Source: Desulfobacterales bacterium (GTDB lineage: Bacteria > Desulfobacterota > Desulfobacteria > Desulfobacterales > UBA2245). Taken from it: a stretch of DNA of 64,000 nucleotides. Every line of letters starts with the position of its first letter. The first letter of the stretch is position 1. The notes under the pieces are model-generated. The model ran no database searches. It was not told the DNA's origin and saw only the letters and a list, made by a program, of their open reading frames with translations. The position numbers and the translations under genes were made by a program. The DNA lies in the NCBI GenBank assembly GCA_040771865.1, contig JAXGZF010000006.1, forward strand, positions 186,001-250,000, written 5' to 3'. This document shows, one piece after another, positions 1-64,000 of the stretch.

Positions 1-1108
1 GGGCAATCTGGCCCGGGTGGCCGAGCTTCGATATGGAAAGGCCATAGAACTCAAACGCCGGCTGGAATCGGCCAAGGACGATCTTGCGAGACTTCAGAAG
101 GACCGGAAGATGCTCAAGGAGGAGGTCGACGACGAGGATATTGCCGAGGTGATCTCCAAGTGGACCGGAATTCCGGTTCGAAAGATGCTCGAAGGAGAAA
201 GGGAAAAGCTGGTTTCCATGGAAGACCGGATTTCGCTTCGCGTGGTCGGACAGGATGCGGCCGTCAGGGCGGTTTCCGATGCCGTGCGCCGGGCCCGCTC
301 CGGGCTTCAGGATCCCAACCGGCCCATCGGCTCCTTTATCTTCATGGGGCCCACCGGGGTCGGAAAAACCGAGCTCGCCAAGGCCCTGGCCGAATTTCTC
401 TTTGACACGGAGCAGGCCATGGTCCGCATCGACATGTCCGAATTCATGGAAAAGCATACCGTGTCCCGTCTGATCGGCGCGCCTCCCGGCTATGTGGGGT
501 ATGACGAGGGCGGTTATCTGACCGAGGCGGTTCGCCGCCGTCCGTATTCGGTGATCCTCTTTGACGAGATCGAGAAGGCCCACCCGGACGTTTTCAACGT
601 GCTCCTTCAGATTCTGGACGACGGACGGTTGACCGACGGCCACGGACGCACCGTGGATTTCAAGAACACGATCATCATCATGACCTCGAACGTGGGCAGC
701 CAGTGGATTCAGCAGTACGCAGGCGCGGGGCCCAGGGAAATGGAACAGAAGATCACCGAGGCCCTTCGCGCGGTTTTCAAGCCGGAATTTCTGAACCGGA
801 TCGACGAGACGATCATTTTTCAAAACCTGTCCCAGGAGCAGATCGGCGAGATCGTCGAAATTCAGATTCGAAAGCTGTCCAAGCGCCTTGCGGAGCGGCA
901 GATTCAACTGGAACTGGATGAAAGCGCCAAAAAATTTCTCGCGGAAATCGGATATGATCCGGTTTACGGGGCAAGGCCCCTGAAGCGGGCCATTCAGCGA
1001 TACATTGAAAATCCGCTGGCCATGACCTTTCTCAAGGGGGAAATTCCGGAGGGGGCGAGAATTCGTGCAACAGCCTCGGGCGACCGCATCGTGTTTTCCG
1101 CCCAATAA
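1..1108 (+). CDS. clpB: ATP-dependent chaperone ClpB, C-terminal part (5' end outside window)
   Basis: M-domain end (AELRYG), NBD2 Walker [32 protein letters not shown], Walker [18 protein letters not shown]. Confidence 0.95.
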
Positions 1109-1118
1109 AGCGGATTTG

Positions 1119-1152
1119 AAAAAAGAGCCCCGGAAGTCTCCGGGGCTCTTTG
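1119..1152. terminator. Bidirectional intrinsic terminator between convergent clpB and transporter
   Basis: aaagagccccgga-agtc-tccggggctcttt, perfect 13-bp stem with A/T tails. Confidence 0.85.
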
Positions 1153-1188
1153 GCTATATGCAATACGGCGTCAAGCCGTTTAGGGCAT

Positions 1189-2937
1189 TTAGGCCGGTTT
1201 GAAAACCATCAGCCAGACCTGACAGATGATGATGCTGATGATCATGTAGGGGAAGGCCACCTTCAGGAAGGCGCCAAAGGTGATCTTGTATCCCTTGGAC
1301 TCGGCGATACCCATGGTGACGACGTTGGCGGAGGCGCCGATCATCGTGCCGTTTCCACCGAAGCAGGCGCCCAGCGCCAGTGCCCACCACAGGGTGTTTT
1401 CCGCGCCGGGAATCACCTTGGACAGGTAGGCCACGATGGGCAGCATGGTGGCGGTGAAGGGGATGTTGTCGACAAACGCCGACATGATCGCGGCCACCCA
1501 GAGGATCAGGGTCATGGATATCAGATAGTCGCCGCCGGAAACCTTGAGAATCCAGTCGGCGATCACGGCCAGAAGCCCGGCTTCCTCAACGGCGCCGACG
1601 AGAACAAACAGGAAGATGAAGAACATCAGGGTCGGCCATTCGATGTCTTTCTCGATCAGGTGAATCATGTCCACCTTGTGGGTGAGGACGGCGATTGTGA
1701 AAAGGGCCGCCGCGCCGGTCAGGGCCGCGATGCTCACCTCCATGTGCCAGTAGCCGTGGGAGAGGAAGAGGGACACGACGACGGCCAGCACGATCAGACC
1801 GTAGGTGAGAAGCTGGGAATCCTTGATCTTGTATTTTTCCTTAAGCTCGGCGGTGAACTCGTCCACATTTTTCACCGTTGCCTGGGAGGCGGCGTAGGCT
1901 TTTCCCCACACAACCTTGGAGTACAGAAAAAGGGCGATCATGGCCACAATGCAGATCGCGGTCAGGGCCACCACGAAATCCATGAAGGTCAGGCCGGCAT
2001 AGGACCCGATCATGATGTTGGGCGGGTCGCCGATCAGGGTGGCCGTGCCGCCGATGTTGGAGGCCAGCACCAGCGGAATGAGCAGGTACAGCGGGTTGAG
2101 GCTGCAGGAAAGCGAAATCTCGATGGCCACGCCGGTCAGCAGCAGCATGGTGGTGACGTTGTCGAGAAAGGCGGAAGCAACCGCGGTAAAGGTCATCAGA
2201 ACGACGGACAGCAGAAAGATACGGCCTTTGGCCGCCTTGTAGGAAACATAGGCGCACCACTGGAACACGCCGGTTTCCTTGAGAATGCCGACGATGATCA
2301 TCATGCCCATCAGAAGGAAAATCACGTTCATGTCGATGGCGGCGATGGCCCGCTCATAGGAGAAGATGTGATACTCCGGATTGAGCACGCCCACCGTGTA
2401 GGAAAGGACCATCATGGCCGCTGCGCCCAGCATGGCGGCGATGGTTCTGTGCAGCAGCTCGAAGGTGATCAGCGCGTAGGCCAGGATAAAAACAATAGTG
2501 GAAATCCAGAAGGCCGCTCCCAGATACCGCTGCAGGGTGATGTCTTCGGAGATGTAGAATTGATCGCCCATCTGAGCGATCTCGGATCCCTTGAACTCGA
2601 TTTTTTCGGTGGTGAAACTGTTTTTGGCCGCTTCCACAGCAAAAATTGCGCTGGGAACCGATCCTTTTTCCACCTTAAACCGGGCCACGTATTTGCCGTT
2701 GTGGGCGGTTTCGGTCTCGTAGACCTCCTGGCCGTTTTCAAAGAACTTGACAATACATTCGCCGATTGGCTCCTTGTGCGAGTCATAGATCAATCCGGAG
2801 ATATTGATCGTATCTCCTTCTTTCAATCCGCTGTCACCGTGAGCCGGCCCTGCGCCATGGCCGGCAAAAGCCATTGGTGCGGCAAAGGCCATGAGAACCG
2901 TCAGCACGATGAACCATAAAGTTTTCTGTCTGCGCAT
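1189..2937 (-). CDS. ArsB/NhaD (IT superfamily, P-protein-like) anion/carboxylate transporter with N-terminal extracytoplasmic domain
   Basis: SAFLDNVTT, SNIGGTATLIGDPPNIMI, SAFVDNIPF, GGNGTMIGASAN motifs; many TM helices; signal peptide; ATG 2937 preceded by GGAGG. Confidence 0.85.
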   Translation of the reverse strand: MRRQKTLWFIVLTVLMAFAAPMAFAGHGAGPAHGDSGLKEGDTINISGLIYDSHKEPIGECIVKFFENGQEVYETETAHNGKYVARFKVEKGSVPSAIFAVEAAKNSFTTEKIEFKGSEIAQMGDQFYISEDITLQRYLGAAFWISTIVFILAYALITFELLHRTIAAMLGAAAMMVLSYTVGVLNPEYHIFSYERAIAAIDMNVIFLLMGMMIIVGILKETGVFQWCAYVSYKAAKGRIFLLSVVLMTFTAVASAFLDNVTTMLLLTGVAIEISLSCSLNPLYLLIPLVLASNIGGTATLIGDPPNIMIGSYAGLTFMDFVVALTAICIVAMIALFLYSKVVWGKAYAASQATVKNVDEFTAELKEKYKIKDSQLLTYGLIVLAVVVSLFLSHGYWHMEVSIAALTGAAALFTIAVLTHKVDMIHLIEKDIEWPTLMFFIFLFVLVGAVEEAGLLAVIADWILKVSGGDYLISMTLILWVAAIMSAFVDNIPFTATMLPIVAYLSKVIPGAENTLWWALALGACFGGNGTMIGASANVVTMGIAESKGYKITFGAFLKVAFPYMIISIIICQVWLMVFKPA

Positions 2938-3387
2938 GAATCGTTCCTCCTCCAAAGTTTTCTTCTTGTCCGCGGGTCATGGCCGCATGGCCCTGCCCAG
3001 AATTCTGCCATTTAAATCTTGCCAAGCAATAAGGTGCAGGAAATATCATAAAGCCTAGGGCGGGTCAATCTTTTTTTAGGAAAACTCAAGCGCAGGGTCA
3101 GCGATTTCATGAGCTGAGATTCAAAACGGTTTTTCTGAATCCATGCGGATTCCGATTTTTTTATCGTCATTTTCATGCGCATATTTTTTTGCTTGATTTT
3201 TTAAAAGATTGTAAAAAGACTTTCAGTCTGATAATGGCATTAAGCGCTTGATATGCCGTGAAATAATCCGAATTGAACTTTTCGATCGCCGGATTTGGTT
3301 TGACAGAAGAATTGCCGGATGATAGTTGCAGTTGCTGTCCGGGTGGCAGCCGTCAAGTCTGGCGCGCGGTAATTTGAATTTAAAGGG

Positions 3388-3855
3388 ATGATCATGGGAG
3401 CCGAGACCTTTTATATACGATCGCTGGCCGTTCAAAACACCATCATGGCCCTGGTGGTGCTGATCATGACGGGATTGCTGGTAAGATGCTTTCTGAAAAA
3501 GCAAACAAGGCACATGATTGCCGTGGTTCTGTGGATGGGGTTTTTTGTCTGGTTTTTCAACGGCCCCTTCTGGGGATTCAGCGCGGTAACGGTCAGCCCC
3601 CGGGGCATAGAGCCTCATTACGGATTTCTATCGGTTTTTAAACCCAGGCGCTTGCCTCCGGACACCTACTGGAAAATTCAGGATTACCGGGGCGGGATCC
3701 GGCGTCTGAAGCAGCTGCACTATTTCATACTGGACGATGATATCGAAAGCCTGAGAGTGCGCGGCGCCGACAAGCTGAAAACGCTTGAATCCATCGGTGC
3801 GGCCATTGACCGGATCAACGGAAAATCCATGGGAGAACGCATTAAACTTTTCTGA
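3388..3855 (+). CDS. Hypothetical membrane protein
   Basis: 155-aa ORF with two N-terminal hydrophobic segments, ending 6 bp before the sirC-like gene. Confidence 0.6.
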   Translation: MIMGAETFYIRSLAVQNTIMALVVLIMTGLLVRCFLKKQTRHMIAVVLWMGFFVWFFNGPFWGFSAVTVSPRGIEPHYGFLSVFKPRRLPPDTYWKIQDYRGGIRRLKQLHYFILDDDIESLRVRGADKLKTLESIGAAIDRINGKSMGERIKLF

Positions 3856-3861
3856 GGGCGG

Positions 3862-4539
3862 ATGCGATACTACCCGGTCTATCTGGATATCAACGGTCGA
3901 AAATGCGTAGTGGTCGGCGGAGGGGCTGTGGGCGCCCGCAAGGTCAACACCCTTTTGGCCTGCGGCGCCAGGGTGACGGTGATTTCTCCAGAAGCGACTG
4001 CGGAGCTGAATGATCTGGCCGAACAGGGCGGCATCTCGTTGATCCGGCGGCCATACCAAAGTTCCGACCTTGACGGGGCTTTTATGGTGATCGGCGCCAC
4101 CGACGACGAGGCGATCAATCACCGGGTACATGCCGATGCCGAAGCCCGCAATCTGCTGTGCAACATCGTGGATCAGCCCCGGGTCTGCAATTTCATTCTG
4201 CCTTCGATCGTTCAAAGAGGGGATCTGGTCATCGCCGTTTCGACCTCGGGCAGAAGTCCGGCCTTTGCCAAGAAGCTGCGTAAGGAACTTGAAAAGCAGT
4301 TCGGGGACGAATATGCTGTGTTCCTGATGCTGCTGGGCGCCGTCCGCGCAAGGCTTCTGGCCGAAGATCATGCCCCAGAGGCCCATAAGCCCCTGTTTGA
4401 AGCCCTGATTGATACCGAGTTGCTGTACATGATTCGGGACCGCCGTACCGACGGGATCAACCGTATTCTAAAAGAAATCCTCGGCAACGGATATACCCTG
4501 GAATCCCTGATCGGAAACATTTCGCAGCCAACGGACTGA
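3862..4539 (+). CDS. Precorrin-2 dehydrogenase/sirohydrochlorin ferrochelatase (SirC/Met8p, CysG N-terminal type)
   Basis: YYPVYL start, VVGGGAVG Rossmann motif, CNIVDQP, AVSTSGRSPAFA. Confidence 0.9.
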   Translation: MRYYPVYLDINGRKCVVVGGGAVGARKVNTLLACGARVTVISPEATAELNDLAEQGGISLIRRPYQSSDLDGAFMVIGATDDEAINHRVHADAEARNLLCNIVDQPRVCNFILPSIVQRGDLVIAVSTSGRSPAFAKKLRKELEKQFGDEYAVFLMLLGAVRARLLAEDHAPEAHKPLFEALIDTELLYMIRDRRTDGINRILKEILGNGYTLESLIGNISQPTD

Positions 4540-4558
4540 TTTCTACGAGGAACGATCC

Positions 4559-5380
4559 ATGGAACTTCTTTTGATCATCACGGTTTTGTGCTACCTGATC
4601 AGCTCCGGGATTTATGTTGCCTACCTTTTCTTTCAAAAGGAAGCCCTGCACAAATGGGGGTATTATCTGCTGGTCGGCGGATTCGTTTTTCAAACGGTTT
4701 CCATTGTCTCAACGGCCGTCCGGATCGGAAGCCTGCCGGCGCACAACCTGCACCAGAACCTGATTCTTGCCGCCTGGGCGGTGATCGGCGTATTCCTGCT
4801 GTTCAGGCTGAGATATCATTTGAAGATACTGGGCATTTTTGCCGCCCCGCTGGCTTCGGCGGCCATGATCGCCGCTCTGATGGCGCCCCGGGAACCCGTT
4901 CAGTTGCAGCGGATCTTCAACAATTTCTGGCTGGTTATTCACGTGATTTCAATCTTCATCGGGGAAGCGGCCTTTGCGCTGGCCTGCGGTCTGGGGATCT
5001 TTTACATTCTTCAGGAAAACGCGATCAAGAACAAGCGCCGCGGTTTCTTTTTCAAACGCCTTCCGAGCCTTGAGCTGCTGGATGCAAGCGGGTATGCCTG
5101 CCTGGTTGTCGGGTTCTCGATGCTCACCCTGGGCTTTATCACGGGTTTTGTTTACGCCCAGCTGGTCTGGGGGAGACTCTGGAGCTGGGACCCCAAAGAG
5201 GTATGGTCCGGAATCACCTGGCTGCTTTACGCGGTCATGCTCCACGGCAGACTGACCATCGGGTGGCGGGGCAGAAAGGCCGCGGTGATGGCGATCATCG
5301 GATTTGCCTTTCTGCTGTTTACCTTTTTAGGCGTCAATTTTCTTTTACAGGGCCACCATGGAGAATTTACCCGCTGGTAG
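4559..5380 (+). CDS. ccsA: Cytochrome c biogenesis CcsA/HemX-family membrane protein
   Basis: WWD motif WGRLWSWDPKEVW, conserved His, multiple TM helices, directly upstream of hemA. Confidence 0.88.
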   Translation: MELLLIITVLCYLISSGIYVAYLFFQKEALHKWGYYLLVGGFVFQTVSIVSTAVRIGSLPAHNLHQNLILAAWAVIGVFLLFRLRYHLKILGIFAAPLASAAMIAALMAPREPVQLQRIFNNFWLVIHVISIFIGEAAFALACGLGIFYILQENAIKNKRRGFFFKRLPSLELLDASGYACLVVGFSMLTLGFITGFVYAQLVWGRLWSWDPKEVWSGITWLLYAVMLHGRLTIGWRGRKAAVMAIIGFAFLLFTFLGVNFLLQGHHGEFTRW

Positions 5381-5460
5381 GCGTTTTAAACCAGGTGCAT
5401 GGCACTATGCCGCAAAGGCTATTGCCGTCGCCGAAACCAGATTCAACGACACGCAACGCC

Positions 5461-6729
5461 ATGCTTGAAATCGTATTGCTGGGGCTCAACCATAAAACAG
5501 CGCCCGTCGAGATCCGTGAATGCCTGGCTTTTTCCAGGGATGAAATATCCGCCGGCCTGCGCGCGTTGACTCAATATCGGTCCGTGAGCGAGGCGATGGT
5601 GTTTTCCACCTGCAACCGGGTGGAACTGGTCTTTACCACGGAAGATTTTGACCTTGCCGTGGAGGACGCCAAGAAATTCCTGTCTGAGGCCAAGCGAATA
5701 CCGGTCTCTGATTTCAACGATTGCCTTTATGTCTACCGGGGCGATGAAGCCGTCCGTCATATTTTCCGGGTGGGAGCAAGCCTGGATTCCATGATGGTAG
5801 GGGAACCCCAGATTCTGGGCCAGATCAAAAGCGCGTTTCAAATGGCTGCGGCCCACAAAACCTCGGGCGTAATCCTGAACCGTCTGCTTCACAAGACATT
5901 TTTTGTCGCCAAAAGGGTACGGACCGAAACCGCCATCGGGGATCATGCGGTGTCCATCAGCTACGCGGCCATTGAGCTTGCCCGGAAGATTTTCGGCGAT
6001 CTGGAGGAGAAAAAAGCGATGCTGATCGGCGCTGGTGAAATGGCGGAACTGGCCGTGGAGCATCTGATCCGGCATCAGGCCGGCTGCATTCATGTCGCCA
6101 ACCGGACCTTTGAGCGCGCGCTGGAAATGGCCTCGCACTTCAACGGCAAAGCCATTCGATTTGAAGAGATCGAAGACAACCTGCAGCAGGTCGATATTGT
6201 CATCAGCTCAACCGGTTCGCCCAACTATGTCATCACCCGGGATCAGATCAAAAAGGCCATTCGAAGCCGGCGACAGCGCCCCCTTTTCTTCATCGACATC
6301 GCCGTTCCCCGGGATGTGGACCCCGGAATCAATCGGCTGCCCAACTGTTATGTTTACGATATTGACGATCTTAAAGAAGTCGTGGAGGACAATATCGAAG
6401 ACCGACAAAAAGAGGCCGTCAAGGGGGAAACCATTGTCGATGAAGCGGTAATCCGCTTTCGGGGCTGGTTTAAAAGCCTCGAGGTCGTGCCGACACTTTT
6501 GAGGATTAGAAATAAAATGGACGTTATTGCCGCGGCGGAAACCCGAAAAACCCTTCAGTCGCTTCCGCATCTTTCCCAAGAGGATCAGCGGGCGATTCAG
6601 CGCATGACCCGCGCGCTGGTCAATAAAATCATGCATGACCCGACCCTGTTTTTAAAGCGCAGCGGCGTTCGTGGCAACAAGCGCACCTATCTGGACATCG
6701 CCCGAAAACTCTTTAACATTGACGAATAA
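5461..6729 (+). CDS. hemA: Glutamyl-tRNA reductase
   Basis: GLNHKTAPVEIRE, STCNRVE, LDSMMVGEPQILGQ, IGAGEMA, DIAVPRDV; true start probably ATG 5461. Confidence 0.96.
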   Translation: MLEIVLLGLNHKTAPVEIRECLAFSRDEISAGLRALTQYRSVSEAMVFSTCNRVELVFTTEDFDLAVEDAKKFLSEAKRIPVSDFNDCLYVYRGDEAVRHIFRVGASLDSMMVGEPQILGQIKSAFQMAAAHKTSGVILNRLLHKTFFVAKRVRTETAIGDHAVSISYAAIELARKIFGDLEEKKAMLIGAGEMAELAVEHLIRHQAGCIHVANRTFERALEMASHFNGKAIRFEEIEDNLQQVDIVISSTGSPNYVITRDQIKKAIRSRRQRPLFFIDIAVPRDVDPGINRLPNCYVYDIDDLKEVVEDNIEDRQKEAVKGETIVDEAVIRFRGWFKSLEVVPTLLRIRNKMDVIAAAETRKTLQSLPHLSQEDQRAIQRMTRALVNKIMHDPTLFLKRSGVRGNKRTYLDIARKLFNIDE

Positions 6730-6815
6730 GGCAAGGCTTGAAAAATTTGCAGACCGGCTTTTCACAGAAGCCGGCGTTGAAATCGTATTTTTTAATTTTT
6801 TAAAGGAGGCTTTAG

Positions 6816-7754
6816 TTGAAGAAGACGGCATTTTTGTTTCCCGGCCAGGGATCGCAGTCCATCGGCATGGGGCTTGATTTTTACCAGGAATTTTCGTTTG
6901 TAAAAGACATTTTTGATATGACCGACGCGGTGACCCGTCTGAACATCTCCAGGCTCTGCTTCAAAGGACCCATGGAAGAACTGACCCAGACCGTCAACCT
7001 GCAGCCCGCGGTTACGGCCGTTAATCTGGCCATTCTGGCGGCCATGGAAAAGGAAGGCGTTCCATTTGATCTGACCGCCGGCCACAGCCTTGGAGAATAC
7101 GCCGCGCTGAACGCTTCGAAGGTGCTGGACAGAGAAAACGCCGTAAAGGCGGTCATGCGACGAGGCGAGCTGATGCACCGCGAGGCGCTTAAACATCAAG
7201 GCGCCATGGTCGCGCTGATCGGGGTTCCATTAAAGGCTGTAGAAGATCTGATCACCGCTGTCCGCAGTGAGGGGGTTGTTTCCATTGCCAATCACAATGC
7301 CGAAAACCAGATCGTGATCACCGGCGCTCCCGAACCGGTGCGAAAGGTTGCCGGCCTCGCCTCGGCGCAAAAAGCAAAGGCCGTGGCTCTGAACGTCAGC
7401 GGCGCATGGCACAGCGATCTGATGAAGGGCGCCGAAGCCGAATTTGCGGAATTTCTTTCAACCATGGTATTTGAAGACGCCAAGAAACCGGTTGTTCAGA
7501 ATGTGACCGGCGATGTCTCCACAGACGGCGTTGCGATCCGCGAGCATATGGTCAAACAGCTCTGCAGCCCGGTCAGGTGGTACGATTCGATTTGCAGGCT
7601 CATGGACCTTGAGACCGAGGTCTTTGTAGAAATCGGCCCGGGCAAGGTCTTGTCCAATCTGGTGAAAAAGATATTGCCGAAAGACTACCCTGGAAAAGTA
7701 TATTCGGTCAGCGATCTGAAAGGCTATGAACGCTTTTTGAATGAAATCGTCTGA
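6816..7754 (+). CDS. fabD: Malonyl-CoA:ACP transacylase
   Basis: FPGQGSQ, catalytic GHSLGEY, VSGAWHS, EIGPG; TTG start after AAGGAGG. Confidence 0.94.
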   Translation: MKKTAFLFPGQGSQSIGMGLDFYQEFSFVKDIFDMTDAVTRLNISRLCFKGPMEELTQTVNLQPAVTAVNLAILAAMEKEGVPFDLTAGHSLGEYAALNASKVLDRENAVKAVMRRGELMHREALKHQGAMVALIGVPLKAVEDLITAVRSEGVVSIANHNAENQIVITGAPEPVRKVAGLASAQKAKAVALNVSGAWHSDLMKGAEAEFAEFLSTMVFEDAKKPVVQNVTGDVSTDGVAIREHMVKQLCSPVRWYDSICRLMDLETEVFVEIGPGKVLSNLVKKILPKDYPGKVYSVSDLKGYERFLNEIV

Positions 7755-7767
7755 AATCCAACAGAGA

Positions 7768-7817
7768 AAACCGGACACCGTTCCAGGACCGAGAAACGGC
7801 GTCCGGTTTATTTTTTT
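7768..7817 (+). terminator. Intrinsic terminator after fabD
   Basis: aaaccggacaccgtt / aacggcgtccggttt stem followed by T run. Confidence 0.7.
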
Positions 7818-8082
7818 CATCCGGAATTCAGTTGGACAATATCCTTCCGCTTCTACCCGACGCCAAGAGAGATCCGGCTGTTTTATCAAGCATCGGCATC
7901 AAGTAAATTTTCAATTCATAAACTATCCATATCGTCATTCCGGTATAAACGCATTCGGCTGGAATTCGAAATCAGCCGATCCGGTTGCCGCCGTAAAAAG
8001 CGGCGTACTTATTCCTTTACATTAAGACAGGCTTGTGCTATTTATTTCAACTTTAATAATTTATAATATAAAGGGTTACATC

Positions 8083-8445
8083 ATGGAAGAAAAGGATCTT
8101 CAAGACTTTCGGAAGCTGCTGATGGAACGTCTGGAAGAGCTGCTGGACCAAGCCGATAATACCGTTTCCGGAATGACAACCCAGAAAGAAAACCTTCCAG
8201 ATCCCACCGACCGGGCTTCACTGGAGGCGGACCGCAATTTCATGCTTCGCATTCGAGACCGTGAAAACAAGCTGATTAAAAAAATCCGTGATGCTGTCGA
8301 ACGCATCGACAGCGGAACTTATGGAATCTGCGAAACCTGCGGAGAAGATATCGCCATCGAACGCCTGAGGGCAAGGCCGGTAACCACCCAGTGCATCGAG
8401 TGCAAAACCAAAGCAGAGGCAATGGAAAAAACCATTGGACGTTAA
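8083..8445 (+). CDS. dksA: RNA polymerase-binding protein DksA
   Basis: DPTDRA coiled-coil tip, RIRDRE, YGICETC...CIEC zinc finger. Confidence 0.93.
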   Translation: MEEKDLQDFRKLLMERLEELLDQADNTVSGMTTQKENLPDPTDRASLEADRNFMLRIRDRENKLIKKIRDAVERIDSGTYGICETCGEDIAIERLRARPVTTQCIECKTKAEAMEKTIGR

Positions 8446-9322
8446 GCATCATGCCGGAATCGACCTTCATGTCCATTCCAAAGCCTCGGACGGCAGCGCA
8501 TCTTCGATAGAAATTTTAAATTCAGCTCAGAAACGCGGTATCGGCGCCATCTCCATCACGGATCATGATTCGGTTGAAGGCGTTAGAGAGGTTCTGCAAA
8601 ACGGAATTCCGTCCGGCGTAAAATTTCTGACAGGAATCGAAATCAGCGCCTCGCCGCCCGAAGAGTTTCCGTGCTCCGGAAGCTTCCATATGCTGGGCTA
8701 CGGCATCCGAATCAACGACTCCGAATTCAACGAGACCCTTGAAAAGCTCCGGCAGGCCAGAAAAACCCGAAACCCGCGTATTGTCGAAAGGCTCAATCGA
8801 ATGGGAATCGATCTGAGCCTGGAAGAAGTCGAAACCACCGCCGGAGGCGCTCAGACAGGAAGACCCCATATCGCCAAAACCATGGTGGCCAAGGGATTTG
8901 TATCCTCAATCAATGAAGCCTTTGATCGGTATATCGGCAAAGGCAGACCCGCCTATGTCGAAAAATACCGCCTGGGATGCGGTGCAGCCATAGAAATGAT
9001 CATAAAGGCCGGCGGAATTCCGGTTCTGGCGCACCCGGTGTTGATCAAACCCGTTGACGACAGGCCGATCGACAGGCTGATTCATATTCTGAAATCCATG
9101 GGACTGCGCGGCATCGAGGTGTATTACCCGGAGCACTCTTTGCGGCAAACCGATTATTATGCCCGCCTTGCCACCCGATACGGGCTGTTGATGACCGGCG
9201 GCACGGATTATCACGGTTCTCTGAAACCCGATATTGAGCTGGGTTGCGGCAGGGGAGACTTTTTTGTGCCATATCGTCTTTATGAACAGTTGATTCAAGA
9301 AGTTGGCTGCGACCATGACTGA
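8435..9322 (+). CDS. PHP-domain phosphoesterase (TrpH/YciV-like)
   Basis: DLHVHSKASDG, ITDHD, GIEIS, GRPHIA, LAHP, GGTDYHG. Confidence 0.9.
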   Translation: MDVKHHAGIDLHVHSKASDGSASSIEILNSAQKRGIGAISITDHDSVEGVREVLQNGIPSGVKFLTGIEISASPPEEFPCSGSFHMLGYGIRINDSEFNETLEKLRQARKTRNPRIVERLNRMGIDLSLEEVETTAGGAQTGRPHIAKTMVAKGFVSSINEAFDRYIGKGRPAYVEKYRLGCGAAIEMIIKAGGIPVLAHPVLIKPVDDRPIDRLIHILKSMGLRGIEVYYPEHSLRQTDYYARLATRYGLLMTGGTDYHGSLKPDIELGCGRGDFFVPYRLYEQLIQEVGCDHD

Positions 9323-10007
9323 AAGAATCGACATCGCCGCGCTGGAGGAAAGGATTTTCTATCGTTTCCGGAACCGGGGTTTGCTTGAAGAAGCCCTGCG
9401 GCACCGTTCTTTTGTAAACGAACAGACGAATTTGATGCTTCGCGACAATGAACGGATGGAATTTCTTGGAGATGCGGTGCTCAACCTGATTGTCAGCACC
9501 ATTCTGATCCGCGGATATTCCGATTTTACCGAAGGTCAGCTGTCTCGCATCCGTGCAGGACTCATCAACGAAAACCAGCTTTCCGCCCTGGCTGCAACCC
9601 TGAATCTGGGGGATTTCATCCAGATGGGGAAAGGAGAGATTCTCTCAAACGGCAGGAACAAAAAATCCATTCTCGCGAATACGCTCGAAGCCCTTATTGC
9701 CGCGGTTTATCTCGATGGCGGATTTGAGCGCGCATTTGAATTCATTCAGCGTCATTTTTCCGATCTTTTCGAGAAGGTTCCGGACCTCTCGAAGCTGAGC
9801 GACCATAAGACCCGATTGCAGGAATGGGCCCAGGCCAAAGGCCATGAAGTTCCGGAGTACATTCTGATCTCATCCTCAGGCCCGGATCACGACAAAACTT
9901 TTTCTGTACAGGTCAAACTCTTTGACCGGGTCGCCCTGGGCACCGGTAAAAGCAAAAAAGCTGCCGAACAGGATGCCGCCAGGAATGCCTTGGAAATATT
10001 TGCATAA
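9315..10007 (+). CDS. rnc: Ribonuclease III
   Basis: NERMEFLGDAVL signature, EALIAAVYLDGG, C-terminal dsRBD (KTRLQE...GKSKKAAEQ). Confidence 0.97.
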   Translation: MTERIDIAALEERIFYRFRNRGLLEEALRHRSFVNEQTNLMLRDNERMEFLGDAVLNLIVSTILIRGYSDFTEGQLSRIRAGLINENQLSALAATLNLGDFIQMGKGEILSNGRNKKSILANTLEALIAAVYLDGGFERAFEFIQRHFSDLFEKVPDLSKLSDHKTRLQEWAQAKGHEVPEYILISSSGPDHDKTFSVQVKLFDRVALGTGKSKKAAEQDAARNALEIFA

Positions 10008-10028
10008 CCCGTCTGAATTCGGCCCGAG

Positions 10029-11081
10029 ATGAAATCCGCTCCTCTGGTTGTTCCGATTTTTCTGCCTCAGGCCGGATGCCCGCACCAATGCGTTTTCTGC
10101 AATCAATTTGCCATCACAGGCGCCGGCTCTGACTTGCTTCGGCCGGAAGCGGCAAAACATTCCATAGAGACCTTTCTCGCACACCGCATTCACAACCGAA
10201 CCCCTGTTCAGATCGCATTCTTCGGCGGAAATTTTCTGGGGCTGGAATTCGGCCAGATCCGCGGACTCTTGAGTATGGCAACCGATTTTGTGCGCCAAAA
10301 CCGGGTTGACGGCATCCGGTTTTCAACCCGCCCGGATACGGTTCGAGCAGATACGCTGGATGCGATTCGGGAATTTCCCGTTCAGACCGTTGAACTGGGA
10401 GTCCAATCCATGGACGATGCGGTGCTTGCCCATTCCCGCAGAGGGCACACCTCGAATCACACCCGCTTTGCATTTGAATTGCTTCGCAGCAGGGGATATG
10501 AAATCGGCGCTCAGATCATGGCGGGACTTCCCGCGGATTCTTCCGGGAAAACCCTTCAAAGCGCCGAGGCGCTTATCGCTTTACGGCCGGATTTTGTCCG
10601 GATCTATCCAACCGTTGTATTAAAAAACAGCCCTCTGGCCGACTGGTATGCTGAGGGAAAATACCAGCCTCTATCCCTGGAAAGCTGCGTAACGCTGGTC
10701 AAAAAACTATACATGCTATTCCTGCAATACGCGATCCCCGTGATCCGCATGGGGCTTCAGGCCACTGAAGACCTCGATGCTCGAGGCGCCGTTGTCGCCG
10801 GTCCGTATCACCCTGCTTTCGGGCATCTGGTTTTTTCCGAAGCCTTCCTGGATGCGGCGGAGAAATGCCTGTCAGCACTCAGTCCCGTTCCCGACCCCCT
10901 TGTGATCCATGTCCATTCCAAGGATATTCCGAAAATGCGGGGATATAAAAACCGGAACATTCAAACGATTCAAGAACGACACAAAATCGCCGCGCTTCAG
11001 GTTGCTGCTTCAGATCTGATAACGTCCGGCCACATTCAGGTCCATCACTCAGAGCCGGTCCCTGTTTATCCGCCTTTTTGA
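10029..11081 (+). CDS. Radical SAM protein (Elp3/YhcC-like)
   Basis: CPHQCVFC motif, FFGGNF, STRPD, VELGVQS. Confidence 0.88.
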   Translation: MKSAPLVVPIFLPQAGCPHQCVFCNQFAITGAGSDLLRPEAAKHSIETFLAHRIHNRTPVQIAFFGGNFLGLEFGQIRGLLSMATDFVRQNRVDGIRFSTRPDTVRADTLDAIREFPVQTVELGVQSMDDAVLAHSRRGHTSNHTRFAFELLRSRGYEIGAQIMAGLPADSSGKTLQSAEALIALRPDFVRIYPTVVLKNSPLADWYAEGKYQPLSLESCVTLVKKLYMLFLQYAIPVIRMGLQATEDLDARGAVVAGPYHPAFGHLVFSEAFLDAAEKCLSALSPVPDPLVIHVHSKDIPKMRGYKNRNIQTIQERHKIAALQVAASDLITSGHIQVHHSEPVPVYPPF

Positions 11082-11191
11082 CATCAAAGTATTCACAACT
11101 GGTTGAGATTCGGCGTATCAGGTTTCTGATTCGCTTTTCATTCAATTCCCCTTACGAACCGTATTCATTAACTGTTTATGATTTATAGTTC

Positions 11192-11220
11192 TTGACAGAA
11201 CAGGGCGGGTTTAATATGTA
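11192..11220 (+). promoter_or_regulatory. Putative sigma70 promoter of ABC operon
   Basis: TTGACA-17 bp-TATGTA in AT-rich intergenic DNA. Confidence 0.45.
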
Positions 11221-11280
11221 AAAATTTCGATATTTAGAGTCCCGATCACACACTTGAACCATTATTTCCAAGGAGAGATT

Positions 11281-12477
11281 ATGAAGAAAATTGCCTTTAC
11301 TCTGTTTGCGTTTGTGTGTGCAGTCTGTCTGGTCCTGCCCGGCGCATGGGCCGCTGAATCGGTGAAAGTCGGCATCGTGTTGCCCTTAACCGGAGATCAG
11401 GCCAAATTCGGAGAGGTTGAAAAGCTGTCTTTTGAAATGGCGGCGGAAGAGATCAATGCCGCCGGCGGCATCAACGGAAAAACGATGGAACTGCTGATCG
11501 AAGACGATACGGGCAGGCCCGAGGTCGGTCGATCGGTGGTGGAAAAGCTGATCACCAAGGATCAGGTGGTACTGGTCGGCGGCGGTTACAGCAGCTCGGT
11601 GACCTATGCCGCGGCCGGCGTCTGCCAGCAGAAAAAAGTTCCCTTTCTGGTCAACACCGGATCGGCCGACAATATTACAACTTCCGGTTGGGATTATATT
11701 TACCGGTTAAATCCGCCGGTCAGCGAATATGCCGGCGCCATCGAGTCGCTGCTTGGCGAAGTGGTTAAGCCCAAAACCGTCGCTATTCTTTATGAAAACT
11801 CGCTGTTTGGCACCAAGGGCGCCGAATCCTTTGAGAAAAGCTGCAAAAATTTGAACTACGAGATCGTTTTGAAGGAAGGATACGAACATGGCGGCATTGA
11901 TTACAAGCCGGTTCTGATCAAGGTCAAGGAACGCAATCCGGATATTGTCTACATGATCTCCTATGTCATGGATGCCTCTCTGCTGATGAAACAGGCCAAG
12001 GAACTCAAGCTGACTCCCAAGCTGTTCATCGGCGGAGGCGCCGGATTCACTCTTCCGGAATTTGTAACCAACGCCGGCATTGCCTCTGAAAAAGTACTTT
12101 CAGCGACTCTGTGGCATCAGGTGCTGCCCTATCCCGGGGCCATGGATTACTACAACAACTTTGTCGCCAAGTTCAAAAAGGATACCGAGTACCACGGCGC
12201 CGAGGCATACGCAGCCGCCTATGTGATTGCCGATGCGCTGAAGCGCGCGAAGTCCTTTGATCGCAAAGACGTCAAGGAAGCGCTTGCGGCAACCGATATG
12301 ATGACCGTCTTCGGACCCGTTAAGTTCATTGAATATGGAAAGATGAAAAATCAGAACAAGCTTCCGACTTATGTCGTTCAGTGGATCGACGGCAAACTGG
12401 AAATGGTCTGGCCGGCAGATCTTGCCACCAAGCCGTTTACGTATCCCGTAGACTGGATTAAAACCTGGGGATATTAA
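11281..12477 (+). CDS. Branched-chain amino acid-type ABC transporter substrate-binding protein
   Basis: Signal peptide, VKVGIVLPLTG, EINAAGGINGK, GGYSSS (LivK/LivJ-like). Confidence 0.92.
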   Translation: MKKIAFTLFAFVCAVCLVLPGAWAAESVKVGIVLPLTGDQAKFGEVEKLSFEMAAEEINAAGGINGKTMELLIEDDTGRPEVGRSVVEKLITKDQVVLVGGGYSSSVTYAAAGVCQQKKVPFLVNTGSADNITTSGWDYIYRLNPPVSEYAGAIESLLGEVVKPKTVAILYENSLFGTKGAESFEKSCKNLNYEIVLKEGYEHGGIDYKPVLIKVKERNPDIVYMISYVMDASLLMKQAKELKLTPKLFIGGGAGFTLPEFVTNAGIASEKVLSATLWHQVLPYPGAMDYYNNFVAKFKKDTEYHGAEAYAAAYVIADALKRAKSFDRKDVKEALAATDMMTVFGPVKFIEYGKMKNQNKLPTYVVQWIDGKLEMVWPADLATKPFTYPVDWIKTWGY

Positions 12478-12487
12478 TTCTTCACTC

Positions 12488-12521
12488 AAAAAGGGCGGAC
12501 TTCTTCCGGTTCGCCCTTTTT
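12488..12521 (+). terminator. Stem-loop after the binding-protein gene (attenuator or mRNA stabiliser)
   Basis: aaaaagggcggac / gttcgcccttttt. Confidence 0.7.
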
Positions 12522-12568
12522 GATTTTCAATACGACCGTAGATCGAAGTTTACGGAAAGGATCGCCCG

Positions 12569-13444
12569 ATGGATGTCTTTCTCCAAACCGTGGTCGCCGG
12601 GCTCCTGATCGGCGGCATCTACAGCCTGATCGGACTTGGAATGACCCTGATCATGGGGGTTATGGGCATCATCAATCTGGCTCACGGCCAGTTGATGATG
12701 GTGGCCATGTATATTACGTTTGTCATATCGCATTATTTTCATATCGATCCCTACATCTCTCTTCTGGTCTCCATGCCGGCCCTGTTCTTTATCGGCGCGT
12801 TTCTGCAGAAATTTCTGCTCAACCCGCTGATGAAAGTCGAATCCATTCTTCCTGAAAACCAGGTATTGATGACCGTCGGCATCGGCATGGTTCTGGCCGA
12901 GATTGCAAGGTTTATTTTTTCGTCCGATTACAAGACCGTTCAAACGCCATACGGCTCAAAGGCAGTATTTTTGGGAAGCATTTCATTTAATCTGCCCATG
13001 TGCATTGCTTTTCTGGTTGCGGTCGCGTTCACGGTCGCTCTTTTCTGGTTTCTTCTGAAAACTGACATCGGGAGAGCCATCCGCGCCACCGCCCAGGATA
13101 AGGATGCGGCAACCCTGATGGGCGTCAACAGCACACGAATCACCATCATCACCTTCGGTCTCGGTTCCGCGCTGGTGGCTGCGGCGGGTTCGCTTCTGAT
13201 TCCGATCTTCTATCTGTTTCCGGATATCGGCGGGCCTTTTACCTTAAAGGCTTTTGTTATTACGATCCTCGGCGGACTGGGAAGCACGGTCGGCGCTATT
13301 ATGGGCGGGCTGGTGCTGGGAATTGCCGAATCTCTGGGCGCAACCTACATCGGCATGGGTTATAAAGAGATGGTCGGACTTGTGATTTTCGTGCTGGTGC
13401 TTGTGTTCCTGCCCGGCGGGCTGAAACGCTTGACAAAGATTTAG
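12569..13444 (+). CDS. livH: BCAA ABC transporter permease (LivH-like)
   Basis: [25 protein letters not shown]. Confidence 0.88.
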
Positions 13445-13452
13445 AGGCTTCG

Positions 13453-14412
13453 ATGAAAAATAATGTAATTCTCGCCATACTTGGAATCGTATTTCTCGTT
13501 TTTCCGCTGGTAGTCAAATCCGATTATTATCAGCATCTGGTCATCATCGCCCTGATGTGGGTGGTCATCGGCTCTTCGTGGAACCTTCTTGCGGGCTACA
13601 CCGGTCAGGTTTCGTTCGGCCACGCCATTTTCTTCGGAGTCGGCGCCTATACGGCGGGCATTCTCTTCAGCAAGCTTGGGATTTCTCCATGGTGGGGCAT
13701 GCTGGCAGGCGGAATCTCCTCAATGCTGATCGGCCTTTTTGTCGGCTGGGTATGTTTCCGGCTTCGAGGCCCGTACTTTGCCCTGGCCACGCTGGCCGGC
13801 GGGGAAATTTTCCGCCTGATCGCCACCAACTGGGAAAGCCTGACCGAGGGCATGGTCGGCATTCTGATCATTCCCTCGTTTGAAAGCAAATTGCCGTATT
13901 ACTATATTGCCCTTCTGCTGGCTGCGGGCTGTATTTTTGCCATTCATATCGTCATGCAATCCAAGTGGGGATATTATTTTGTTTCCATTCGCGAAAATCA
14001 GGATGCGGCGGAATCACTGGGAATCAACACCACGCTTTACAAAAATGTATCATTGCTGGTCAGTTCGATGTTTACCGGCATGGCCGGCGCTTTTTACATG
14101 AACTACATGGGCTTTATCGATCCCCAGGTGGTTTTTTCTCTGCATTATATCTCCATCATGTCGATTCTTGTTGGAATCGTCGGCGGTGTGGCCACCATCA
14201 TGGGCCCTGCGGTGGGTGCATTTATCATGGTGGGTGTTCAGGAAACATTTCGAAGCGCCTTCTTCGGTCTGGCCCCTCAGTGGATCAGCGAGGCCCACGC
14301 CCTTGTCTTCGGGCTTCTGGTAATTTTTGTCATCATGTTTCTGGCCAACGGCATTGTGGGCGATTGGGGCAAAATCAAACGCAATGTATTTAGAATCAGG
14401 GCATCCAGTTAA
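13453..14412 (+). CDS. livM: BCAA ABC transporter permease (LivM-like)
   Basis: WNLLAGYTGQVSFGH, RLRGPYFALAT, IRENQDAAESLG. Confidence 0.88.
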   Translation: MKNNVILAILGIVFLVFPLVVKSDYYQHLVIIALMWVVIGSSWNLLAGYTGQVSFGHAIFFGVGAYTAGILFSKLGISPWWGMLAGGISSMLIGLFVGWVCFRLRGPYFALATLAGGEIFRLIATNWESLTEGMVGILIIPSFESKLPYYYIALLLAAGCIFAIHIVMQSKWGYYFVSIRENQDAAESLGINTTLYKNVSLLVSSMFTGMAGAFYMNYMGFIDPQVVFSLHYISIMSILVGIVGGVATIMGPAVGAFIMVGVQETFRSAFFGLAPQWISEAHALVFGLLVIFVIMFLANGIVGDWGKIKRNVFRIRASS

Positions 14413-14425
14413 TTAGGAGAGATCA

Positions 14426-15151
14426 ATGAAACTCCTTGAAGTAAAAAATCTCACCAAAGCTTTCGGCGGGCTGAAGGCGGTTAACGATGTTTCATTTACC
14501 GTAGCAAAAGGAGAAATCCTCGGTTTGATCGGCCCCAACGGATCCGGCAAAACCACCACGTTTAACTGCATTAATCAATTTTATCCCATCACATCCGGCG
14601 ATATCCTTTTTAAAGGGAAAAGCCTTCGTGACTTAAAAACTTATGAAATCTGCAAGCTGGGCATCGGAAGGACCTTTCAGGTGGTCAAGCCGCTTGCTCG
14701 AATGACTGTTCTTGAAAATGTGACGGCATCGGCCTTCTGTCGCGTCAACTCCATCAAGAGCGCCAAAGAAGTGGCCGGCGAGGTGCTTGAGTTCTGCAAC
14801 CTCTGGAAGGATAAGGACAAACTGGCCAAGAGTCTTCCCATTGGTGGCCGAAAACGCCTTGAAATCGCTCGAGCGCTGGCCACCAGACCGGAATTGCTCC
14901 TTCTCGATGAAACCGCTGCCGGGTTGAATCCATCGGAACTGGACGAAGCGATCGATCTGATCATCAAGATGCGTGAAAGCGGCATCACGATTCTGATTGT
15001 CGAACACATTATGAAGGTCATTATGACCATTTCGGATCGGATCCACGCGATTAATTTCGGCCAGACCATTGCCGAAGGAAGCCCTGAACAAGTCGCCAAC
15101 AATCCAGCGGTAATTGAGGCCTATCTGGGAGAGGAATATGCTCAAGGTTAA
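14426..15151 (+). CDS. livG: BCAA ABC transporter ATP-binding protein (LivG-like)
   Basis: FGGLKAV, GPNGSGKT, GIGRTFQ, LLLDE, EAYLG. Confidence 0.9.
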   Translation: MKLLEVKNLTKAFGGLKAVNDVSFTVAKGEILGLIGPNGSGKTTTFNCINQFYPITSGDILFKGKSLRDLKTYEICKLGIGRTFQVVKPLARMTVLENVTASAFCRVNSIKSAKEVAGEVLEFCNLWKDKDKLAKSLPIGGRKRLEIARALATRPELLLLDETAAGLNPSELDEAIDLIIKMRESGITILIVEHIMKVIMTISDRIHAINFGQTIAEGSPEQVANNPAVIEAYLGEEYAQG

Positions 15152-15842
15152 CTCGATCAATGTGTATTATGGAGATTTGCAGGTCCTCTGGGACGTTTCC
15201 TTTGACGTTAAGGAAAAAGAAATTCTGGTGCTGGTGGGCGCCAACGGGGCGGGAAAATCCACCATCATTCGTACCGTTTCTTCCCTGCTGACGCCCAAAA
15301 CCGGATCCATCGAATTCGGCGGTATCAGGCTGGATCGGCTTCCGCCCAACAAAATCATCGAACAGGGCATCGTTCATGTCCCTGAAGGCCGCCGCCTGTT
15401 TTCTGAAATGAGCGTGGAGGAAAACCTCATCATGGGGTCTCTAAACGGAGAAGCCAAGCACAAGCGTTACCAGACCATGGATTATGTGTACACGCTTTTC
15501 CCGCGGCTGAAAGAGAGGCGCAAACAGATGGCCGGTACGCTTTCCGGCGGCGAACAGCAGATGCTGGCCATCGGAAGGGGTCTGATGTCGCTGCCCAAGG
15601 TAATGATGTTTGATGAGCCGTCGCTGGGACTTTCACCCCTGCTCGTTCAGGATGTTTTCAAACTGGTCCGCACGATCAATGCCGAGGGCGTAACGGTTCT
15701 TCTGGTTGAACAAAACGTGAGACAGACCCTGGGAATGTGCCATCGCGCCTATGTTCTGGAAAACGGGCGCATCGTTCTGCATGGCACCGGCAAAGAGCTG
15801 CTGGAAAACGAACAGGTCAAGGAGGCATTTCTGGGAATATGA
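15138..15842 (+). CDS. livF: BCAA ABC transporter ATP-binding protein (LivF-like)
   Basis: GANGAGKS, VPEGRRLF, LSGGEQQM, DEPSLGL. Confidence 0.9.
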   Translation: MLKVNSINVYYGDLQVLWDVSFDVKEKEILVLVGANGAGKSTIIRTVSSLLTPKTGSIEFGGIRLDRLPPNKIIEQGIVHVPEGRRLFSEMSVEENLIMGSLNGEAKHKRYQTMDYVYTLFPRLKERRKQMAGTLSGGEQQMLAIGRGLMSLPKVMMFDEPSLGLSPLLVQDVFKLVRTINAEGVTVLLVEQNVRQTLGMCHRAYVLENGRIVLHGTGKELLENEQVKEAFLGI

Positions 15843-15857
15843 ATCCGGCTCGTTGTC

Positions 15858-18248
15858 TTAAAGATCGGATTTATAAAACTGCTCGGAATCGGAAACGGCC
15901 GATGAATATTCCATAGGAACGGTGCCTTCCTTGAAACACTCAAACAGGATGTTTCTGGATGTCGGTATCGGCAACAGGCCGGTATCGGCATCAATTTTTG
16001 AAAACACCACTCCCTCCGGAACCTGAAACACGCTCACGGGCTTGCCTGCAAGCGCCCGCTGCATGAATTCCAGCCAGATGGGGCTTGCCGCCCGTGAACC
16101 GGTTTCTCCCCTGCCGAGAGGTTTCTCTTCATCAAATCCGACCCAGGTTCCGGTGACGTATTCGGGCGTATATCCGATAAACCAGGCATCAAAAAGATTG
16201 TTCGTAGTTCCGGTCTTGCCCGCGGCCGGCCGGTTCAGGGCTTTGATTCTCTGGCCGGTTCCTTCATTTACCACGCTTTCCAGTAGACTGGTCATGATAT
16301 AGGCGGTACTCTTTTCAATCACCATTCTGGGAACAACCGCTGCCGCTTCGATCACGTTTCCATCCCGGTCTTCAATCCGCCTGATAAATACCGGTTCGAT
16401 CAAATACCCCTGATTGGCGAATACCGAATAGGCTTTCACCAGTTCAAGGAGGGATACCCCGGATGATCCCAGCGCAATGGTCAGATCCCGGCTCAATGGG
16501 GAGCTGATGCCGAGATTCCGGGCATAATCAATGGCATAATCGATACTGATATCCTGCAACAGCTTGACTGTGACCACATTTCGGGATTGGGCAAGTGCGT
16601 CGCGAAACAGGATTCGTCCCTGAAACCGGCCCTCATAATTTTTGGGCTTCCAGGTAAGGTTTGGATCGGCATTTTCGTAAACAACCGGCGAATCAATTAA
16701 GACAGTAGCCGGTGTATACCCTTTGTCCAGTGCGGCAGCATAGATGACGGGCTTGAACGCGGAGCCCGGCTGCCTTCTGGACTGAACCGCCCGGTTGTAC
16801 TGGCTCTTCTTGAAATCTCTGCCGCCGACCAGGGCCTTTACCTCCCCGGTTTCAGCCTCCAGGCACAGCAAGGCACCCTGAACCCCGGATGGCTGCTCGA
16901 TCTGAAGATTCCAGAGACCTGTTTTATGATTCTTTTTCTGAAGGCGCACAGGAATCACGTCTCCGACATGCAGAATCTCGTCCTCGCGGTCAATACGGGT
17001 TTTTTGACTGGTATCCGCGGAATCCGGCTTTGAGGCCCATCGCATTGAATCCATTTGCAGCCTTCCCCGACCGCCGCGCAAACGAATGGATGCAGACGGG
17101 TCCTGTAAATCAATGCCGATGACCACGCCCTGAACGATTCGTCCTGCTTCCAGCGGCCCCTCGTTTTCCTGCTTCTGAAAAAAAGATTCAACCTCATCGG
17201 TTTTCAGGCGTTTACGCTGGCTGCGGTAGCCATGGCGCTTGTCCAGCTCCCTTAAACCATTCAGAAGCGCATCCTGCGCCATCTTCTGCATCTCGATATT
17301 TACTGCCGTGTAAATTTTAAGCCCTTGATGATACAGAGCATCGGCGCCATATTGATTCTCTACGTACTGCCGGACATATTCCGTATAATACGGCACCTGT
17401 TCAATATACCAATTTTTTCGGGACTTGATGTCTACGGGCGTATTGATGGCTTCCGTCGCCTGAATGTTGGAGATATATCCTTCCGAGGTCATGCGGTTCA
17501 GCACATAGATCTGACGCTCTTTCGCGCGTTCGGGATACTGGAACGGGGAATACCGGCTGGGCGCCTGCGGAAGGCCTGCAAGCATCGAAGTCTCGGAGAG
17601 GTTCAAGTCCTTTGCGGATTTGCCGAAATAATTTTCAGCCGCGGCCTCCACGCCGTAAGCGCCATGCCCTAAATAGATCTGGTTGAGATACAGGAAAAGG
17701 ATTTCCTCCTTGCTGAAGCGGCGGTCAATCCGATAGGCCAGAATCGCTTCCTTGAGCTTGCGGCGGTAGCTCTTTTCGGGGGTCAGAAAAAAAGACTTCG
17801 CCAACTGCTGGGTGATCGTACTTCCGCCCTGAACGATGGCGCCTGCCTCGATATTCTTGAAAAACGCTCGAACAATGCTGTAGATATCAATTCCCTGATG
17901 CGCGAAAAATCGAGAATCTTCGGCGGAGATAAAAGCCTGAATCAAGGTTTCAGGCATCTCGGAAAGCGGAATCACAATTCGTCGCTCTTTATAAAATTCG
18001 CCGATCTTTCGATTGTCGTCGGAATAAACCGAGGTGATGATGGACGGCCGGTAGTCTAAAAGAGACGATATTTTCGGAAGATCCCGGCCGACATACCAGT
18101 ACGCGATTCCGCCGGCCGCTGCCGCGGCGACCAGCCCGAGTAAAACAAGCCCAAGTCCCCATCGCACCATTCTTCCGCCCCATCCGGGCTCAATTCTTTT
18201 GGCTCGTTTCCTCAAGATGCCGGATGTGTTTTGCAGATGTTCTTCCAT
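15858..18248 (-). CDS. mrcA: Penicillin-binding protein 1A (class A PBP)
   Basis: TM anchor, glycosyltransferase motifs EDSRF, GGSTITQQ, RKLKE; transpeptidase SAFK, SRN, KTG; start uncertain (18248 chosen). Confidence 0.93.
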   Translation of the reverse strand: MEEHLQNTSGILRKRAKRIEPGWGGRMVRWGLGLVLLGLVAAAAAGGIAYWYVGRDLPKISSLLDYRPSIITSVYSDDNRKIGEFYKERRIVIPLSEMPETLIQAFISAEDSRFFAHQGIDIYSIVRAFFKNIEAGAIVQGGSTITQQLAKSFFLTPEKSYRRKLKEAILAYRIDRRFSKEEILFLYLNQIYLGHGAYGVEAAAENYFGKSAKDLNLSETSMLAGLPQAPSRYSPFQYPERAKERQIYVLNRMTSEGYISNIQATEAINTPVDIKSRKNWYIEQVPYYTEYVRQYVENQYGADALYHQGLKIYTAVNIEMQKMAQDALLNGLRELDKRHGYRSQRKRLKTDEVESFFQKQENEGPLEAGRIVQGVVIGIDLQDPSASIRLRGGRGRLQMDSMRWASKPDSADTSQKTRIDREDEILHVGDVIPVRLQKKNHKTGLWNLQIEQPSGVQGALLCLEAETGEVKALVGGRDFKKSQYNRAVQSRRQPGSAFKPVIYAAALDKGYTPATVLIDSPVVYENADPNLTWKPKNYEGRFQGRILFRDALAQSRNVVTVKLLQDISIDYAIDYARNLGISSPLSRDLTIALGSSGVSLLELVKAYSVFANQGYLIEPVFIRRIEDRDGNVIEAAAVVPRMVIEKSTAYIMTSLLESVVNEGTGQRIKALNRPAAGKTGTTNNLFDAWFIGYTPEYVTGTWVGFDEEKPLGRGETGSRAASPIWLEFMQRALAGKPVSVFQVPEGVVFSKIDADTGLLPIPTSRNILFECFKEGTVPMEYSSAVSDSEQFYKSDL

Positions 18249-18613
18249 CGACCTTTGTTTCCAAATCATGCAGCCGCTCGAAGTGAGCGGCTTATTTTTT
18301 CCAATTATAATTTTGAATATGCTAACAGATATATCGGCAACAAGCAAGGCGCTGTCGAGCATGTTCCACGGGGCCCCTGATTGCGGAACCGTTCATTGTT
18401 TTCATCCATGCTGAAAAGCGCACGGAAAATAATCTGAATCAGGCGGAAAAACAATTTGACTTTGCCATGGCGAATAGGGTAATTAATTACGTTTTATGGT
18501 TTACGGATACTCTTGGAATGTTTCAATTTTCTGGAAAACCGCATTCCGGAAAAACTTCTGTCAAAGATTTATTGTGATGACCGGCCCTGTGCGTCGATCC
18601 TGGAAAAAACGAT

Positions 18614-18994
18614 ATGATTGAACTGGATTTTAAGAAACTGGACGGTCTGGTACCCGCGATTGCTCAGGATTACCGCACCGGCGAAGTCTTGATGGTCGGA
18701 TTTATGAACCAGGAAGCCTGGAAACAAACGCTTTCCACGGGCCGCGCCACCTATTTCAGCCGCTCCCGCAACAAACTCTGGTTAAAAGGCGAATCTTCCG
18801 GACATTTTCAGATCATCCACGAAATTAGAATCGACTGCGATGACGATACGGTGCTGTTGCGGGTGGAACAGATTGGAACCGCCGCCTGCCACACCGGGCA
18901 TGTCAGCTGTTTTCACAAAAAGGTTAATGCCGATGGCACGATAGAAATCATTGGAAAACCGGTATTTGATCCAAAAGAGGTGTATGACAAATGA
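18614..18994 (+). CDS. hisI: Phosphoribosyl-AMP cyclohydrolase
   Basis: [28 protein letters not shown]. Confidence 0.95.
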
Positions 18995-19866
18995 ATTCCA
19001 TATTGAAGCTCGGCATTCCGAAAGGAAGTCTTCAGGATGCGACGATCGCTCTTTTTCAGCGTTCAGGATGGAAAATTTCGGTCAATGAACGCAGTTATTT
19101 TCCCGAAATCAATGACGACGCCATAACCTGCGCCATATGCCGCGCCCAGGAAATGTCCCGGTACGTTGAAAACGGCACCCTGGATGCGGGACTGACCGGC
19201 AAGGACTGGATCGCCGAGAACGGTTCCGATGTTCATGTGGTTGCCGATCTGATCTACTCCAAGGTCAGCTCCCGGCCCGCCAGGTGGGTTCTGGCGGTGC
19301 CGTACGAATCACCCATTCAAAGCCTTGAGCAGCTGAAGGGGAAAAAGATCGCCACGGAACTGGTGCAGTTCACCAAACAGTATTTTTCCAGCCGAAATAT
19401 TCCCGTGGAGGTCGAGTTCTCCTGGGGCGCCACTGAGGCGAAAGTCGTTTCCGGGCTGGCCGACGCCATCGTTGAGGTCACCGAAACCGGCAGCACCATC
19501 AAGGCGCATGGGCTTCGCATCATTCAGGATCTGATGCAGACCAATACCCAGCTGATCGCCAATCATGCCGCCTTTGAAGATCCCTTGAAAAAGGAAAAAA
19601 TCGAACAGATCGCCCTGCTGCTCAAAGGCGCTCTGCTGGGAGAGAAGCTGGTCGGCCTGAAAATGAACGTGCCCGAATGCAAGCTGAAGGCAGTCGTGAA
19701 CCTGCTTCCGAGCCTGAATGCGCCGACGGTTTCGCCGCTTTACCAGTCAGACTGGTTTTCCGTGGAAACGGTTGTGGATACCAGCCAGGTTCGGGATCTG
19801 ATTCCTGTTCTTCTCAAGCAGGGCGCTCAGGGCATCATAGAATATCCGCTGAACAAGGTGGTATAG
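18991..19866 (+). CDS. hisG: ATP phosphoribosyltransferase (long form)
   Basis: [33 protein letters not shown]-terminal regulatory domain. Confidence 0.95.
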
Positions 19867-19902
19867 GACTGAACTGATAACCTGTGATCATTGGAAGGGT
19901 GT

Positions 19903-21075
19903 ATGATTTCATCGCGATTAAACGGCATCACCTCCTTTATCGTCATGGATGTGCTTGAAAAAGCGCACGAGATGGAGAACCAGGGCATCAATATCATTCA
20001 TCTTGAGGTCGGCGAACCGGATTTTGACACGCCCAGATGCGTAAAGCAAGCCGCGATCAAGGCCTATGAATCCGGTTGCACCCATTACACTCACAGCCTG
20101 GGCATGCTCGAACTGCGTGAAGCGATCTCCCGATATTATTTGGAAACCTATGGCGTTGCGGTCAATCCAGATCAGGTCATCATCTGTTCGGGAACCTCTC
20201 CGGCCATGCTGCTGGCTTTTGCGGTTCTGCTGGAAAAAGGCGACGAGGTCGTCATCTCAAATCCGCACTATTCCTGCTATCCCAACTTCATCAAATTTCT
20301 GGAAGGCGTACCGGTCAAGGTGCCGGTTTACGAGGAGGACGGTTTCCAACTGCGGCCGGAAATGATTCGATCGAAACTGTCTTCGAAAACGAGAGCCATT
20401 TTTCTCAACTCCCCATCCAATCCGACCGGCAACCTTTTATCCGAGGAACGCATGCGGGAAATCGTCCGGCTGGGCAGGCTGATCATTTCCGACGAAATCT
20501 ATCACGGTCTTGTTTACGAAGGCAAGGAACACTGCATTCTGGAATTTACCGACAACGCCTTTGTCTTGAACGGTTTTTCCAAGCTTTTTGCGATGACCGG
20601 GTTGCGGATCGGGTATCTGATCGCGCCAAAACCCTATATCCGTCCCATGCAGAAACTGCAGCAGAACTTTTTCATCTCGGCCAACTCGGAGGTTCAGAAA
20701 TCGGCGATCGCCGCGCTTCAATGCGCGGGTCCGGACGTCGCCCGCATGAAGGAAATTTACAATCAGCGGCGAAAATACATGATTTCCCGCCTCAAGCAAA
20801 TGGGTTTTAAAATTCCGGTCGAACCCACCGGCGCCTTCTATGTATTTGTCAATGCCCGGCATCTTTCAAAGGATTCCTATGGCCTAGCATTTGATATTCT
20901 GGAACAGGCGCATGTCGGCGTGGCGCCGGGAATTGATTTTGGAGAAAACGGGGAAGGATATCTTCGCTTTTCCTATGCCAATTCTCTGGAAAATATCGCC
21001 GAAGGCATGGACCGCCTTGAACGATATCTGGAGAACCGGCGCGCTCGAAGCATAACGGCGCCATGTCAAACATGA
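19903..21075 (+). CDS. PLP-dependent class I/II aminotransferase
   Basis: GEPDF, NSPSNPTG, SDEIY, GFSKLFAMTGLRIG, GAFY, LRFSY. Confidence 0.92.
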   Translation: MISSRLNGITSFIVMDVLEKAHEMENQGINIIHLEVGEPDFDTPRCVKQAAIKAYESGCTHYTHSLGMLELREAISRYYLETYGVAVNPDQVIICSGTSPAMLLAFAVLLEKGDEVVISNPHYSCYPNFIKFLEGVPVKVPVYEEDGFQLRPEMIRSKLSSKTRAIFLNSPSNPTGNLLSEERMREIVRLGRLIISDEIYHGLVYEGKEHCILEFTDNAFVLNGFSKLFAMTGLRIGYLIAPKPYIRPMQKLQQNFFISANSEVQKSAIAALQCAGPDVARMKEIYNQRRKYMISRLKQMGFKIPVEPTGAFYVFVNARHLSKDSYGLAFDILEQAHVGVAPGIDFGENGEGYLRFSYANSLENIAEGMDRLERYLENRRARSITAPCQT

Positions 21076-21677
21076 TCATCAAACATGCCGAATTCATTAA
21101 AAGCGCGGTAAAACCAGCCCATTACCCTTCGGAGGGTTATCCTGAAATCGCTTTTGCCGGCAGATCCAATGTCGGCAAATCATCCCTGATCAACACGCTG
21201 ATCAACCGCCGCAATCTGGTCAAGACCAGTTCTCAGCCGGGGCGCACGCAGCTGCTCAACTTCTTTCTGATCAACAACGCCTTGATGATGGTCGATCTTC
21301 CGGGTTACGGATACGCAAAGGTTCCCCGGGCGATTCAGAAGACCTGGAAGCCGATGGTCGAAACCTATCTTGCCACCCGCAAATCTCTCAGGTGCGTGGT
21401 GCTGATCATGGATATCCGCAGAACGCCCGGCGTGGAAGAGAATGCGCTGCTGGAATGGTTGAGGTATCAGTCCATTCCGTGCATCATCGTGATTACCAAA
21501 GCCGATAAGCTTTCCAGAAACGAGCAGCAGAAGCGCCTGAACGTTCTGTCCGAAACACTGGGCCGTGATTCGAATGAACTGGTTCTTTTTTCGGCCAGAT
21601 CGCGGCAGGGAAAAGATGCCCTGTGGCATCGCCTCGAGGCCATGATATCCGTCGATTCCGCCGGGGGCGAATCATGA
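21072..21677 (+). CDS. engB: Ribosome biogenesis GTPase YihA/YsxC
   Basis: GRSNVGKSSLIN, PGRT, DLPGYGY, TKADK; ATGA overlap with upstream gene. Confidence 0.95.
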   Translation: MIIKHAEFIKSAVKPAHYPSEGYPEIAFAGRSNVGKSSLINTLINRRNLVKTSSQPGRTQLLNFFLINNALMMVDLPGYGYAKVPRAIQKTWKPMVETYLATRKSLRCVVLIMDIRRTPGVEENALLEWLRYQSIPCIIVITKADKLSRNEQQKRLNVLSETLGRDSNELVLFSARSRQGKDALWHRLEAMISVDSAGGES

Positions 21678-22579
21678 GCCGCTACCAGAATCCCTCCGAA
21701 TTCAAATCCGGTTTCGTCGCGCTGCTGGGACCGCCCAATGCCGGCAAATCAACCCTGCTCAACCGCCTTCTGGGCGAAAAGATCTCCATTACCTCTCAAA
21801 AACCCCAGACAACGCGGAACCGCATTCTGGGAATCCTGAACCGGGAAAACGCCCAGATGATCTTCATGGATACTCCGGGCGTGCATAAGGCCTCCGGCAG
21901 CCTGAACACGAGAATCGTTGAAGTCGCACTCTCCTGCCTTCCGGATATGGATGCCGCCATCGTGATTCTCGACGGAGCTTCCCCGGATTCCCATTCGGAA
22001 AAAATCCTGTTCAATGCGTTGAAAAAACAGGTCAAGCCCGTTATATTGGCGGTCAACAAGGTGGATTCCGTAGAAAAATCGCTTCTGGCCCAGCGGATCG
22101 ATGCCTGGTCGAAAATGGCGGATTTTTGTGAAATCGTTCCGATCTCCGCCAGAACCGGATTTCAGGTCGATATTCTCATTCATGCCCTGGAAAAATTATT
22201 GCCTTCCGGGCCTCCCTTTTATCCGCTTGATGCGATTACCGACGTCCCGGAGCGCTTTATCGCGGCCGAGATGGTAAGGGAAAAGATCTTTCGCCTGACC
22301 GGCGAGGAAATACCCTATTCCACCGCGGTCACCATCGAAGATTTTTCAGAGGATGCGGATCGCAATCTGGTCAGCATTCAGGCCGTGATTCATGTGGAGC
22401 GCGAATCCCAGAAAGGCATTATCATCGGCAAAAACGGCGCCAAGCTCAAGCAGATCGGCCGGGCGGCCCGCGAGGATATTGAACGCATGGTCGGATGCCG
22501 CGTCTTTTTAAAACTCTTTGTCCGGGTTCAGAAAAACTGGACCAGAGACGCCCGGGCCATCAACCGGTTCGGTTATTGA
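21674..22579 (+). CDS. era: GTPase Era
   Basis: GPPNAGKST, KPQTTR, DTPG, NKVD, EEIPYS, KH-domain GIIIGKNG. Confidence 0.96.
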   Translation: MSRYQNPSEFKSGFVALLGPPNAGKSTLLNRLLGEKISITSQKPQTTRNRILGILNRENAQMIFMDTPGVHKASGSLNTRIVEVALSCLPDMDAAIVILDGASPDSHSEKILFNALKKQVKPVILAVNKVDSVEKSLLAQRIDAWSKMADFCEIVPISARTGFQVDILIHALEKLLPSGPPFYPLDAITDVPERFIAAEMVREKIFRLTGEEIPYSTAVTIEDFSEDADRNLVSIQAVIHVERESQKGIIIGKNGAKLKQIGRAAREDIERMVGCRVFLKLFVRVQKNWTRDARAINRFGY

Positions 22580-22581
22580 TT

Positions 22582-22896
22582 ATGTCCCTGACGCCCTTTG
22601 CCTATGATCTGGATGAAGCCCAAATCCGAAGGGAACGGCAAAAAGCCCGAGAACTGAGGGCCAGTCAGTGGTGGAAACGGCGCTGCGCAAAGGGGATCTG
22701 CCATTACTGCCGGCGCCCGACCCCGCCCGGAGAGCTGACCATGGACCATATCGTTCCGGTTGCGCGCGGCGGACGTTCCATCAAGGGGAACGTCGTTCCC
22801 TGCTGCAAGGAGTGCAACGTTAAAAAAAAGCAGCTGCTGCCGATGGAGTGGGATCAGTACCTGTCCCGAATGCATTCTCAGAATAATCCTGAATAA
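22582..22896 (+). CDS. Small HNH endonuclease
   Basis: CHYC...LTMDHIVPVARGGRSIKGNVVPCCKECN. Confidence 0.88.
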   Translation: MSLTPFAYDLDEAQIRRERQKARELRASQWWKRRCAKGICHYCRRPTPPGELTMDHIVPVARGGRSIKGNVVPCCKECNVKKKQLLPMEWDQYLSRMHSQNNPE

Positions 22897-23115
22897 TTCA
22901 AGGATATCGGTATCATTCAGCGCGCACATGCCCATAAGAATCGACCCGCCTTCCTCCGCGTGCAAACCCCTGCAAAGCGCTATTCAGAAAATTCATTCCT
23001 GACTTTATTTTTCAATTGACAAACACCCGCAAGACAATAGAAAAGTATTTTTGTTGCGAATCCGTATGTTCCATCGTTCAGCTTGAATATACCCTTCTTT
23101 GAAAAGGAGGAGAAC

Positions 23116-24765
23116 ATGGCTTGCCGATCATCCCTTGCCGGACAGGCGGTAGCCTGTTTGATTCTGATCTTGCTGCTGCTGGGTCCGATGCCGTCGGCCC
23201 AGGCTCAGCCGCCCACTCCGGGCGAGGTGAGAGAATCCCTAAAGCCCCGAATGCCTTCGCCTAGCCAGGAAGCGCCGGCCCCCCAGTTTCAAAAGCCTGC
23301 TGCGCCCCGGCCGGAAGCCGTGACCGGCGAACGCCGGGTTCTGGTCAAGCGTTTTGTTTTCAGCGGCAATACCCGGTTCAGCGAAGCCGAATTGCGGGCG
23401 GTCATCGCGGCGTGGGAAGGAAAAGAACTCACCCTGGCTGAAATTTATGGTACTGCCCAGCGTCTCACCGAATTTTACCAGGAGCAGGGCTACAGCGTTT
23501 CGACCGTTACCGTTCCGGCCCAGCGGATGCGGGAAGGCATTCTGCGGCTGGAAGTGGTGGAGGGCCGCGTCGGCAGGCTGACGTTTGAAGACAACCGGCG
23601 CTATTCCGATTCTTTTCTGGAGCGTCGCGTCAGACGGGCGGGGCCCGGAGCTGTCCTCAGGTTCGTCGATCTGGAACGCGATCTGCTGCTCATGAACGAC
23701 CTGCCCGGGCTTACGGCCCGCGCAACGCTGAGCCCCGGCGATGATTACGGGCTGACGGACATCCACTTCCGTACGGAAGAAAAAACCTTCGAAGCCGAAG
23801 TGACCGTGGACAACCACGGAACAGAGGATATCGGCGAATGGCGGACAGGGGTGGATTTTACCATCAACAATCCCTGTACATTCGGAGATGTTCTGAGCTT
23901 GGGCTACACCCACAGCGAGGCCGGACTGCTGCGCCAGGGCCGTGTCAGCTATGGTTTTCCCATTCTTTACGACGGCACCCGCCTGAATCTCAGCTATTCA
24001 AGGGCCGAATACGACGTGGGCGGCGAATTCAGCGCGCTTGGAATCGACGGCGTCAGCGCCACCGCACGCGCCCAGTTGAGCCATCCGCTGATTCGCAGCC
24101 GCCGCACCAACCTTTTTGTCCTTCTGGGAGCGGCCCAGTTAAGGGGCCGATCCGATCTGTCCGGAGCATCCCTGAGCGACGATGAGGTCAATTTTCTGGA
24201 AACCGGTTTTGCTTTCAACCGGCGTCACGATTTCGGCGGCGTGAGCACCTTTTCCGGTATGCTGGCCACCAATTTCCAGAGCAATTCAGACGGAACCGAC
24301 AGCGATGCGCTTCCCCCCCGAATCGAGTTCAACGGAACTTACGAGCAACCATTCGGCCACGGGTGGAGCGGATTTTTGCGCGGGGAAGCGGTGCTCAGCA
24401 ACGATGCCATGCCCGACTCGAATAAATACGCAATCGGCGGCCCGGACAGTATCCGCGGTTTTATCATCTCCACTCTGCGGGGCGACCGGGGGGCCGCGGG
24501 CACGCTGGAACTCCGGCGTTTTATGTCTTTCAAGCTGGCCGACCTGATGATGCGCGGTTTTATCGACGCCGGTCGGGTCTGGTACGAGAACCGTCTGGCC
24601 GACGGCGGCAGCTCCGACTCCCTGGCCAGCGCCGGAGTCGGGCTGAGCGTTCTTTTTGCCAAAAAATATTTTCTGGAAATGCAATGGGCCAAACCCATCG
24701 ACGGCAATGAATCCGGAGAAGGCGACAGCTCCCGGTTTTGGCTAAGTTTCAGCGCAGGTTTCTGA
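23116..24765 (+). CDS. Two-partner secretion transporter TpsB (ShlB/FhaC/HecB family)
   Basis: Signal peptide, Pro-rich linker, POTRA-like segments (GNTRFS, YQEQGY, VVEG), DNHG, GGPDSIRGF loop-6 motif, FIDAG, terminal Phe; AAGGAGG RBS. Confidence 0.93.
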   Translation: MACRSSLAGQAVACLILILLLLGPMPSAQAQPPTPGEVRESLKPRMPSPSQEAPAPQFQKPAAPRPEAVTGERRVLVKRFVFSGNTRFSEAELRAVIAAWEGKELTLAEIYGTAQRLTEFYQEQGYSVSTVTVPAQRMREGILRLEVVEGRVGRLTFEDNRRYSDSFLERRVRRAGPGAVLRFVDLERDLLLMNDLPGLTARATLSPGDDYGLTDIHFRTEEKTFEAEVTVDNHGTEDIGEWRTGVDFTINNPCTFGDVLSLGYTHSEAGLLRQGRVSYGFPILYDGTRLNLSYSRAEYDVGGEFSALGIDGVSATARAQLSHPLIRSRRTNLFVLLGAAQLRGRSDLSGASLSDDEVNFLETGFAFNRRHDFGGVSTFSGMLATNFQSNSDGTDSDALPPRIEFNGTYEQPFGHGWSGFLRGEAVLSNDAMPDSNKYAIGGPDSIRGFIISTLRGDRGAAGTLELRRFMSFKLADLMMRGFIDAGRVWYENRLADGGSSDSLASAGVGLSVLFAKKYFLEMQWAKPIDGNESGEGDSSRFWLSFSAGF

Positions 24766-24785
24766 GGCAGCAAGGAGGTTACGGA

Positions 24786-27700
24786 ATGAACGGAAAACGG
24801 TTTATCAGGCGACGGATGCAATGGTCCGTCAGCGCAAAAAACAACCGGTTCAGTCGTCAGGGGCCCGGCCGGACGGCCGTCTCCTTCTTCCGATGCATTC
24901 TGCTGGCCGCGGTCCTGTTGACGCCGTTTTCCGTCTGGGCCGGTCCGGCCGGCGATCAGGTGGTTGCCGGCAGCGCCGCCGTTACCCGTCCCGATTCCGT
25001 CACAACCCTGATCAACCAGCATACCGACAAGGCGATCATCAACTGGCAGCGTTTTTCCATAGACCCCCAGGAAACGGTTTTGTTTCAGCAGCCGGGCAGC
25101 AGCAGCGTGGCCCTGAACCGGGTGCTCGGGTCCGACCCCAGCCGGATTTTCGGACGCATGAACGCCAACGGCCAGGTCTTTCTGGTCAATCCCAGCGGCG
25201 TGCTCTTTGCCCCCGGTTCCGAGATCAGCGTTCACGGCCTGCTCGCCACCACCCATGATATTCAGGACGACGACTTTCTGGCCGGCCGCTACAGTTTTTT
25301 CCGGACCGATTCGCCCCCGGGCGCGGAGGTGATCAACGAGGGACTTCTGCAAGCCGGCGAACAGGGCTACATCGTGCTGGCCGGCGATTATGCGGCCAAC
25401 CACGGCATCATCATGGCCAAACTGGGTCAGGTGACGCTGGCCTCGGGCGAGCGGTTTACCCTGGATCTGGAAGGCGATGAGCTCATCAGCCTGACGGTGG
25501 ACGAGTCGATTCTGGCGGAACGGGCCGGCGTGGAGAATTTCGGGGAAATCAGCGCCGACGGCGGCCAGGTGATTATGACCGCCCGGGTGGCGAGCGAGCT
25601 GACGGGCGCCGTGGTCAACAATGAGGGCCTGATTCGGGCCCGCACCATCGAGGAGCATAACGGCGAAATTCTGCTTCTCGCCGGCATGGAAAACGGGACG
25701 TTCGCCGAAAACAGCACTGTGCGGGTGGGCGGAGTTTTGGACGCCTCCGCGCTGGACGGGGGGGACGGCGGGTTTATCGAGACCTCGGGCACCTCGGTGA
25801 AGGTCGAGGACGGCGCAATTGTCACCACCCTTGCTTCTGACGGCAAAACCGGCGCCTGGCTTCTGGATCCGCAGGACTATTACATCGCGGCCGTTGGAGG
25901 GGACATTACAGGGAGTGCGTTGTCCTCTAATCTCAGTCAAACCAATGTAACTATCAGCAGCGCTGCCGGCGGTACAAAAGGCCATGGGGATATCTTCGTG
26001 AATGATTCCGTAACGTGGAGCGCGCATACATTAACGCTTGACGCCGAGAGAAACATCGAGATCAATGCGGTCATGACAGCCGCTTTTTCTCCTCTCGGAG
26101 GCTATACGGGGCTGGTGATGAACACCGGTTCGGAGGGCTCGGTTCTGGTCGGCTTCAACGAAGGGGAGGCAACCGGGTTCAAAGGCCGAGTGGATCTGTC
26201 CGGCGGCGTCTCGCTGAACATCAACGGCAATCCCTACACCCTCATCAACAATCTGAATGCCTTGCAGGACATGAGCTCCGATCTTTCGGGATATTATGCT
26301 CTCGGCAGTAACATAGTCGCTTCTGAAACCATCGGCTGGGACGGCGGAAAAGGCTTTGATCCCGTAGGCGAGTTCACCGGCGCCTTTGACGGACTGGGCC
26401 ACACAATCTCCGACCTGACGATCAACCGTCCGGATACCGATAACGTGGGGCTGTTCGGCTATACGAACGGCGCGGTCATCCGCAACGTCGGGCTGATCGG
26501 ATGCAGCGTGAGCGGCGGTCAGTACCATGTCGGCGGGCTGGCAGGGTATGTTGCATACAGTGATATTATCAACTGCTACGCAACGGGCGACGTAACCGGG
26601 GCTTATAAATTTGTCGGTGGTCTGGTGGGTGAGTGCAATTACAACTCCACCATTATCGGCTCCTATGCGTTCGGAAACGTGACAGGCGGAAAGGAAGTCG
26701 GTGGTTTGGCGGGCCGGTGCGGTGAAGGTGAATTCGACTCCGCCATCATCGACTCCTATTTCCAGGGCAGTGTTACCGGGACCGACATAGGACCACACGG
26801 CGGCCTGGTAGGCGTGATGAGAGACACTCTTCTCAACAGCTATTACAACATCGATACTGTCTTGATCAACGGAGGTCACTATGTATACATCGGCGGCCTT
26901 TACAACGACCAGTATGACGACTGGATCGCTGGTGACAAGACGCTGCACATCGGCGACTACCCAACCCTGGCTCTCAACGGCGGATATTACGATATCGGGA
27001 CGGTCCAGGGCATGAAGGACCTGCTGGGTTTTGCCGGCGATTCTTCCTTTAAATTCCGACTGTCGGCGGACATTGATCTGGCGTCGGCCCCCGGTCTTTG
27101 GATCCCCTGGCTGGCGGCGGATTTTGACGGCAACGGCCATACGATCTCCAATCTGAATATCAACCAGCCCTTCTGTGCGGCCGTCGGCATGTTCGGCTCA
27201 GTTTACTCCGACATTGCCAACCTGGGCCTGGTGAACGCCAGTGTTGTCGGTCTCAATCCGGTCGGCGGTCTGGTCGGCGGGAGCGGATACAGCAATATCA
27301 GCAACTGCTACGTCACCGGCAGCGTGAGCGGTCTGGACGGTAATGTCGGCGGTCTGGTGGGCTGGAGCGGATACAGCAATATCAGTAACTGCTACGTCTC
27401 GGGCGACGTGAGCAGCGGAAGTGAAGGTGTAGTCGGCGGCCTGGTGGGGTATAACTTCAGCAGCGCCATCAGCGATTCCTGGTTTTCCGGCAGCGTGACC
27501 GGCACGGCAAATTACGGCGGGCTGATGGGCTACCTTGAATGCGACGACTTTCTCCATCCCGTTGATACAATCAACAACAGCCACTACAACATCGACGATG
27601 TCATCATTAACGGAGGCCATTATGTGACCTTCGGCGGTCTTTACGATGCCCAGTATTCGGACTGGATCGCCGACAAGACGCTGAACATCGCCGACTATCC

Positions 27701-30700
27701 CACGCTGGCGCTCAACGGCGGATATTACGAGATCGGCACGGTCCAGGGCATGAAAGACCTGCTGGGTTTTTCCGACAACCCGGCCTACCAATTCCGCCTG
27801 GCGGCAAACATCGATCTGGCTTCCGCCCCCGGCCTTTTTATTCCCCTGCTGGAAGCGGATTTTGACGGCAGCGGTCATACGATCTCCAATCTTTACATCA
27901 ACCAGTCTAGCGGCACCGGCATGTTCGGCGCAGTTTCTTCCGACATTTCCAGTCTGGGTCTGGTGGATGTCGATGTTTCCGGCTTTGAGACGGTCGGCGG
28001 TCTGGCCGCAGGTTTATTGGGCAAGGGTGGCGACTTTGCCACCATCCTCAACTGCTACGTCACCGGCAGCGTGACGGGTGCAGATTATAAAGTCGGGGGC
28101 TTGGTGGGCCAGAGCATTTACGGCACCATCAGCAACTCCTATTTTTCCGGCAGTGTGACCGGGACCGGTGAACGGGATGCCGGCGGTCTGGTGGGCAAGT
28201 TAGAGGGCGACTCCGCCATATCCGACTGCTACGTCACCGGCAGCGTGGCCGGCACGGCGAATGTCGGCGGGCTGGTAGGGCGGTTCGCAGATGCGTCTTC
28301 CATCAGCAGATCCTACTTTGCCGGCACTGTTACCGGCACAACGAACGTCGGCGGTCTGGCGGGATACAACGAGGATGGCACCGCAACAATCATCTCTTCC
28401 TACTGGGACACAGATTTATCCGGCCTGTTCCAGAGTGTGGGCGCGGGCGGCGACGGGGTTCCGGCTCCGCCTTCGGACCTACGCCTGTTTCTGGACGTGG
28501 GCGCGGACGCCGGGGGGGGGACCGGTCTGAGCACGGCCCAGATGATGCAGGAGGCGAGCTTTGTCGGGTGGGATTTCGACAACGTCTGGTACATCAACGA
28601 GGGAGTCACCCGGCCGTTGTTGCGCATGGGGTACAGCACCTTCATCACCAAACCTTATCAGTTGCAGATGATGGTCCAGGATCTTGCCGCGGACTACACG
28701 CTGGGCGTGGATCTGGACATGGCGATGATTCTGGACTTTTTGCCCGTGGGGGATTCTTCGGCTCCGTTTACCGGAACCTTTGACGGACTGGGCCACACAA
28801 TTGCAAACCTGACGATCAACCGACCCGAGGCGGATTACGTTGGGCTGTTCGGCTGCACGGACAACGCGATCATTCGCAACGTGAGTCTGATCGGGTGCAG
28901 CGTGACCGGCGCGGAGAATGTCGGCGGGCTGGCGGGTTTTGCTCAGAACAGCACGATCAGCAACGCATCCTTTTCCGGCAGCGTGACCGGCACAGATGAG
29001 GTCGGCGGACTGGTGGGCTACGCTGGGTTCAGTGACATCAGCAACTCCTATTTTTCCGGCAGCGTGACCGGCGCCGTGGAGGTCGGCGGCCTGGTGGGGT
29101 ATCTCAACAGCAGCACTCTTGCCGACTCATACTCCAAGGGCAGTATCAGCGGCACAGTGAATGCTTTTGGCCTTGTTGGCGGAATTCAAGACGACTTTGC
29201 CATTATAAACAGCTTCTACAACATCGATGATGTTTTAATCAACGGCGGTCATTATGTGACCATCGGCGGCATTTACAACGCCCAGTATAATGACTGGGTC
29301 GCCGGCGACAAGGCGCTGCACATCGGCGACTACCCCACGCTGGCGCTCAACGGCGGATATTATGAGATCAGCACGGTTCAGGGCATGAAGGACCTGCTGG
29401 GTTTTGCCGGCGATCCGTCCTATAAATTCCGTCTGTCGGCGGACATCGATCTGGCGTCCGTTCCCGGCCTGTTCATTCCCCTGCTGAAGGCGGATTTTGA
29501 CGGCAGCGGTCATACGATCTCCAATCTTTACGTCAACCAGCCTTTCAACGGGGGATTGGGCATGTTCGGCATCGTTCAATCCGACATCGCCAATCTGGGT
29601 CTGGAGAATGTCAGCATCACGGGCGCCGGCACTGTCGGCGGTCTGGCCGCTGTGCTGTGGGGCAGTATTGACAATGAGGCCGTCGTCAGCAATTCCTACG
29701 TCACCGGCAGCGTGACCGGCGAAGAAAATGTCGGCGGGCTGGCGGGCTGGATCGGTTACAGCGTCGTCAGCAATTCCTACTTTGCGGGCGTTGCGACCGG
29801 CGCAACGAACGTCGGGGGCCTTGTTGGATACAACGAGGACGGCGCGATCGTCTCTTCCTATTGGGATATGGATTTGTCCGGCCTGACCGAAGGCGTGGGC
29901 GCGGGCGTCGGCGGGGGGGCCGGTCTGAGCACGGCCCAGATGATGCAGGAGGCGAGCTTTGTCGGGTGGGATTTTGACAACGTCTGGTACATCAACGAGG
30001 GAGTCACCCGGCCGTCGTTGAGCATGTTGTACAGCACCTTCATCACCAAACCTTATCAGTTGCAGATGATGGTCCAGGATCTTGCCGCGGACTACACGCT
30101 GGGCGTGGATCTGGACATGGCGATGATTCTGGACTTTTTGCCCGTGGGGGATTCTTCGGCTCCGTTTACCGGAACCTTTGACGGACTGGGCCACACAATT
30201 GCAAACCTGACGATCAACCGACCCGAGGCGGATTACGTTGGGCTGTTCGGCTGCACGGACAACGCGATCATTCGCAACGTGAGTCTGATCGGGTGCAGCG
30301 TGACCGGCGCGGAGAATGTCGGCGGGCTGGCGGGTTTTGCTCAGAACAGCACGATCAGCAACGCATCCTTTTCCGGCAGCGTGACCGGCGAAGGAAATGT
30401 CGGCGGACTTGCGGGCCGGAGCGTATACAGCGATATCATCAATGCCTATTTTTCCGGCAGCGTGACCGGCACGGAGGATGTCGGCGGGCTGGTGGGCCAG
30501 TGCGAGTATGGCTCTGTCATTACCGATTCTTATTTCTCGGGCAGTGTGACCGGTGCAGATGAGGTCGGCGGCCTGGTCGGATACATTGAAGACAACGACA
30601 TGACCTCCTTCAACCCGCTCGACTTCATCAAGAACAGCCACTACAACATCGACACTGTTTTGATCAACGGAGGTCATTATGTGACCATCGGCGGTCTTTA

Positions 30701-33700
30701 CAACGCCCAGTATTCGGACTGGATCGCCAACAAGACGCTGGATATCGCCGACTACCCGACGCTGGCGCTCAGCGGCGGATACTACGAGATCAGCACGGTT
30801 CAGGGCATGAGTGACCTGCTGGGTTTTGCCGACAACCCGTCCTATAAATTCCGTCTGTCGGCGGACATCGATCTGGCGTCCGCTTCCGGTCTCTGGATTC
30901 CCCTGCTGGGGGCGGATTTTGACGGCAACGGCCATACGATTTCCAATCTTTATATCAACCAGTCCTTCAGCTCGGCGGTCGGCATGTTCGGCATCGTTCA
31001 ATCCGACATCGCCAATCTGGGTCTGGAGAATGTCGATGTCTCCAGCGAGGATGCGGTCGGCGGTCTGGTCGGCGGGATAATTGGCAGCGGTGCGGATTAT
31101 GCCGGCATCAGCAACTGCTACGTCACCGGCAGCGTGACCGGCGAAGAAAATGTCGGCGGTCTGGCGGGCGTACTCATAAACAGCGTCGTCAGCAATTCCT
31201 ACTTTGCGGGCGTTGCGACCGGCGCAACGAACGTCGGGGGCCTTGTTGGATACAACGAGGACGGCGCGATCGTCTCTTCCTATTGGGATATGGATTTGTC
31301 CGGCCTGACCGAAGGCGTGGGCGCGGGCGTCGGCGGGGGGGCCGGTCTGAGCACGGCCCAGATGATGCAGGAGGCGAGCTTTGTCGGGTGGGATTTTGAC
31401 AACGTCTGGTACATCAACGAGGGAGTCACCCGGCCGTCGTTGAGCATGTTGTACAGCACCTTCATCACCAAACCTTATCAGTTGCAGATGATGGTCCAGG
31501 ATCTTGCCGCGGACTACACGCTGGGCGTGGATCTGGACATGGCGATGATTCTGGACTTTTTGCCCGTGGGGGATTCTTCGGCTCCGTTTACCGGAACCTT
31601 TGACGGACTGGGCCACACAATTGCAAACCTGACGATCAACCGACCCGAGGCGGATTACGTTGGGCTGTTCGGCTGCACGGACAACGCGATCATTCGCAAC
31701 GTGAGTCTGATCGGGTGCAGCGTGACCGGCGCGGAGAATGTCGGCGGGCTGGCGGGTTTTGCTCAGAACAGCACGATCAGCAACGCATCCTTTTCCGGCA
31801 GCGTGACCGGCACAGATGAGGTCGGCGGACTGGTGGGCTACGCTGGGTTCAGTGACATCAGCAACTCCTATTTTTCCGGCAGCGTGACCGGCGCCGTGGA
31901 GGTCGGCGGCCTGGTGGGGTATCTCAACAGCAGCACTCTTGCCGACTCATACTCCAAGGGCAGTATCAGCGGCACAGTGAATGCTTTTGGCCTTGTTGGC
32001 GGAATTCAAGACGACTTTGCCATTATAAACAGCTTCTACAACATCGATGATGTTTTAATCAACGGCGGTCATTATGTGACCATCGGCGGCATTTACAACG
32101 CCCAGTATAATGACTGGGTCGCCGGCGACAAGGCGCTGCACATCGGCGACTACCCCACGCTGGCGCTCAACGGCGGATATTATGAGATCAGCACGGTTCA
32201 GGGCATGAAGGACCTGCTGGGTTTTGCCGGCGATCCGTCCTATAAATTCCGTCTGTCGGCGGACATCGATCTGGCGTCCGTTCCCGGCCTGTTCATTCCC
32301 CTGCTGAAGGCGGATTTTGACGGCAGCGGTCATACGATCTCCAATCTTTACGTCAACCAGCCTTTCAACGGGGGATTGGGCATGTTCGGCATCGTTCAAT
32401 CCGACATCGCCAATCTGGGTCTGGAGAATGTCAGCATCACGGGCGCCGGCACTGTCGGCGGTCTGGCCGCTGTGCTGTGGGGCAGTATTGACAATGAGGC
32501 CGTCGTCAGCAATTCCTACGTCACCGGCAGCGTGACCGGCGAAGAAAATGTCGGCGGGCTGGCGGGCTGGATCGGTTACAGCGTCGTCAGCAATTCCTAC
32601 TTTGCGGGCGTTGCGACCGGCGCAACGAACGTCGGGGGCCTTGTTGGATACAACGAGGACGGCGCGATCGTCTCTTCCTATTGGGATATGGATTTGTCCG
32701 GCCTGACCGAAGGCGTGGGCGCGGGCGTCGGCGGGGGGGCCGGTCTGAGCACGGCCCAGATGATGCAGGAGGCGAGCTTTGTCGGGTGGGATTTTGACAA
32801 CGTCTGGTACATCAACGAGGGAGTCACCCGGCCGTCGTTGAGCATGTTGTACAGCACCTTCATCACCAAACCTTATCAGTTGCAGATGATGGTCCAGGAT
32901 CTTGCCGCGGACTACACGCTGGGCGTGGATCTGGACATGGCGATGATTCTGGACTTTTTGCCCGTGGGGGATTCTTCGGCTCCGTTTACCGGAACCTTTG
33001 ACGGACTGGGCCACACAATTGCAAACCTGACGATCAACCGACCCGAGGCGGATTACGTTGGGCTGTTCGGCTGCACGGACAACGCGATCATTCGCAACGT
33101 GAGTCTGATCGGGTGCAGCGTGACCGGCGCGGAGAATGTCGGCGGGCTGGCGGGTTTTGCTCAGAACAGCACGATCAGCAACGCATCCTTTTCCGGCAGC
33201 GTGACCGGCGAAGGAAATGTCGGCGGACTTGCGGGCCGGAGCGTATACAGCGATATCATCAATGCCTATTTTTCCGGCAGCGTGACCGGCACGGAGGATG
33301 TCGGCGGGCTGGTGGGCCAGTGCGAGTATGGCTCTGTCATTACCGATTCTTATTTCTCGGGCAGTGTGACCGGTGCAGATGAGGTCGGCGGCCTGGTCGG
33401 ATACATTGAAGACAACGACATGACCTCCTTCAACCCGCTCGACTTCATCAAGAACAGCCACTACAACATCGACACTGTTTTGATCAACGGAGGTCATTAT
33501 GTGACCATCGGCGGTCTTTACAACGCCCAGTATTCGGACTGGATCGCCAACAAGACGCTGGATATCGCCGACTACCCGACGCTGGCGCTCAGCGGCGGAT
33601 ACTACGAGATCAGCACGGTTCAGGGCATGAGTGACCTGCTGGGTTTTGCCGACAACCCGTCCTATAAATTCCGTCTGTCGGCGGACATCGATCTGGCGTC

Positions 33701-36029
33701 CGCTTCCGGTCTCTGGATTCCCCTGCTGGGGGCGGATTTTGACGGCAACGGCCATACGATTTCCAATCTTTATATCAACCAGTCCTTCAGCTCGGCGGTC
33801 GGCATGTTCGGCATCGTTCAATCCGACATCGCCAATCTGGGTCTGGAGAATGTCGATGTCTCCAGCGAGGATGCGGTCGGCGGTCTGGTCGGCGGGATAA
33901 TTGGCAGCGGTGCGGATTATGCCGGCATCAGCAACTGCTACGTCACCGGCAGCGTGACCGGCGAAGAAAATGTCGGCGGGCTGGCGGGCTGGATCGGTTA
34001 CAGCGTCGTCAGCAATTCCTACTTTGCGGGCGTTGCGACCGGCGCAACGAACGTCGGGGGCCTTGTTGGATACAACGAGGACGGCGCGATCGTCTCTTCC
34101 TATTGGGATATGGATTTGTCCGGCCTGACCGAAGGCGTGGGCGCGGGCGTCGGCGGGGGGGCCGGTCTGAGCACGGCCCAGATGATGCAGGAGGCGAGCT
34201 TTGTCGGGTGGGATTTTGACAACGTCTGGTACATCAACGAGGGAGTCACCCGGCCGTCGTTGAGCATGTTGTACAGCACCTTCATCACCAAACCTTATCA
34301 GTTGCAGATGATGGTCCAGGATCTTGCCGCGGACTACACGCTGGGCGTGGATCTGGACATGGCGATGATTCTGGACTTTTTGCCCGTGGGGGATTCTTCG
34401 GCTCCGTTTACCGGAACCTTTGACGGACTGGGCCACACAATTGCAAACCTGACGATCAACCGACCCGAGGCGGATTACGTTGGGCTGTTCGGCTGCACGG
34501 ACAACGCGATCATTCGCAACGTGAGTCTGATCGGGTGCAGCGTGACCGGCGCGGAGAATGTCGGCGGGCTGGCGGGTTTTGCTCAGAACAGCACGATCAG
34601 CAACGCATCCTTTTCCGGCAGCGTGACCGGCGAAGGAAATGTCGGCGGACTTGCGGGCCGGAGCGTATACAGCGATATCATCAATGCCTATTTTTCCGGC
34701 AGCGTGACCGGCACGGAGGATGTCGGCGGGCTGGTGGGCCAGTGCGAGTATGGCTCTGTCATTACCGATTCTTATTTCTCGGGCAGTGTGACCGGTGCAG
34801 ATGAGGTCGGCGGCCTGGTCGGATACATTGAAGACAACGACATGACCTCCTTCAACCCGCTCGACTTCATCAAGAACAGCCACTACAACATCGACACTGT
34901 TTTGATCAACGGAGGTCATTATGTGACCATCGGCGGTCTTTACAACGCCCAGTATTCGGACTGGATCGCCAACAAGACGCTGGATATCGCCGACTACCCG
35001 ACGCTGGCGCTCAGCGGCGGATACTACGAGATCAGCACGGTTCAGGGCATGAGTGACCTGCTGGGTTTTGCCGACAACCCGTCCTATAAATTCCGTCTGT
35101 CGGCGGACATCGATCTGGCGTCCGCTTCCGGTCTCTGGATTCCCCTGCTGGGGGCGGATTTTGACGGCAACGGCCATACGATTTCCAATCTTTATATCAA
35201 CCAGTCCTTCAGCTCGGCGGTCGGCATGTTCGGCATCGTTCAATCCGACATCGCCAATCTGGGTCTGGAGAATGTCGATGTCTCCAGCGAGGATGCGGTC
35301 GGCGGTCTGGTCGGCGGGATAATTGGCAGCGGTGCGGATTATGCCGGCATCAGCAACTGCTACGTCACCGGCAGCGTGACCGGCGAAGAAAATGTCGGCG
35401 GGCTGGCGGGCGTACTGATAAACAGCGTCATCAGCGATTCATTTACCGCCGTCAGCGTGACTGGCGCAAAGAATGTCGGCGGTCTGGCGGGCTATATCGA
35501 CCCAAGCAATATCATCAACTCCTATTCCATTGGCAGTGTGAGCGGCACGGAGAATGTCGGCGGCCTGGTGGGATACAACGAAGATGGAACGATCACCGAT
35601 TCCTATTGGAACACCGAGACATCGGGCCAGACCGATGGCGTGGGCGTGGGCGTCGGCGGGGGGACCGGCCTGACCACGGACGAGATGATGCAGCAGGCAA
35701 GTTATGCCGGCTGGGATTTTAATACAAAGTGGGACATTGACGAAGGGGAATCCTATCCCTACCTCCTTGCGTTTGCCGATGTTACGCCCGAGCCCGAATC
35801 CGCTGCTGAGGTGGTCCAAATCGTCGAAGCGGAGTTGTTTGAATTAAATGATGTATTAACCGGTACTTTTACCCTTCCGGATCCGGAGCCCGTTGCCGCG
35901 GAGCCGGATGAAAAGGATGAAGAGGGAACGGCCGATGAAGAAGAAAAACGGAAGGTGAATCTGGCCGATCTTCCGCTGCTTGAACTTGAGGGCGGCTGCG
36001 TTTCCGGGCAAAATTTGGAGTGCGAATGA
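24786..36029 (+). CDS. Giant TpsA exoprotein: filamentous-haemagglutinin TPS domain plus GLUG-motif repeats (~3747 aa)
   Basis: AAGGAGG RBS; long signal peptide ending SVWA; TPS motifs INWQRF, ALNRV, VFLVNPSG, GGFIETSG, WLLDP; many VGGLVG/VGGLAG motifs and FDGxGHTIxNL units. Confidence 0.93.
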   Translation: MNGKRFIRRRMQWSVSAKNNRFSRQGPGRTAVSFFRCILLAAVLLTPFSVWAGPAGDQVVAGSAAVTRPDSVTTLINQHTDKAIINWQRFSIDPQETVLFQQPGSSSVALNRVLGSDPSRIFGRMNANGQVFLVNPSGVLFAPGSEISVHGLLATTHDIQDDDFLAGRYSFFRTDSPPGAEVINEGLLQAGEQGYIVLAGDYAANHGIIMAKLGQVTLASGERFTLDLEGDELISLTVDESILAERAGVENFGEISADGGQVIMTARVASELTGAVVNNEGLIRARTIEEHNGEILLLAGMENGTFAENSTVRVGGVLDASALDGGDGGFIETSGTSVKVEDGAIVTTLASDGKTGAWLLDPQDYYIAAVGGDITGSALSSNLSQTNVTISSAAGGTKGHGDIFVNDSVTWSAHTLTLDAERNIEINAVMTAAFSPLGGYTGLVMNTGSEGSVLVGFNEGEATGFKGRVDLSGGVSLNINGNPYTLINNLNALQDMSSDLSGYYALGSNIVASETIGWDGGKGFDPVGEFTGAFDGLGHTISDLTINRPDTDNVGLFGYTNGAVIRNVGLIGCSVSGGQYHVGGLAGYVAYSDIINCYATGDVTGAYKFVGGLVGECNYNSTIIGSYAFGNVTGGKEVGGLAGRCGEGEFDSAIIDSYFQGSVTGTDIGPHGGLVGVMRDTLLNSYYNIDTVLINGGHYVYIGGLYNDQYDDWIAGDKTLHIGDYPTLALNGGYYDIGTVQGMKDLLGFAGDSSFKFRLSADIDLASAPGLWIPWLAADFDGNGHTISNLNINQPFCAAVGMFGSVYSDIANLGLVNASVVGLNPVGGLVGGSGYSNISNCYVTGSVSGLDGNVGGLVGWSGYSNISNCYVSGDVSSGSEGVVGGLVGYNFSSAISDSWFSGSVTGTANYGGLMGYLECDDFLHPVDTINNSHYNIDDVIINGGHYVTFGGLYDAQYSDWIADKTLNIADYPTLALNGGYYEIGTVQGMKDLLGFSDNPAYQFRLAANIDLASAPGLFIPLLEADFDGSGHTISNLYINQSSGTGMFGAVSSDISSLGLVDVDVSGFETVGGLAAGLLGKGGDFATILNCYVTGSVTGADYKVGGLVGQSIYGTISNSYFSGSVTGTGERDAGGLVGKLEGDSAISDCYVTGSVAGTANVGGLVGRFADASSISRSYFAGTVTGTTNVGGLAGYNEDGTATIISSYWDTDLSGLFQSVGAGGDGVPAPPSDLRLFLDVGADAGGGTGLSTAQMMQEASFVGWDFDNVWYINEGVTRPLLRMGYSTFITKPYQLQMMVQDLAADYTLGVDLDMAMILDFLPVGDSSAPFTGTFDGLGHTIANLTINRPEADYVGLFGCTDNAIIRNVSLIGCSVTGAENVGGLAGFAQNSTISNASFSGSVTGTDEVGGLVGYAGFSDISNSYFSGSVTGAVEVGGLVGYLNSSTLADSYSKGSISGTVNAFGLVGGIQDDFAIINSFYNIDDVLINGGHYVTIGGIYNAQYNDWVAGDKALHIGDYPTLALNGGYYEISTVQGMKDLLGFAGDPSYKFRLSADIDLASVPGLFIPLLKADFDGSGHTISNLYVNQPFNGGLGMFGIVQSDIANLGLENVSITGAGTVGGLAAVLWGSIDNEAVVSNSYVTGSVTGEENVGGLAGWIGYSVVSNSYFAGVATGATNVGGLVGYNEDGAIVSSYWDMDLSGLTEGVGAGVGGGAGLSTAQMMQEASFVGWDFDNVWYINEGVTRPSLSMLYSTFITKPYQLQMMVQDLAADYTLGVDLDMAMILDFLPVGDSSAPFTGTFDGLGHTIANLTINRPEADYVGLFGCTDNAIIRNVSLIGCSVTGAENVGGLAGFAQNSTISNASFSGSVTGEGNVGGLAGRSVYSDIINAYFSGSVTGTEDVGGLVGQCEYGSVITDSYFSGSVTGADEVGGLVGYIEDNDMTSFNPLDFIKNSHYNIDTVLINGGHYVTIGGLYNAQYSDWIANKTLDIADYPTLALSGGYYEISTVQGMSDLLGFADNPSYKFRLSADIDLASASGLWIPLLGADFDGNGHTISNLYINQSFSSAVGMFGIVQSDIANLGLENVDVSSEDAVGGLVGGIIGSGADYAGISNCYVTGSVTGEENVGGLAGVLINSVVSNSYFAGVATGATNVGGLVGYNEDGAIVSSYWDMDLSGLTEGVGAGVGGGAGLSTAQMMQEASFVGWDFDNVWYINEGVTRPSLSMLYSTFITKPYQLQMMVQDLAADYTLGVDLDMAMILDFLPVGDSSAPFTGTFDGLGHTIANLTINRPEADYVGLFGCTDNAIIRNVSLIGCSVTGAENVGGLAGFAQNSTISNASFSGSVTGTDEVGGLVGYAGFSDISNSYFSGSVTGAVEVGGLVGYLNSSTLADSYSKGSISGTVNAFGLVGGIQDDFAIINSFYNIDDVLINGGHYVTIGGIYNAQYNDWVAGDKALHIGDYPTLALNGGYYEISTVQGMKDLLGFAGDPSYKFRLSADIDLASVPGLFIPLLKADFDGSGHTISNLYVNQPFNGGLGMFGIVQSDIANLGLENVSITGAGTVGGLAAVLWGSIDNEAVVSNSYVTGSVTGEENVGGLAGWIGYSVVSNSYFAGVATGATNVGGLVGYNEDGAIVSSYWDMDLSGLTEGVGAGVGGGAGLSTAQMMQEASFVGWDFDNVWYINEGVTRPSLSMLYSTFITKPYQLQMMVQDLAADYTLGVDLDMAMILDFLPVGDSSAPFTGTFDGLGHTIANLTINRPEADYVGLFGCTDNAIIRNVSLIGCSVTGAENVGGLAGFAQNSTISNASFSGSVTGEGNVGGLAGRSVYSDIINAYFSGSVTGTEDVGGLVGQCEYGSVITDSYFSGSVTGADEVGGLVGYIEDNDMTSFNPLDFIKNSHYNIDTVLINGGHYVTIGGLYNAQYSDWIANKTLDIADYPTLALSGGYYEISTVQGMSDLLGFADNPSYKFRLSADIDLASASGLWIPLLGADFDGNGHTISNLYINQSFSSAVGMFGIVQSDIANLGLENVDVSSEDAVGGLVGGIIGSGADYAGISNCYVTGSVTGEENVGGLAGWIGYSVVSNSYFAGVATGATNVGGLVGYNEDGAIVSSYWDMDLSGLTEGVGAGVGGGAGLSTAQMMQEASFVGWDFDNVWYINEGVTRPSLSMLYSTFITKPYQLQMMVQDLAADYTLGVDLDMAMILDFLPVGDSSAPFTGTFDGLGHTIANLTINRPEADYVGLFGCTDNAIIRNVSLIGCSVTGAENVGGLAGFAQNSTISNASFSGSVTGEGNVGGLAGRSVYSDIINAYFSGSVTGTEDVGGLVGQCEYGSVITDSYFSGSVTGADEVGGLVGYIEDNDMTSFNPLDFIKNSHYNIDTVLINGGHYVTIGGLYNAQYSDWIANKTLDIADYPTLALSGGYYEISTVQGMSDLLGFADNPSYKFRLSADIDLASASGLWIPLLGADFDGNGHTISNLYINQSFSSAVGMFGIVQSDIANLGLENVDVSSEDAVGGLVGGIIGSGADYAGISNCYVTGSVTGEENVGGLAGVLINSVISDSFTAVSVTGAKNVGGLAGYIDPSNIINSYSIGSVSGTENVGGLVGYNEDGTITDSYWNTETSGQTDGVGVGVGGGTGLTTDEMMQQASYAGWDFNTKWDIDEGESYPYLLAFADVTPEPESAAEVVQIVEAELFELNDVLTGTFTLPDPEPVAAEPDEKDEEGTADEEEKRKVNLADLPLLELEGGCVSGQNLECE
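28631..35411 (+). repeat. Intragenic tandem array of near-identical 1398/1422-bp units (A-B-A-B-B')
   Basis: Marker gtacagcaccttcatcacc at 28631, 30029, 31451, 32849 and 34271 (spacings 1398, 1422, 1398, 1422); printed lines match at offset 2820. Confidence 0.95.
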
Positions 36030-37201
36030 AAACTTTCAGAACCGATGGAATGATGGTTGCGGGCTGCAGGATCAGGATGACTTTTCTGCTATGTACGGTT
36101 CTTGCTGCTGTCCTGCTGGCCCACCCTTCCTGGGCCGCGGAACCCGCCGGCAAGGTGGCGGCCATGGCGGGTGCGGTGACGGCCGAAGACGCCGGCGGCG
36201 CTGTTCGTTCCCTTGCTCAGGATGCTCCGGTTTTTTCCGGTGATGTCATCAACACCGGACCCGGTGCCAAGGTACGCATCGTCTTTACCGACAGCAGCGT
36301 TATTTTTCTGCGCCCACTGTCCCGGCTGGTGATTGACGAGTATCGCCACACCGGTGATCCGCAGCATGACCGGAGCAATTTTACCCTGATGAGAGGCGGG
36401 TTCAGAGCCGTCACCGGCACTATTGGCCGAGCCAACACCGACAGCTACCGGATCGATACGCCGGTGGCCACCATCGGCATTCGCGGAACCGACCACGAGG
36501 GCCGCTATTGCACGGGCGACTGCTATGATCTTGCCGACATCGGCGTCGTTCCGCCGCCCGATGGTCTTTATACCGGAACCAACAGCGGTCGGACCGTAGT
36601 CGGCGGCGTGGAATTCGGACCGGGTCAGTACGGCCACACCAATCTTGACAGGGTCACCCGGATGCTTCCCGAACCACCGCCGATTCTGACCCGGGACCCC
36701 TACCTGCGCAATGCCATTGCTGATCAGGATGCCAGGGCTGCCGGAGTTGTTCCGGCCGATCAGAAAGCTGAACCGGATCAAGGGACAGCGGCTGACCAGG
36801 CGGTTTCGGGTGATCAGGGCGTTCCGTCAGGCCAGGTCATTCCATCTGGGCAGGGCGGTCTGATGGTTCCGGGCGTTTCGACCGTTCCGGGGGTTACGTC
36901 CGATCAAGGCGTTGTGACCGGCCAGGCGGTTCCGGGTGATCGGGGCGTTCCGTCAGGCCAGGTCGTTCCGTCAGAGCAGGGCGGTCTGATGGTTCCGGGC
37001 GTTTCGACTGTTCCGGGGGTTACGTCCGATCAAGGCGTTGTGACCGGCCAGGCGGTTCCGGGTGATCGGGGCGTTCCGTCAGGCCAGGTCGTTCCGTCAG
37101 AGCAGGGAGGTCTGACCGTTCAGGGTATGCCGGTTGCGAGCGATGAAGGCATCGAGATTCCAGCCATGCCATCCGGCGTACGGACAGTCCAGTGCCGGTA
37201 G
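36026..37201 (+). CDS. Exported FecR-domain protein with C-terminal low-complexity repeats
   Basis: ATGA overlap with tpsA stop; signal peptide ending PSWA; VFSGDVINTG, IVFTDSS, GGFRAVTG, TPVATIGIRGT. Confidence 0.88.
   Translation: MKTFRTDGMMVAGCRIRMTFLLCTVLAAVLLAHPSWAAEPAGKVAAMAGAVTAEDAGGAVRSLAQDAPVFSGDVINTGPGAKVRIVFTDSSVIFLRPLSRLVIDEYRHTGDPQHDRSNFTLMRGGFRAVTGTIGRANTDSYRIDTPVATIGIRGTDHEGRYCTGDCYDLADIGVVPPPDGLYTGTNSGRTVVGGVEFGPGQYGHTNLDRVTRMLPEPPPILTRDPYLRNAIADQDARAAGVVPADQKAEPDQGTAADQAVSGDQGVPSGQVIPSGQGGLMVPGVSTVPGVTSDQGVVTGQAVPGDRGVPSGQVVPSEQGGLMVPGVSTVPGVTSDQGVVTGQAVPGDRGVPSGQVVPSEQGGLTVQGMPVASDEGIEIPAMPSGVRTVQCR
36795..37120 (+). repeat. 126-bp (42-aa) tandem repeat, ~2.5 copies, built on a 6-aa period
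   Basis: ggcgttccgtcaggccaggtc at 36818, 36944 and 37070. Confidence 0.9.
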
Positions 37202-37300
37202 TTCAGCGCATGGCAGATCCATGAACACAAGGTCGGCCCTGGGCCTGGTAATGCATATGCGCGTGATGACGGATCAGCTTTAAAATTTATTTACTGATGA

Positions 37301-39550
37301 ATGAAAGCAATGCCGCGTCCTAAGGCCCTGTTGAAACCGACTCCTTTCAAGATCGGCTGCCTGGTTATCCTGGCGGCCGCTTTGCTTTTTTATTCGTTTG
37401 GCGTCGAAAAGCCCCCCCTTCTGGATGCTCTGGACAAGCGGGTGACGGACAGCATGTTCAACTGGCGCGGTCCTGAGCCGGTCAGCGGTCGAGTGGTTAT
37501 CGTCGATATTGACGAGCAAAGCCTTCGAAAGGTCGGACAGTGGCCTTGGTCCCGGAACGCGGTCGCCGCGATGCTGGCCAATATCGGTGCCGGCGGAGCG
37601 CGGGCCGTCGGAGTTGACATCGTCTTTGCCGAGCCGGACCGGACATCTCCTGCCCGGTTTCTATCGGATCTTCGGCAGCGCTTTCCCGCCGCCTTTGTTG
37701 ACGCACACCTCACCCGCCTGCTGAATCAGGGGGAATTCAATCACGATCGCATCCTCGGCGAAACCCTGGCCGGCTTGCCGTCGGTTCTGGGCTATGTCTT
37801 TCAGGTCACGGACGACGGACTCAAGGACGCCGGCAGTACGCCCTTTCCCGCCGCCGCTATCCGCCTCGACCCTCCGGATGCGAGTTTTTCCGATCTGACC
37901 CTGCTTTCCGCCTTTCGGGCGATTCTCAATGTATCGGACATATCCCAGGCTGCAAGCGAGGGCTTTTTCAACGTTTTTCCCGATATCGACGGAACGGTCC
38001 GCAAGGTGCCCCTGTTGATGGAAATGGACGGAATGCCGTATCCATCGCTGGCCCTGGAACTGGCCCGAATCGGCCTGGGTGAGGAAAGCCTCACGATTCA
38101 GGCGGAATCCGCCGCTTCCGTAAGGCGGCGCGGGCTTTTCGGAATTTCCCTGGGCGAACGTTTCATACCCACCGATGAACACGGCCAGATCTGCGTAAAC
38201 TTCCGCGGACCGCCTTACTGCTTTCCTTATGTTTCGGCGGTTGACGTGATCAATGGAGAAAATCTGAAACTGTTTCAGGACAAGATCGTGATCATCGGCA
38301 CATCGGCCGCCGGGCTTCTTGATCTCCGCTCCACGCCTTTTGCCAGCGTCTATCCGGGCGTTGAGATTCAGGCCAGCATCATCGACAACATTCTGGCTGC
38401 CGATCCTCTCGTCTACGACATTTACACCGAAATCGGAATGACCTATCTGATGATTGTTGCGGGGGGGCTGGTTCTCTCAGCCCTGCTGACCTTCAGCGGC
38501 CCGCTGGCCGGGGGCCTGGGCGCCGTGCTGCTGGTCGTAGCCGCTGCGGCCGGAAATTATATATTTTTTTTCAAACAGCGCGTGGTGGTCGGCCTGGTTT
38601 ATCCTCTGGCGTCGCTTGTGGTTCTTTTCATCGTGGTCACCCTCTTCAACTACTTTTTCGAAGGCCGGCAGAAAAGATTTATCAGCAAGGCTTTCAGTCA
38701 GTACGTGCCGCCGGAACTGGTAAAGAAAATGGCTGCAAGGCCCGACGAACTCGGTATCGGCGGCGAGACGCGGGAGATGACGGTGCTTTTTACGGATGTG
38801 CGCGGATTCACCACGATCTCCGAAGGCCTCGAAGCCACCGAGCTGACCCGGCTGATGAACGAGATGCTTACCCCGATGACCCGGATCATTCATCAGCATC
38901 GCGGAACGATCGACAAGTACATGGGCGATGCGATCATGGCCTTCTGGGGCGCGCCGCTGCATGATGACGATCACGCTCGGCACGCACTTCAGGCCGGCCT
39001 GGCGATGGTGGCCGAATTGCCCAGAATTCAGGAAGAATTCAAGGCCAGGGGCTGGCCTCCGATCCGGGTCGGCGTCGGATTGAACAGTGGTCCGATGAAC
39101 GTCGGCAACATGGGCTCGGAATTCCGCATGGCCTACACGGTTCTGGGGGATGCGGTCAACCTCGGCTCCCGCCTGGAAGGTTTGACCAAGCAGTACGGGG
39201 TGGATATCATTGTCGGTGAACACACCAGGTCTCTGGTGCCGGATTTCGCTTACCGTGAGCTGGACAAGGTTCGAGTCAAGGGCAAGGGAAAACCGGTTTC
39301 GATTTTCGAACCCCTCGGTCCCGCCGAGAATCTGAGCCCGCAGGAAGCCGAACGCCTGCAACGTTATCACCAGGCTCTGGCGCTTTACCGGAACCGGGAA
39401 TTTGCGGCGGCTGGAGAAATTTTTGAGATTTTGATTCGAGAGGAACCCCACCGGCCGATTTACGGCCTTTATCGCAACCGGATCCGGCACTTTCAGCAGA
39501 ACCCGCCTGAACCGGACTGGGACGGCGCCTTTACCCATACCGCCAAGTGA
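37301..39550 (+). CDS. CHASE2-domain class III adenylate cyclase
   Basis: CHASE2 motifs VVIVDIDEQSL, GQWPWSR, DIVFAEPD, DGTVR, PGVEIQA; three TM helices; catalytic VLFTDVRGFT, DKYMGDAIMA, YTVLGDAVNLGSRLE, VRVKGK; WDG tail. Confidence 0.93.
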   Translation: MKAMPRPKALLKPTPFKIGCLVILAAALLFYSFGVEKPPLLDALDKRVTDSMFNWRGPEPVSGRVVIVDIDEQSLRKVGQWPWSRNAVAAMLANIGAGGARAVGVDIVFAEPDRTSPARFLSDLRQRFPAAFVDAHLTRLLNQGEFNHDRILGETLAGLPSVLGYVFQVTDDGLKDAGSTPFPAAAIRLDPPDASFSDLTLLSAFRAILNVSDISQAASEGFFNVFPDIDGTVRKVPLLMEMDGMPYPSLALELARIGLGEESLTIQAESAASVRRRGLFGISLGERFIPTDEHGQICVNFRGPPYCFPYVSAVDVINGENLKLFQDKIVIIGTSAAGLLDLRSTPFASVYPGVEIQASIIDNILAADPLVYDIYTEIGMTYLMIVAGGLVLSALLTFSGPLAGGLGAVLLVVAAAAGNYIFFFKQRVVVGLVYPLASLVVLFIVVTLFNYFFEGRQKRFISKAFSQYVPPELVKKMAARPDELGIGGETREMTVLFTDVRGFTTISEGLEATELTRLMNEMLTPMTRIIHQHRGTIDKYMGDAIMAFWGAPLHDDDHARHALQAGLAMVAELPRIQEEFKARGWPPIRVGVGLNSGPMNVGNMGSEFRMAYTVLGDAVNLGSRLEGLTKQYGVDIIVGEHTRSLVPDFAYRELDKVRVKGKGKPVSIFEPLGPAENLSPQEAERLQRYHQALALYRNREFAAAGEIFEILIREEPHRPIYGLYRNRIRHFQQNPPEPDWDGAFTHTAK

Positions 39551-39770
39551 GGAGAATGCTCCTGTGGTTTTTCGTTGCCGGCGGATTCTCAATAGGGTAG
39601 ATTGATTTTATCAGCGGACGGTTTCTTGGTGGTTGAATCAGCGCGGAAAAAGCCGGAACCGGCCGAGTCCGGATCGACAGCGGGGGCTCGCCGGCAGCCC
39701 TTTGCGGATAGTGAAAGACGGATTTCCTTTTCAATGGCTTTTAAATTTGAATTCGAATACTGAAAATTTC

Positions 39771-40682
39771 ATGAAAGTCATCCCCTTTAATCCGGGAAAA
39801 CGCATTCTCGAAAAAGCCAAAGCCTATATCAAGGCCCCTTATCTGGTGACCGAGAAACCCGATCATGCGGTTCCGGCCATTCTTCGAGCCCTGCCGTACG
39901 CCGATTCCCCGATGAAGCAAAGGCTGATTCTGCTGATCGGCGGCATTGCCCGCGATGTCGTTGCCTGGAGCCTTTTCGAGATCTGCACGGACCCCGAAGA
40001 ATCAGAGGAAGTCCGGCACATGTCCGCAATCCAGCTGAGCCTGACCCTGTCGCGATTAAACCTTCCCGCCCTGCGGAACCGCTTGATGGAGATCCTTCAA
40101 AATGCAGACCCCGAGCTTCGAAACCACGCTGCGATCGCGCTTGGATGGCAGAAAAATGTCGAGGCGATTCCAGCCCTGACCCGGCTGCTGTCCGATCCTG
40201 ATGCGCAGGTTCATCAAAGCGCGGCAACCGCTCTGGCCGATATCGGCGAACCGCTGACCTTCGATACCCTCAGGGAGCGGCTTGCCACCGCCTCTTCGGA
40301 TCTCAAACGCGCCATCCTCTACAATCTCTGGCGGTTTTCAACCCGCAGGAAAGACGCCGAGTCCGTCTATCTGGAACATCTGGATGATTCAAACGAGCAA
40401 ACCCGCTATGATGCGCTTGTTCTGCTGGGAACGGTCTCTCATCCGGCCCGGCACATCGAGGTTTACGAAAATGCGCTGGATAATTCGAATCCCATGGCCA
40501 GAGTGCTGGCACTGAATCGCCTCGCCAAGGTGGATGCCGGGGATTTGAACCGTCTCGAAAGCAAAATCCGAATGCTTACCCTGGATACCGATTCCCAGGT
40601 TCGGGAAGCGGCCCTTAAGCTCCTTGCGCGATTCAGGGATATGCAGGGGTCGAGGCCATTTTTAAAGCCGGTCAAGTGTTAA
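39771..40682 (+). CDS. HEAT-repeat protein
   Basis: Repeated helical units (DPELRNHAAIALG, DPDAQVHQSAATALADIG, DSQVREAA). Confidence 0.8.
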   Translation: MKVIPFNPGKRILEKAKAYIKAPYLVTEKPDHAVPAILRALPYADSPMKQRLILLIGGIARDVVAWSLFEICTDPEESEEVRHMSAIQLSLTLSRLNLPALRNRLMEILQNADPELRNHAAIALGWQKNVEAIPALTRLLSDPDAQVHQSAATALADIGEPLTFDTLRERLATASSDLKRAILYNLWRFSTRRKDAESVYLEHLDDSNEQTRYDALVLLGTVSHPARHIEVYENALDNSNPMARVLALNRLAKVDAGDLNRLESKIRMLTLDTDSQVREAALKLLARFRDMQGSRPFLKPVKC

Positions 40683-40796
40683 ATGTTTTCCTGAGATTGT
40701 CAGACCAATTTTACGGAAAATGCGGCGGCTGGTCAGGTGATGCAAATTTGACAAACAACCGGAAAAGTCAATGCAGGTCTGAAACAAAGTTCTTTC

Positions 40797-42245
40797 CTAT
40801 TTGCGCCAGTATTCGGGGGTGAGCAGAAGGATGACCGTGTAGATTTCCAGCCGCCCCAGAAGCATGCAAAAGATCAGGATCCATTTGCCCGTTTCCGGAA
40901 CCGAAAGATAGTTGGCTGCCGGCCCCACGAGTCCCAGTCCGGGGCCGATATTGCCGATGCAGGCCGCAACGGATGAAAAAGCCGAAATCAAATCCATTCC
41001 CATTGCCGCCATAATAAAGGCGGCCGCGACAAAGAGCCCCAGATACAGAATAAAGAACCCCCAGATGCCGTTTAAAATCTCCTGAGGAACGGACTTTCCG
41101 CCCAGTTTCACCGTGGTAACCGCGTGGGGATGAATAATGTGAAAGATCTGCTGATAGCCGTGCTTAACGAGCACCATCACGCGCATGATCTTGATGCCGC
41201 CGCCGGTGGACCCGGCCATTCCACCTATGAACATGCACGTAATTAAGACCAGCTGGGAGAGGGCCGGCCATTTATCATAGTCGGCGGTCGCAAAACCTGT
41301 AGTCGTGATGATGGATCCGACCTGAAAGGCTGCATAGCGGAAGGCAGTTCCAATCGAATCATATACATTCCCGTATATATCGAAAGCGACCAAAAGGACG
41401 AACACCCCCACTATCATTATGAACACCCGGCATTCCGGATCCCGTCCAAAGACTTTCAGATCCCCTTTGAGCAGTTTGTAGTGAAGAGAAAAGTTGATTC
41501 CGGCAAGGAGCATGAAGATTACAATAACGGATTCGATGTATACGCTGTTGAAATGGGCGATGCTGGCGTTCCTTGTGGAAAACCCACCTGTGGGCATGGT
41601 GCAGAATGCGTGACAGACCGCATCAAAAATAGACATGCCGCCTGCAAGAAGCAGAGCGATCTGCAAGGCCGTAATCAGGAGATAGACGTTCCAGAGCGTT
41701 TTGGCCGTCTCGGAAATCCTGGGCTTGAGTTTGTCCACCACCGGGCTGGGCACCTCTGCCTTATAAAGCTGCATTCCACCTATGCCCAGAAAAGGCAGAA
41801 TGGCTACGGACAGCAATATAATTCCCATTCCGCCCAGCCACTGGATCATGCTTCTCCACAGCAGGATCCCTTCAGGAAGCCTTTCCACATCGGGAATTAT
41901 CGAGGCGCCCGTTGTGGTGAACCCGGATAGGGATTCGAAAAAAGCATGGGTGAAATTTGAAAGGACACCGGAAAACATAAAAGGAAAGGTTCCCACCAGG
42001 CCCGCCAGGATCCATCCGATGGCGACGATGGCGACCCCGTCCCGATGGCTGAGGTAGGCATCGATCTGTCTCTTGCCGGAAAAAAACAGGATCAGCCCCA
42101 GAAACACGGTCAAAGACATGGACAAGAGCAAGGCCCCGCTGCTGCCGTCACGGTATATAACGGATGCCGCCAGGGGCAGCGCCATGCCACCCCCCAAAAA
42201 GAGGATTACCCAGGCCAGAAAACGTATAATGATCCGCAGGTGCAT
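40797..42245 (-). CDS. trkH: Trk potassium uptake membrane protein
   Basis: FESLSGFTTTGA, QWLGGMG, TGGFS, TTTGF, GSTGGGIK, GNIGPG, LGRLE. Confidence 0.95.
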   Translation of the reverse strand: MHLRIIIRFLAWVILFLGGGMALPLAASVIYRDGSSGALLLSMSLTVFLGLILFFSGKRQIDAYLSHRDGVAIVAIGWILAGLVGTFPFMFSGVLSNFTHAFFESLSGFTTTGASIIPDVERLPEGILLWRSMIQWLGGMGIILLSVAILPFLGIGGMQLYKAEVPSPVVDKLKPRISETAKTLWNVYLLITALQIALLLAGGMSIFDAVCHAFCTMPTGGFSTRNASIAHFNSVYIESVIVIFMLLAGINFSLHYKLLKGDLKVFGRDPECRVFIMIVGVFVLLVAFDIYGNVYDSIGTAFRYAAFQVGSIITTTGFATADYDKWPALSQLVLITCMFIGGMAGSTGGGIKIMRVMVLVKHGYQQIFHIIHPHAVTTVKLGGKSVPQEILNGIWGFFILYLGLFVAAAFIMAAMGMDLISAFSSVAACIGNIGPGLGLVGPAANYLSVPETGKWILIFCMLLGRLEIYTVILLLTPEYWRK

Positions 42246-43603
42246 CAGAAGGATTCCAGCTTGACCGTAAGAAGTTTTTCCAGTTTGGGGATGACCTGTT
42301 TGAGGGTAAATATGATCAGCCGGTCTTTGGGCCTGATGATGCTGTCGCCCCTGGCAATAATGATATCGCCGTCTCGGACAATGGCGCCCACGATGGCACC
42401 CTTGGGAAATTTCACCTCGGACAGAGGGGCATTGACGATTTCAGAAGTCTCCAAGGCCTCGGCTTCGATGGCCTCGGCATGCTCGCCTTTGAGCGGGGCC
42501 ACGCTGATAATCTTGCCGCGTCTGATGTGTTGGAGGATAGCACGAACCGCCGACAGGCGGGTGCTGACTACCGTGTCGATACCAAGGGCTGATACCAGGG
42601 GAATGTAGCTGAGTTTGCTCACACGGGTGATGGTCTTGTCGACGCCCAACCCCTTGGCGAGCAATGAAATCAGGATATTGGTCTCTTCATCGCCGGTAAC
42701 GGCGACCAGGAAATCAGCATCATGGACATTCTCCTCGATGAGCAGGTCCTTGTCCGTTCCATCCCCTTTGATGACAATCACCCTGTCAAGCTTTTCCGCC
42801 AGTTGAACGCATTTGTCGGCATCCTTTTCGATGATAACGGTTTTGACGCGGCTGCGGTCCAGGTGGGTTGCGAGGGCCGTGCCGGCCTGGCCGGCGCCGA
42901 CGATGATGATGCGTCTCAACACCCTTTGCTGGGGATTGAACCTCTTGATGACCCGATCTACATCATCATTTCGAACCACCACATAGACCAGGTCGTCGGC
43001 CTGTATCACATCATCTCCGCGGGGGATCAGCACCTGTTCGCCCCGGCAGATGGCGCCCACCAGGATTTTTTCATCAATTTCCCGGATTGCCGCCAGCTTT
43101 TTTTCAACAAAAGGACAGTTTTTAAGGACCGCGATGCCGATCAATTTGACCCGTCCCTCTGCAAAATCGATCACTTCAGAGGCGCCAGGCACCGACATGA
43201 TGTTCAGAATGCCTTCAACCATCTCGGATTCCGGGCTGATCACCCGATCGATTCCCAGAAGGTCCTGTCTGAAAATCTCCTTCTCATTCAGGTATTCCGG
43301 GTTCCGAATGCGGGCGATCTTGAGCAGAGAAGGACTGAGATTCTTAGCCATCAAACAGGCGATCAGATTGACCTCATCGCTGTCGGTGACCGCCACCAGC
43401 ATACCCTCCCCCTCTATCCCCGCATCCCTGAAAACCTGAGGGCTGGTTCCTCCGCCCAGAAGAGCCATGACATCCAGGTCTTCCGTTATCCGCTTGATCT
43501 TTTGAGGGTCTTTGTCGATGACAACCACATTCTGATTTTCTTTGGAAAGCTTCCGGGCGATATTGAACCCCACTTCACCCGCGCCGACGATAATGATCTT
43601 CAA
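42245..43603 (-). CDS. trkA: Trk potassium uptake NAD-binding subunit
   Basis: Two RCK modules (IVGAGEVG, IVGAGQAG), AVTDSDEVN. Confidence 0.95.
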   Translation of the reverse strand: MKIIIVGAGEVGFNIARKLSKENQNVVVIDKDPQKIKRITEDLDVMALLGGGTSPQVFRDAGIEGEGMLVAVTDSDEVNLIACLMAKNLSPSLLKIARIRNPEYLNEKEIFRQDLLGIDRVISPESEMVEGILNIMSVPGASEVIDFAEGRVKLIGIAVLKNCPFVEKKLAAIREIDEKILVGAICRGEQVLIPRGDDVIQADDLVYVVVRNDDVDRVIKRFNPQQRVLRRIIIVGAGQAGTALATHLDRSRVKTVIIEKDADKCVQLAEKLDRVIVIKGDGTDKDLLIEENVHDADFLVAVTGDEETNILISLLAKGLGVDKTITRVSKLSYIPLVSALGIDTVVSTRLSAVRAILQHIRRGKIISVAPLKGEHAEAIEAEALETSEIVNAPLSEVKFPKGAIVGAIVRDGDIIIARGDSIIRPKDRLIIFTLKQVIPKLEKLLTVKLESF

Positions 43604-43900
43604 TTAAGGTTTCCTCCGAAAATGTAATTCAAAACAATGCGGCATGGCTGAATGGGCCGGTTGAATTCAATGAATATGCCTCACTTTTTCTTGAATTCTA
43701 TAGAAAAACAACCTGCAAAAGTCAATACGATTACCCCTGATCCATGTACATGAGCGATATGATCAGAGCGGTCTTTCAAAATTGGATGGAGGCATACGCG
43801 TTAAAGTTGCGTTATGGCGATCTGTCGATGAGGGGCTTGCGGTATAAACATGGAATGAAGGCGATTTTACAAAAATTTGTACCCAAGCGGAAAATTGCAT

Positions 43901-43929
43901 AAAAAAAGGTTGCGGAATGAACCGTAACC
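43901..43929 (-). terminator. Terminator after tRNA-Pro
   Basis: ggttgcgg/ccgtaacc stem with A7 on + strand (U7 on transcript). Confidence 0.65.
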
Positions 43930-43941
43930 CGTTGATTTAAC

Positions 43942-44018
43942 TGGTCGGGGCGAGAGGATTTGAACCTCCGGCTTCCTGCTCCCAAAGCAGGCGCGCTACC
44001 AGACTGCGCCACGCCCCG
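43942..44018 (-). tRNA. tRNA-Pro(TGG)
   Basis: Reverse complement cggggcgtggcgcagtctggtagcgcg-cctgc tTTGGGa gcagg-aagccggaggttcaaatcctctcgccccgacca; cloverleaf with encoded CCA. Confidence 0.97.
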
Positions 44019-44376
44019 ATGCAAAGCTCCTTTACCATGCTTTCCGGGGGAGGTTCAAGCTTATTCCGTGCCGTTCGCGAAAAATGCATGCCTGTCTGCT
44101 TCCATTGTGCCGCCGGAGCCGGTTGCCGGGAACCTGGGTGGGCACAATCCTAGAAAACGATATTTTTCGTAAAAAGCAAACGATGCATCTTTGATCAAGC
44201 GAATCAGAATCAGACAATATCCAGGCATCACAGGGGCTTCTTTCAATTTTCCTTGACACGGTCTGCCATTAATATTATTTTTTGCACAATTTTAAAGCAT
44301 TTCAAGGCCATGTCAAATGCGGTTTCCATGCCGCAATGATGTGGTATGATGGATTTTAAAGAGCGGGTAATCACGT

Positions 44377-44463
44377 GCGAGAGTGGCGGAATTGGTAGAC
44401 GCACTGGACTTAGGATCCAGCTCTGGAAACAGAGTGGGAGTTCAAATCTCCCCTTTCGCACCA
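44377..44463 (+). tRNA. tRNA-Leu(TAG)
   Basis: gcgagagtggcggaattggtagacgca, anticodon arm ctgga-ctTAGga-tccag, long variable arm, gttcaaatc T-loop, CCA. Confidence 0.97.
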
Positions 44464-44486
44464 TGAATATATGGATTTCCGTATAT

Positions 44487-44520
44487 AAGTGCCTGAAGAC
44501 CGTTTCAGCTTCAGGCACTT
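44487..44520 (+). terminator. Hairpin between tRNA-Leu and tig (terminator or processing stem)
   Basis: Perfect 12-bp stem aagtgcctgaag/cttcaggcactt. Confidence 0.6.
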
Positions 44521-44541
44521 GATTTATTAGAAAGGAATACT

Positions 44542-45864
44542 ATGCACTATACCGTCGAAGATCTGAGTTCCATCAAAAAGAAATTTCACGTGGAAATTCC
44601 CGAGGAAGTGGTGGCGCGCGAGGTGGATGCCGCATTCGACCGGCTGAGGAAAACGGCCAAGGTCAAGGGGTTCCGTCCCGGCAAGGCGCCTCGATCGGTG
44701 CTGGAAAGACAATACCGGAAAGATGTTTACGAAGATGTGGTTTCCCAGCTGGTCAGGGATCATTACTGGGAAGCGGTCAAAAAGAGCGAATTCAAAGTGT
44801 TGGGCACTCCGGAAATCGATGCGCCGGAATTCGAAGGCAAGGGCCCATTTGGCTTTGACGCCGTGGTGGAGATCAGTCCCGAAATCGGTGAAATCGACTA
44901 CAAGGCCATCCAACTGAAGAAAAGCCGCTATAAGGTCGACGATGAACAGATTGAAACCCAGCTCAAGATTCTTCAGAGAAACATGGCCCGGTTTGAAGCC
45001 ATCAAGGAAGACAGGCCGGTTGTTGAAGACGATCATGTCCTGATAGATTTTGAAGGGTTTGAAAACTCTGCGCCCTGTCCCGACGTCAAGAAAACGGAAG
45101 GGTTTCCCATCAAACTCGGCACCTCCCGAATTCACAAGCAGTTTGACGACGGACTGGTCGGCATGAAGGCCGGCGAAACACGAAATATTGAGGTGAGTTT
45201 CGAGGATGACTATTTCAATAAGAATCTGGCCGGCCATACCGTCGAGTTCAGGACGACGCTTAAAGAAATCCGGGAGGAGGTGCTTCCGGAAATCAACGAT
45301 GCCTTTGCCGCGGAACTGGGAAAATATGAAAATCTGGATGCATTGAAAAAAGATATCGCCGCCAATCTGGAAAGAGGCTTTAAAAACCGGACCGAGCAGG
45401 AATTGTCGCAGCAGATCTTCGCGGAACTGGCCAGAAGAACCAGCTTTGAGCTTCCGGAGGTTCTGGTCGAATATGAGCTGGGTAAATTTTTCCAGGAGGC
45501 AGAGAAAACCGCGGTCTACAACAAGGTGTCCATGGAGCAGCTCGGATTGACCCGTGAATCCATTGGGGATAAATACCGTCCGCATGCGGAGGAACAGGTC
45601 AAGCGGCAGCTGATTATCAACCGGCTTCTGGATCAGCTCCAGCTTGAACTCGAGAATGAGGAGCTGGAAGCGGGCATGAAGGAGGTCGGCGAAGCCTACG
45701 GCCGCGGTCTGGAGGAGCTGAAAAGATACTACGACGAAAATCCAAGCCATCTGGCCGCATTAAGAAGAAACCTACTTGAAAAAAAAGCAATCAGCCTTAT
45801 TATTGAAAATAGTACGGTTGAAGAAGTTGAAGCCGGCACACCCCTGCAGGCCGAATCAGACTAA
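44542..45864 (+). CDS. tig: Trigger factor
   Basis: Ribosome-binding [12 protein letters not shown]-like domain, position upstream of clpPX. Confidence 0.95.
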
Positions 45865-45886
45865 TCCATGTAAAGGAGAAATCCAC

Positions 45887-46501
45887 GTGCCGTTGATTCC
45901 AATGGTCATCGAACAAAGCAGCAAAGGCGAGCGGGCATACGATATCTATTCCCGTCTGCTCAAGGATCGCATCATTTTTCTGGGTACGGCCATCAACGAC
46001 GACGTGGCCAATGTTCTGATCGCCCAGCTGCTTTTTCTTGAATCCGAAGATCCTGAAAAAGACATTAATTTCTATATCAATTCTCCCGGCGGGGTGGTCA
46101 CCGCGGGTCTGGCCGTTTACGACACGATGCAGTACATCAAGCCGGATATCGCCACCGTGTGCATCGGTCAGGCGGCCAGCATGGGCGCCGTCCTTCTTAC
46201 GGCCGGCGCAAGGGGGAAACGCTATACGCTTCCCAATTCCCGTATTCTCATTCACCAGCCGATGGGAGGCTTTCAGGGGCAGGCTTCGGACATCGCCATT
46301 CAGGCAAAGGAAATCCTGCGCATGAAGGACACCCTCAACAACATCCTGGTCAAGCATACCGGAAAAGACCTGAAGCAGATTCAGACGGATACGGACCGGG
46401 ATTTGTTCATGAGCGGCGATGAGGCAAAAGAATACGGCATAGTCGATTATGTCATATCCAGCAGAGACGATTTGGATCGAATCGATGCCACGGAGGAATA
46501 A
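45887..46501 (+). CDS. clpP: ATP-dependent Clp protease proteolytic subunit
   Basis: GTG start after [33 protein letters not shown]. Confidence 0.97.
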
Positions 46502-46503
46502 GA

Positions 46504-47748
46504 ATGGCTAAAAAAGGCGACAGTTCGGAAAATCTTTTCTGCTCGTTCTGCGGAAAAAACCAGAAGGAAGTCAAGAAGCTTATTGCCGGCCCCGCAGTGT
46601 ACATCTGCGATGAATGCATTCAGCTGTGCAGCGAGATCATCGAGGAAGAGGTCGAAAAAGAGGGCGAGGCGGTTCAAAACGTCCTGACGCCCAAGGAAAT
46701 CAAGGCGATTCTGGATGAATACGTCATTGAGCAGGACTATGCGAAAAAGATTCTTTCCGTGGCGGTTTACAACCACTACAAGCGTCTGGAGATGTCCGCG
46801 GCCGGCGGGGATGTTGAAATTCAGAAGAGCAATATTCTCCTGATCGGTCCGACCGGTTGCGGCAAAACCCTGCTTGCACAGACCCTGGCCAGATTTCTGA
46901 ACGTTCCGTTCGCCATTGCTGATGCAACCAGCCTGACCGAAGCGGGCTATGTGGGAGAAGATGTCGAAAACATCATTCTTTCGCTTCTTCAGAACGCCGA
47001 TTACGATGTGGAAAAGGCCAAGCGGGGCATTGTTTACATTGACGAGATCGATAAAATCGCCGCCAGAGGAGACAACCCCTCCATCACCCGTGATGTTTCC
47101 GGGGAGGGCGTTCAGCAGGCCCTGCTGAAGATTATCGAAGGGACGACCGCCAGCGTTCCGCCCAAAGGGGGCCGCAAGCACCCGCAACAGGATTTCGTCA
47201 AGGTGGATACGGCCAACATTCTTTTTATCTGCGGCGGCACCTTCACCGGTCTGGATAAGATTGTCCGGAACCGCCTGGGCGCCAAAACCATGGGATTCGG
47301 CGCCAAAATCGTCAAACAGGAAGAAATGCAGACCGGCGAGGTTTTGAAAATGGTGCAGCCCGAAGACCTGATCAAATTCGGACTCATTCCCGAGTTCTTA
47401 GGAAGGCTTCCCGTCGTTGCCACCTTGGATGAACTCAATGAGGCCTCGCTGATCCGGATCCTTTCGGAGCCGAAGAACGCATTGATCAAACAGTTTAAAA
47501 AGCTTTTTGAAATCAGCGGCATCAATCTGCGGTTTACCGACAGCGCGCTTTCAGCCATCGCCCGGGAGGCCTTGAAACGGAAATCCGGCGCTCGTGGATT
47601 GCGCGCCATTCTCGAACGCAGCCTGCTGGATATCATGTTTGAAACGCCTTCGATTGAAAACGTCAAGGAGTGCGTGATCGGAGAAGATGTCATTCTGCAT
47701 CAGGAAGCGCCGATTCTCCTTTACGAACAAACCAAGAAACAGGCATAG
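46504..47748 (+). CDS. clpX: ATP-dependent Clp protease ATP-binding subunit
   Basis: CSFC...ICDEC zinc finger, [12 protein letters not shown] loop, MGF loop. Confidence 0.97.
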
Positions 47749-47802
47749 CCATCGCATTTCGCTCAAGAGACGATCGTATTGAAACTCAAAAAACATCAGT
47801 AC

Positions 47803-47837
47803 GGGCGGCCGTGTCAAAGTAAACGGCCGTTCTTTTT
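47803..47837 (+). terminator. Stem-loop between clpX and lon
   Basis: gggcggccgt/acggccgttc followed by T5. Confidence 0.6.
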
Positions 47838-47886
47838 CGGTGGTCCGTCTTTGAGGGCCGCCGCATAATTCGTAGGAAACAAGTAT

Positions 47887-50316
47887 ATGATCAACCTGCC
47901 AAAACTGTTCAAACAAAATGAATCATCCAAGGTGACGCTTCCCCTGATACCCCTTCGGGATATCGTGGTTTTTCCATACATGGTGGCGCCGCTTTTCGTA
48001 GGGCGGGCGAAATCGGTTAAGGCACTTTCCGACGCCATGAATGCGGACAAGCAGGTCTTTCTCGCAACCCAGAAGAAAGCGGGCGTCGACAGCCCGGATG
48101 AAAAAGACATTCGGCCCATCGGTACCGTCGGCAATGTGCTTCAGCTGCTCAAACTTCCAGACGGAACCGTCAAGGCACTGGTGGAAGGGAAATACCGGGC
48201 CAGAATCATCCGGTTCATCGATCTGGAGTCCACGTTTCAGGTCGAGGTCCAGCACCTGGAGGATATTCCGGCCCAGCCCGCCGAAGGAACGGCGCTTTCA
48301 CGCGGCATCGTTGAAGCCTTTGACGAATACGCCAAGCTCAGCAAGAATATTTCAAAGGATCTGGTGGGAACGGTCATGAATATTGCGGACCCTTCTCATC
48401 TGGCCGATACCGTGGCCGCTCACTTCTCCTTCAAGATGGAAGACCGGCTTCGGCTGCTGGAAACCCAGTCTCTCGGAGAAAGGCTTTCCTTTCTGCTCGA
48501 GCTGATTCGCATGGAAATCGAAATCTTCCGCATGGATCAGCACATAAAAACCCGCGTCAAGGAACAGATGGAAAAAACCCAGCGCAATTACTATCTGAAC
48601 GAGCAGATGCGGGCCATTCGAAAAGAGATGGGCACGGACGAGGATGCCGGAGACGAGCTCAAGGAACTCGAAGAACGGATCAAGGCAAAAAAGCTGTCCC
48701 AGGAAGCCGAGGACAAGGTCTGGCATGAGTTTAAAAAGCTCAAGATGATGACCCCCATGTCCGCGGAGGCCACGGTGGTGCGCAACTATATTGACTGGAT
48801 TCTCGGATTGCCTTGGTTTGAGGTGAGCGAGGTCAACGATGATATCGAGCAGGCCGAAAAAATTTTGAACGAGGACCATTACGGGCTTGAAAAGCCCAAG
48901 GAGCGCATTCTGGAATACCTGGCGGTTCAGTCTCTGGTTCAGAAGATTCGGGGTCCGATTCTCTGCTTTGTGGGGCCTCCGGGTGTGGGAAAGACATCCC
49001 TGGCCAAATCCGTGGCTCGAGCAACCGGTCGAAAGTTTGTCCGGCTCTCTCTGGGCGGAGTCCGGGACGAGGCGGAGATTCGCGGGCACCGGCGTACCTA
49101 CATCGGTGCGCTTCCGGGAAAAATCATTCAATCTCTGAAAAAGGTCGGCGTTAACAATCCGGTGTTCTGCCTGGACGAGGTCGACAAGATGAGCATGGAT
49201 TTTCGCGGAGATCCTTCCGCGGCGCTTCTGGAGGTACTGGATCCCGAGCAGAATAACGCCTTTAACGATCATTACCTGGATCTGGACTACGATCTGTCGG
49301 ATATTCTCTTTATCACAACGGCAAACACCCTGCCGGAAATCCCCCTGCCCCTGCAGGACCGGATGGAGATCATCCGGCTTTCCGGTTACACCGAATACGA
49401 AAAATTTCACATTGCGGAAAGCTTTCTGATTCCCAAACAGATCCGGCTCAACGGGCTTGAAGACAGGCAGGTGGAGTTTACTAAGAACGCGACTACTTCC
49501 ATGATTCAACAGTACACGCGGGAATCCGGCGTCAGGAACCTGGAACGTCAGATTGCCTCCGTATGCCGGAAAATTGCCAGGGAGGCCCTCAAGGACAAGG
49601 ACAAGACCGAATTCAAGGTGACTGCGTCCTCGGTTCAGAAACACCTGGGTCCTCCCCAGTTCCGGCACGGCCGGATCGAGTCCGAGGATCAGGTCGGCAT
49701 CGTAACTGGCCTTGCCTGGACCCAGTCCGGCGGAGAGCTTTTGTGCGTGGAAACCCTGGTCATGCCGGGAAAGGGTGGTCTCTCCGTTACCGGAAAACTC
49801 GGCGATGTCATGAAAGAGTCGGCTCAGGCTGCGGTCAGCTATGTGCGGTCCAGGTCGGAATGTTTGAAAATCGACAGCAAGTTTTACAAAAAATACGATA
49901 TTCACATTCACATTCCCGAGGGCGCCATTCCCAAGGACGGTCCTTCGGCGGGCATTACCATGTGCACGGCCATTATTTCCGCCCTGCTCAAGCAGCCGGC
50001 GCGGCGCAATGTGGCCATGACGGGGGAGATCACGCTTCGGGGACGTGTGCTGCCCATCGGGGGGCTGAAGGAGAAGTTCCTGGCGGCTCACCGCGGCGGA
50101 ATTGAGAAGGTGATTATTCCAAAAGAAAACGAGAAGGATCTCAAGGACATTCCGGCCGAAATTCTCAAACCGCTCGAGGTGGTGATGGTCGAGCACATGG
50201 ATGAGGTCCTGTCTCATGCCCTGGTGCTGGATGGTCCGGCATGCGCTTTCAAGCAGGATGATCTTCCCTTCGAGGTGATTCCGAATGAAATCGAGGAGAG
50301 GCCTTCGTTGAACTGA
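47887..50316 (+). CDS. lon: Lon protease (endopeptidase La)
   Basis: [26 protein letters not shown], catalytic [15 protein letters not shown]. Confidence 0.97.
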
Positions 50317-50404
50317 TGTTCCGGGAAATTCCGGCTTCGGCCAATATCCCCTTGACATCGTTTTTTGAAACTGATAGCTGTATTCGACTTTTGAGACGGT
50401 CCAC

Positions 50405-50480
50405 GGGCGGGTAGCTCAGCTGGGAGAGCATCGGCCTTACAAGCCGAGGGTCACAGGTTCAAGCCCTGTTCCGCCTACCA
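50405..50480 (+). tRNA. tRNA-Val(TAC)
   Basis: gggcgggtagctcagctgggagagca, anticodon arm tcggc-ctTACaa-gccga, ggttcaagcc, CCA. Confidence 0.97.
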
Positions 50481-50489
50481 TAAAAAATA

Positions 50490-50518
50490 TTGACCTTGTT
50501 TCGGGTATCATGTATAGG
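50490..50518 (+). promoter_or_regulatory. Putative sigma70 promoter for tRNA-Asp
   Basis: TTGACC-17 bp-TATAGG. Confidence 0.5.
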
Positions 50519-50532
50519 GTCATACACCATGC

Positions 50533-50610
50533 GGGGGTGTAGTTCAGTTCGGTTAGAACGCCGGCCTGTCACGCCGGAGGTCGCGAGTTCGAGTCTCGTC
50601 GCTCCCGCCA
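50533..50610 (+). tRNA. tRNA-Asp(GTC)
   Basis: gggggtgtagttcagttcggttagaacg, anticodon arm ccggc-ctGTCac-gccgg, gttcgagtc, CCA. Confidence 0.97.
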
Positions 50611-50622
50611 CAATACAGAACA

Positions 50623-50655
50623 GGGGGCCTGGAAATCAAATTCCAGGCCCTTTTT
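50623..50655 (+). terminator. Terminator after tRNA-Asp
   Basis: gggcctggaa/ttccaggccc stem plus T run. Confidence 0.85.
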
Positions 50656-50825
50656 GCTTTTGAAATTTCCAAATTCAAACGAGAACATGCGAGCCTGACG
50701 AAAACCGCAGCAAGTCGGCATCAAAAAGACGGCCCGGCCAAATGAAAAAAACGACAAACAGGAACCTTCTTTGCCGCCTTTGAGCAGAGAAATCGCGAAT
50801 GTCCAGTCCGGATTCCTGGGCCGAG

Positions 50826-50854
50826 TTGACACGAATTCCCAATCCTCCTATATT
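50826..50854 (+). promoter_or_regulatory. Putative sigma70 promoter of purB
   Basis: TTGACA-17 bp-TATATT. Confidence 0.6.
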
Positions 50855-50896
50855 GACTCAAAACAACAACAACTCATCATATGCGGGGAAATTGCC

Positions 50897-52249
50897 ATGA
50901 ACCTGTCAACCCTGAACGCCGTTTCGCCGATCGACGGGCGTTACCGTCATCTGATTGAGCCTCTGGCCGATTTTTATTCAGAAGGAGCCCTGATCCGATA
51001 CCGGGTACGGGTGGAGGTGGAGTACTTCATCGCGCTGTGCAAGCTTCCCCTGCCCCAGCTGGCCCCGGTCGATTCCGGGCATTTTGACGCGCTTCGAAAG
51101 CTCTGCCTCGATTTCAGTACCGGGGATGCGGAAGAGATAAAATCCATTGAAAAAATAACCAACCATGATGTCAAGGCGGTCGAATACTTCCTGAAAAACC
51201 GTTTTGACGGCCTGGGCCTGAGTGCATTCAAGGAATTCATCCATTTCGGCCTCACCTCCCAGGACATCAACAATACCGCCGTACCCCTGAGCCTGAAGGA
51301 GGGATGGATTCAGATCATCCGCCCTGCGATTCAGGAGATTATTGAAATTCTGTCCCAAAAAGCCCGGGCCTGGAAGGATATTCCCATGCTGGCAAGAACC
51401 CACGGTCAACCGGCATCGCCTACCCGGCTGGGAAAGGAAATCTATGTTTTCGTGGACCGCCTCGTCCAGCAGATGAATCTGATTGAAACCATACCCTTTG
51501 CCGCCAAATTCGGCGGCGCCACAGGCAATTTCAACGCCCATCACATTGCGTACCCTCAGGTGGACTGGAACCGGTTTGCCGACTGTTTCGTGGCGGAGGA
51601 ATTGGGCCTTCACCGGTCCAGAACGACCACCCAGATCGAGCATTACGACCATCTGGCGGCTTTTTTCGACAACCTCAAGCGGATCGACACGATTCTGATC
51701 GATCTGGACCGGGATATCTGGACCTATATTTCGATGAATTATTTCCGCCAGGCCATTCAGGCGCGTGAGGTCGGTTCCTCGGCCATGCCCCACAAGGTCA
51801 ATCCCATTGATTTTGAAAATTCCGAGGGCAATCTCGGCATCGCCAGCGCCGTGTTCAGCCACCTGTCGGAAAAACTTCCCATCTCCAGACTTCAGCGGGA
51901 CCTGACCGATTCCACGGTACTCCGCAACATCGGCGTGCCCCTGAGCCATATGCTGATCGGCTTGAAATCGCTGAAAAAGGGCCTTGGAAAACTGATTCTC
52001 AACGAAACCGTCATTGCGAGGGATCTTGAGGAAAACTGGGCGGTTGTGGCCGAGGCGGTTCAAACCGTTCTGAGGCGGGAGGGGTATCCCGAACCTTATG
52101 AGGCCTTAAAAGCCCTGACCCGGACCCACGCACGAATCGATCAGAAGGCCTTGTGTGAATTTATCGACGGGCTTTCGATTTCCGATGCCGTCAAGCAGGA
52201 ACTGAAAAAAATCACGCCGGGCAACTATACGGGAATCGGCACTTTTTAG
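50897..52249 (+). CDS. purB: Adenylosuccinate lyase
   Basis: SPIDGRY, TNHDVKAVEY, HFGLTSQDINN, RTHGQ, SSAMPHKVNPIDFE. Confidence 0.97.
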   Translation: MNLSTLNAVSPIDGRYRHLIEPLADFYSEGALIRYRVRVEVEYFIALCKLPLPQLAPVDSGHFDALRKLCLDFSTGDAEEIKSIEKITNHDVKAVEYFLKNRFDGLGLSAFKEFIHFGLTSQDINNTAVPLSLKEGWIQIIRPAIQEIIEILSQKARAWKDIPMLARTHGQPASPTRLGKEIYVFVDRLVQQMNLIETIPFAAKFGGATGNFNAHHIAYPQVDWNRFADCFVAEELGLHRSRTTTQIEHYDHLAAFFDNLKRIDTILIDLDRDIWTYISMNYFRQAIQAREVGSSAMPHKVNPIDFENSEGNLGIASAVFSHLSEKLPISRLQRDLTDSTVLRNIGVPLSHMLIGLKSLKKGLGKLILNETVIARDLEENWAVVAEAVQTVLRREGYPEPYEALKALTRTHARIDQKALCEFIDGLSISDAVKQELKKITPGNYTGIGTF

Positions 52250-52539
52250 TCGGCTGATAGCGGATCGAAAAGCTTCTGACCCGGCTGGCGGTCTAGGAAT
52301 CCAGGGTTGCCTTCCGTTCGCCGATGACAAACTGACCGGAAAGCAGCTTTTTACCGAATGCCGAACTAAACGGGCAATCGGAGCTGCCGAATTGCCTCAT
52401 GTGGCGGAAGGTGATCCGGCGCTTCTGAATGTTTGAGAAGGCCTGACTCAAAAAGCCTTTTCTAAAAGCCCAATCCATGGTACTTGGCATAAAGATCGAA
52501 TGATATTTTACTAGAATCTTGCATTCATCCAAAAACGCC

Positions 52540-53313
52540 ATGGAATCCATTTACGCCCTGATCCGCAAACGCGCCCGACAGATCGTCGCCCAGTATCCCC
52601 GCCCGGTATTTTATGCTGAACACCGGGAGGCTCAGATCATGTCCCGAACGATCTTCGATGAAGACGTTTTTATCGCGAAAATCAAGACCTTTGTCGCCCG
52701 GACTGTAGAGCATGATTTCGGCCACGGGCTGGAGCATTCATTCAAGGTGGCCGTGGACGCGGGCGCCCTGGTGTTTGTCGAAGCCGTACATCTGGAAGCT
52801 TCGCCGGAACAGATCAGGCGTCTTGCGCTTCTGGCTCAGATTTCCGGCCTGTTGCACGATCTGAAGCGTAAACTCGTCCACCATGCCTTGAAAGGCGCGG
52901 CTTTCTCCCGTCATGTTCTCAACGGTGCGCCATTGAATTCCGAAGAAAAAGCAACGATCTTCGAAGCCATCAAAAACCACGAGGCATTTCAATACAATCC
53001 GGTCAGTCAGTCCGCCGGTCAAACACTGGTGTCGGACTGTCTCTACGATGCGGACAAGTTCCGCTGGGGTCCGGACAATTTCGCCGACACGGTCTGGGAC
53101 ATGGTCGCTTTTTCCCGAACGCCGATCAGCCGGTTCATCGAGCGGTATCCCGGTGGAATGGAAATGCTGGCAAGGATCAAGGATACCTTCCGGACCGAAA
53201 CGGGCCGCCGGTACGGGCCGGAATTCATCGACCTGGGGCTGATGATCGGAGAAGAGCTTTATGAAGTGATCATGAACGAGTTTGCCCCCCGTTTGTGCCG
53301 TCTCGGAATCTGA
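52540..53313 (+). CDS. HD-domain protein
   Basis: GHGLEHS...LLHD...NHE...DADK metal-binding pattern. Confidence 0.8.
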   Translation: MESIYALIRKRARQIVAQYPRPVFYAEHREAQIMSRTIFDEDVFIAKIKTFVARTVEHDFGHGLEHSFKVAVDAGALVFVEAVHLEASPEQIRRLALLAQISGLLHDLKRKLVHHALKGAAFSRHVLNGAPLNSEEKATIFEAIKNHEAFQYNPVSQSAGQTLVSDCLYDADKFRWGPDNFADTVWDMVAFSRTPISRFIERYPGGMEMLARIKDTFRTETGRRYGPEFIDLGLMIGEELYEVIMNEFAPRLCRLGI

Positions 53314-53327
53314 AAAAGGAGACCCTC

Positions 53328-54164
53328 ATGGCTTTAAATCCGGATGCTCCGGGAAAATCCATCGGACCTCTGATCCGTTCCTACAGCTGGAAGGATGTCG
53401 TGCTTTACGGCCTCGGCGTAGGCTGCGGAGACCGCAACCTGGAGTACTGCTATGAAAAAGGTCTCAAGGTGCTGCCCAGCTTTTCCATTGCGGCCATTTT
53501 CGACCTTTTCACGGAAACGCAGAAAGCCTCGAATTTTAATCCAAACGGCGTGCTGCACGGAGAGCAGGAACTGATTCTGCACAACCCCATTCCCGTGGAA
53601 GGCGACCTGAGAACCGAGGCAAGAATCGTCCGCTACTATGACAAGGGCAGGGATAAGGGCGCGCTGGTGGTGGTGGAAAGCGATACATACGGTAGCGAAA
53701 AACTGCTTTTTACCAGCCGGATCACCTTTTTTGCACGACTGGACGGGGGCTTCGGCGGGCAGAACGCACCGAAAAAGTCCCTGGTTTTTCCCGAAAAATC
53801 TCCGGACGCCGTGTACGACGACTGCCCCGGGCCGGATCAGCCCCTGATCTATCGGCTTTCCGGAGACCTGTTTCCCCTTCATGTGGAACCGGAATTTGCC
53901 CGAAAAGCCGGATTCGAAAAGCCCATCATGCACGGACTTTGCACCTTCGGGTTTGCCTGCCGGCACCTGATCGACATGACCGTTCCCGGGGCCCCGGAAA
54001 AGGTGAAACGTCTCGGCTGCCGGTTTTCAAAGCCCCTTTATCCCGGAATACCCATTCAGACCCGGCTGTGGCGCCTTGAAAAGGGAAAGGCTCTGTGGCG
54101 CACGGTGAACATGAAAACCGGGGAAACCGTGATCGACAACGGCATTTTTGAATTTGAAGCCTGA
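53328..54164 (+). CDS. MaoC-family (hydratase 2-like) double hot-dog dehydratase
   Basis: LYGLGVG, VLHGEQ, YRLSGDLFPLH...PIMHGLCT hydratase-2 motif. Confidence 0.88.
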   Translation: MALNPDAPGKSIGPLIRSYSWKDVVLYGLGVGCGDRNLEYCYEKGLKVLPSFSIAAIFDLFTETQKASNFNPNGVLHGEQELILHNPIPVEGDLRTEARIVRYYDKGRDKGALVVVESDTYGSEKLLFTSRITFFARLDGGFGGQNAPKKSLVFPEKSPDAVYDDCPGPDQPLIYRLSGDLFPLHVEPEFARKAGFEKPIMHGLCTFGFACRHLIDMTVPGAPEKVKRLGCRFSKPLYPGIPIQTRLWRLEKGKALWRTVNMKTGETVIDNGIFEFEA

Positions 54165-54231
54165 AATACCGATCATGCGTGAGACCGGCCCTGCAAGATG
54201 CGGTAAAAAGCGGTCCTGCTTGGTCCAACTT

Positions 54232-54720
54232 TTATTTCATGTCCAAAACGCCCTGCCTGAACCAGGGTGGAACCCTTCTGCGAGTCCACACGGCAAATCC
54301 GGATTTCTCACCGATGTAAAACTGCCGGTATGCCAGCACGGCATCGCCGGGTACGCGGTACTGTTGCGGCATGGCCTGGGCAAATTCCGTCAGGCCCGAA
54401 TCGGGCAGGAGGGGAGCAGGCAGGGCCTTGATCACCCGGGCCGATTGATGATCGTCTGTTTTTCCGAACCGGTATCTGAACTCGTCGTTCAGGGACAGGG
54501 CGAGAGAACGAAGCCACTTCCAGTTTCGAAGCGATGCGCCCGCCCAGAGGGTGCAGGGATGATGAAGATGCGTGGACCGGTAAGGGGTCTTCGCCCCGGA
54601 CTGATTCAACACCGTGCAGAGCATCTGGGCGCTTTCCAGTATCATTTTCACCACATGCTGATCGGCGTGGTATCGCGCACATTTTTTGATGTTCAGGTCC
54701 AGCACGAAAATATTCAACAA
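54232..54720 (-). CDS. Pyrimidine-dimer DNA glycosylase/endonuclease V-like family protein
   Basis: NIFVLD...HADQHVVKMILESAQMLCT, THLHHPCTLWA, FAQAMP, AYRQFY pattern. Confidence 0.7.
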   Translation of the reverse strand: MLNIFVLDLNIKKCARYHADQHVVKMILESAQMLCTVLNQSGAKTPYRSTHLHHPCTLWAGASLRNWKWLRSLALSLNDEFRYRFGKTDDHQSARVIKALPAPLLPDSGLTEFAQAMPQQYRVPGDAVLAYRQFYIGEKSGFAVWTRRRVPPWFRQGVLDMK

Positions 54721-54805
54721 GGCCCCCCTGATTCCGACGCGTCCTCAAGTGAGGCGCCGATGAATTCATTCTGAAGCGCGGCGACAAAAAATTGCGGTCT
54801 TGCGT

Positions 54806-55123
54806 TCAACCCGATTCAGGCAGGCGGAGGTTGAATTCATTGGCATTTTCGATCAAATCGATGCCCGAAGCGGTCAGACCGGCCGAACAGGCCACATAAG
54901 GCGGGCATGGAATGGATTTTGCGAGCTCCACCCATCCGTGCTTTTCCAGATAGACGATGTTCCAGTTGAGTTCTTCCGCTGAGGTCTGACAGAACTCGGC
55001 AATTTCTCCAAGTTCGATCGAAGAATAGGGATATTTCTTGAAAAGACTGTAAAGATATTTCAGAATATTTCGGCGAAGAATAATGAAGGAACGGTTTGCA
55101 TCCGAAAGGTTTTGAGCGGCCAT
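54806..55123 (-). CDS. Hypothetical protein, winged-helix-like
   Basis: 105 aa; RRNILKYLY...NIVYLEKHGWV...LTASGIDLIE resembles a wHTH. Confidence 0.6.
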   Translation of the reverse strand: MAAQNLSDANRSFIILRRNILKYLYSLFKKYPYSSIELGEIAEFCQTSAEELNWNIVYLEKHGWVELAKSIPCPPYVACSAGLTASGIDLIENANEFNLRLPESG

Positions 55124-55405
55124 TGCGGCATTCCTTTTTGATGGATTGAATTCTGATTTTATGAATTTTTTTAATTGTATATATGATTTTCAAAGATGTC
55201 AAAATGGGGATCAGCAGTTTAAAGCCTGTGGACCGGTTCTGATTTCGAAGGGCGTTGAAAAACAGGATTCAGGTCGTCGAACAAGGCTTGCGGTGATGCG
55301 ACAGGTGCGGCATATTCCAGCATATGTGAGCATTGATGGAAGCCCTGCAACCCTGCATGGCAACCTGATACATGGATGAACTATTTCAAAGTCTTGGAGC
55401 GGGAC

Positions 55406-56761
55406 ATGGGAATTGATGCGTTCAGAGTGCTGTCTCCGACGGCGATTCTGGGCTACGGTTTTCCGGAATCTTCTTTTGACCGTGGTATGGAACAAAGGCC
55501 GGATCTGATTGCCGTGGATGCGGGCAGCACCGATCCCGGCCCATATTATCTGGGTTCAGGAAAATCCTTTACCTCCCGTCCGGCGGTCAGGCGGGATCTT
55601 CAAATCATGCTGAAAGGCGCGCTGAATGCGGGCGTTCCTCTGATTATCGGAAGCGCGGGCGGTGCCGGTGCAAGAGCGCATGTCGACTGGACAACGGAGA
55701 TTATTCGGGAGATCGCAGCGGAAGAAGGTTTTCGATTTTCCATGGCGGTGATTTATGCGGACATTCCCAAATCCAGCATCCGCAAGGCCGCATTCGAAGG
55801 CGGAATTCTCCCACTGGACGCCGGCCCCGAATTCCGGCTCGATTCCATTGACGAGGCGGTTCGCGTGGTGGCGCAAATGGGGCTCGAACCGGTTTTGAAG
55901 GCTCTGAACTCCGGATTTCAGGTGATCGTCTGCGGCAGGTGCTATGATCCGGTTCCTTTTGCCGCGCCGGCCATTCAGCACGGATATGAACCAGGCCTCG
56001 CCCTTCACATGGGAAAAATTCTCGAGTGCGCGGCTATTGCCGCAACGCCGGGAAGCGGCAGGGATTGCGTGATGGGAACCCTGCGCGCGGAAAGCTTTGA
56101 GCTCGAGTCCTTAAGCGATGCCAGACGGTTTACCCGCATGTCGACTGCGGCCCACAGCCTGTATGAAAAATCCGATCCATGGATGCTTCCCGGGCCCGGC
56201 GGATTTCTGGATCTTTCAAATACGGTTTTCGAGGAGATCGACGGCCGGCGGGTGCGTGTTTCCGGAACCCGGTTTGTCGAAACCCGGCCGTATACCCTGA
56301 AGCTCGAGGGGGTGCGGCGGGTGGGGTTCCGCAGCATCTGCATCGCCGGAATTCGTGATCCCATACTTATTTCACAAATCGATTCGGTGCTCGATTCGGT
56401 CCGACAGGAGGCGGTTTGCGGCAAGGATGGAAGGTTCCAGGTGCTCTTCCATCTTTACGGCCGAAACGGCGTGATGGGTCCCTGGGAGCCCGAGCGCGAA
56501 AGCCCCTGCCATGAACTGGGGGTCATCATCGAGGCGGTCGGACCCGATCAGCAGGGTGCGGACTGGCTGTGCGCAGAAGTGCGAAGCACCCTGCTGCACT
56601 GCGGCTACAGCGGCCGGAAATCCACCGCCGGCAATCTGGCGCTGCTTTACAGTCCGTCGGACATGGCCTGCGGGGAGGTGTTCTCATTCAATATCTATCA
56701 CCTGATGCAGGTTGAAGACCCGCTGGCTTTTTTTCCGATTCATGCGCAGGAGGTTCCATGA
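55406..56761 (+). CDS. AtuA/DUF1446-like protein
   Basis: LSPTAILGYGF, DAGSTDPGPYYLGSG, HMGKILECA, AHSLYEK, GNLA; start 55406 or 55376. Confidence 0.75.
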   Translation: MGIDAFRVLSPTAILGYGFPESSFDRGMEQRPDLIAVDAGSTDPGPYYLGSGKSFTSRPAVRRDLQIMLKGALNAGVPLIIGSAGGAGARAHVDWTTEIIREIAAEEGFRFSMAVIYADIPKSSIRKAAFEGGILPLDAGPEFRLDSIDEAVRVVAQMGLEPVLKALNSGFQVIVCGRCYDPVPFAAPAIQHGYEPGLALHMGKILECAAIAATPGSGRDCVMGTLRAESFELESLSDARRFTRMSTAAHSLYEKSDPWMLPGPGGFLDLSNTVFEEIDGRRVRVSGTRFVETRPYTLKLEGVRRVGFRSICIAGIRDPILISQIDSVLDSVRQEAVCGKDGRFQVLFHLYGRNGVMGPWEPERESPCHELGVIIEAVGPDQQGADWLCAEVRSTLLHCGYSGRKSTAGNLALLYSPSDMACGEVFSFNIYHLMQVEDPLAFFPIHAQEVP

Positions 56762-57081
56762 GGCTGATCCCCCTGAGCGAGCTGGCCTCGGTGATCCGCA
56801 GCAAGAACGCCGGGCCTCATGTCCTGACCCTGGATGTTCTGTTCGGCTGTCAGCCGGATTACCTGAGATTGAAGCAGATGAGGTTTTTTTCTTCCGGTCG
56901 CGTGGCTGCGGCGTATGGAATTTCAGCGGATCAGGTGTTGAAGGTGGTGTATTTTGATCCGGCATGGGCGGTCAAGATAAACCTGGTCCGGCCCCTGACC
57001 TCGGGCGATGTGGGCGACAGCGACGTGTACGGCGCTCAGCAGCATGCCCCGCTGTTGACGTTGATGGTTCCGAACGAATAG
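56758..57081 (+). CDS. DUF4387-family protein
   Basis: VIRSKNAGP..LTLD, DVYGAQQHAPLL; ATGA-coupled to upstream gene. Confidence 0.8.
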   Translation: MRLIPLSELASVIRSKNAGPHVLTLDVLFGCQPDYLRLKQMRFFSSGRVAAAYGISADQVLKVVYFDPAWAVKINLVRPLTSGDVGDSDVYGAQQHAPLLTLMVPNE

Positions 57082-57094
57082 ACTTTTTCCGGCA

Positions 57095-57313
57095 TCAGGA
57101 TTCGCTGAAAAAGGTCAGCTTCCAGTCCCGTTTTGTCGTGTCATGCCTCAGGATGTAGATTCCATCTTCGGCCAGGATTTTGAAATATTCATGATCCTCC
57201 CCCGTCCACCGGTCCAGTATGGTCTTGACCTCGATGCTTCTCGACCCCAGCCGGAACCTGCGGGGGGTTTCTTTTCCCGTGGAGTTGAAATGGCATTCCA
57301 CCTGAATCTTCAT
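57095..57313 (-). CDS. Small conserved hypothetical protein
   Basis: 72 aa with PRRFRLG..IEV..ILDRW...YFK...YILRHD...W pattern. Confidence 0.6.
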   Translation of the reverse strand: MKIQVECHFNSTGKETPRRFRLGSRSIEVKTILDRWTGEDHEYFKILAEDGIYILRHDTTKRDWKLTFFSES

Positions 57314-57522
57314 GATGCAATCTGGTCGGGTTCTGAACAATCAACGCAAGAAGGAGAAGGGGGGAAACGAGTCCGCTTGCGCCGCAAATACCTGTCGGTC
57401 CTTTCTATATGGGGGCATGGGAACGTGTCAAGCATCTTGTTGTCGAAGCGTTCTGGAGCATTGCCAAAAAACCGCTATAATGATATAAATTCAGTTTCCG
57501 AATCTGAATAAAGAGATAAAAA

Positions 57523-58047
57523 ATGGCTTCTTCCTCCAAAAAAAGCGTGGCGATCGAAGAGGTGGTCAGAAGTCTGGTTTCCTTTTCCTTCAGTCGCGAT
57601 GAGCTGAACCCAATCCTGGACAGCCTTCCCTCCGGCTCAGGCATTAATCCCGTCAAACTGGAATACGAGTTTAATTTCCTGAAGATTATCAGTACAGGAT
57701 GGGGGATATCTTTTTATATGACCGATGGGGCCTGCAAAAAATCGGTCAGCGAAATGTACTGGAACCGGATTTACGAGATTTCCAGAAACATTTCTTCCTC
57801 AGCATCGACCTCGCTGGGCAGAGAGTATGAGTATTTCGAGATTCTGCAGAATCGGATCGATGTGTATGCCACCGCACTCAGCGCCTTGAACTCAGATGCC
57901 GCTGATCCGGGTACAGTGGTCGGGCAGAACTTCGCCCGGCTCTGCGGAGATGAAAAAGACACCCATGCGGTCATGTGCGGTCAGAGGACGTTTTCCGACT
58001 CAATCTTATGTGTGAAAAGCTATCTGGATTCGATTGAGATCGTTTAG
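57523..58047 (+). CDS. Hypothetical protein
   Basis: 174-aa ORF after an AT-rich upstream region; no recognised motif. Confidence 0.6.
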
Positions 58048-58175
58048 ATTTGGATTCGATGAAACGGAAATTTTTCATTTCAAGTTGGAACGGCTGGTTT
58101 TGTCGGGGTTTTCCGCTAAGTACTCCGAAGATAATCTGGGCGTGCGATCAATATTTTTTCAAAGGAGAAGGTGCG

Positions 58176-58376
58176 TTGGCAGACGGAATCGTCAAATGGT
58201 TTAACGAGAAAAAGGGGTTTGGTTCTATTTCCCAGGAACAGGGCGAGGACATCTTCGTTCATTATTCGGCGGTAGCGATGTCCGGATTCAAGACGCTTGC
58301 CGAGGGCGATCGGGTGAGTTTCGAGGTCGAGCAGGGCAAACGGGGCCCTTCGGCAAAAAACGTTCAAAAAATTTAA
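58176..58376 (+). CDS. Cold-shock protein (CspA family)
   Basis: TTG start after [33 protein letters not shown]. Confidence 0.93.
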
Positions 58377-58395
58377 TCTGAATTTTCGAAGTCGC

Positions 58396-58431
58396 AGGGC
58401 ATTCCGCAGAAGGAGGCGGAATGCCCTTTTT
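58396..58431 (+). terminator. Terminator after csp
   Basis: agggcattccgc/gcggaatgccct plus T run. Confidence 0.88.
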
Positions 58432-58468
58432 ATTTGCACCTCCCGTGCGCAGGGTGCGTTATTGCCGG

Positions 58469-58496
58469 TTGACAAAAGACGGGGCTTGTTTATTAT
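58469..58496 (+). promoter_or_regulatory. Putative sigma70 promoter of corrinoid operon
   Basis: TTGACA-16 bp-TATTAT. Confidence 0.5.
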
Positions 58497-58571
58497 AGGG
58501 CGGCGGTTCAGGAAGCCGCAGCGACTTGAACATTCGATTTATTTTCGAATGCATTCGAACGGAGATGGTAA

Positions 58572-59216
58572 ATGACGGATTTTGAAGCGATCATGGAGGT
58601 TTTGATCGAAGGGGACGAAGCCGCCCTGGTGGAGCGGGTCAACGAGGCGCTGAATCAGGGCGCGGACTCCAGGGAGATTCTGGATCAGGCGCTGATCGCC
58701 GGAATGGATATCGTCGGCGAGCGGATGGAAACCGGGGAGATATTCATTCCCGAGGTGCTGATGGCTGCCAGGGCGATGAATGCGGCTCTGGAGATCATCA
58801 AACCCCTGCTGACCGATGCCGGCGCCTGCGCGGCCGGAAAGGCGGTGATCGGAACGGTCAAGGGCGACCTGCACGATATCGGAAAGAACCTGGTGACCAT
58901 GATGCTGGAAAGCGCCGGCCTCGAGGTCTACAATCTCGGAGCGGACGTTGCTCCGGAACAATTTGTCGAGGCATTGAAGTCCACCGGCGCCGGCCTCCTG
59001 TGCCTGTCGGCCCTGCTGACCACCACCATGCCCATGATTCGGAAGACAATCGAGGCCGTGATTCAGAGCGGCATTCGGGACCGGGTAAAGATCATGGTGG
59101 GCGGGGCTCCTGTGACCGAGGCGTTTGCCAGGGAAATCGGGGCGGACGGATATGCGGCGGATGCCGGTTCGGCGGTCAAAATGGCCAAGGCCTTGCTGGC
59201 CGGATCCCTTGTCTGA
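58572..59216 (+). CDS. Corrinoid (B12-binding) methyltransferase protein (MtbC/MttC-like)
   Basis: Cap domain FIPEVL, B12 motif DLHDIGKNLV, SALLTTT, VGGAPV. Confidence 0.93.
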   Translation: MTDFEAIMEVLIEGDEAALVERVNEALNQGADSREILDQALIAGMDIVGERMETGEIFIPEVLMAARAMNAALEIIKPLLTDAGACAAGKAVIGTVKGDLHDIGKNLVTMMLESAGLEVYNLGADVAPEQFVEALKSTGAGLLCLSALLTTTMPMIRKTIEAVIQSGIRDRVKIMVGGAPVTEAFAREIGADGYAADAGSAVKMAKALLAGSLV

Positions 59217-59250
59217 ATAAGCGGACCTATTGAGAGGAAAGGCGTCGAGA

Positions 59251-60051
59251 ATGTTTTGCATGGTAGGGGAGCGGATCAACACCACGCGCAAACGGGTTCA
59301 GCAGGCGGTGGCCGACCGGGATGCGGCCTATATTCAGCAGGACGTTCAAGAGCAGCAGCGGTGCGGCGCCCAGTATATCGACATCAACGCGGGCGCCCGG
59401 ATCGGCCATGAGGCGGAGGACATGCAGTGGCTTCTGGAGGTCGTTCAGCCGGTGGTTTCCGTGCCCCTCTGCCTGGACAGCCCGGATCCGAAGGTTCTGG
59501 CCATGGCCTACGAACGGGTTCAGAAACCGCCGATGATCAATTCGATCAGCCTTGAAAAGGCTCGGTTCGACGCCATGGCCCCGTTTCTGGAGGGTAAAAA
59601 GTGCAAAATCGTCGCCCTGTGCCTGGATGATTCCGGCCTGCCCAAAACCGCCCTGCGGATCGTTCAGAGGGCCGAAACAATCGTGATGCGTCTGGCAAGC
59701 CTGGGCTTTCCCAAGGATGCCGTCTATGTGGATCCGCTGGTGCAGCCGGTGAGCACCGATACGAAAAACGGCGCCATGGTGCTTGAAGCGGTGAGCGAGA
59801 TCAGAAAGGCGCTTGCCGGCGTTCACATCATCTGCGGGCTTTCCAATATTTCCTACGGGCTTCCGAAACGAAAGATCATCAACCGGACCTTTTTGTCGCT
59901 GATGTTGGCGGCCGGTCTGGATGCGGCCATACTGGATCCGCTGGACGCCGAGTTGACGGCCGTTCTGAAAACCACTCAAATGCTGCTGGGGCAGGACCTC
60001 TATTGCGCCAAATACCTGAAGGCTTTCCGGGCCGGGGAATTGCCCGGATAG
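59251..60051 (+). CDS. Methyltetrahydrofolate:corrinoid methyltransferase (AcsE/MtvA-like pterin-binding)
   Basis: GERIN, IDIN, LCLDSP, MINS, DPLV, GLSNISYGLP. Confidence 0.9.
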   Translation: MFCMVGERINTTRKRVQQAVADRDAAYIQQDVQEQQRCGAQYIDINAGARIGHEAEDMQWLLEVVQPVVSVPLCLDSPDPKVLAMAYERVQKPPMINSISLEKARFDAMAPFLEGKKCKIVALCLDDSGLPKTALRIVQRAETIVMRLASLGFPKDAVYVDPLVQPVSTDTKNGAMVLEAVSEIRKALAGVHIICGLSNISYGLPKRKIINRTFLSLMLAAGLDAAILDPLDAELTAVLKTTQMLLGQDLYCAKYLKAFRAGELPG

Positions 60052-60139
60052 GGTTAAAGACGCTGGTCACGCTTTTTCCAAGCCCCGAGCGGTCCGATTC
60101 CCGGCAGATCCGCAACCCGTACGTTTCGTGAAAAGATGA

Positions 60140-61762
60140 ATGCCCATGAAACAGATCATCACGGTTCGAACCCCCTTCGGAAACACAGAGATCGATGCGG
60201 AAACAGGAGACAACCTGCTTGAGCGTCTGACGGCTTCAGGGGTTCTGCTGCGCGCGGATTGCGGGGGAAGCGGGGTCTGCGGAAAATGCCTGGTCAAAAT
60301 CGATTCCGGCTTTCCGGGCGGCGATGCGGACCAGATCTCCCTGGTCGGCGATGAAAAATACCGGGCCGGATTCCGCGCCGCCTGTCAGGTGACGGTTCGA
60401 GGAAATCTGATTCTGGAAATACCCGAAGCCTCGCTGGCGGTTTTTGAAAGAACCGACAAGGCCGCTCTGGCGATTGGTTTTCCCGCTGATTTCAAACCGG
60501 ATTCCGCGCTGGCCGGTTATGGGCTGGCCGTGGACCTGGGCACCACCACCATCGCCGCGTATTTATGCGAACGCGCCACGGGAAGGGCCGTCGGTTCCGC
60601 ATCGGTGAAAAATCCCCAGTCAATCTTCGGGGAGGACGTGATGAGCCGGATCAGCGCATCGGCGAAAGGCCCCGAAATCCTTTCAAAGCTTCAGCAGCTG
60701 GCGGTTTCCGCCGTTCAACAGGCATCCCGAAGCCTGTGCCGATCCGCCAATCTTGCCGCTGAGGACATCAGAGAAATGGCGGTGGTGGGAAACCCCGCGA
60801 TGATGCATTTTTTTCTGGGCGTCGATCCCGCCTCCCTCGGAATCTGCCCATACCGGCCTGCATTTGCAGGAGCCCGAAAAGTAAGCGCCTCCTCCCTTGG
60901 ATTTGAATGGAACCCGTCCCTGGAAATCTACACGGCTCCGCTGGTGTCGGGCTTTATCGGTTCGGACACGGTGGCCGCGGCCCTGGCGGTAGGAATGCTA
61001 AAGGCCCCTTCCGGCGTCATGCTGGTGGATGTGGGGACTAACGGAGAGCTGGTTCTTGCCGGAGAAAGAACGCTCATGGCCGCTTCCTGCGCCACCGGAC
61101 CGGTATTTGAGGGCGCCTCCATCGGCTGCGGCATGCCGGCGGCATCCGGTGCCGTAGACAGGGTGTCGATCGATCCTCAGACAAAGCGCGTAAGCTGGTC
61201 GGTTCTTCGAACGGCAGGCGCGCCGGTCAAACCCATGGGCCTTTGCGGTTCCGGCGTGATCAGCGCCGCCGCGGCACTGCTCAGATCGGGAATGATGCGT
61301 TCCGACGGCCGTCTGGTAGAGGGTTTTGCGCCGATTCGTTCCGGCCAAAAGTGTGCGGAATTCGTCGTGGTTCCCGCGGAAAGTTCCGGAACCGGTCGGG
61401 ATATTGTCCTCACCCAGAAGGACATACGGGCGATTCAGCTGGGAAAGGGCGCGCTTCGCGCCGGAATCGAACTGCTCTGTCGGGATGCCGGTTTCAGGAT
61501 TCCCGAAAAGATCATCATGTCCGGCGCTTTCGGCTCTTTTCTCTCCCCGGACGATGTGCTTTGCATCGGCATGCTGCCGAAACTGAAGCCATCGAGGATT
61601 TCCGTCTCGGGAAACGCCGCGGGTGCAGGGGCGATTATGCTGCTGGTCAATTACATGACGCGCCGGGCCGCCGAGCAGCTTGCCCGCGATATTCAGACGC
61701 TGGAACTGGCCGGCCGGCCGGATTTTGAGGACGCCTTCGTTCAGGCCATGGCCTTTGAGTGA
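60140..61762 (+). CDS. Reductive activator of corrinoid proteins (RACo, ASKHA/DUF4445)
   Basis: N-terminal 2Fe-2S CGGSGVCGKC...ACQ, DLGTTT, NPQ..FGEDVMSRI, DVGTNGE, ATGPVFEG, GNAAG. Confidence 0.9.
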   Translation: MPMKQIITVRTPFGNTEIDAETGDNLLERLTASGVLLRADCGGSGVCGKCLVKIDSGFPGGDADQISLVGDEKYRAGFRAACQVTVRGNLILEIPEASLAVFERTDKAALAIGFPADFKPDSALAGYGLAVDLGTTTIAAYLCERATGRAVGSASVKNPQSIFGEDVMSRISASAKGPEILSKLQQLAVSAVQQASRSLCRSANLAAEDIREMAVVGNPAMMHFFLGVDPASLGICPYRPAFAGARKVSASSLGFEWNPSLEIYTAPLVSGFIGSDTVAAALAVGMLKAPSGVMLVDVGTNGELVLAGERTLMAASCATGPVFEGASIGCGMPAASGAVDRVSIDPQTKRVSWSVLRTAGAPVKPMGLCGSGVISAAAALLRSGMMRSDGRLVEGFAPIRSGQKCAEFVVVPAESSGTGRDIVLTQKDIRAIQLGKGALRAGIELLCRDAGFRIPEKIIMSGAFGSFLSPDDVLCIGMLPKLKPSRISVSGNAAGAGAIMLLVNYMTRRAAEQLARDIQTLELAGRPDFEDAFVQAMAFE

Positions 61763-61882
61763 ATCAACGCCCGAACATGAACAATGCTTTGCAAACAGGG
61801 CCGTTTTCAGATAAAAATAAAGCCGCCGCGAATTGAACGCGTTTCGCGAAACGCCCTCAATTTCGATACAGGAAAACTTGCC

Positions 61883-62374
61883 ATGCCATATAGATGCATC
61901 TTCTGGGGACTCATCACAATCATGATACTCTGCGCATGTTCAGCGGATCCGGCCTCATCCGGCGCCAAAAATACCGTGCAGAGAATGGAGATGTCGGAAC
62001 TCGACGCCATGATCAGTTCAACGGATCATGAATTCATGATCGTACCCATCGTGGCCTGGTGCAAACCCTGCCGGGAAGAGCTTCCCATTTTGAACAAGCT
62101 TTACGAAAAGTACGGGAAAAAAGGTCTGAACATGATCGGCATCAGCCTCGATCTGGAAGGCCCCGAGATCATACAGCCCATCGTGGATAAGGCGGGCGTG
62201 AAATTTCCGGTTTACTGGGTGGGCGAAAAGGCCGTGGATCAGTATGAGATTTTCGCGTTGCCCATGATCTTTCTAGTCAAGGAAGGCAAAATTGCCGAAC
62301 GCATCGTCGGCCCCCGCTCCAGGGAGTTCCTGGACCAGAAGATCCGCGAGTTTTTTTATCCAGGCCCCCAATAA
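61883..62374 (+). CDS. TlpA-family thioredoxin-like lipoprotein
   Basis: Lipobox-like ILCAC, WCKPCREELP, IGISLD, ALP cis-Pro loop. Confidence 0.8.
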   Translation: MPYRCIFWGLITIMILCACSADPASSGAKNTVQRMEMSELDAMISSTDHEFMIVPIVAWCKPCREELPILNKLYEKYGKKGLNMIGISLDLEGPEIIQPIVDKAGVKFPVYWVGEKAVDQYEIFALPMIFLVKEGKIAERIVGPRSREFLDQKIREFFYPGPQ

Positions 62375-62558
62375 TCGCGTAAGAATTTTGCGGCGGGTCA
62401 ATAAGCGCGGTTTCAATGGATAAAGTGCAATCGTCATCTATATAGAGTTGTGTTATTTCGTAGCAGCATTGAACCGGCGGCTTCGGCTCAGTAGCCGATT
62501 TGAGTCATAATCCGTTCACAATGCCCGAAACGTTGAAAATGATATGATTACATAATCC

Positions 62559-64000
62559 ATGCATACTCTTGACCATATTCGTAAATCGTTCAACGGCGCA
62601 ACAAGTAGAGCTGACCGCTCCGAGATTGGCCAGTTTCTGACGCCTGTTGCAATAGCCAGGTTCATGTCGTCTATGTTCGAAACCGGTCCTCAACGAGTGA
62701 GGATTTTGGACCCAGGGGCGGGGACAGGAGTGCTTTTTGCAGCCTGTGTGGAAACCCTTATTTCAAAATGTGAACTTCCCCGATCAATAGAGGTTGTTGC
62801 CTACGAAACAGACAGCGCCATTTTACCGTATCTTGAAGATACACTGAGAACCTGCCAGTCCCTTTGCACATCCAAGGGCATCGAATTTCACGGAACCATA
62901 AAGGCCGAAAATTTTATCTCTGCCGCACTTAGCGAAGTGAATGGATCTCTATTTGTCGCGCCGGGCATACGATTCACACATGCAATTCTTAACCCTCCAT
63001 ACAAAAAGATTAACAGCCAGACTGCCGTGAGCAGGAAGCTCTATTTGTCGGGCATAGGGGTAGCAAACCTGTATGCGGTATTTGTCTGGCTGTCTATGTT
63101 TTTGCTGGAACAAGGCGGTCAGATGGTCGCGATAACGCCTCGCAGCTTCTGCAACGGCCCGTATTTTAAGAGGTTTCGCGCTGCCTTCTTGCGCATGATG
63201 AGCTTGAAACGGATTCACATCTTCGAATCCCGTAAGAAGGCGTTCGGAGACGACAACGTACTGCAAGAAAATATAATCTATCACGCTGCGCGTGGACTTC
63301 AGAAACCGGAGTCTGTATTTATCTCGGTCTCAGAGGGCCTCGACTTCGACAGGGTAGTTACCTCGGCAGTCCCGTACAGTCAAGTTGTCCATCCCCGTGA
63401 TCGGGATATGTTTATTCGTCTTGATATCAAAGAGGCTGATATTGTCCCCTCGGAACAAGTGAAAAACTTTACCTCATCTCTCAGCAAGCTGGGGCTGAAT
63501 GTTTCCACCGGGCGCGTTGTCGATTTTAGAGCGCGAGAACACCTCAAACAGTTTCCCCAGCAAGGCGACGTTCCCCTGATTTATCCGTGTCATTTCGTCA
63601 ATGGTTTCATCAACTGGCCCGCGGAATCCGGCAAGAAACCGAATGCCATCTCGTCAAATGCGGAGACTTCGAACCTTCTTGTTGAAGCCGGATTCTATGT
63701 TCTTACGAAAAGGTTTTCATCTAAGGAACAACAGAGACGCATCATGGCGGCAGTTTACGACTCTGTACGCATCAACGCGTCCTATGTGGGCTTTGAGAAC
63801 CACCTGAACTACTATCATCAAAACGGAAGAGGTCTGCCAGCCGATTTGGCAAAGGGGCTTGCCTTATACCTCAATTCCACAATGGTTGACCAGTATTTCC
63901 GACTTTTCAGCGGACACACACAGGTGAATGCGACCGATCTTCGAAAGTTGCCGTATCCCACCCAAGAACAACTCACGCGCCTTGGTGCGTCAATTGGCGA
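62559..64000 (+). CDS. N6-adenine DNA methyltransferase, PstI/BsuBI (Eco57I-like) family; 3' end outside window
   Basis: Manual translation from ATG 62559 stays open to the window end: GQFLTP, ILDPGAGTG (motif I), ILNPPY (motif IV), NLY, ITPRSFCNGPYF, STGRVVDFR, FENHLNY, FSGHTQVNATDLR. Confidence 0.9.
   Translation, partial: MHTLDHIRKSFNGATSRADRSEIGQFLTPVAIARFMSSMFETGPQRVRILDPGAGTGVLFAACVETLISKCELPRSIEVVAYETDSAILPYLEDTLRTCQSLCTSKGIEFHGTIKAENFISAALSEVNGSLFVAPGIRFTHAILNPPYKKINSQTAVSRKLYLSGIGVANLYAVFVWLSMFLLEQGGQMVAITPRSFCNGPYFKRFRAAFLRMMSLKRIHIFESRKKAFGDDNVLQENIIYHAARGLQKPESVFISVSEGLDFDRVVTSAVPYSQVVHPRDRDMFIRLDIKEADIVPSEQVKNFTSSLSKLGLNVSTGRVVDFRAREHLKQFPQQGDVPLIYPCHFVNGFINWPAESGKKPNAISSNAETSNLLVEAGFYVLTKRFSSKEQQRRIMAAVYDSVRINASYVGFENHLNYYHQNGRGLPADLAKGLALYLNSTMVDQYFRLFSGHTQVNATDLRKLPYPTQEQLTRLGASIG

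Follow-up and report, generated by a model that had tools for sequence, protein, structure and literature searches.

A two-partner-secreted fibre, a FecR-domain protein and a CHASE2 adenylate cyclase in Desulfobacterales: a candidate tethered-fibre signalling module

In a 64,000-nucleotide stretch of Desulfobacterales DNA (hereafter, the window), the genes of a two-partner secretion (TPS) system are followed by those of a FecR-domain protein and a CHASE2 adenylate cyclase. The question raised by this locus is whether a fibre on the cell surface could be connected to a membrane cyclase and, if so, what the FecR protein contributes to that connection. A preliminary description had proposed a relay from the filament through FecR and CHASE2 to cAMP.

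A three-gene core and its neighbouring cyclase

The tpsB gene (23116..24765, forward strand) encodes a 549-aa Omp85/FhaC-type outer-membrane transporter, in which the POTRA and barrel domains of type Vb transporters scored above cut-off (Pfam PF08479, POTRA_2; PF03865, ShlB barrel); TpsB is the only barrel in the locus. Its partner tpsA (24786..36029) encodes a protein of 3747 aa with the signal peptide and TPS domain of a type Vb passenger (PF05860, 124 bits; TIGR01901) and GLUG matches (PF07581). On the same strand lie fecR (36026..37201), encoding a 391-aa FecR-domain protein (PF04773, E 4e-11), and the gene of a membrane adenylate cyclase with CHASE2 and Guanylate_cyc Pfam domains (37301..39550). 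The spacing read from the DNA is 20 bp between tpsB and tpsA, an ATGA overlap between tpsA and fecR, and 99 bp before the cyclase; coordinates and domains thus agree with the four co-directional genes of the preliminary description. TpsA comprises a signal peptide region with a hydrophobic stretch (aa 32-50), the TPS domain (aa 63-304), a GLUG-repeat stalk and an acidic tail. The stalk (26835..35440, forward strand) consists of units of about 470 aa that pair into a 2820-bp higher-order repeat, with 98.8% identity over 3426 bp in self-blastn, and the orthologues measure 893 aa on a metagenome contig (L089) and 2666 aa in a genome of the same genus (L284).

The promoter scan gave no sigma-70-like site ahead of tpsB and flagged no element in the fecR-cyclase gap, a candidate CRP/FNR box upstream of tpsB was rejected at best scores of 6/10 and 7/10, and terminator-like matches numbered 22 vs 18.2 in shuffles, with one weak hairpin directly 3' of the cyclase stop. 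Four RNA runs from one anaerobic-digester study contained short contigs that match the 5' part of fecR at 98-100% identity; none of that study's contigs spans two genes by at least 31 letters, and the uncovered parts are uninformative.

The conserved core of the locus is the TpsB-TpsA-FecR trio. The window's gene order was also found in L284 and L089, and the same gene set recurs in other orders at other loci. A CHASE2 cyclase adjoins 17 of 20 TPS-FecR loci in the close clade and two further Desulfobacterota loci outside it; besides the close clade, adjacency was recorded at L178, L262 and L039, the cyclase of L262 lying between tpsA and tpsB. Six gene orders, convergent and divergent ones included, place a cyclase next to the TPS-FecR genes, and these cyclases belong to at least four lineages, a single clade being rejected (p-AU 9e-30). 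The four-gene linkage exceeds chance, and its persistence through six orders and at least four lineages argues for a functional link. Outside Desulfobacterota, however, a CHASE2 gene lay near 2 of 33 TPS+FecR loci (1 of 8 where both flanks reached at least 2.5 kb), so that the obligate unit comprises three genes; SapC, not the cyclase, is a frequent downstream neighbour in proteobacterial loci. Conservation of the neighbourhood is supported, with a cyclase nearby in few loci beyond Desulfobacterota.

At the genome level, CHASE2 genes were present in all 15 trio-bearing genomes checked vs 75 of 151 in a sample of the class, and in genomes of the same order a FecR gene was near only 5 of 18 CHASE2-cyclase regions. 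Among the nearest non-TPS relatives of the window cyclase, two stand beside FecR-TbpB cargo genes, with a Slam barrel visible for one of them.

The FecR-domain protein and paired terminal cysteines

The N-terminus of the FecR protein has 37 aa with a single hydrophobic stretch and no cytoplasmic domain, and it is predicted to be a cleavable signal peptide (aa 1-37; 36026..36136, forward strand). An AxA-like site was found in 106 of 117 scorable homologues and a lipobox in none of the 117, figures that are pattern counts and not the output of a signal-peptide predictor. The window scan, which took in 48 of 123 listed ORFs picked as likely genes, returned no ECF sigma factor and no TonB-dependent receptor. 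A FecIRA reading was rejected on these grounds, together with the median of 36 residues that precedes the FecR domain in homologues, and the earlier view that the protein has a signal peptide in place of an anti-sigma domain, with no FecIRA partners in the window, stands. In several relatives, additional N-terminal sequence precedes the FecR domain.

The beta domain (aa 38-231; 36137..36718, forward strand) holds a Cys162/Cys166 pair and a Gly154-Thr155 dipeptide (36485-36490) that is invariant in 138 rows. With the FecR profile, the sole PDB match at E<=1 was 5IX9 (E 8.8e-8), presented as a TolC plug in the available text of PMC5550230; the structures superpose with an rmsd of 0.8 A over 62 residues and a Z of 7.9 over 75 of 76 residues, and the domain has the small beta-sandwich fold of the LapA/MpIBP plugs. 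A match to NF033682 (retention_LapA) was weak and below cut-off. By profile and fold, homology with the periplasmic RTX-adhesin plug, that of MpIBP, lies in the N-terminal half of the FecR domain. The domain also shares the periplasmic fold of 6OVM (Z 14.6). Beyond it, a flexible linker of about 150 aa with internal repeats leads to a conserved end motif (36719..37201, forward strand) with the penultimate Cys390 (37193-37195), and this tail was unfolded in both monomer models.

The TpsA tail (35787..36029, forward strand) runs through acidic low-complexity sequence and a hydrophobic strand to a conserved penultimate cysteine, Cys3746 (36021-36023). Each of the 26 intact TpsAs encoded next to a FecR gene has a terminal Cys, which is lone in 25; among control TpsAs chosen by the TPS domain alone, a lone terminal Cys was found in 8 of 8 with a FecR neighbour vs 2 of 55 without one. 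On the FecR side, a terminal Cys is present in 31/31 proteins from TPS loci vs 4/77 from Slam loci, an odd Cys count in 30/31 vs 0/77, and the spare Cys is kept in 117/120 and 124/138 homologues. Moreover, where no exporter was recognised, FecR and the upstream ORF were concordant on the terminal Cys in 22 of 23 loci, and it is missing from four FecR proteins that bear a fused OmpA-like barrel of their own. The exceptions are L151, where a FecR without terminal Cys lies downstream of a Cys-ending ORF, and L202 and L210, with a lone Cys in regions without FecR. Since the linkage switches between TPS and Slam only twice in the FecR tree, these counts represent few independent events and Fisher p-values overstate them. 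Duplicates (L251, L252, L256, L179, L125, L019, L095, L285, L274) were removed from the TpsA (26/26) and CHASE2 (2/33) counts and retained in the TPS-vs-Slam FecR and 22/23 counts; ends affected by assembly gaps (FecR of L260, L261 and L284; TpsA of L003) were left out of the Cys counts. In L284 fecR, the usual Cys-ending motif is present in another frame.

Paired terminal cysteines, together with the plug homology of FecR, suggest a covalent tether with an anchoring role, and we consider a TpsA-FecR disulfide probable as a two-protein periplasmic anchor. The window TpsA has a second tail Cys (Cys3738, 35997-35999), common to L089 only and eight residues from the first in both proteins, so its own two cysteines could close a loop. 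A self-contained two-Cys hook of the HMW1 type was rejected as the general arrangement, given the one conserved Cys, lone in 25 of 26 relatives, and the Gly at position 3738 in the same genus. The genome gave no match to DsbA or DsbB and one VKOR match below cut-off, and a crude count of Cys parity in exported-like ORFs, with rough ORF calling and export prediction, had no even bias (25 even, 36 odd).

From fibre to cyclase: proposed route and alternatives

The cyclase is built of one transmembrane stretch, a periplasmic CHASE2 domain (aa 28-369; PF05226, 213 bits), three further transmembrane stretches and a class III catalytic domain (aa 490-665; PF00211). Its metal-binding D499 and D543, the purine pair K539/T613 and N620/R624 are all present, confirming the residues named in the preliminary description; K539 and T613 align with the Lys and Thr of the adenylate cyclases 3R5G and 1WC0/1WC1, Glu occupying the Lys position in 2W01. 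From these residues, the product is predicted to be cAMP. No CHASE2-domain structure was among the 60 of 64 PDB matches listed.

By homology, TpsB exports the TpsA fibre; comparison with HMW1, HxuA and CdrA suggests that the acidic tail stays unfolded and threaded through TpsB into the periplasm. There, the lone TpsA Cys and the spare FecR Cys would form a disulfide, as their co-conservation suggests, and the FecR beta domain, bigger than the pore, would retain the fibre on the cell. Export, threading and anchor taken jointly are likely. The weakest step comes next: the leashed FecR domain may be the periplasmic partner of CHASE2, and a pull, binding, shedding, disulfide reduction or the parting of halves self-cleaved at Gly-Thr could alter the contact and hence cyclase activity. 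Signalling from fibre to cAMP is plausible, at even odds, because the cyclase adjoins most close-clade loci, yet few loci outside Desulfobacterota have one nearby. The whole tethered-fibre module, this step included, is given a probability of about 0.5.

FecR might instead be a disulfide-linked plug that retains TpsA and relays nothing, the cyclase lying near as cAMP regulates adhesin expression or biofilm while CHASE2 reads another signal. The plug homology (5IX9, LapA retention module) suits this explanation, as do the 31 of 33 loci outside Desulfobacterota in which no CHASE2 gene adjoins the trio, the SapC genes frequent downstream of proteobacterial loci and the N-terminal extensions of several relatives. 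It is nevertheless rather unlikely in view of the cyclases of at least four lineages flanking the trio, the position of the L262 cyclase, the recurrence of FecR-CHASE2 linkage with other outer-membrane parts, the CHASE2 genes of all 15 trio genomes against half of the class sample, and the want of a good CRP/FNR box upstream of tpsB.

The covalent link may also be doubted. TpsA could close its own hook, an anchor type known from the literature (available text of PMC5422565), with FecR in non-covalent contact or bound to the TpsB POTRA; the two-Cys tails of the window and L089 proteins, and of control TpsAs without FecR, agree with this, but the second Cys is a Gly in the same-genus genome and missing from 25 of 26 relatives, and the conserved spare FecR Cys would be left unexplained, which makes this improbable. 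Equally doubtful to us is a secretion helper, in which FecR holds the TpsA tail transiently during export (as mixed disulfide or chaperone) or is co-secreted, or in which the end cysteines bind metal or carry a modification. The translational coupling of tpsA and fecR, a genome without canonical DsbA/DsbB and Leptospira FecR-domain proteins discussed as host-interaction proteins (available text of PMC13719327) speak for it; FecR, however, has neither a TPS domain nor a TbpB-like export barrel, its plug homology suits retention, and the cyclase linkage would be unaccounted for.

Should the tethered-fibre relay be correct, it would constitute an adhesin-based surface-sensing route in anaerobic Desulfobacterota and many uncultured proteobacteria. 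More tentatively, sigma-less FecR-type domains may be a general periplasmic connector, interchangeably leashed to the surface and serving as the missing ligand of CHASE2 sensors. In this locus, the result would be a sensor of contact or tension that the adhesin drives through a covalent connection, that makes cAMP and that shares ancestry with the RTX-adhesin plug. The leashes in this speculative scheme would be the TpsA-tail disulfide, Slam-cargo fusion, OmpA-like barrel fusion and possibly a disulfide to TolC-linked cargo. The two-residue handle, TpsA C3746 and FecR C390, makes the ligand of CHASE2 and the path of outer-membrane signals to the cyclase addressable by point mutants.

Comparison with known systems

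In the article texts searched, no description of a TpsB-TpsA-FecR-CHASE2 module was found. FecR, FoxR and PupR have the same periplasmic fold, and the invariant Gly-Thr resembles their self-cleavage site (6OVM; available text of PMC9249621), but they are anti-sigma factors, whereas the protein studied here has no cytoplasmic anti-sigma domain, and its gene has neither an ECF sigma factor nor a TonB-dependent transducer next to it. FecR genes beside CHASE2 sensors are known from a Campylobacterota cyclase-PDE-FecR-TPR cluster (PMC9239204) and a Burkholderia LysM-FecR and CHASE2 kinase operon (PMC5192318); as far as the available texts go, both were described from genomes, without a TPS system, cysteine tether or mechanism.

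As in HMW1 and HxuA, the predicted periplasmic C-terminus of TpsA ends in Cys, but those proteins form an intramolecular disulfide loop, and CdrA has a periplasmic tail cleaved by LapG (available text of PMC5422565), whereas here one conserved TpsA Cys is matched by a spare Cys on a second protein. The proposed plugging of a pore from the periplasm by a homologous small beta-sandwich is shared with the MpIBP RIN domain (5IX9) and LapA (available text of PMC5550230). In those type I systems the plug forms the N-terminus of the adhesin itself; in the type Vb system of this locus it makes up half of a larger domain, carried by a separate Sec-exported protein of 391 aa with a signal peptide. In sequence as in fold, the FecR domain is tied to the retention module of RTX adhesins, and the locus points to an undescribed retention of a two-partner-secreted adhesin by a separate, clipped-on plug protein.

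In Sinorhizobium meliloti, NsrA-CyaK/CyaD1/CyaD2 couple an outer-membrane component to inner-membrane CHASE2 adenylate cyclases that make cAMP in response to a surface event (available texts of PMC7529298 and PMC13001267). The present locus likewise encodes a CHASE2 receptor adenylate cyclase, but its outer part would be a secreted fibre held in the pore of TpsB, with a separate periplasmic FecR protein. The ligand recognised by CHASE2 domains was stated as unknown in the available text of PMC5192318; FecR is a candidate protein ligand, and as such bears on how signals of the NsrA type may reach the cyclase.

Locus and its conserved core

The four genes are arranged on the forward strand as tpsB (23116-24765), tpsA (24786-36029; 3747 aa), a FecR-domain gene (36026-37201), and a CHASE2 class III adenylate cyclase gene (37301-39550). 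The spacing reported in the preliminary description was confirmed (20 bp between tpsB and tpsA, an ATGA overlap between tpsA and fecR, and 99 bp before the cyclase), as were, in the cyclase, two ATP-type residues (Lys539 and Thr613) together with the catalytic Asp, Asn, and Arg. The genes on both flanks are of housekeeping type (era, an HNH gene, a HEAT-repeat gene, trk, and tig), and the block has a somewhat higher G+C content (0.57-0.61, against mostly 0.50-0.55). The HEAT-repeat gene (39633-40682), immediately downstream of the cyclase, is also found in the same-genus genome and does not belong to the module in other relatives. RNA contigs covered part of fecR only, and none bridged two genes. 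Further downstream, an AtuA-family gene followed by DUF4387 (55376-57081) was identified close to corrinoid methyltransferase and RACo genes (58572-61762).

The window's genome (2.98 Mb, 98% complete) has single FecR and TPS matches, three class III cyclases, two of them with CHASE2, and, among nine cNMP-binding matches, one that resembles a CRP/FNR-type regulator in its C-terminal helix-turn-helix. The second CHASE2 cyclase (L087:9866-13459, contig C9 of this genome) lies behind SH3-domain and M48-peptidase genes.

Among FecR relatives (best 80 of 581 genome loci plus best 80 of 578 metagenome loci), sorted by neighbouring genes with HMMs built for this analysis, 32 loci displayed TpsB/TpsA with a short FecR, 84 a Slam-type TPR-barrel followed usually by a long FecR protein, and 44 were left unassigned; for one Slam-type locus, L287, Pfam verified both SlipAM and TbpB_B_D. 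The proposed four-gene linkage is real, but its fixed core is TpsB-TpsA-FecR, present in Desulfobacterota, Beta-, and Gammaproteobacteria, and not all four genes. In proteobacterial TPS-type loci, a SapC gene (PF07277) often occurs 3' of FecR (L007, L010, L018, L049, L059, L066, and others), and also 3' of some TpsAs without FecR (L217, L219). Two further TpsAs without FecR (L186, L187) have DUF2341, LamG, and MotA/ExbB genes downstream and an FKBP/thioredoxin gene upstream, possibly constituting another trans-envelope TPS module.

Paired terminal cysteines and a predicted tether

In the FecR alignment, the Cys162/Cys166 pair is invariant, the last Cys is near-invariant (117/120 and 124/138 homologues), and the total Cys count is odd. 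All 31 intact FecRs of TPS loci end in Cys, 30 of them with an odd count; among FecRs of Slam loci, the figures are 4/77 and 0. TpsA tails, rich in acidic residues, can hardly be aligned, and their terminal Cys is nonetheless invariant (26/26 intact TpsAs beside FecR, 25 of them with no second Cys in the last 40 residues). The window's TpsA carries an additional Cys eight residues before the terminal one, at a site occupied by Gly in the same-genus orthologue.

Control TpsAs were chosen by PF05860 alone. Of 27 matches in 251 genomes sampled from the window's phylum, 22 were used; a class sample of 151 genomes gave 110 matches, for which 60 regions with ORFs of about 800-4700 aa were taken. This yielded 82 TpsAs, 63 with intact ends. 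A lone terminal Cys was detected in 8/8 TpsAs whose region contains a FecR gene (seven loci, six genomes), the FecRs of these loci all ending in Cys (7/7), and in 2/55 with no FecR in the region (any terminal Cys, 6/55), where downstream sequence was shorter than 2.5 kb in 10/55. Since TPS versus Slam linkage switches only twice on the FecR tree, these counts denote prolonged conservation following one or two origins rather than many independent events.

A single case, on a long and distant FecR branch (L267:3287-10933; G526 C15), displays the paired-Cys pattern with a non-TPS exporter: a TolC-like OEP gene, a TPR gene, a Cys-ending FecR, and a Cys-ending 1417-aa DUF4347 and FG-GAP protein. 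Four FecR homologues (P0248, P0318, P0319, P0325) combine tandem FecR domains and a C-terminal OmpA-like barrel in one protein, and the terminal Cys is missing.

FecR residues 38-231 are confidently folded in the model, and the linker and tail are not. The fold resembles those of PupR (Z 14.6) and BDI_1681 (Z 13.7); 5IX9, the retention plug of the RTX adhesin MpIBP, corresponds to its first half (Z 7.9 for 75 of 76 residues; rmsd 0.8 Å across 62 by Foldseek) and was also the sole PDB sequence matched at E ≤ 1 by the profile of the FecR family (E 8.8e-8). The 5IX9 domain has been described as a periplasmic plug too large for TolC passage, which thereby retains the adhesin (PMC5550230). Gly154-Thr155, which is invariant, looks like the site at which FecR and FoxR cleave themselves (PMC9249621), and would be a putative site of that kind; such a site has also been pointed out in Leptospira FecR-domain proteins (PMC13719327). 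The linker (36780-37140) contains internal repeats of about 40 aa, none of which occur in the 270-aa orthologue of L089, a metagenome contig.

Homology identifies TpsB as the exporter of TpsA. In known TpsAs, retention depends on either a disulfide loop within the protein or a periplasmic tail (PMC5422565). Because each of two translationally coupled proteins has one spare Cys, and one of them is a plug homologue, a TpsA-FecR mixed disulfide is the best explanation, and we consider it quite likely that the TpsA tail is periplasmic and bonded to FecR. The organism's capacity to form this bond is uncertain: DsbA and DsbB had no match in the genome, and a crude count revealed no even-Cys bias. 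One weak VKOR match (E 7e-4, below the cut-off) falls in a 330-aa ORF that contains two CxxC motifs, one C-terminal (L304:931-1923; contig C5 of the window's genome); this membrane protein is a candidate disulfide-forming enzyme.

The TpsA stalk consists of units of about 470 aa, including a near-identical 2820-bp tandem repeat (28496-34738; 98.8% identity), whose copy number could reflect recent expansion or an assembly effect. Since orthologues measure 2666 aa (L284, same genus) and 893 aa (L089), length varies freely and the ends are preserved.

Repeated recruitment of CHASE2 cyclases

Within the nearest clade to the window's FecR, a cyclase adjoins 17/20 loci, one visible only as a catalytic part at a contig end, and several of the 20 showing the tpsA 3' end only; the loci without an adjacent cyclase are L257, L258, and L260. 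With B, A, F, and C denoting tpsB, tpsA, fecR, and cyclase, the order is B-A-F-C in the window, L284, and L089; B-A-F facing C in L003, L090, L250, and L255, for example; C-B-A-F in L006 (cyclase split in two frames); C-B-A-F-A in L178; A-C-B-F in L262; and C divergent from B-F-A in L039. In L228:1826-14223, TpsA, a double-FecR, and TpsB precede a CHASE2 Ser/Thr kinase, with no cyclase, and L175:5199-15995 has a parallel TPS-CHASE2 arrangement in which DUF928 replaces FecR: its TPR-CHAT, CHASE2 cyclase, and DUF928 genes are oriented towards a TpsA/TpsB pair.

On the cyclase tree (57 sequences), the 19 enzymes linked to TPS-FecR are spread over at least four positions, and a single clade was rejected (p-AU 9e-30, from a quick tree with some long branches). 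The window's FecR clusters with Desulfobulbales FecRs, and its cyclase does not group with Desulfobulbales cyclases, its sisters being the L287 and L288 cyclases, which adjoin FecR-TbpB cargo genes, and that of L286, near which no FecR was visible. Of the three non-TPS enzymes nearest to the window's cyclase, those at L287:685-6936 (with a SlipAM gene) and L288:8389-13661 lie behind a combined FecR/TbpB-barrel gene, suggesting that the outer-membrane module is exchangeable.

Proposed fibre-state relay, pure-anchor rival, and known systems

In the favoured reading, FecR would be the CHASE2 partner and report the state of the fibre, to which we assign a probability of about 0.5 overall. Its main rival, a pure anchor whose cyclase is linked for regulatory reasons, we regard as less likely. 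Hitch-hiking is hard to reconcile with the repeated recruitment of different cyclases. Two counts weigh against the link. Outside Desulfobacterota, CHASE2 occurs near only 2/33 TPS and FecR loci (1/8 where both flanks are at least 2.5 kb). In same-order genomes, FecR lies near 5/18 cyclase regions, so CHASE2 cyclases have other partners too. All 15 trio-bearing genomes checked, including the unpublished G292, encode CHASE2 somewhere, versus 75/151 of the class sample, which is weak support for the link.

The module is real and conserved, and no description of it was found in the literature searched by full text. FecR has been reported together with CHASE2, with no TPS system mentioned in the relevant passages (PMC9239204; PMC5498481; PMC5192318). 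The predicted tether is reminiscent of HMW1 and LapA anchoring, although the module belongs to neither type; likewise, the relay would resemble NsrA-CyaK in the outline of its working, but the module does not appear to be a member of that system.
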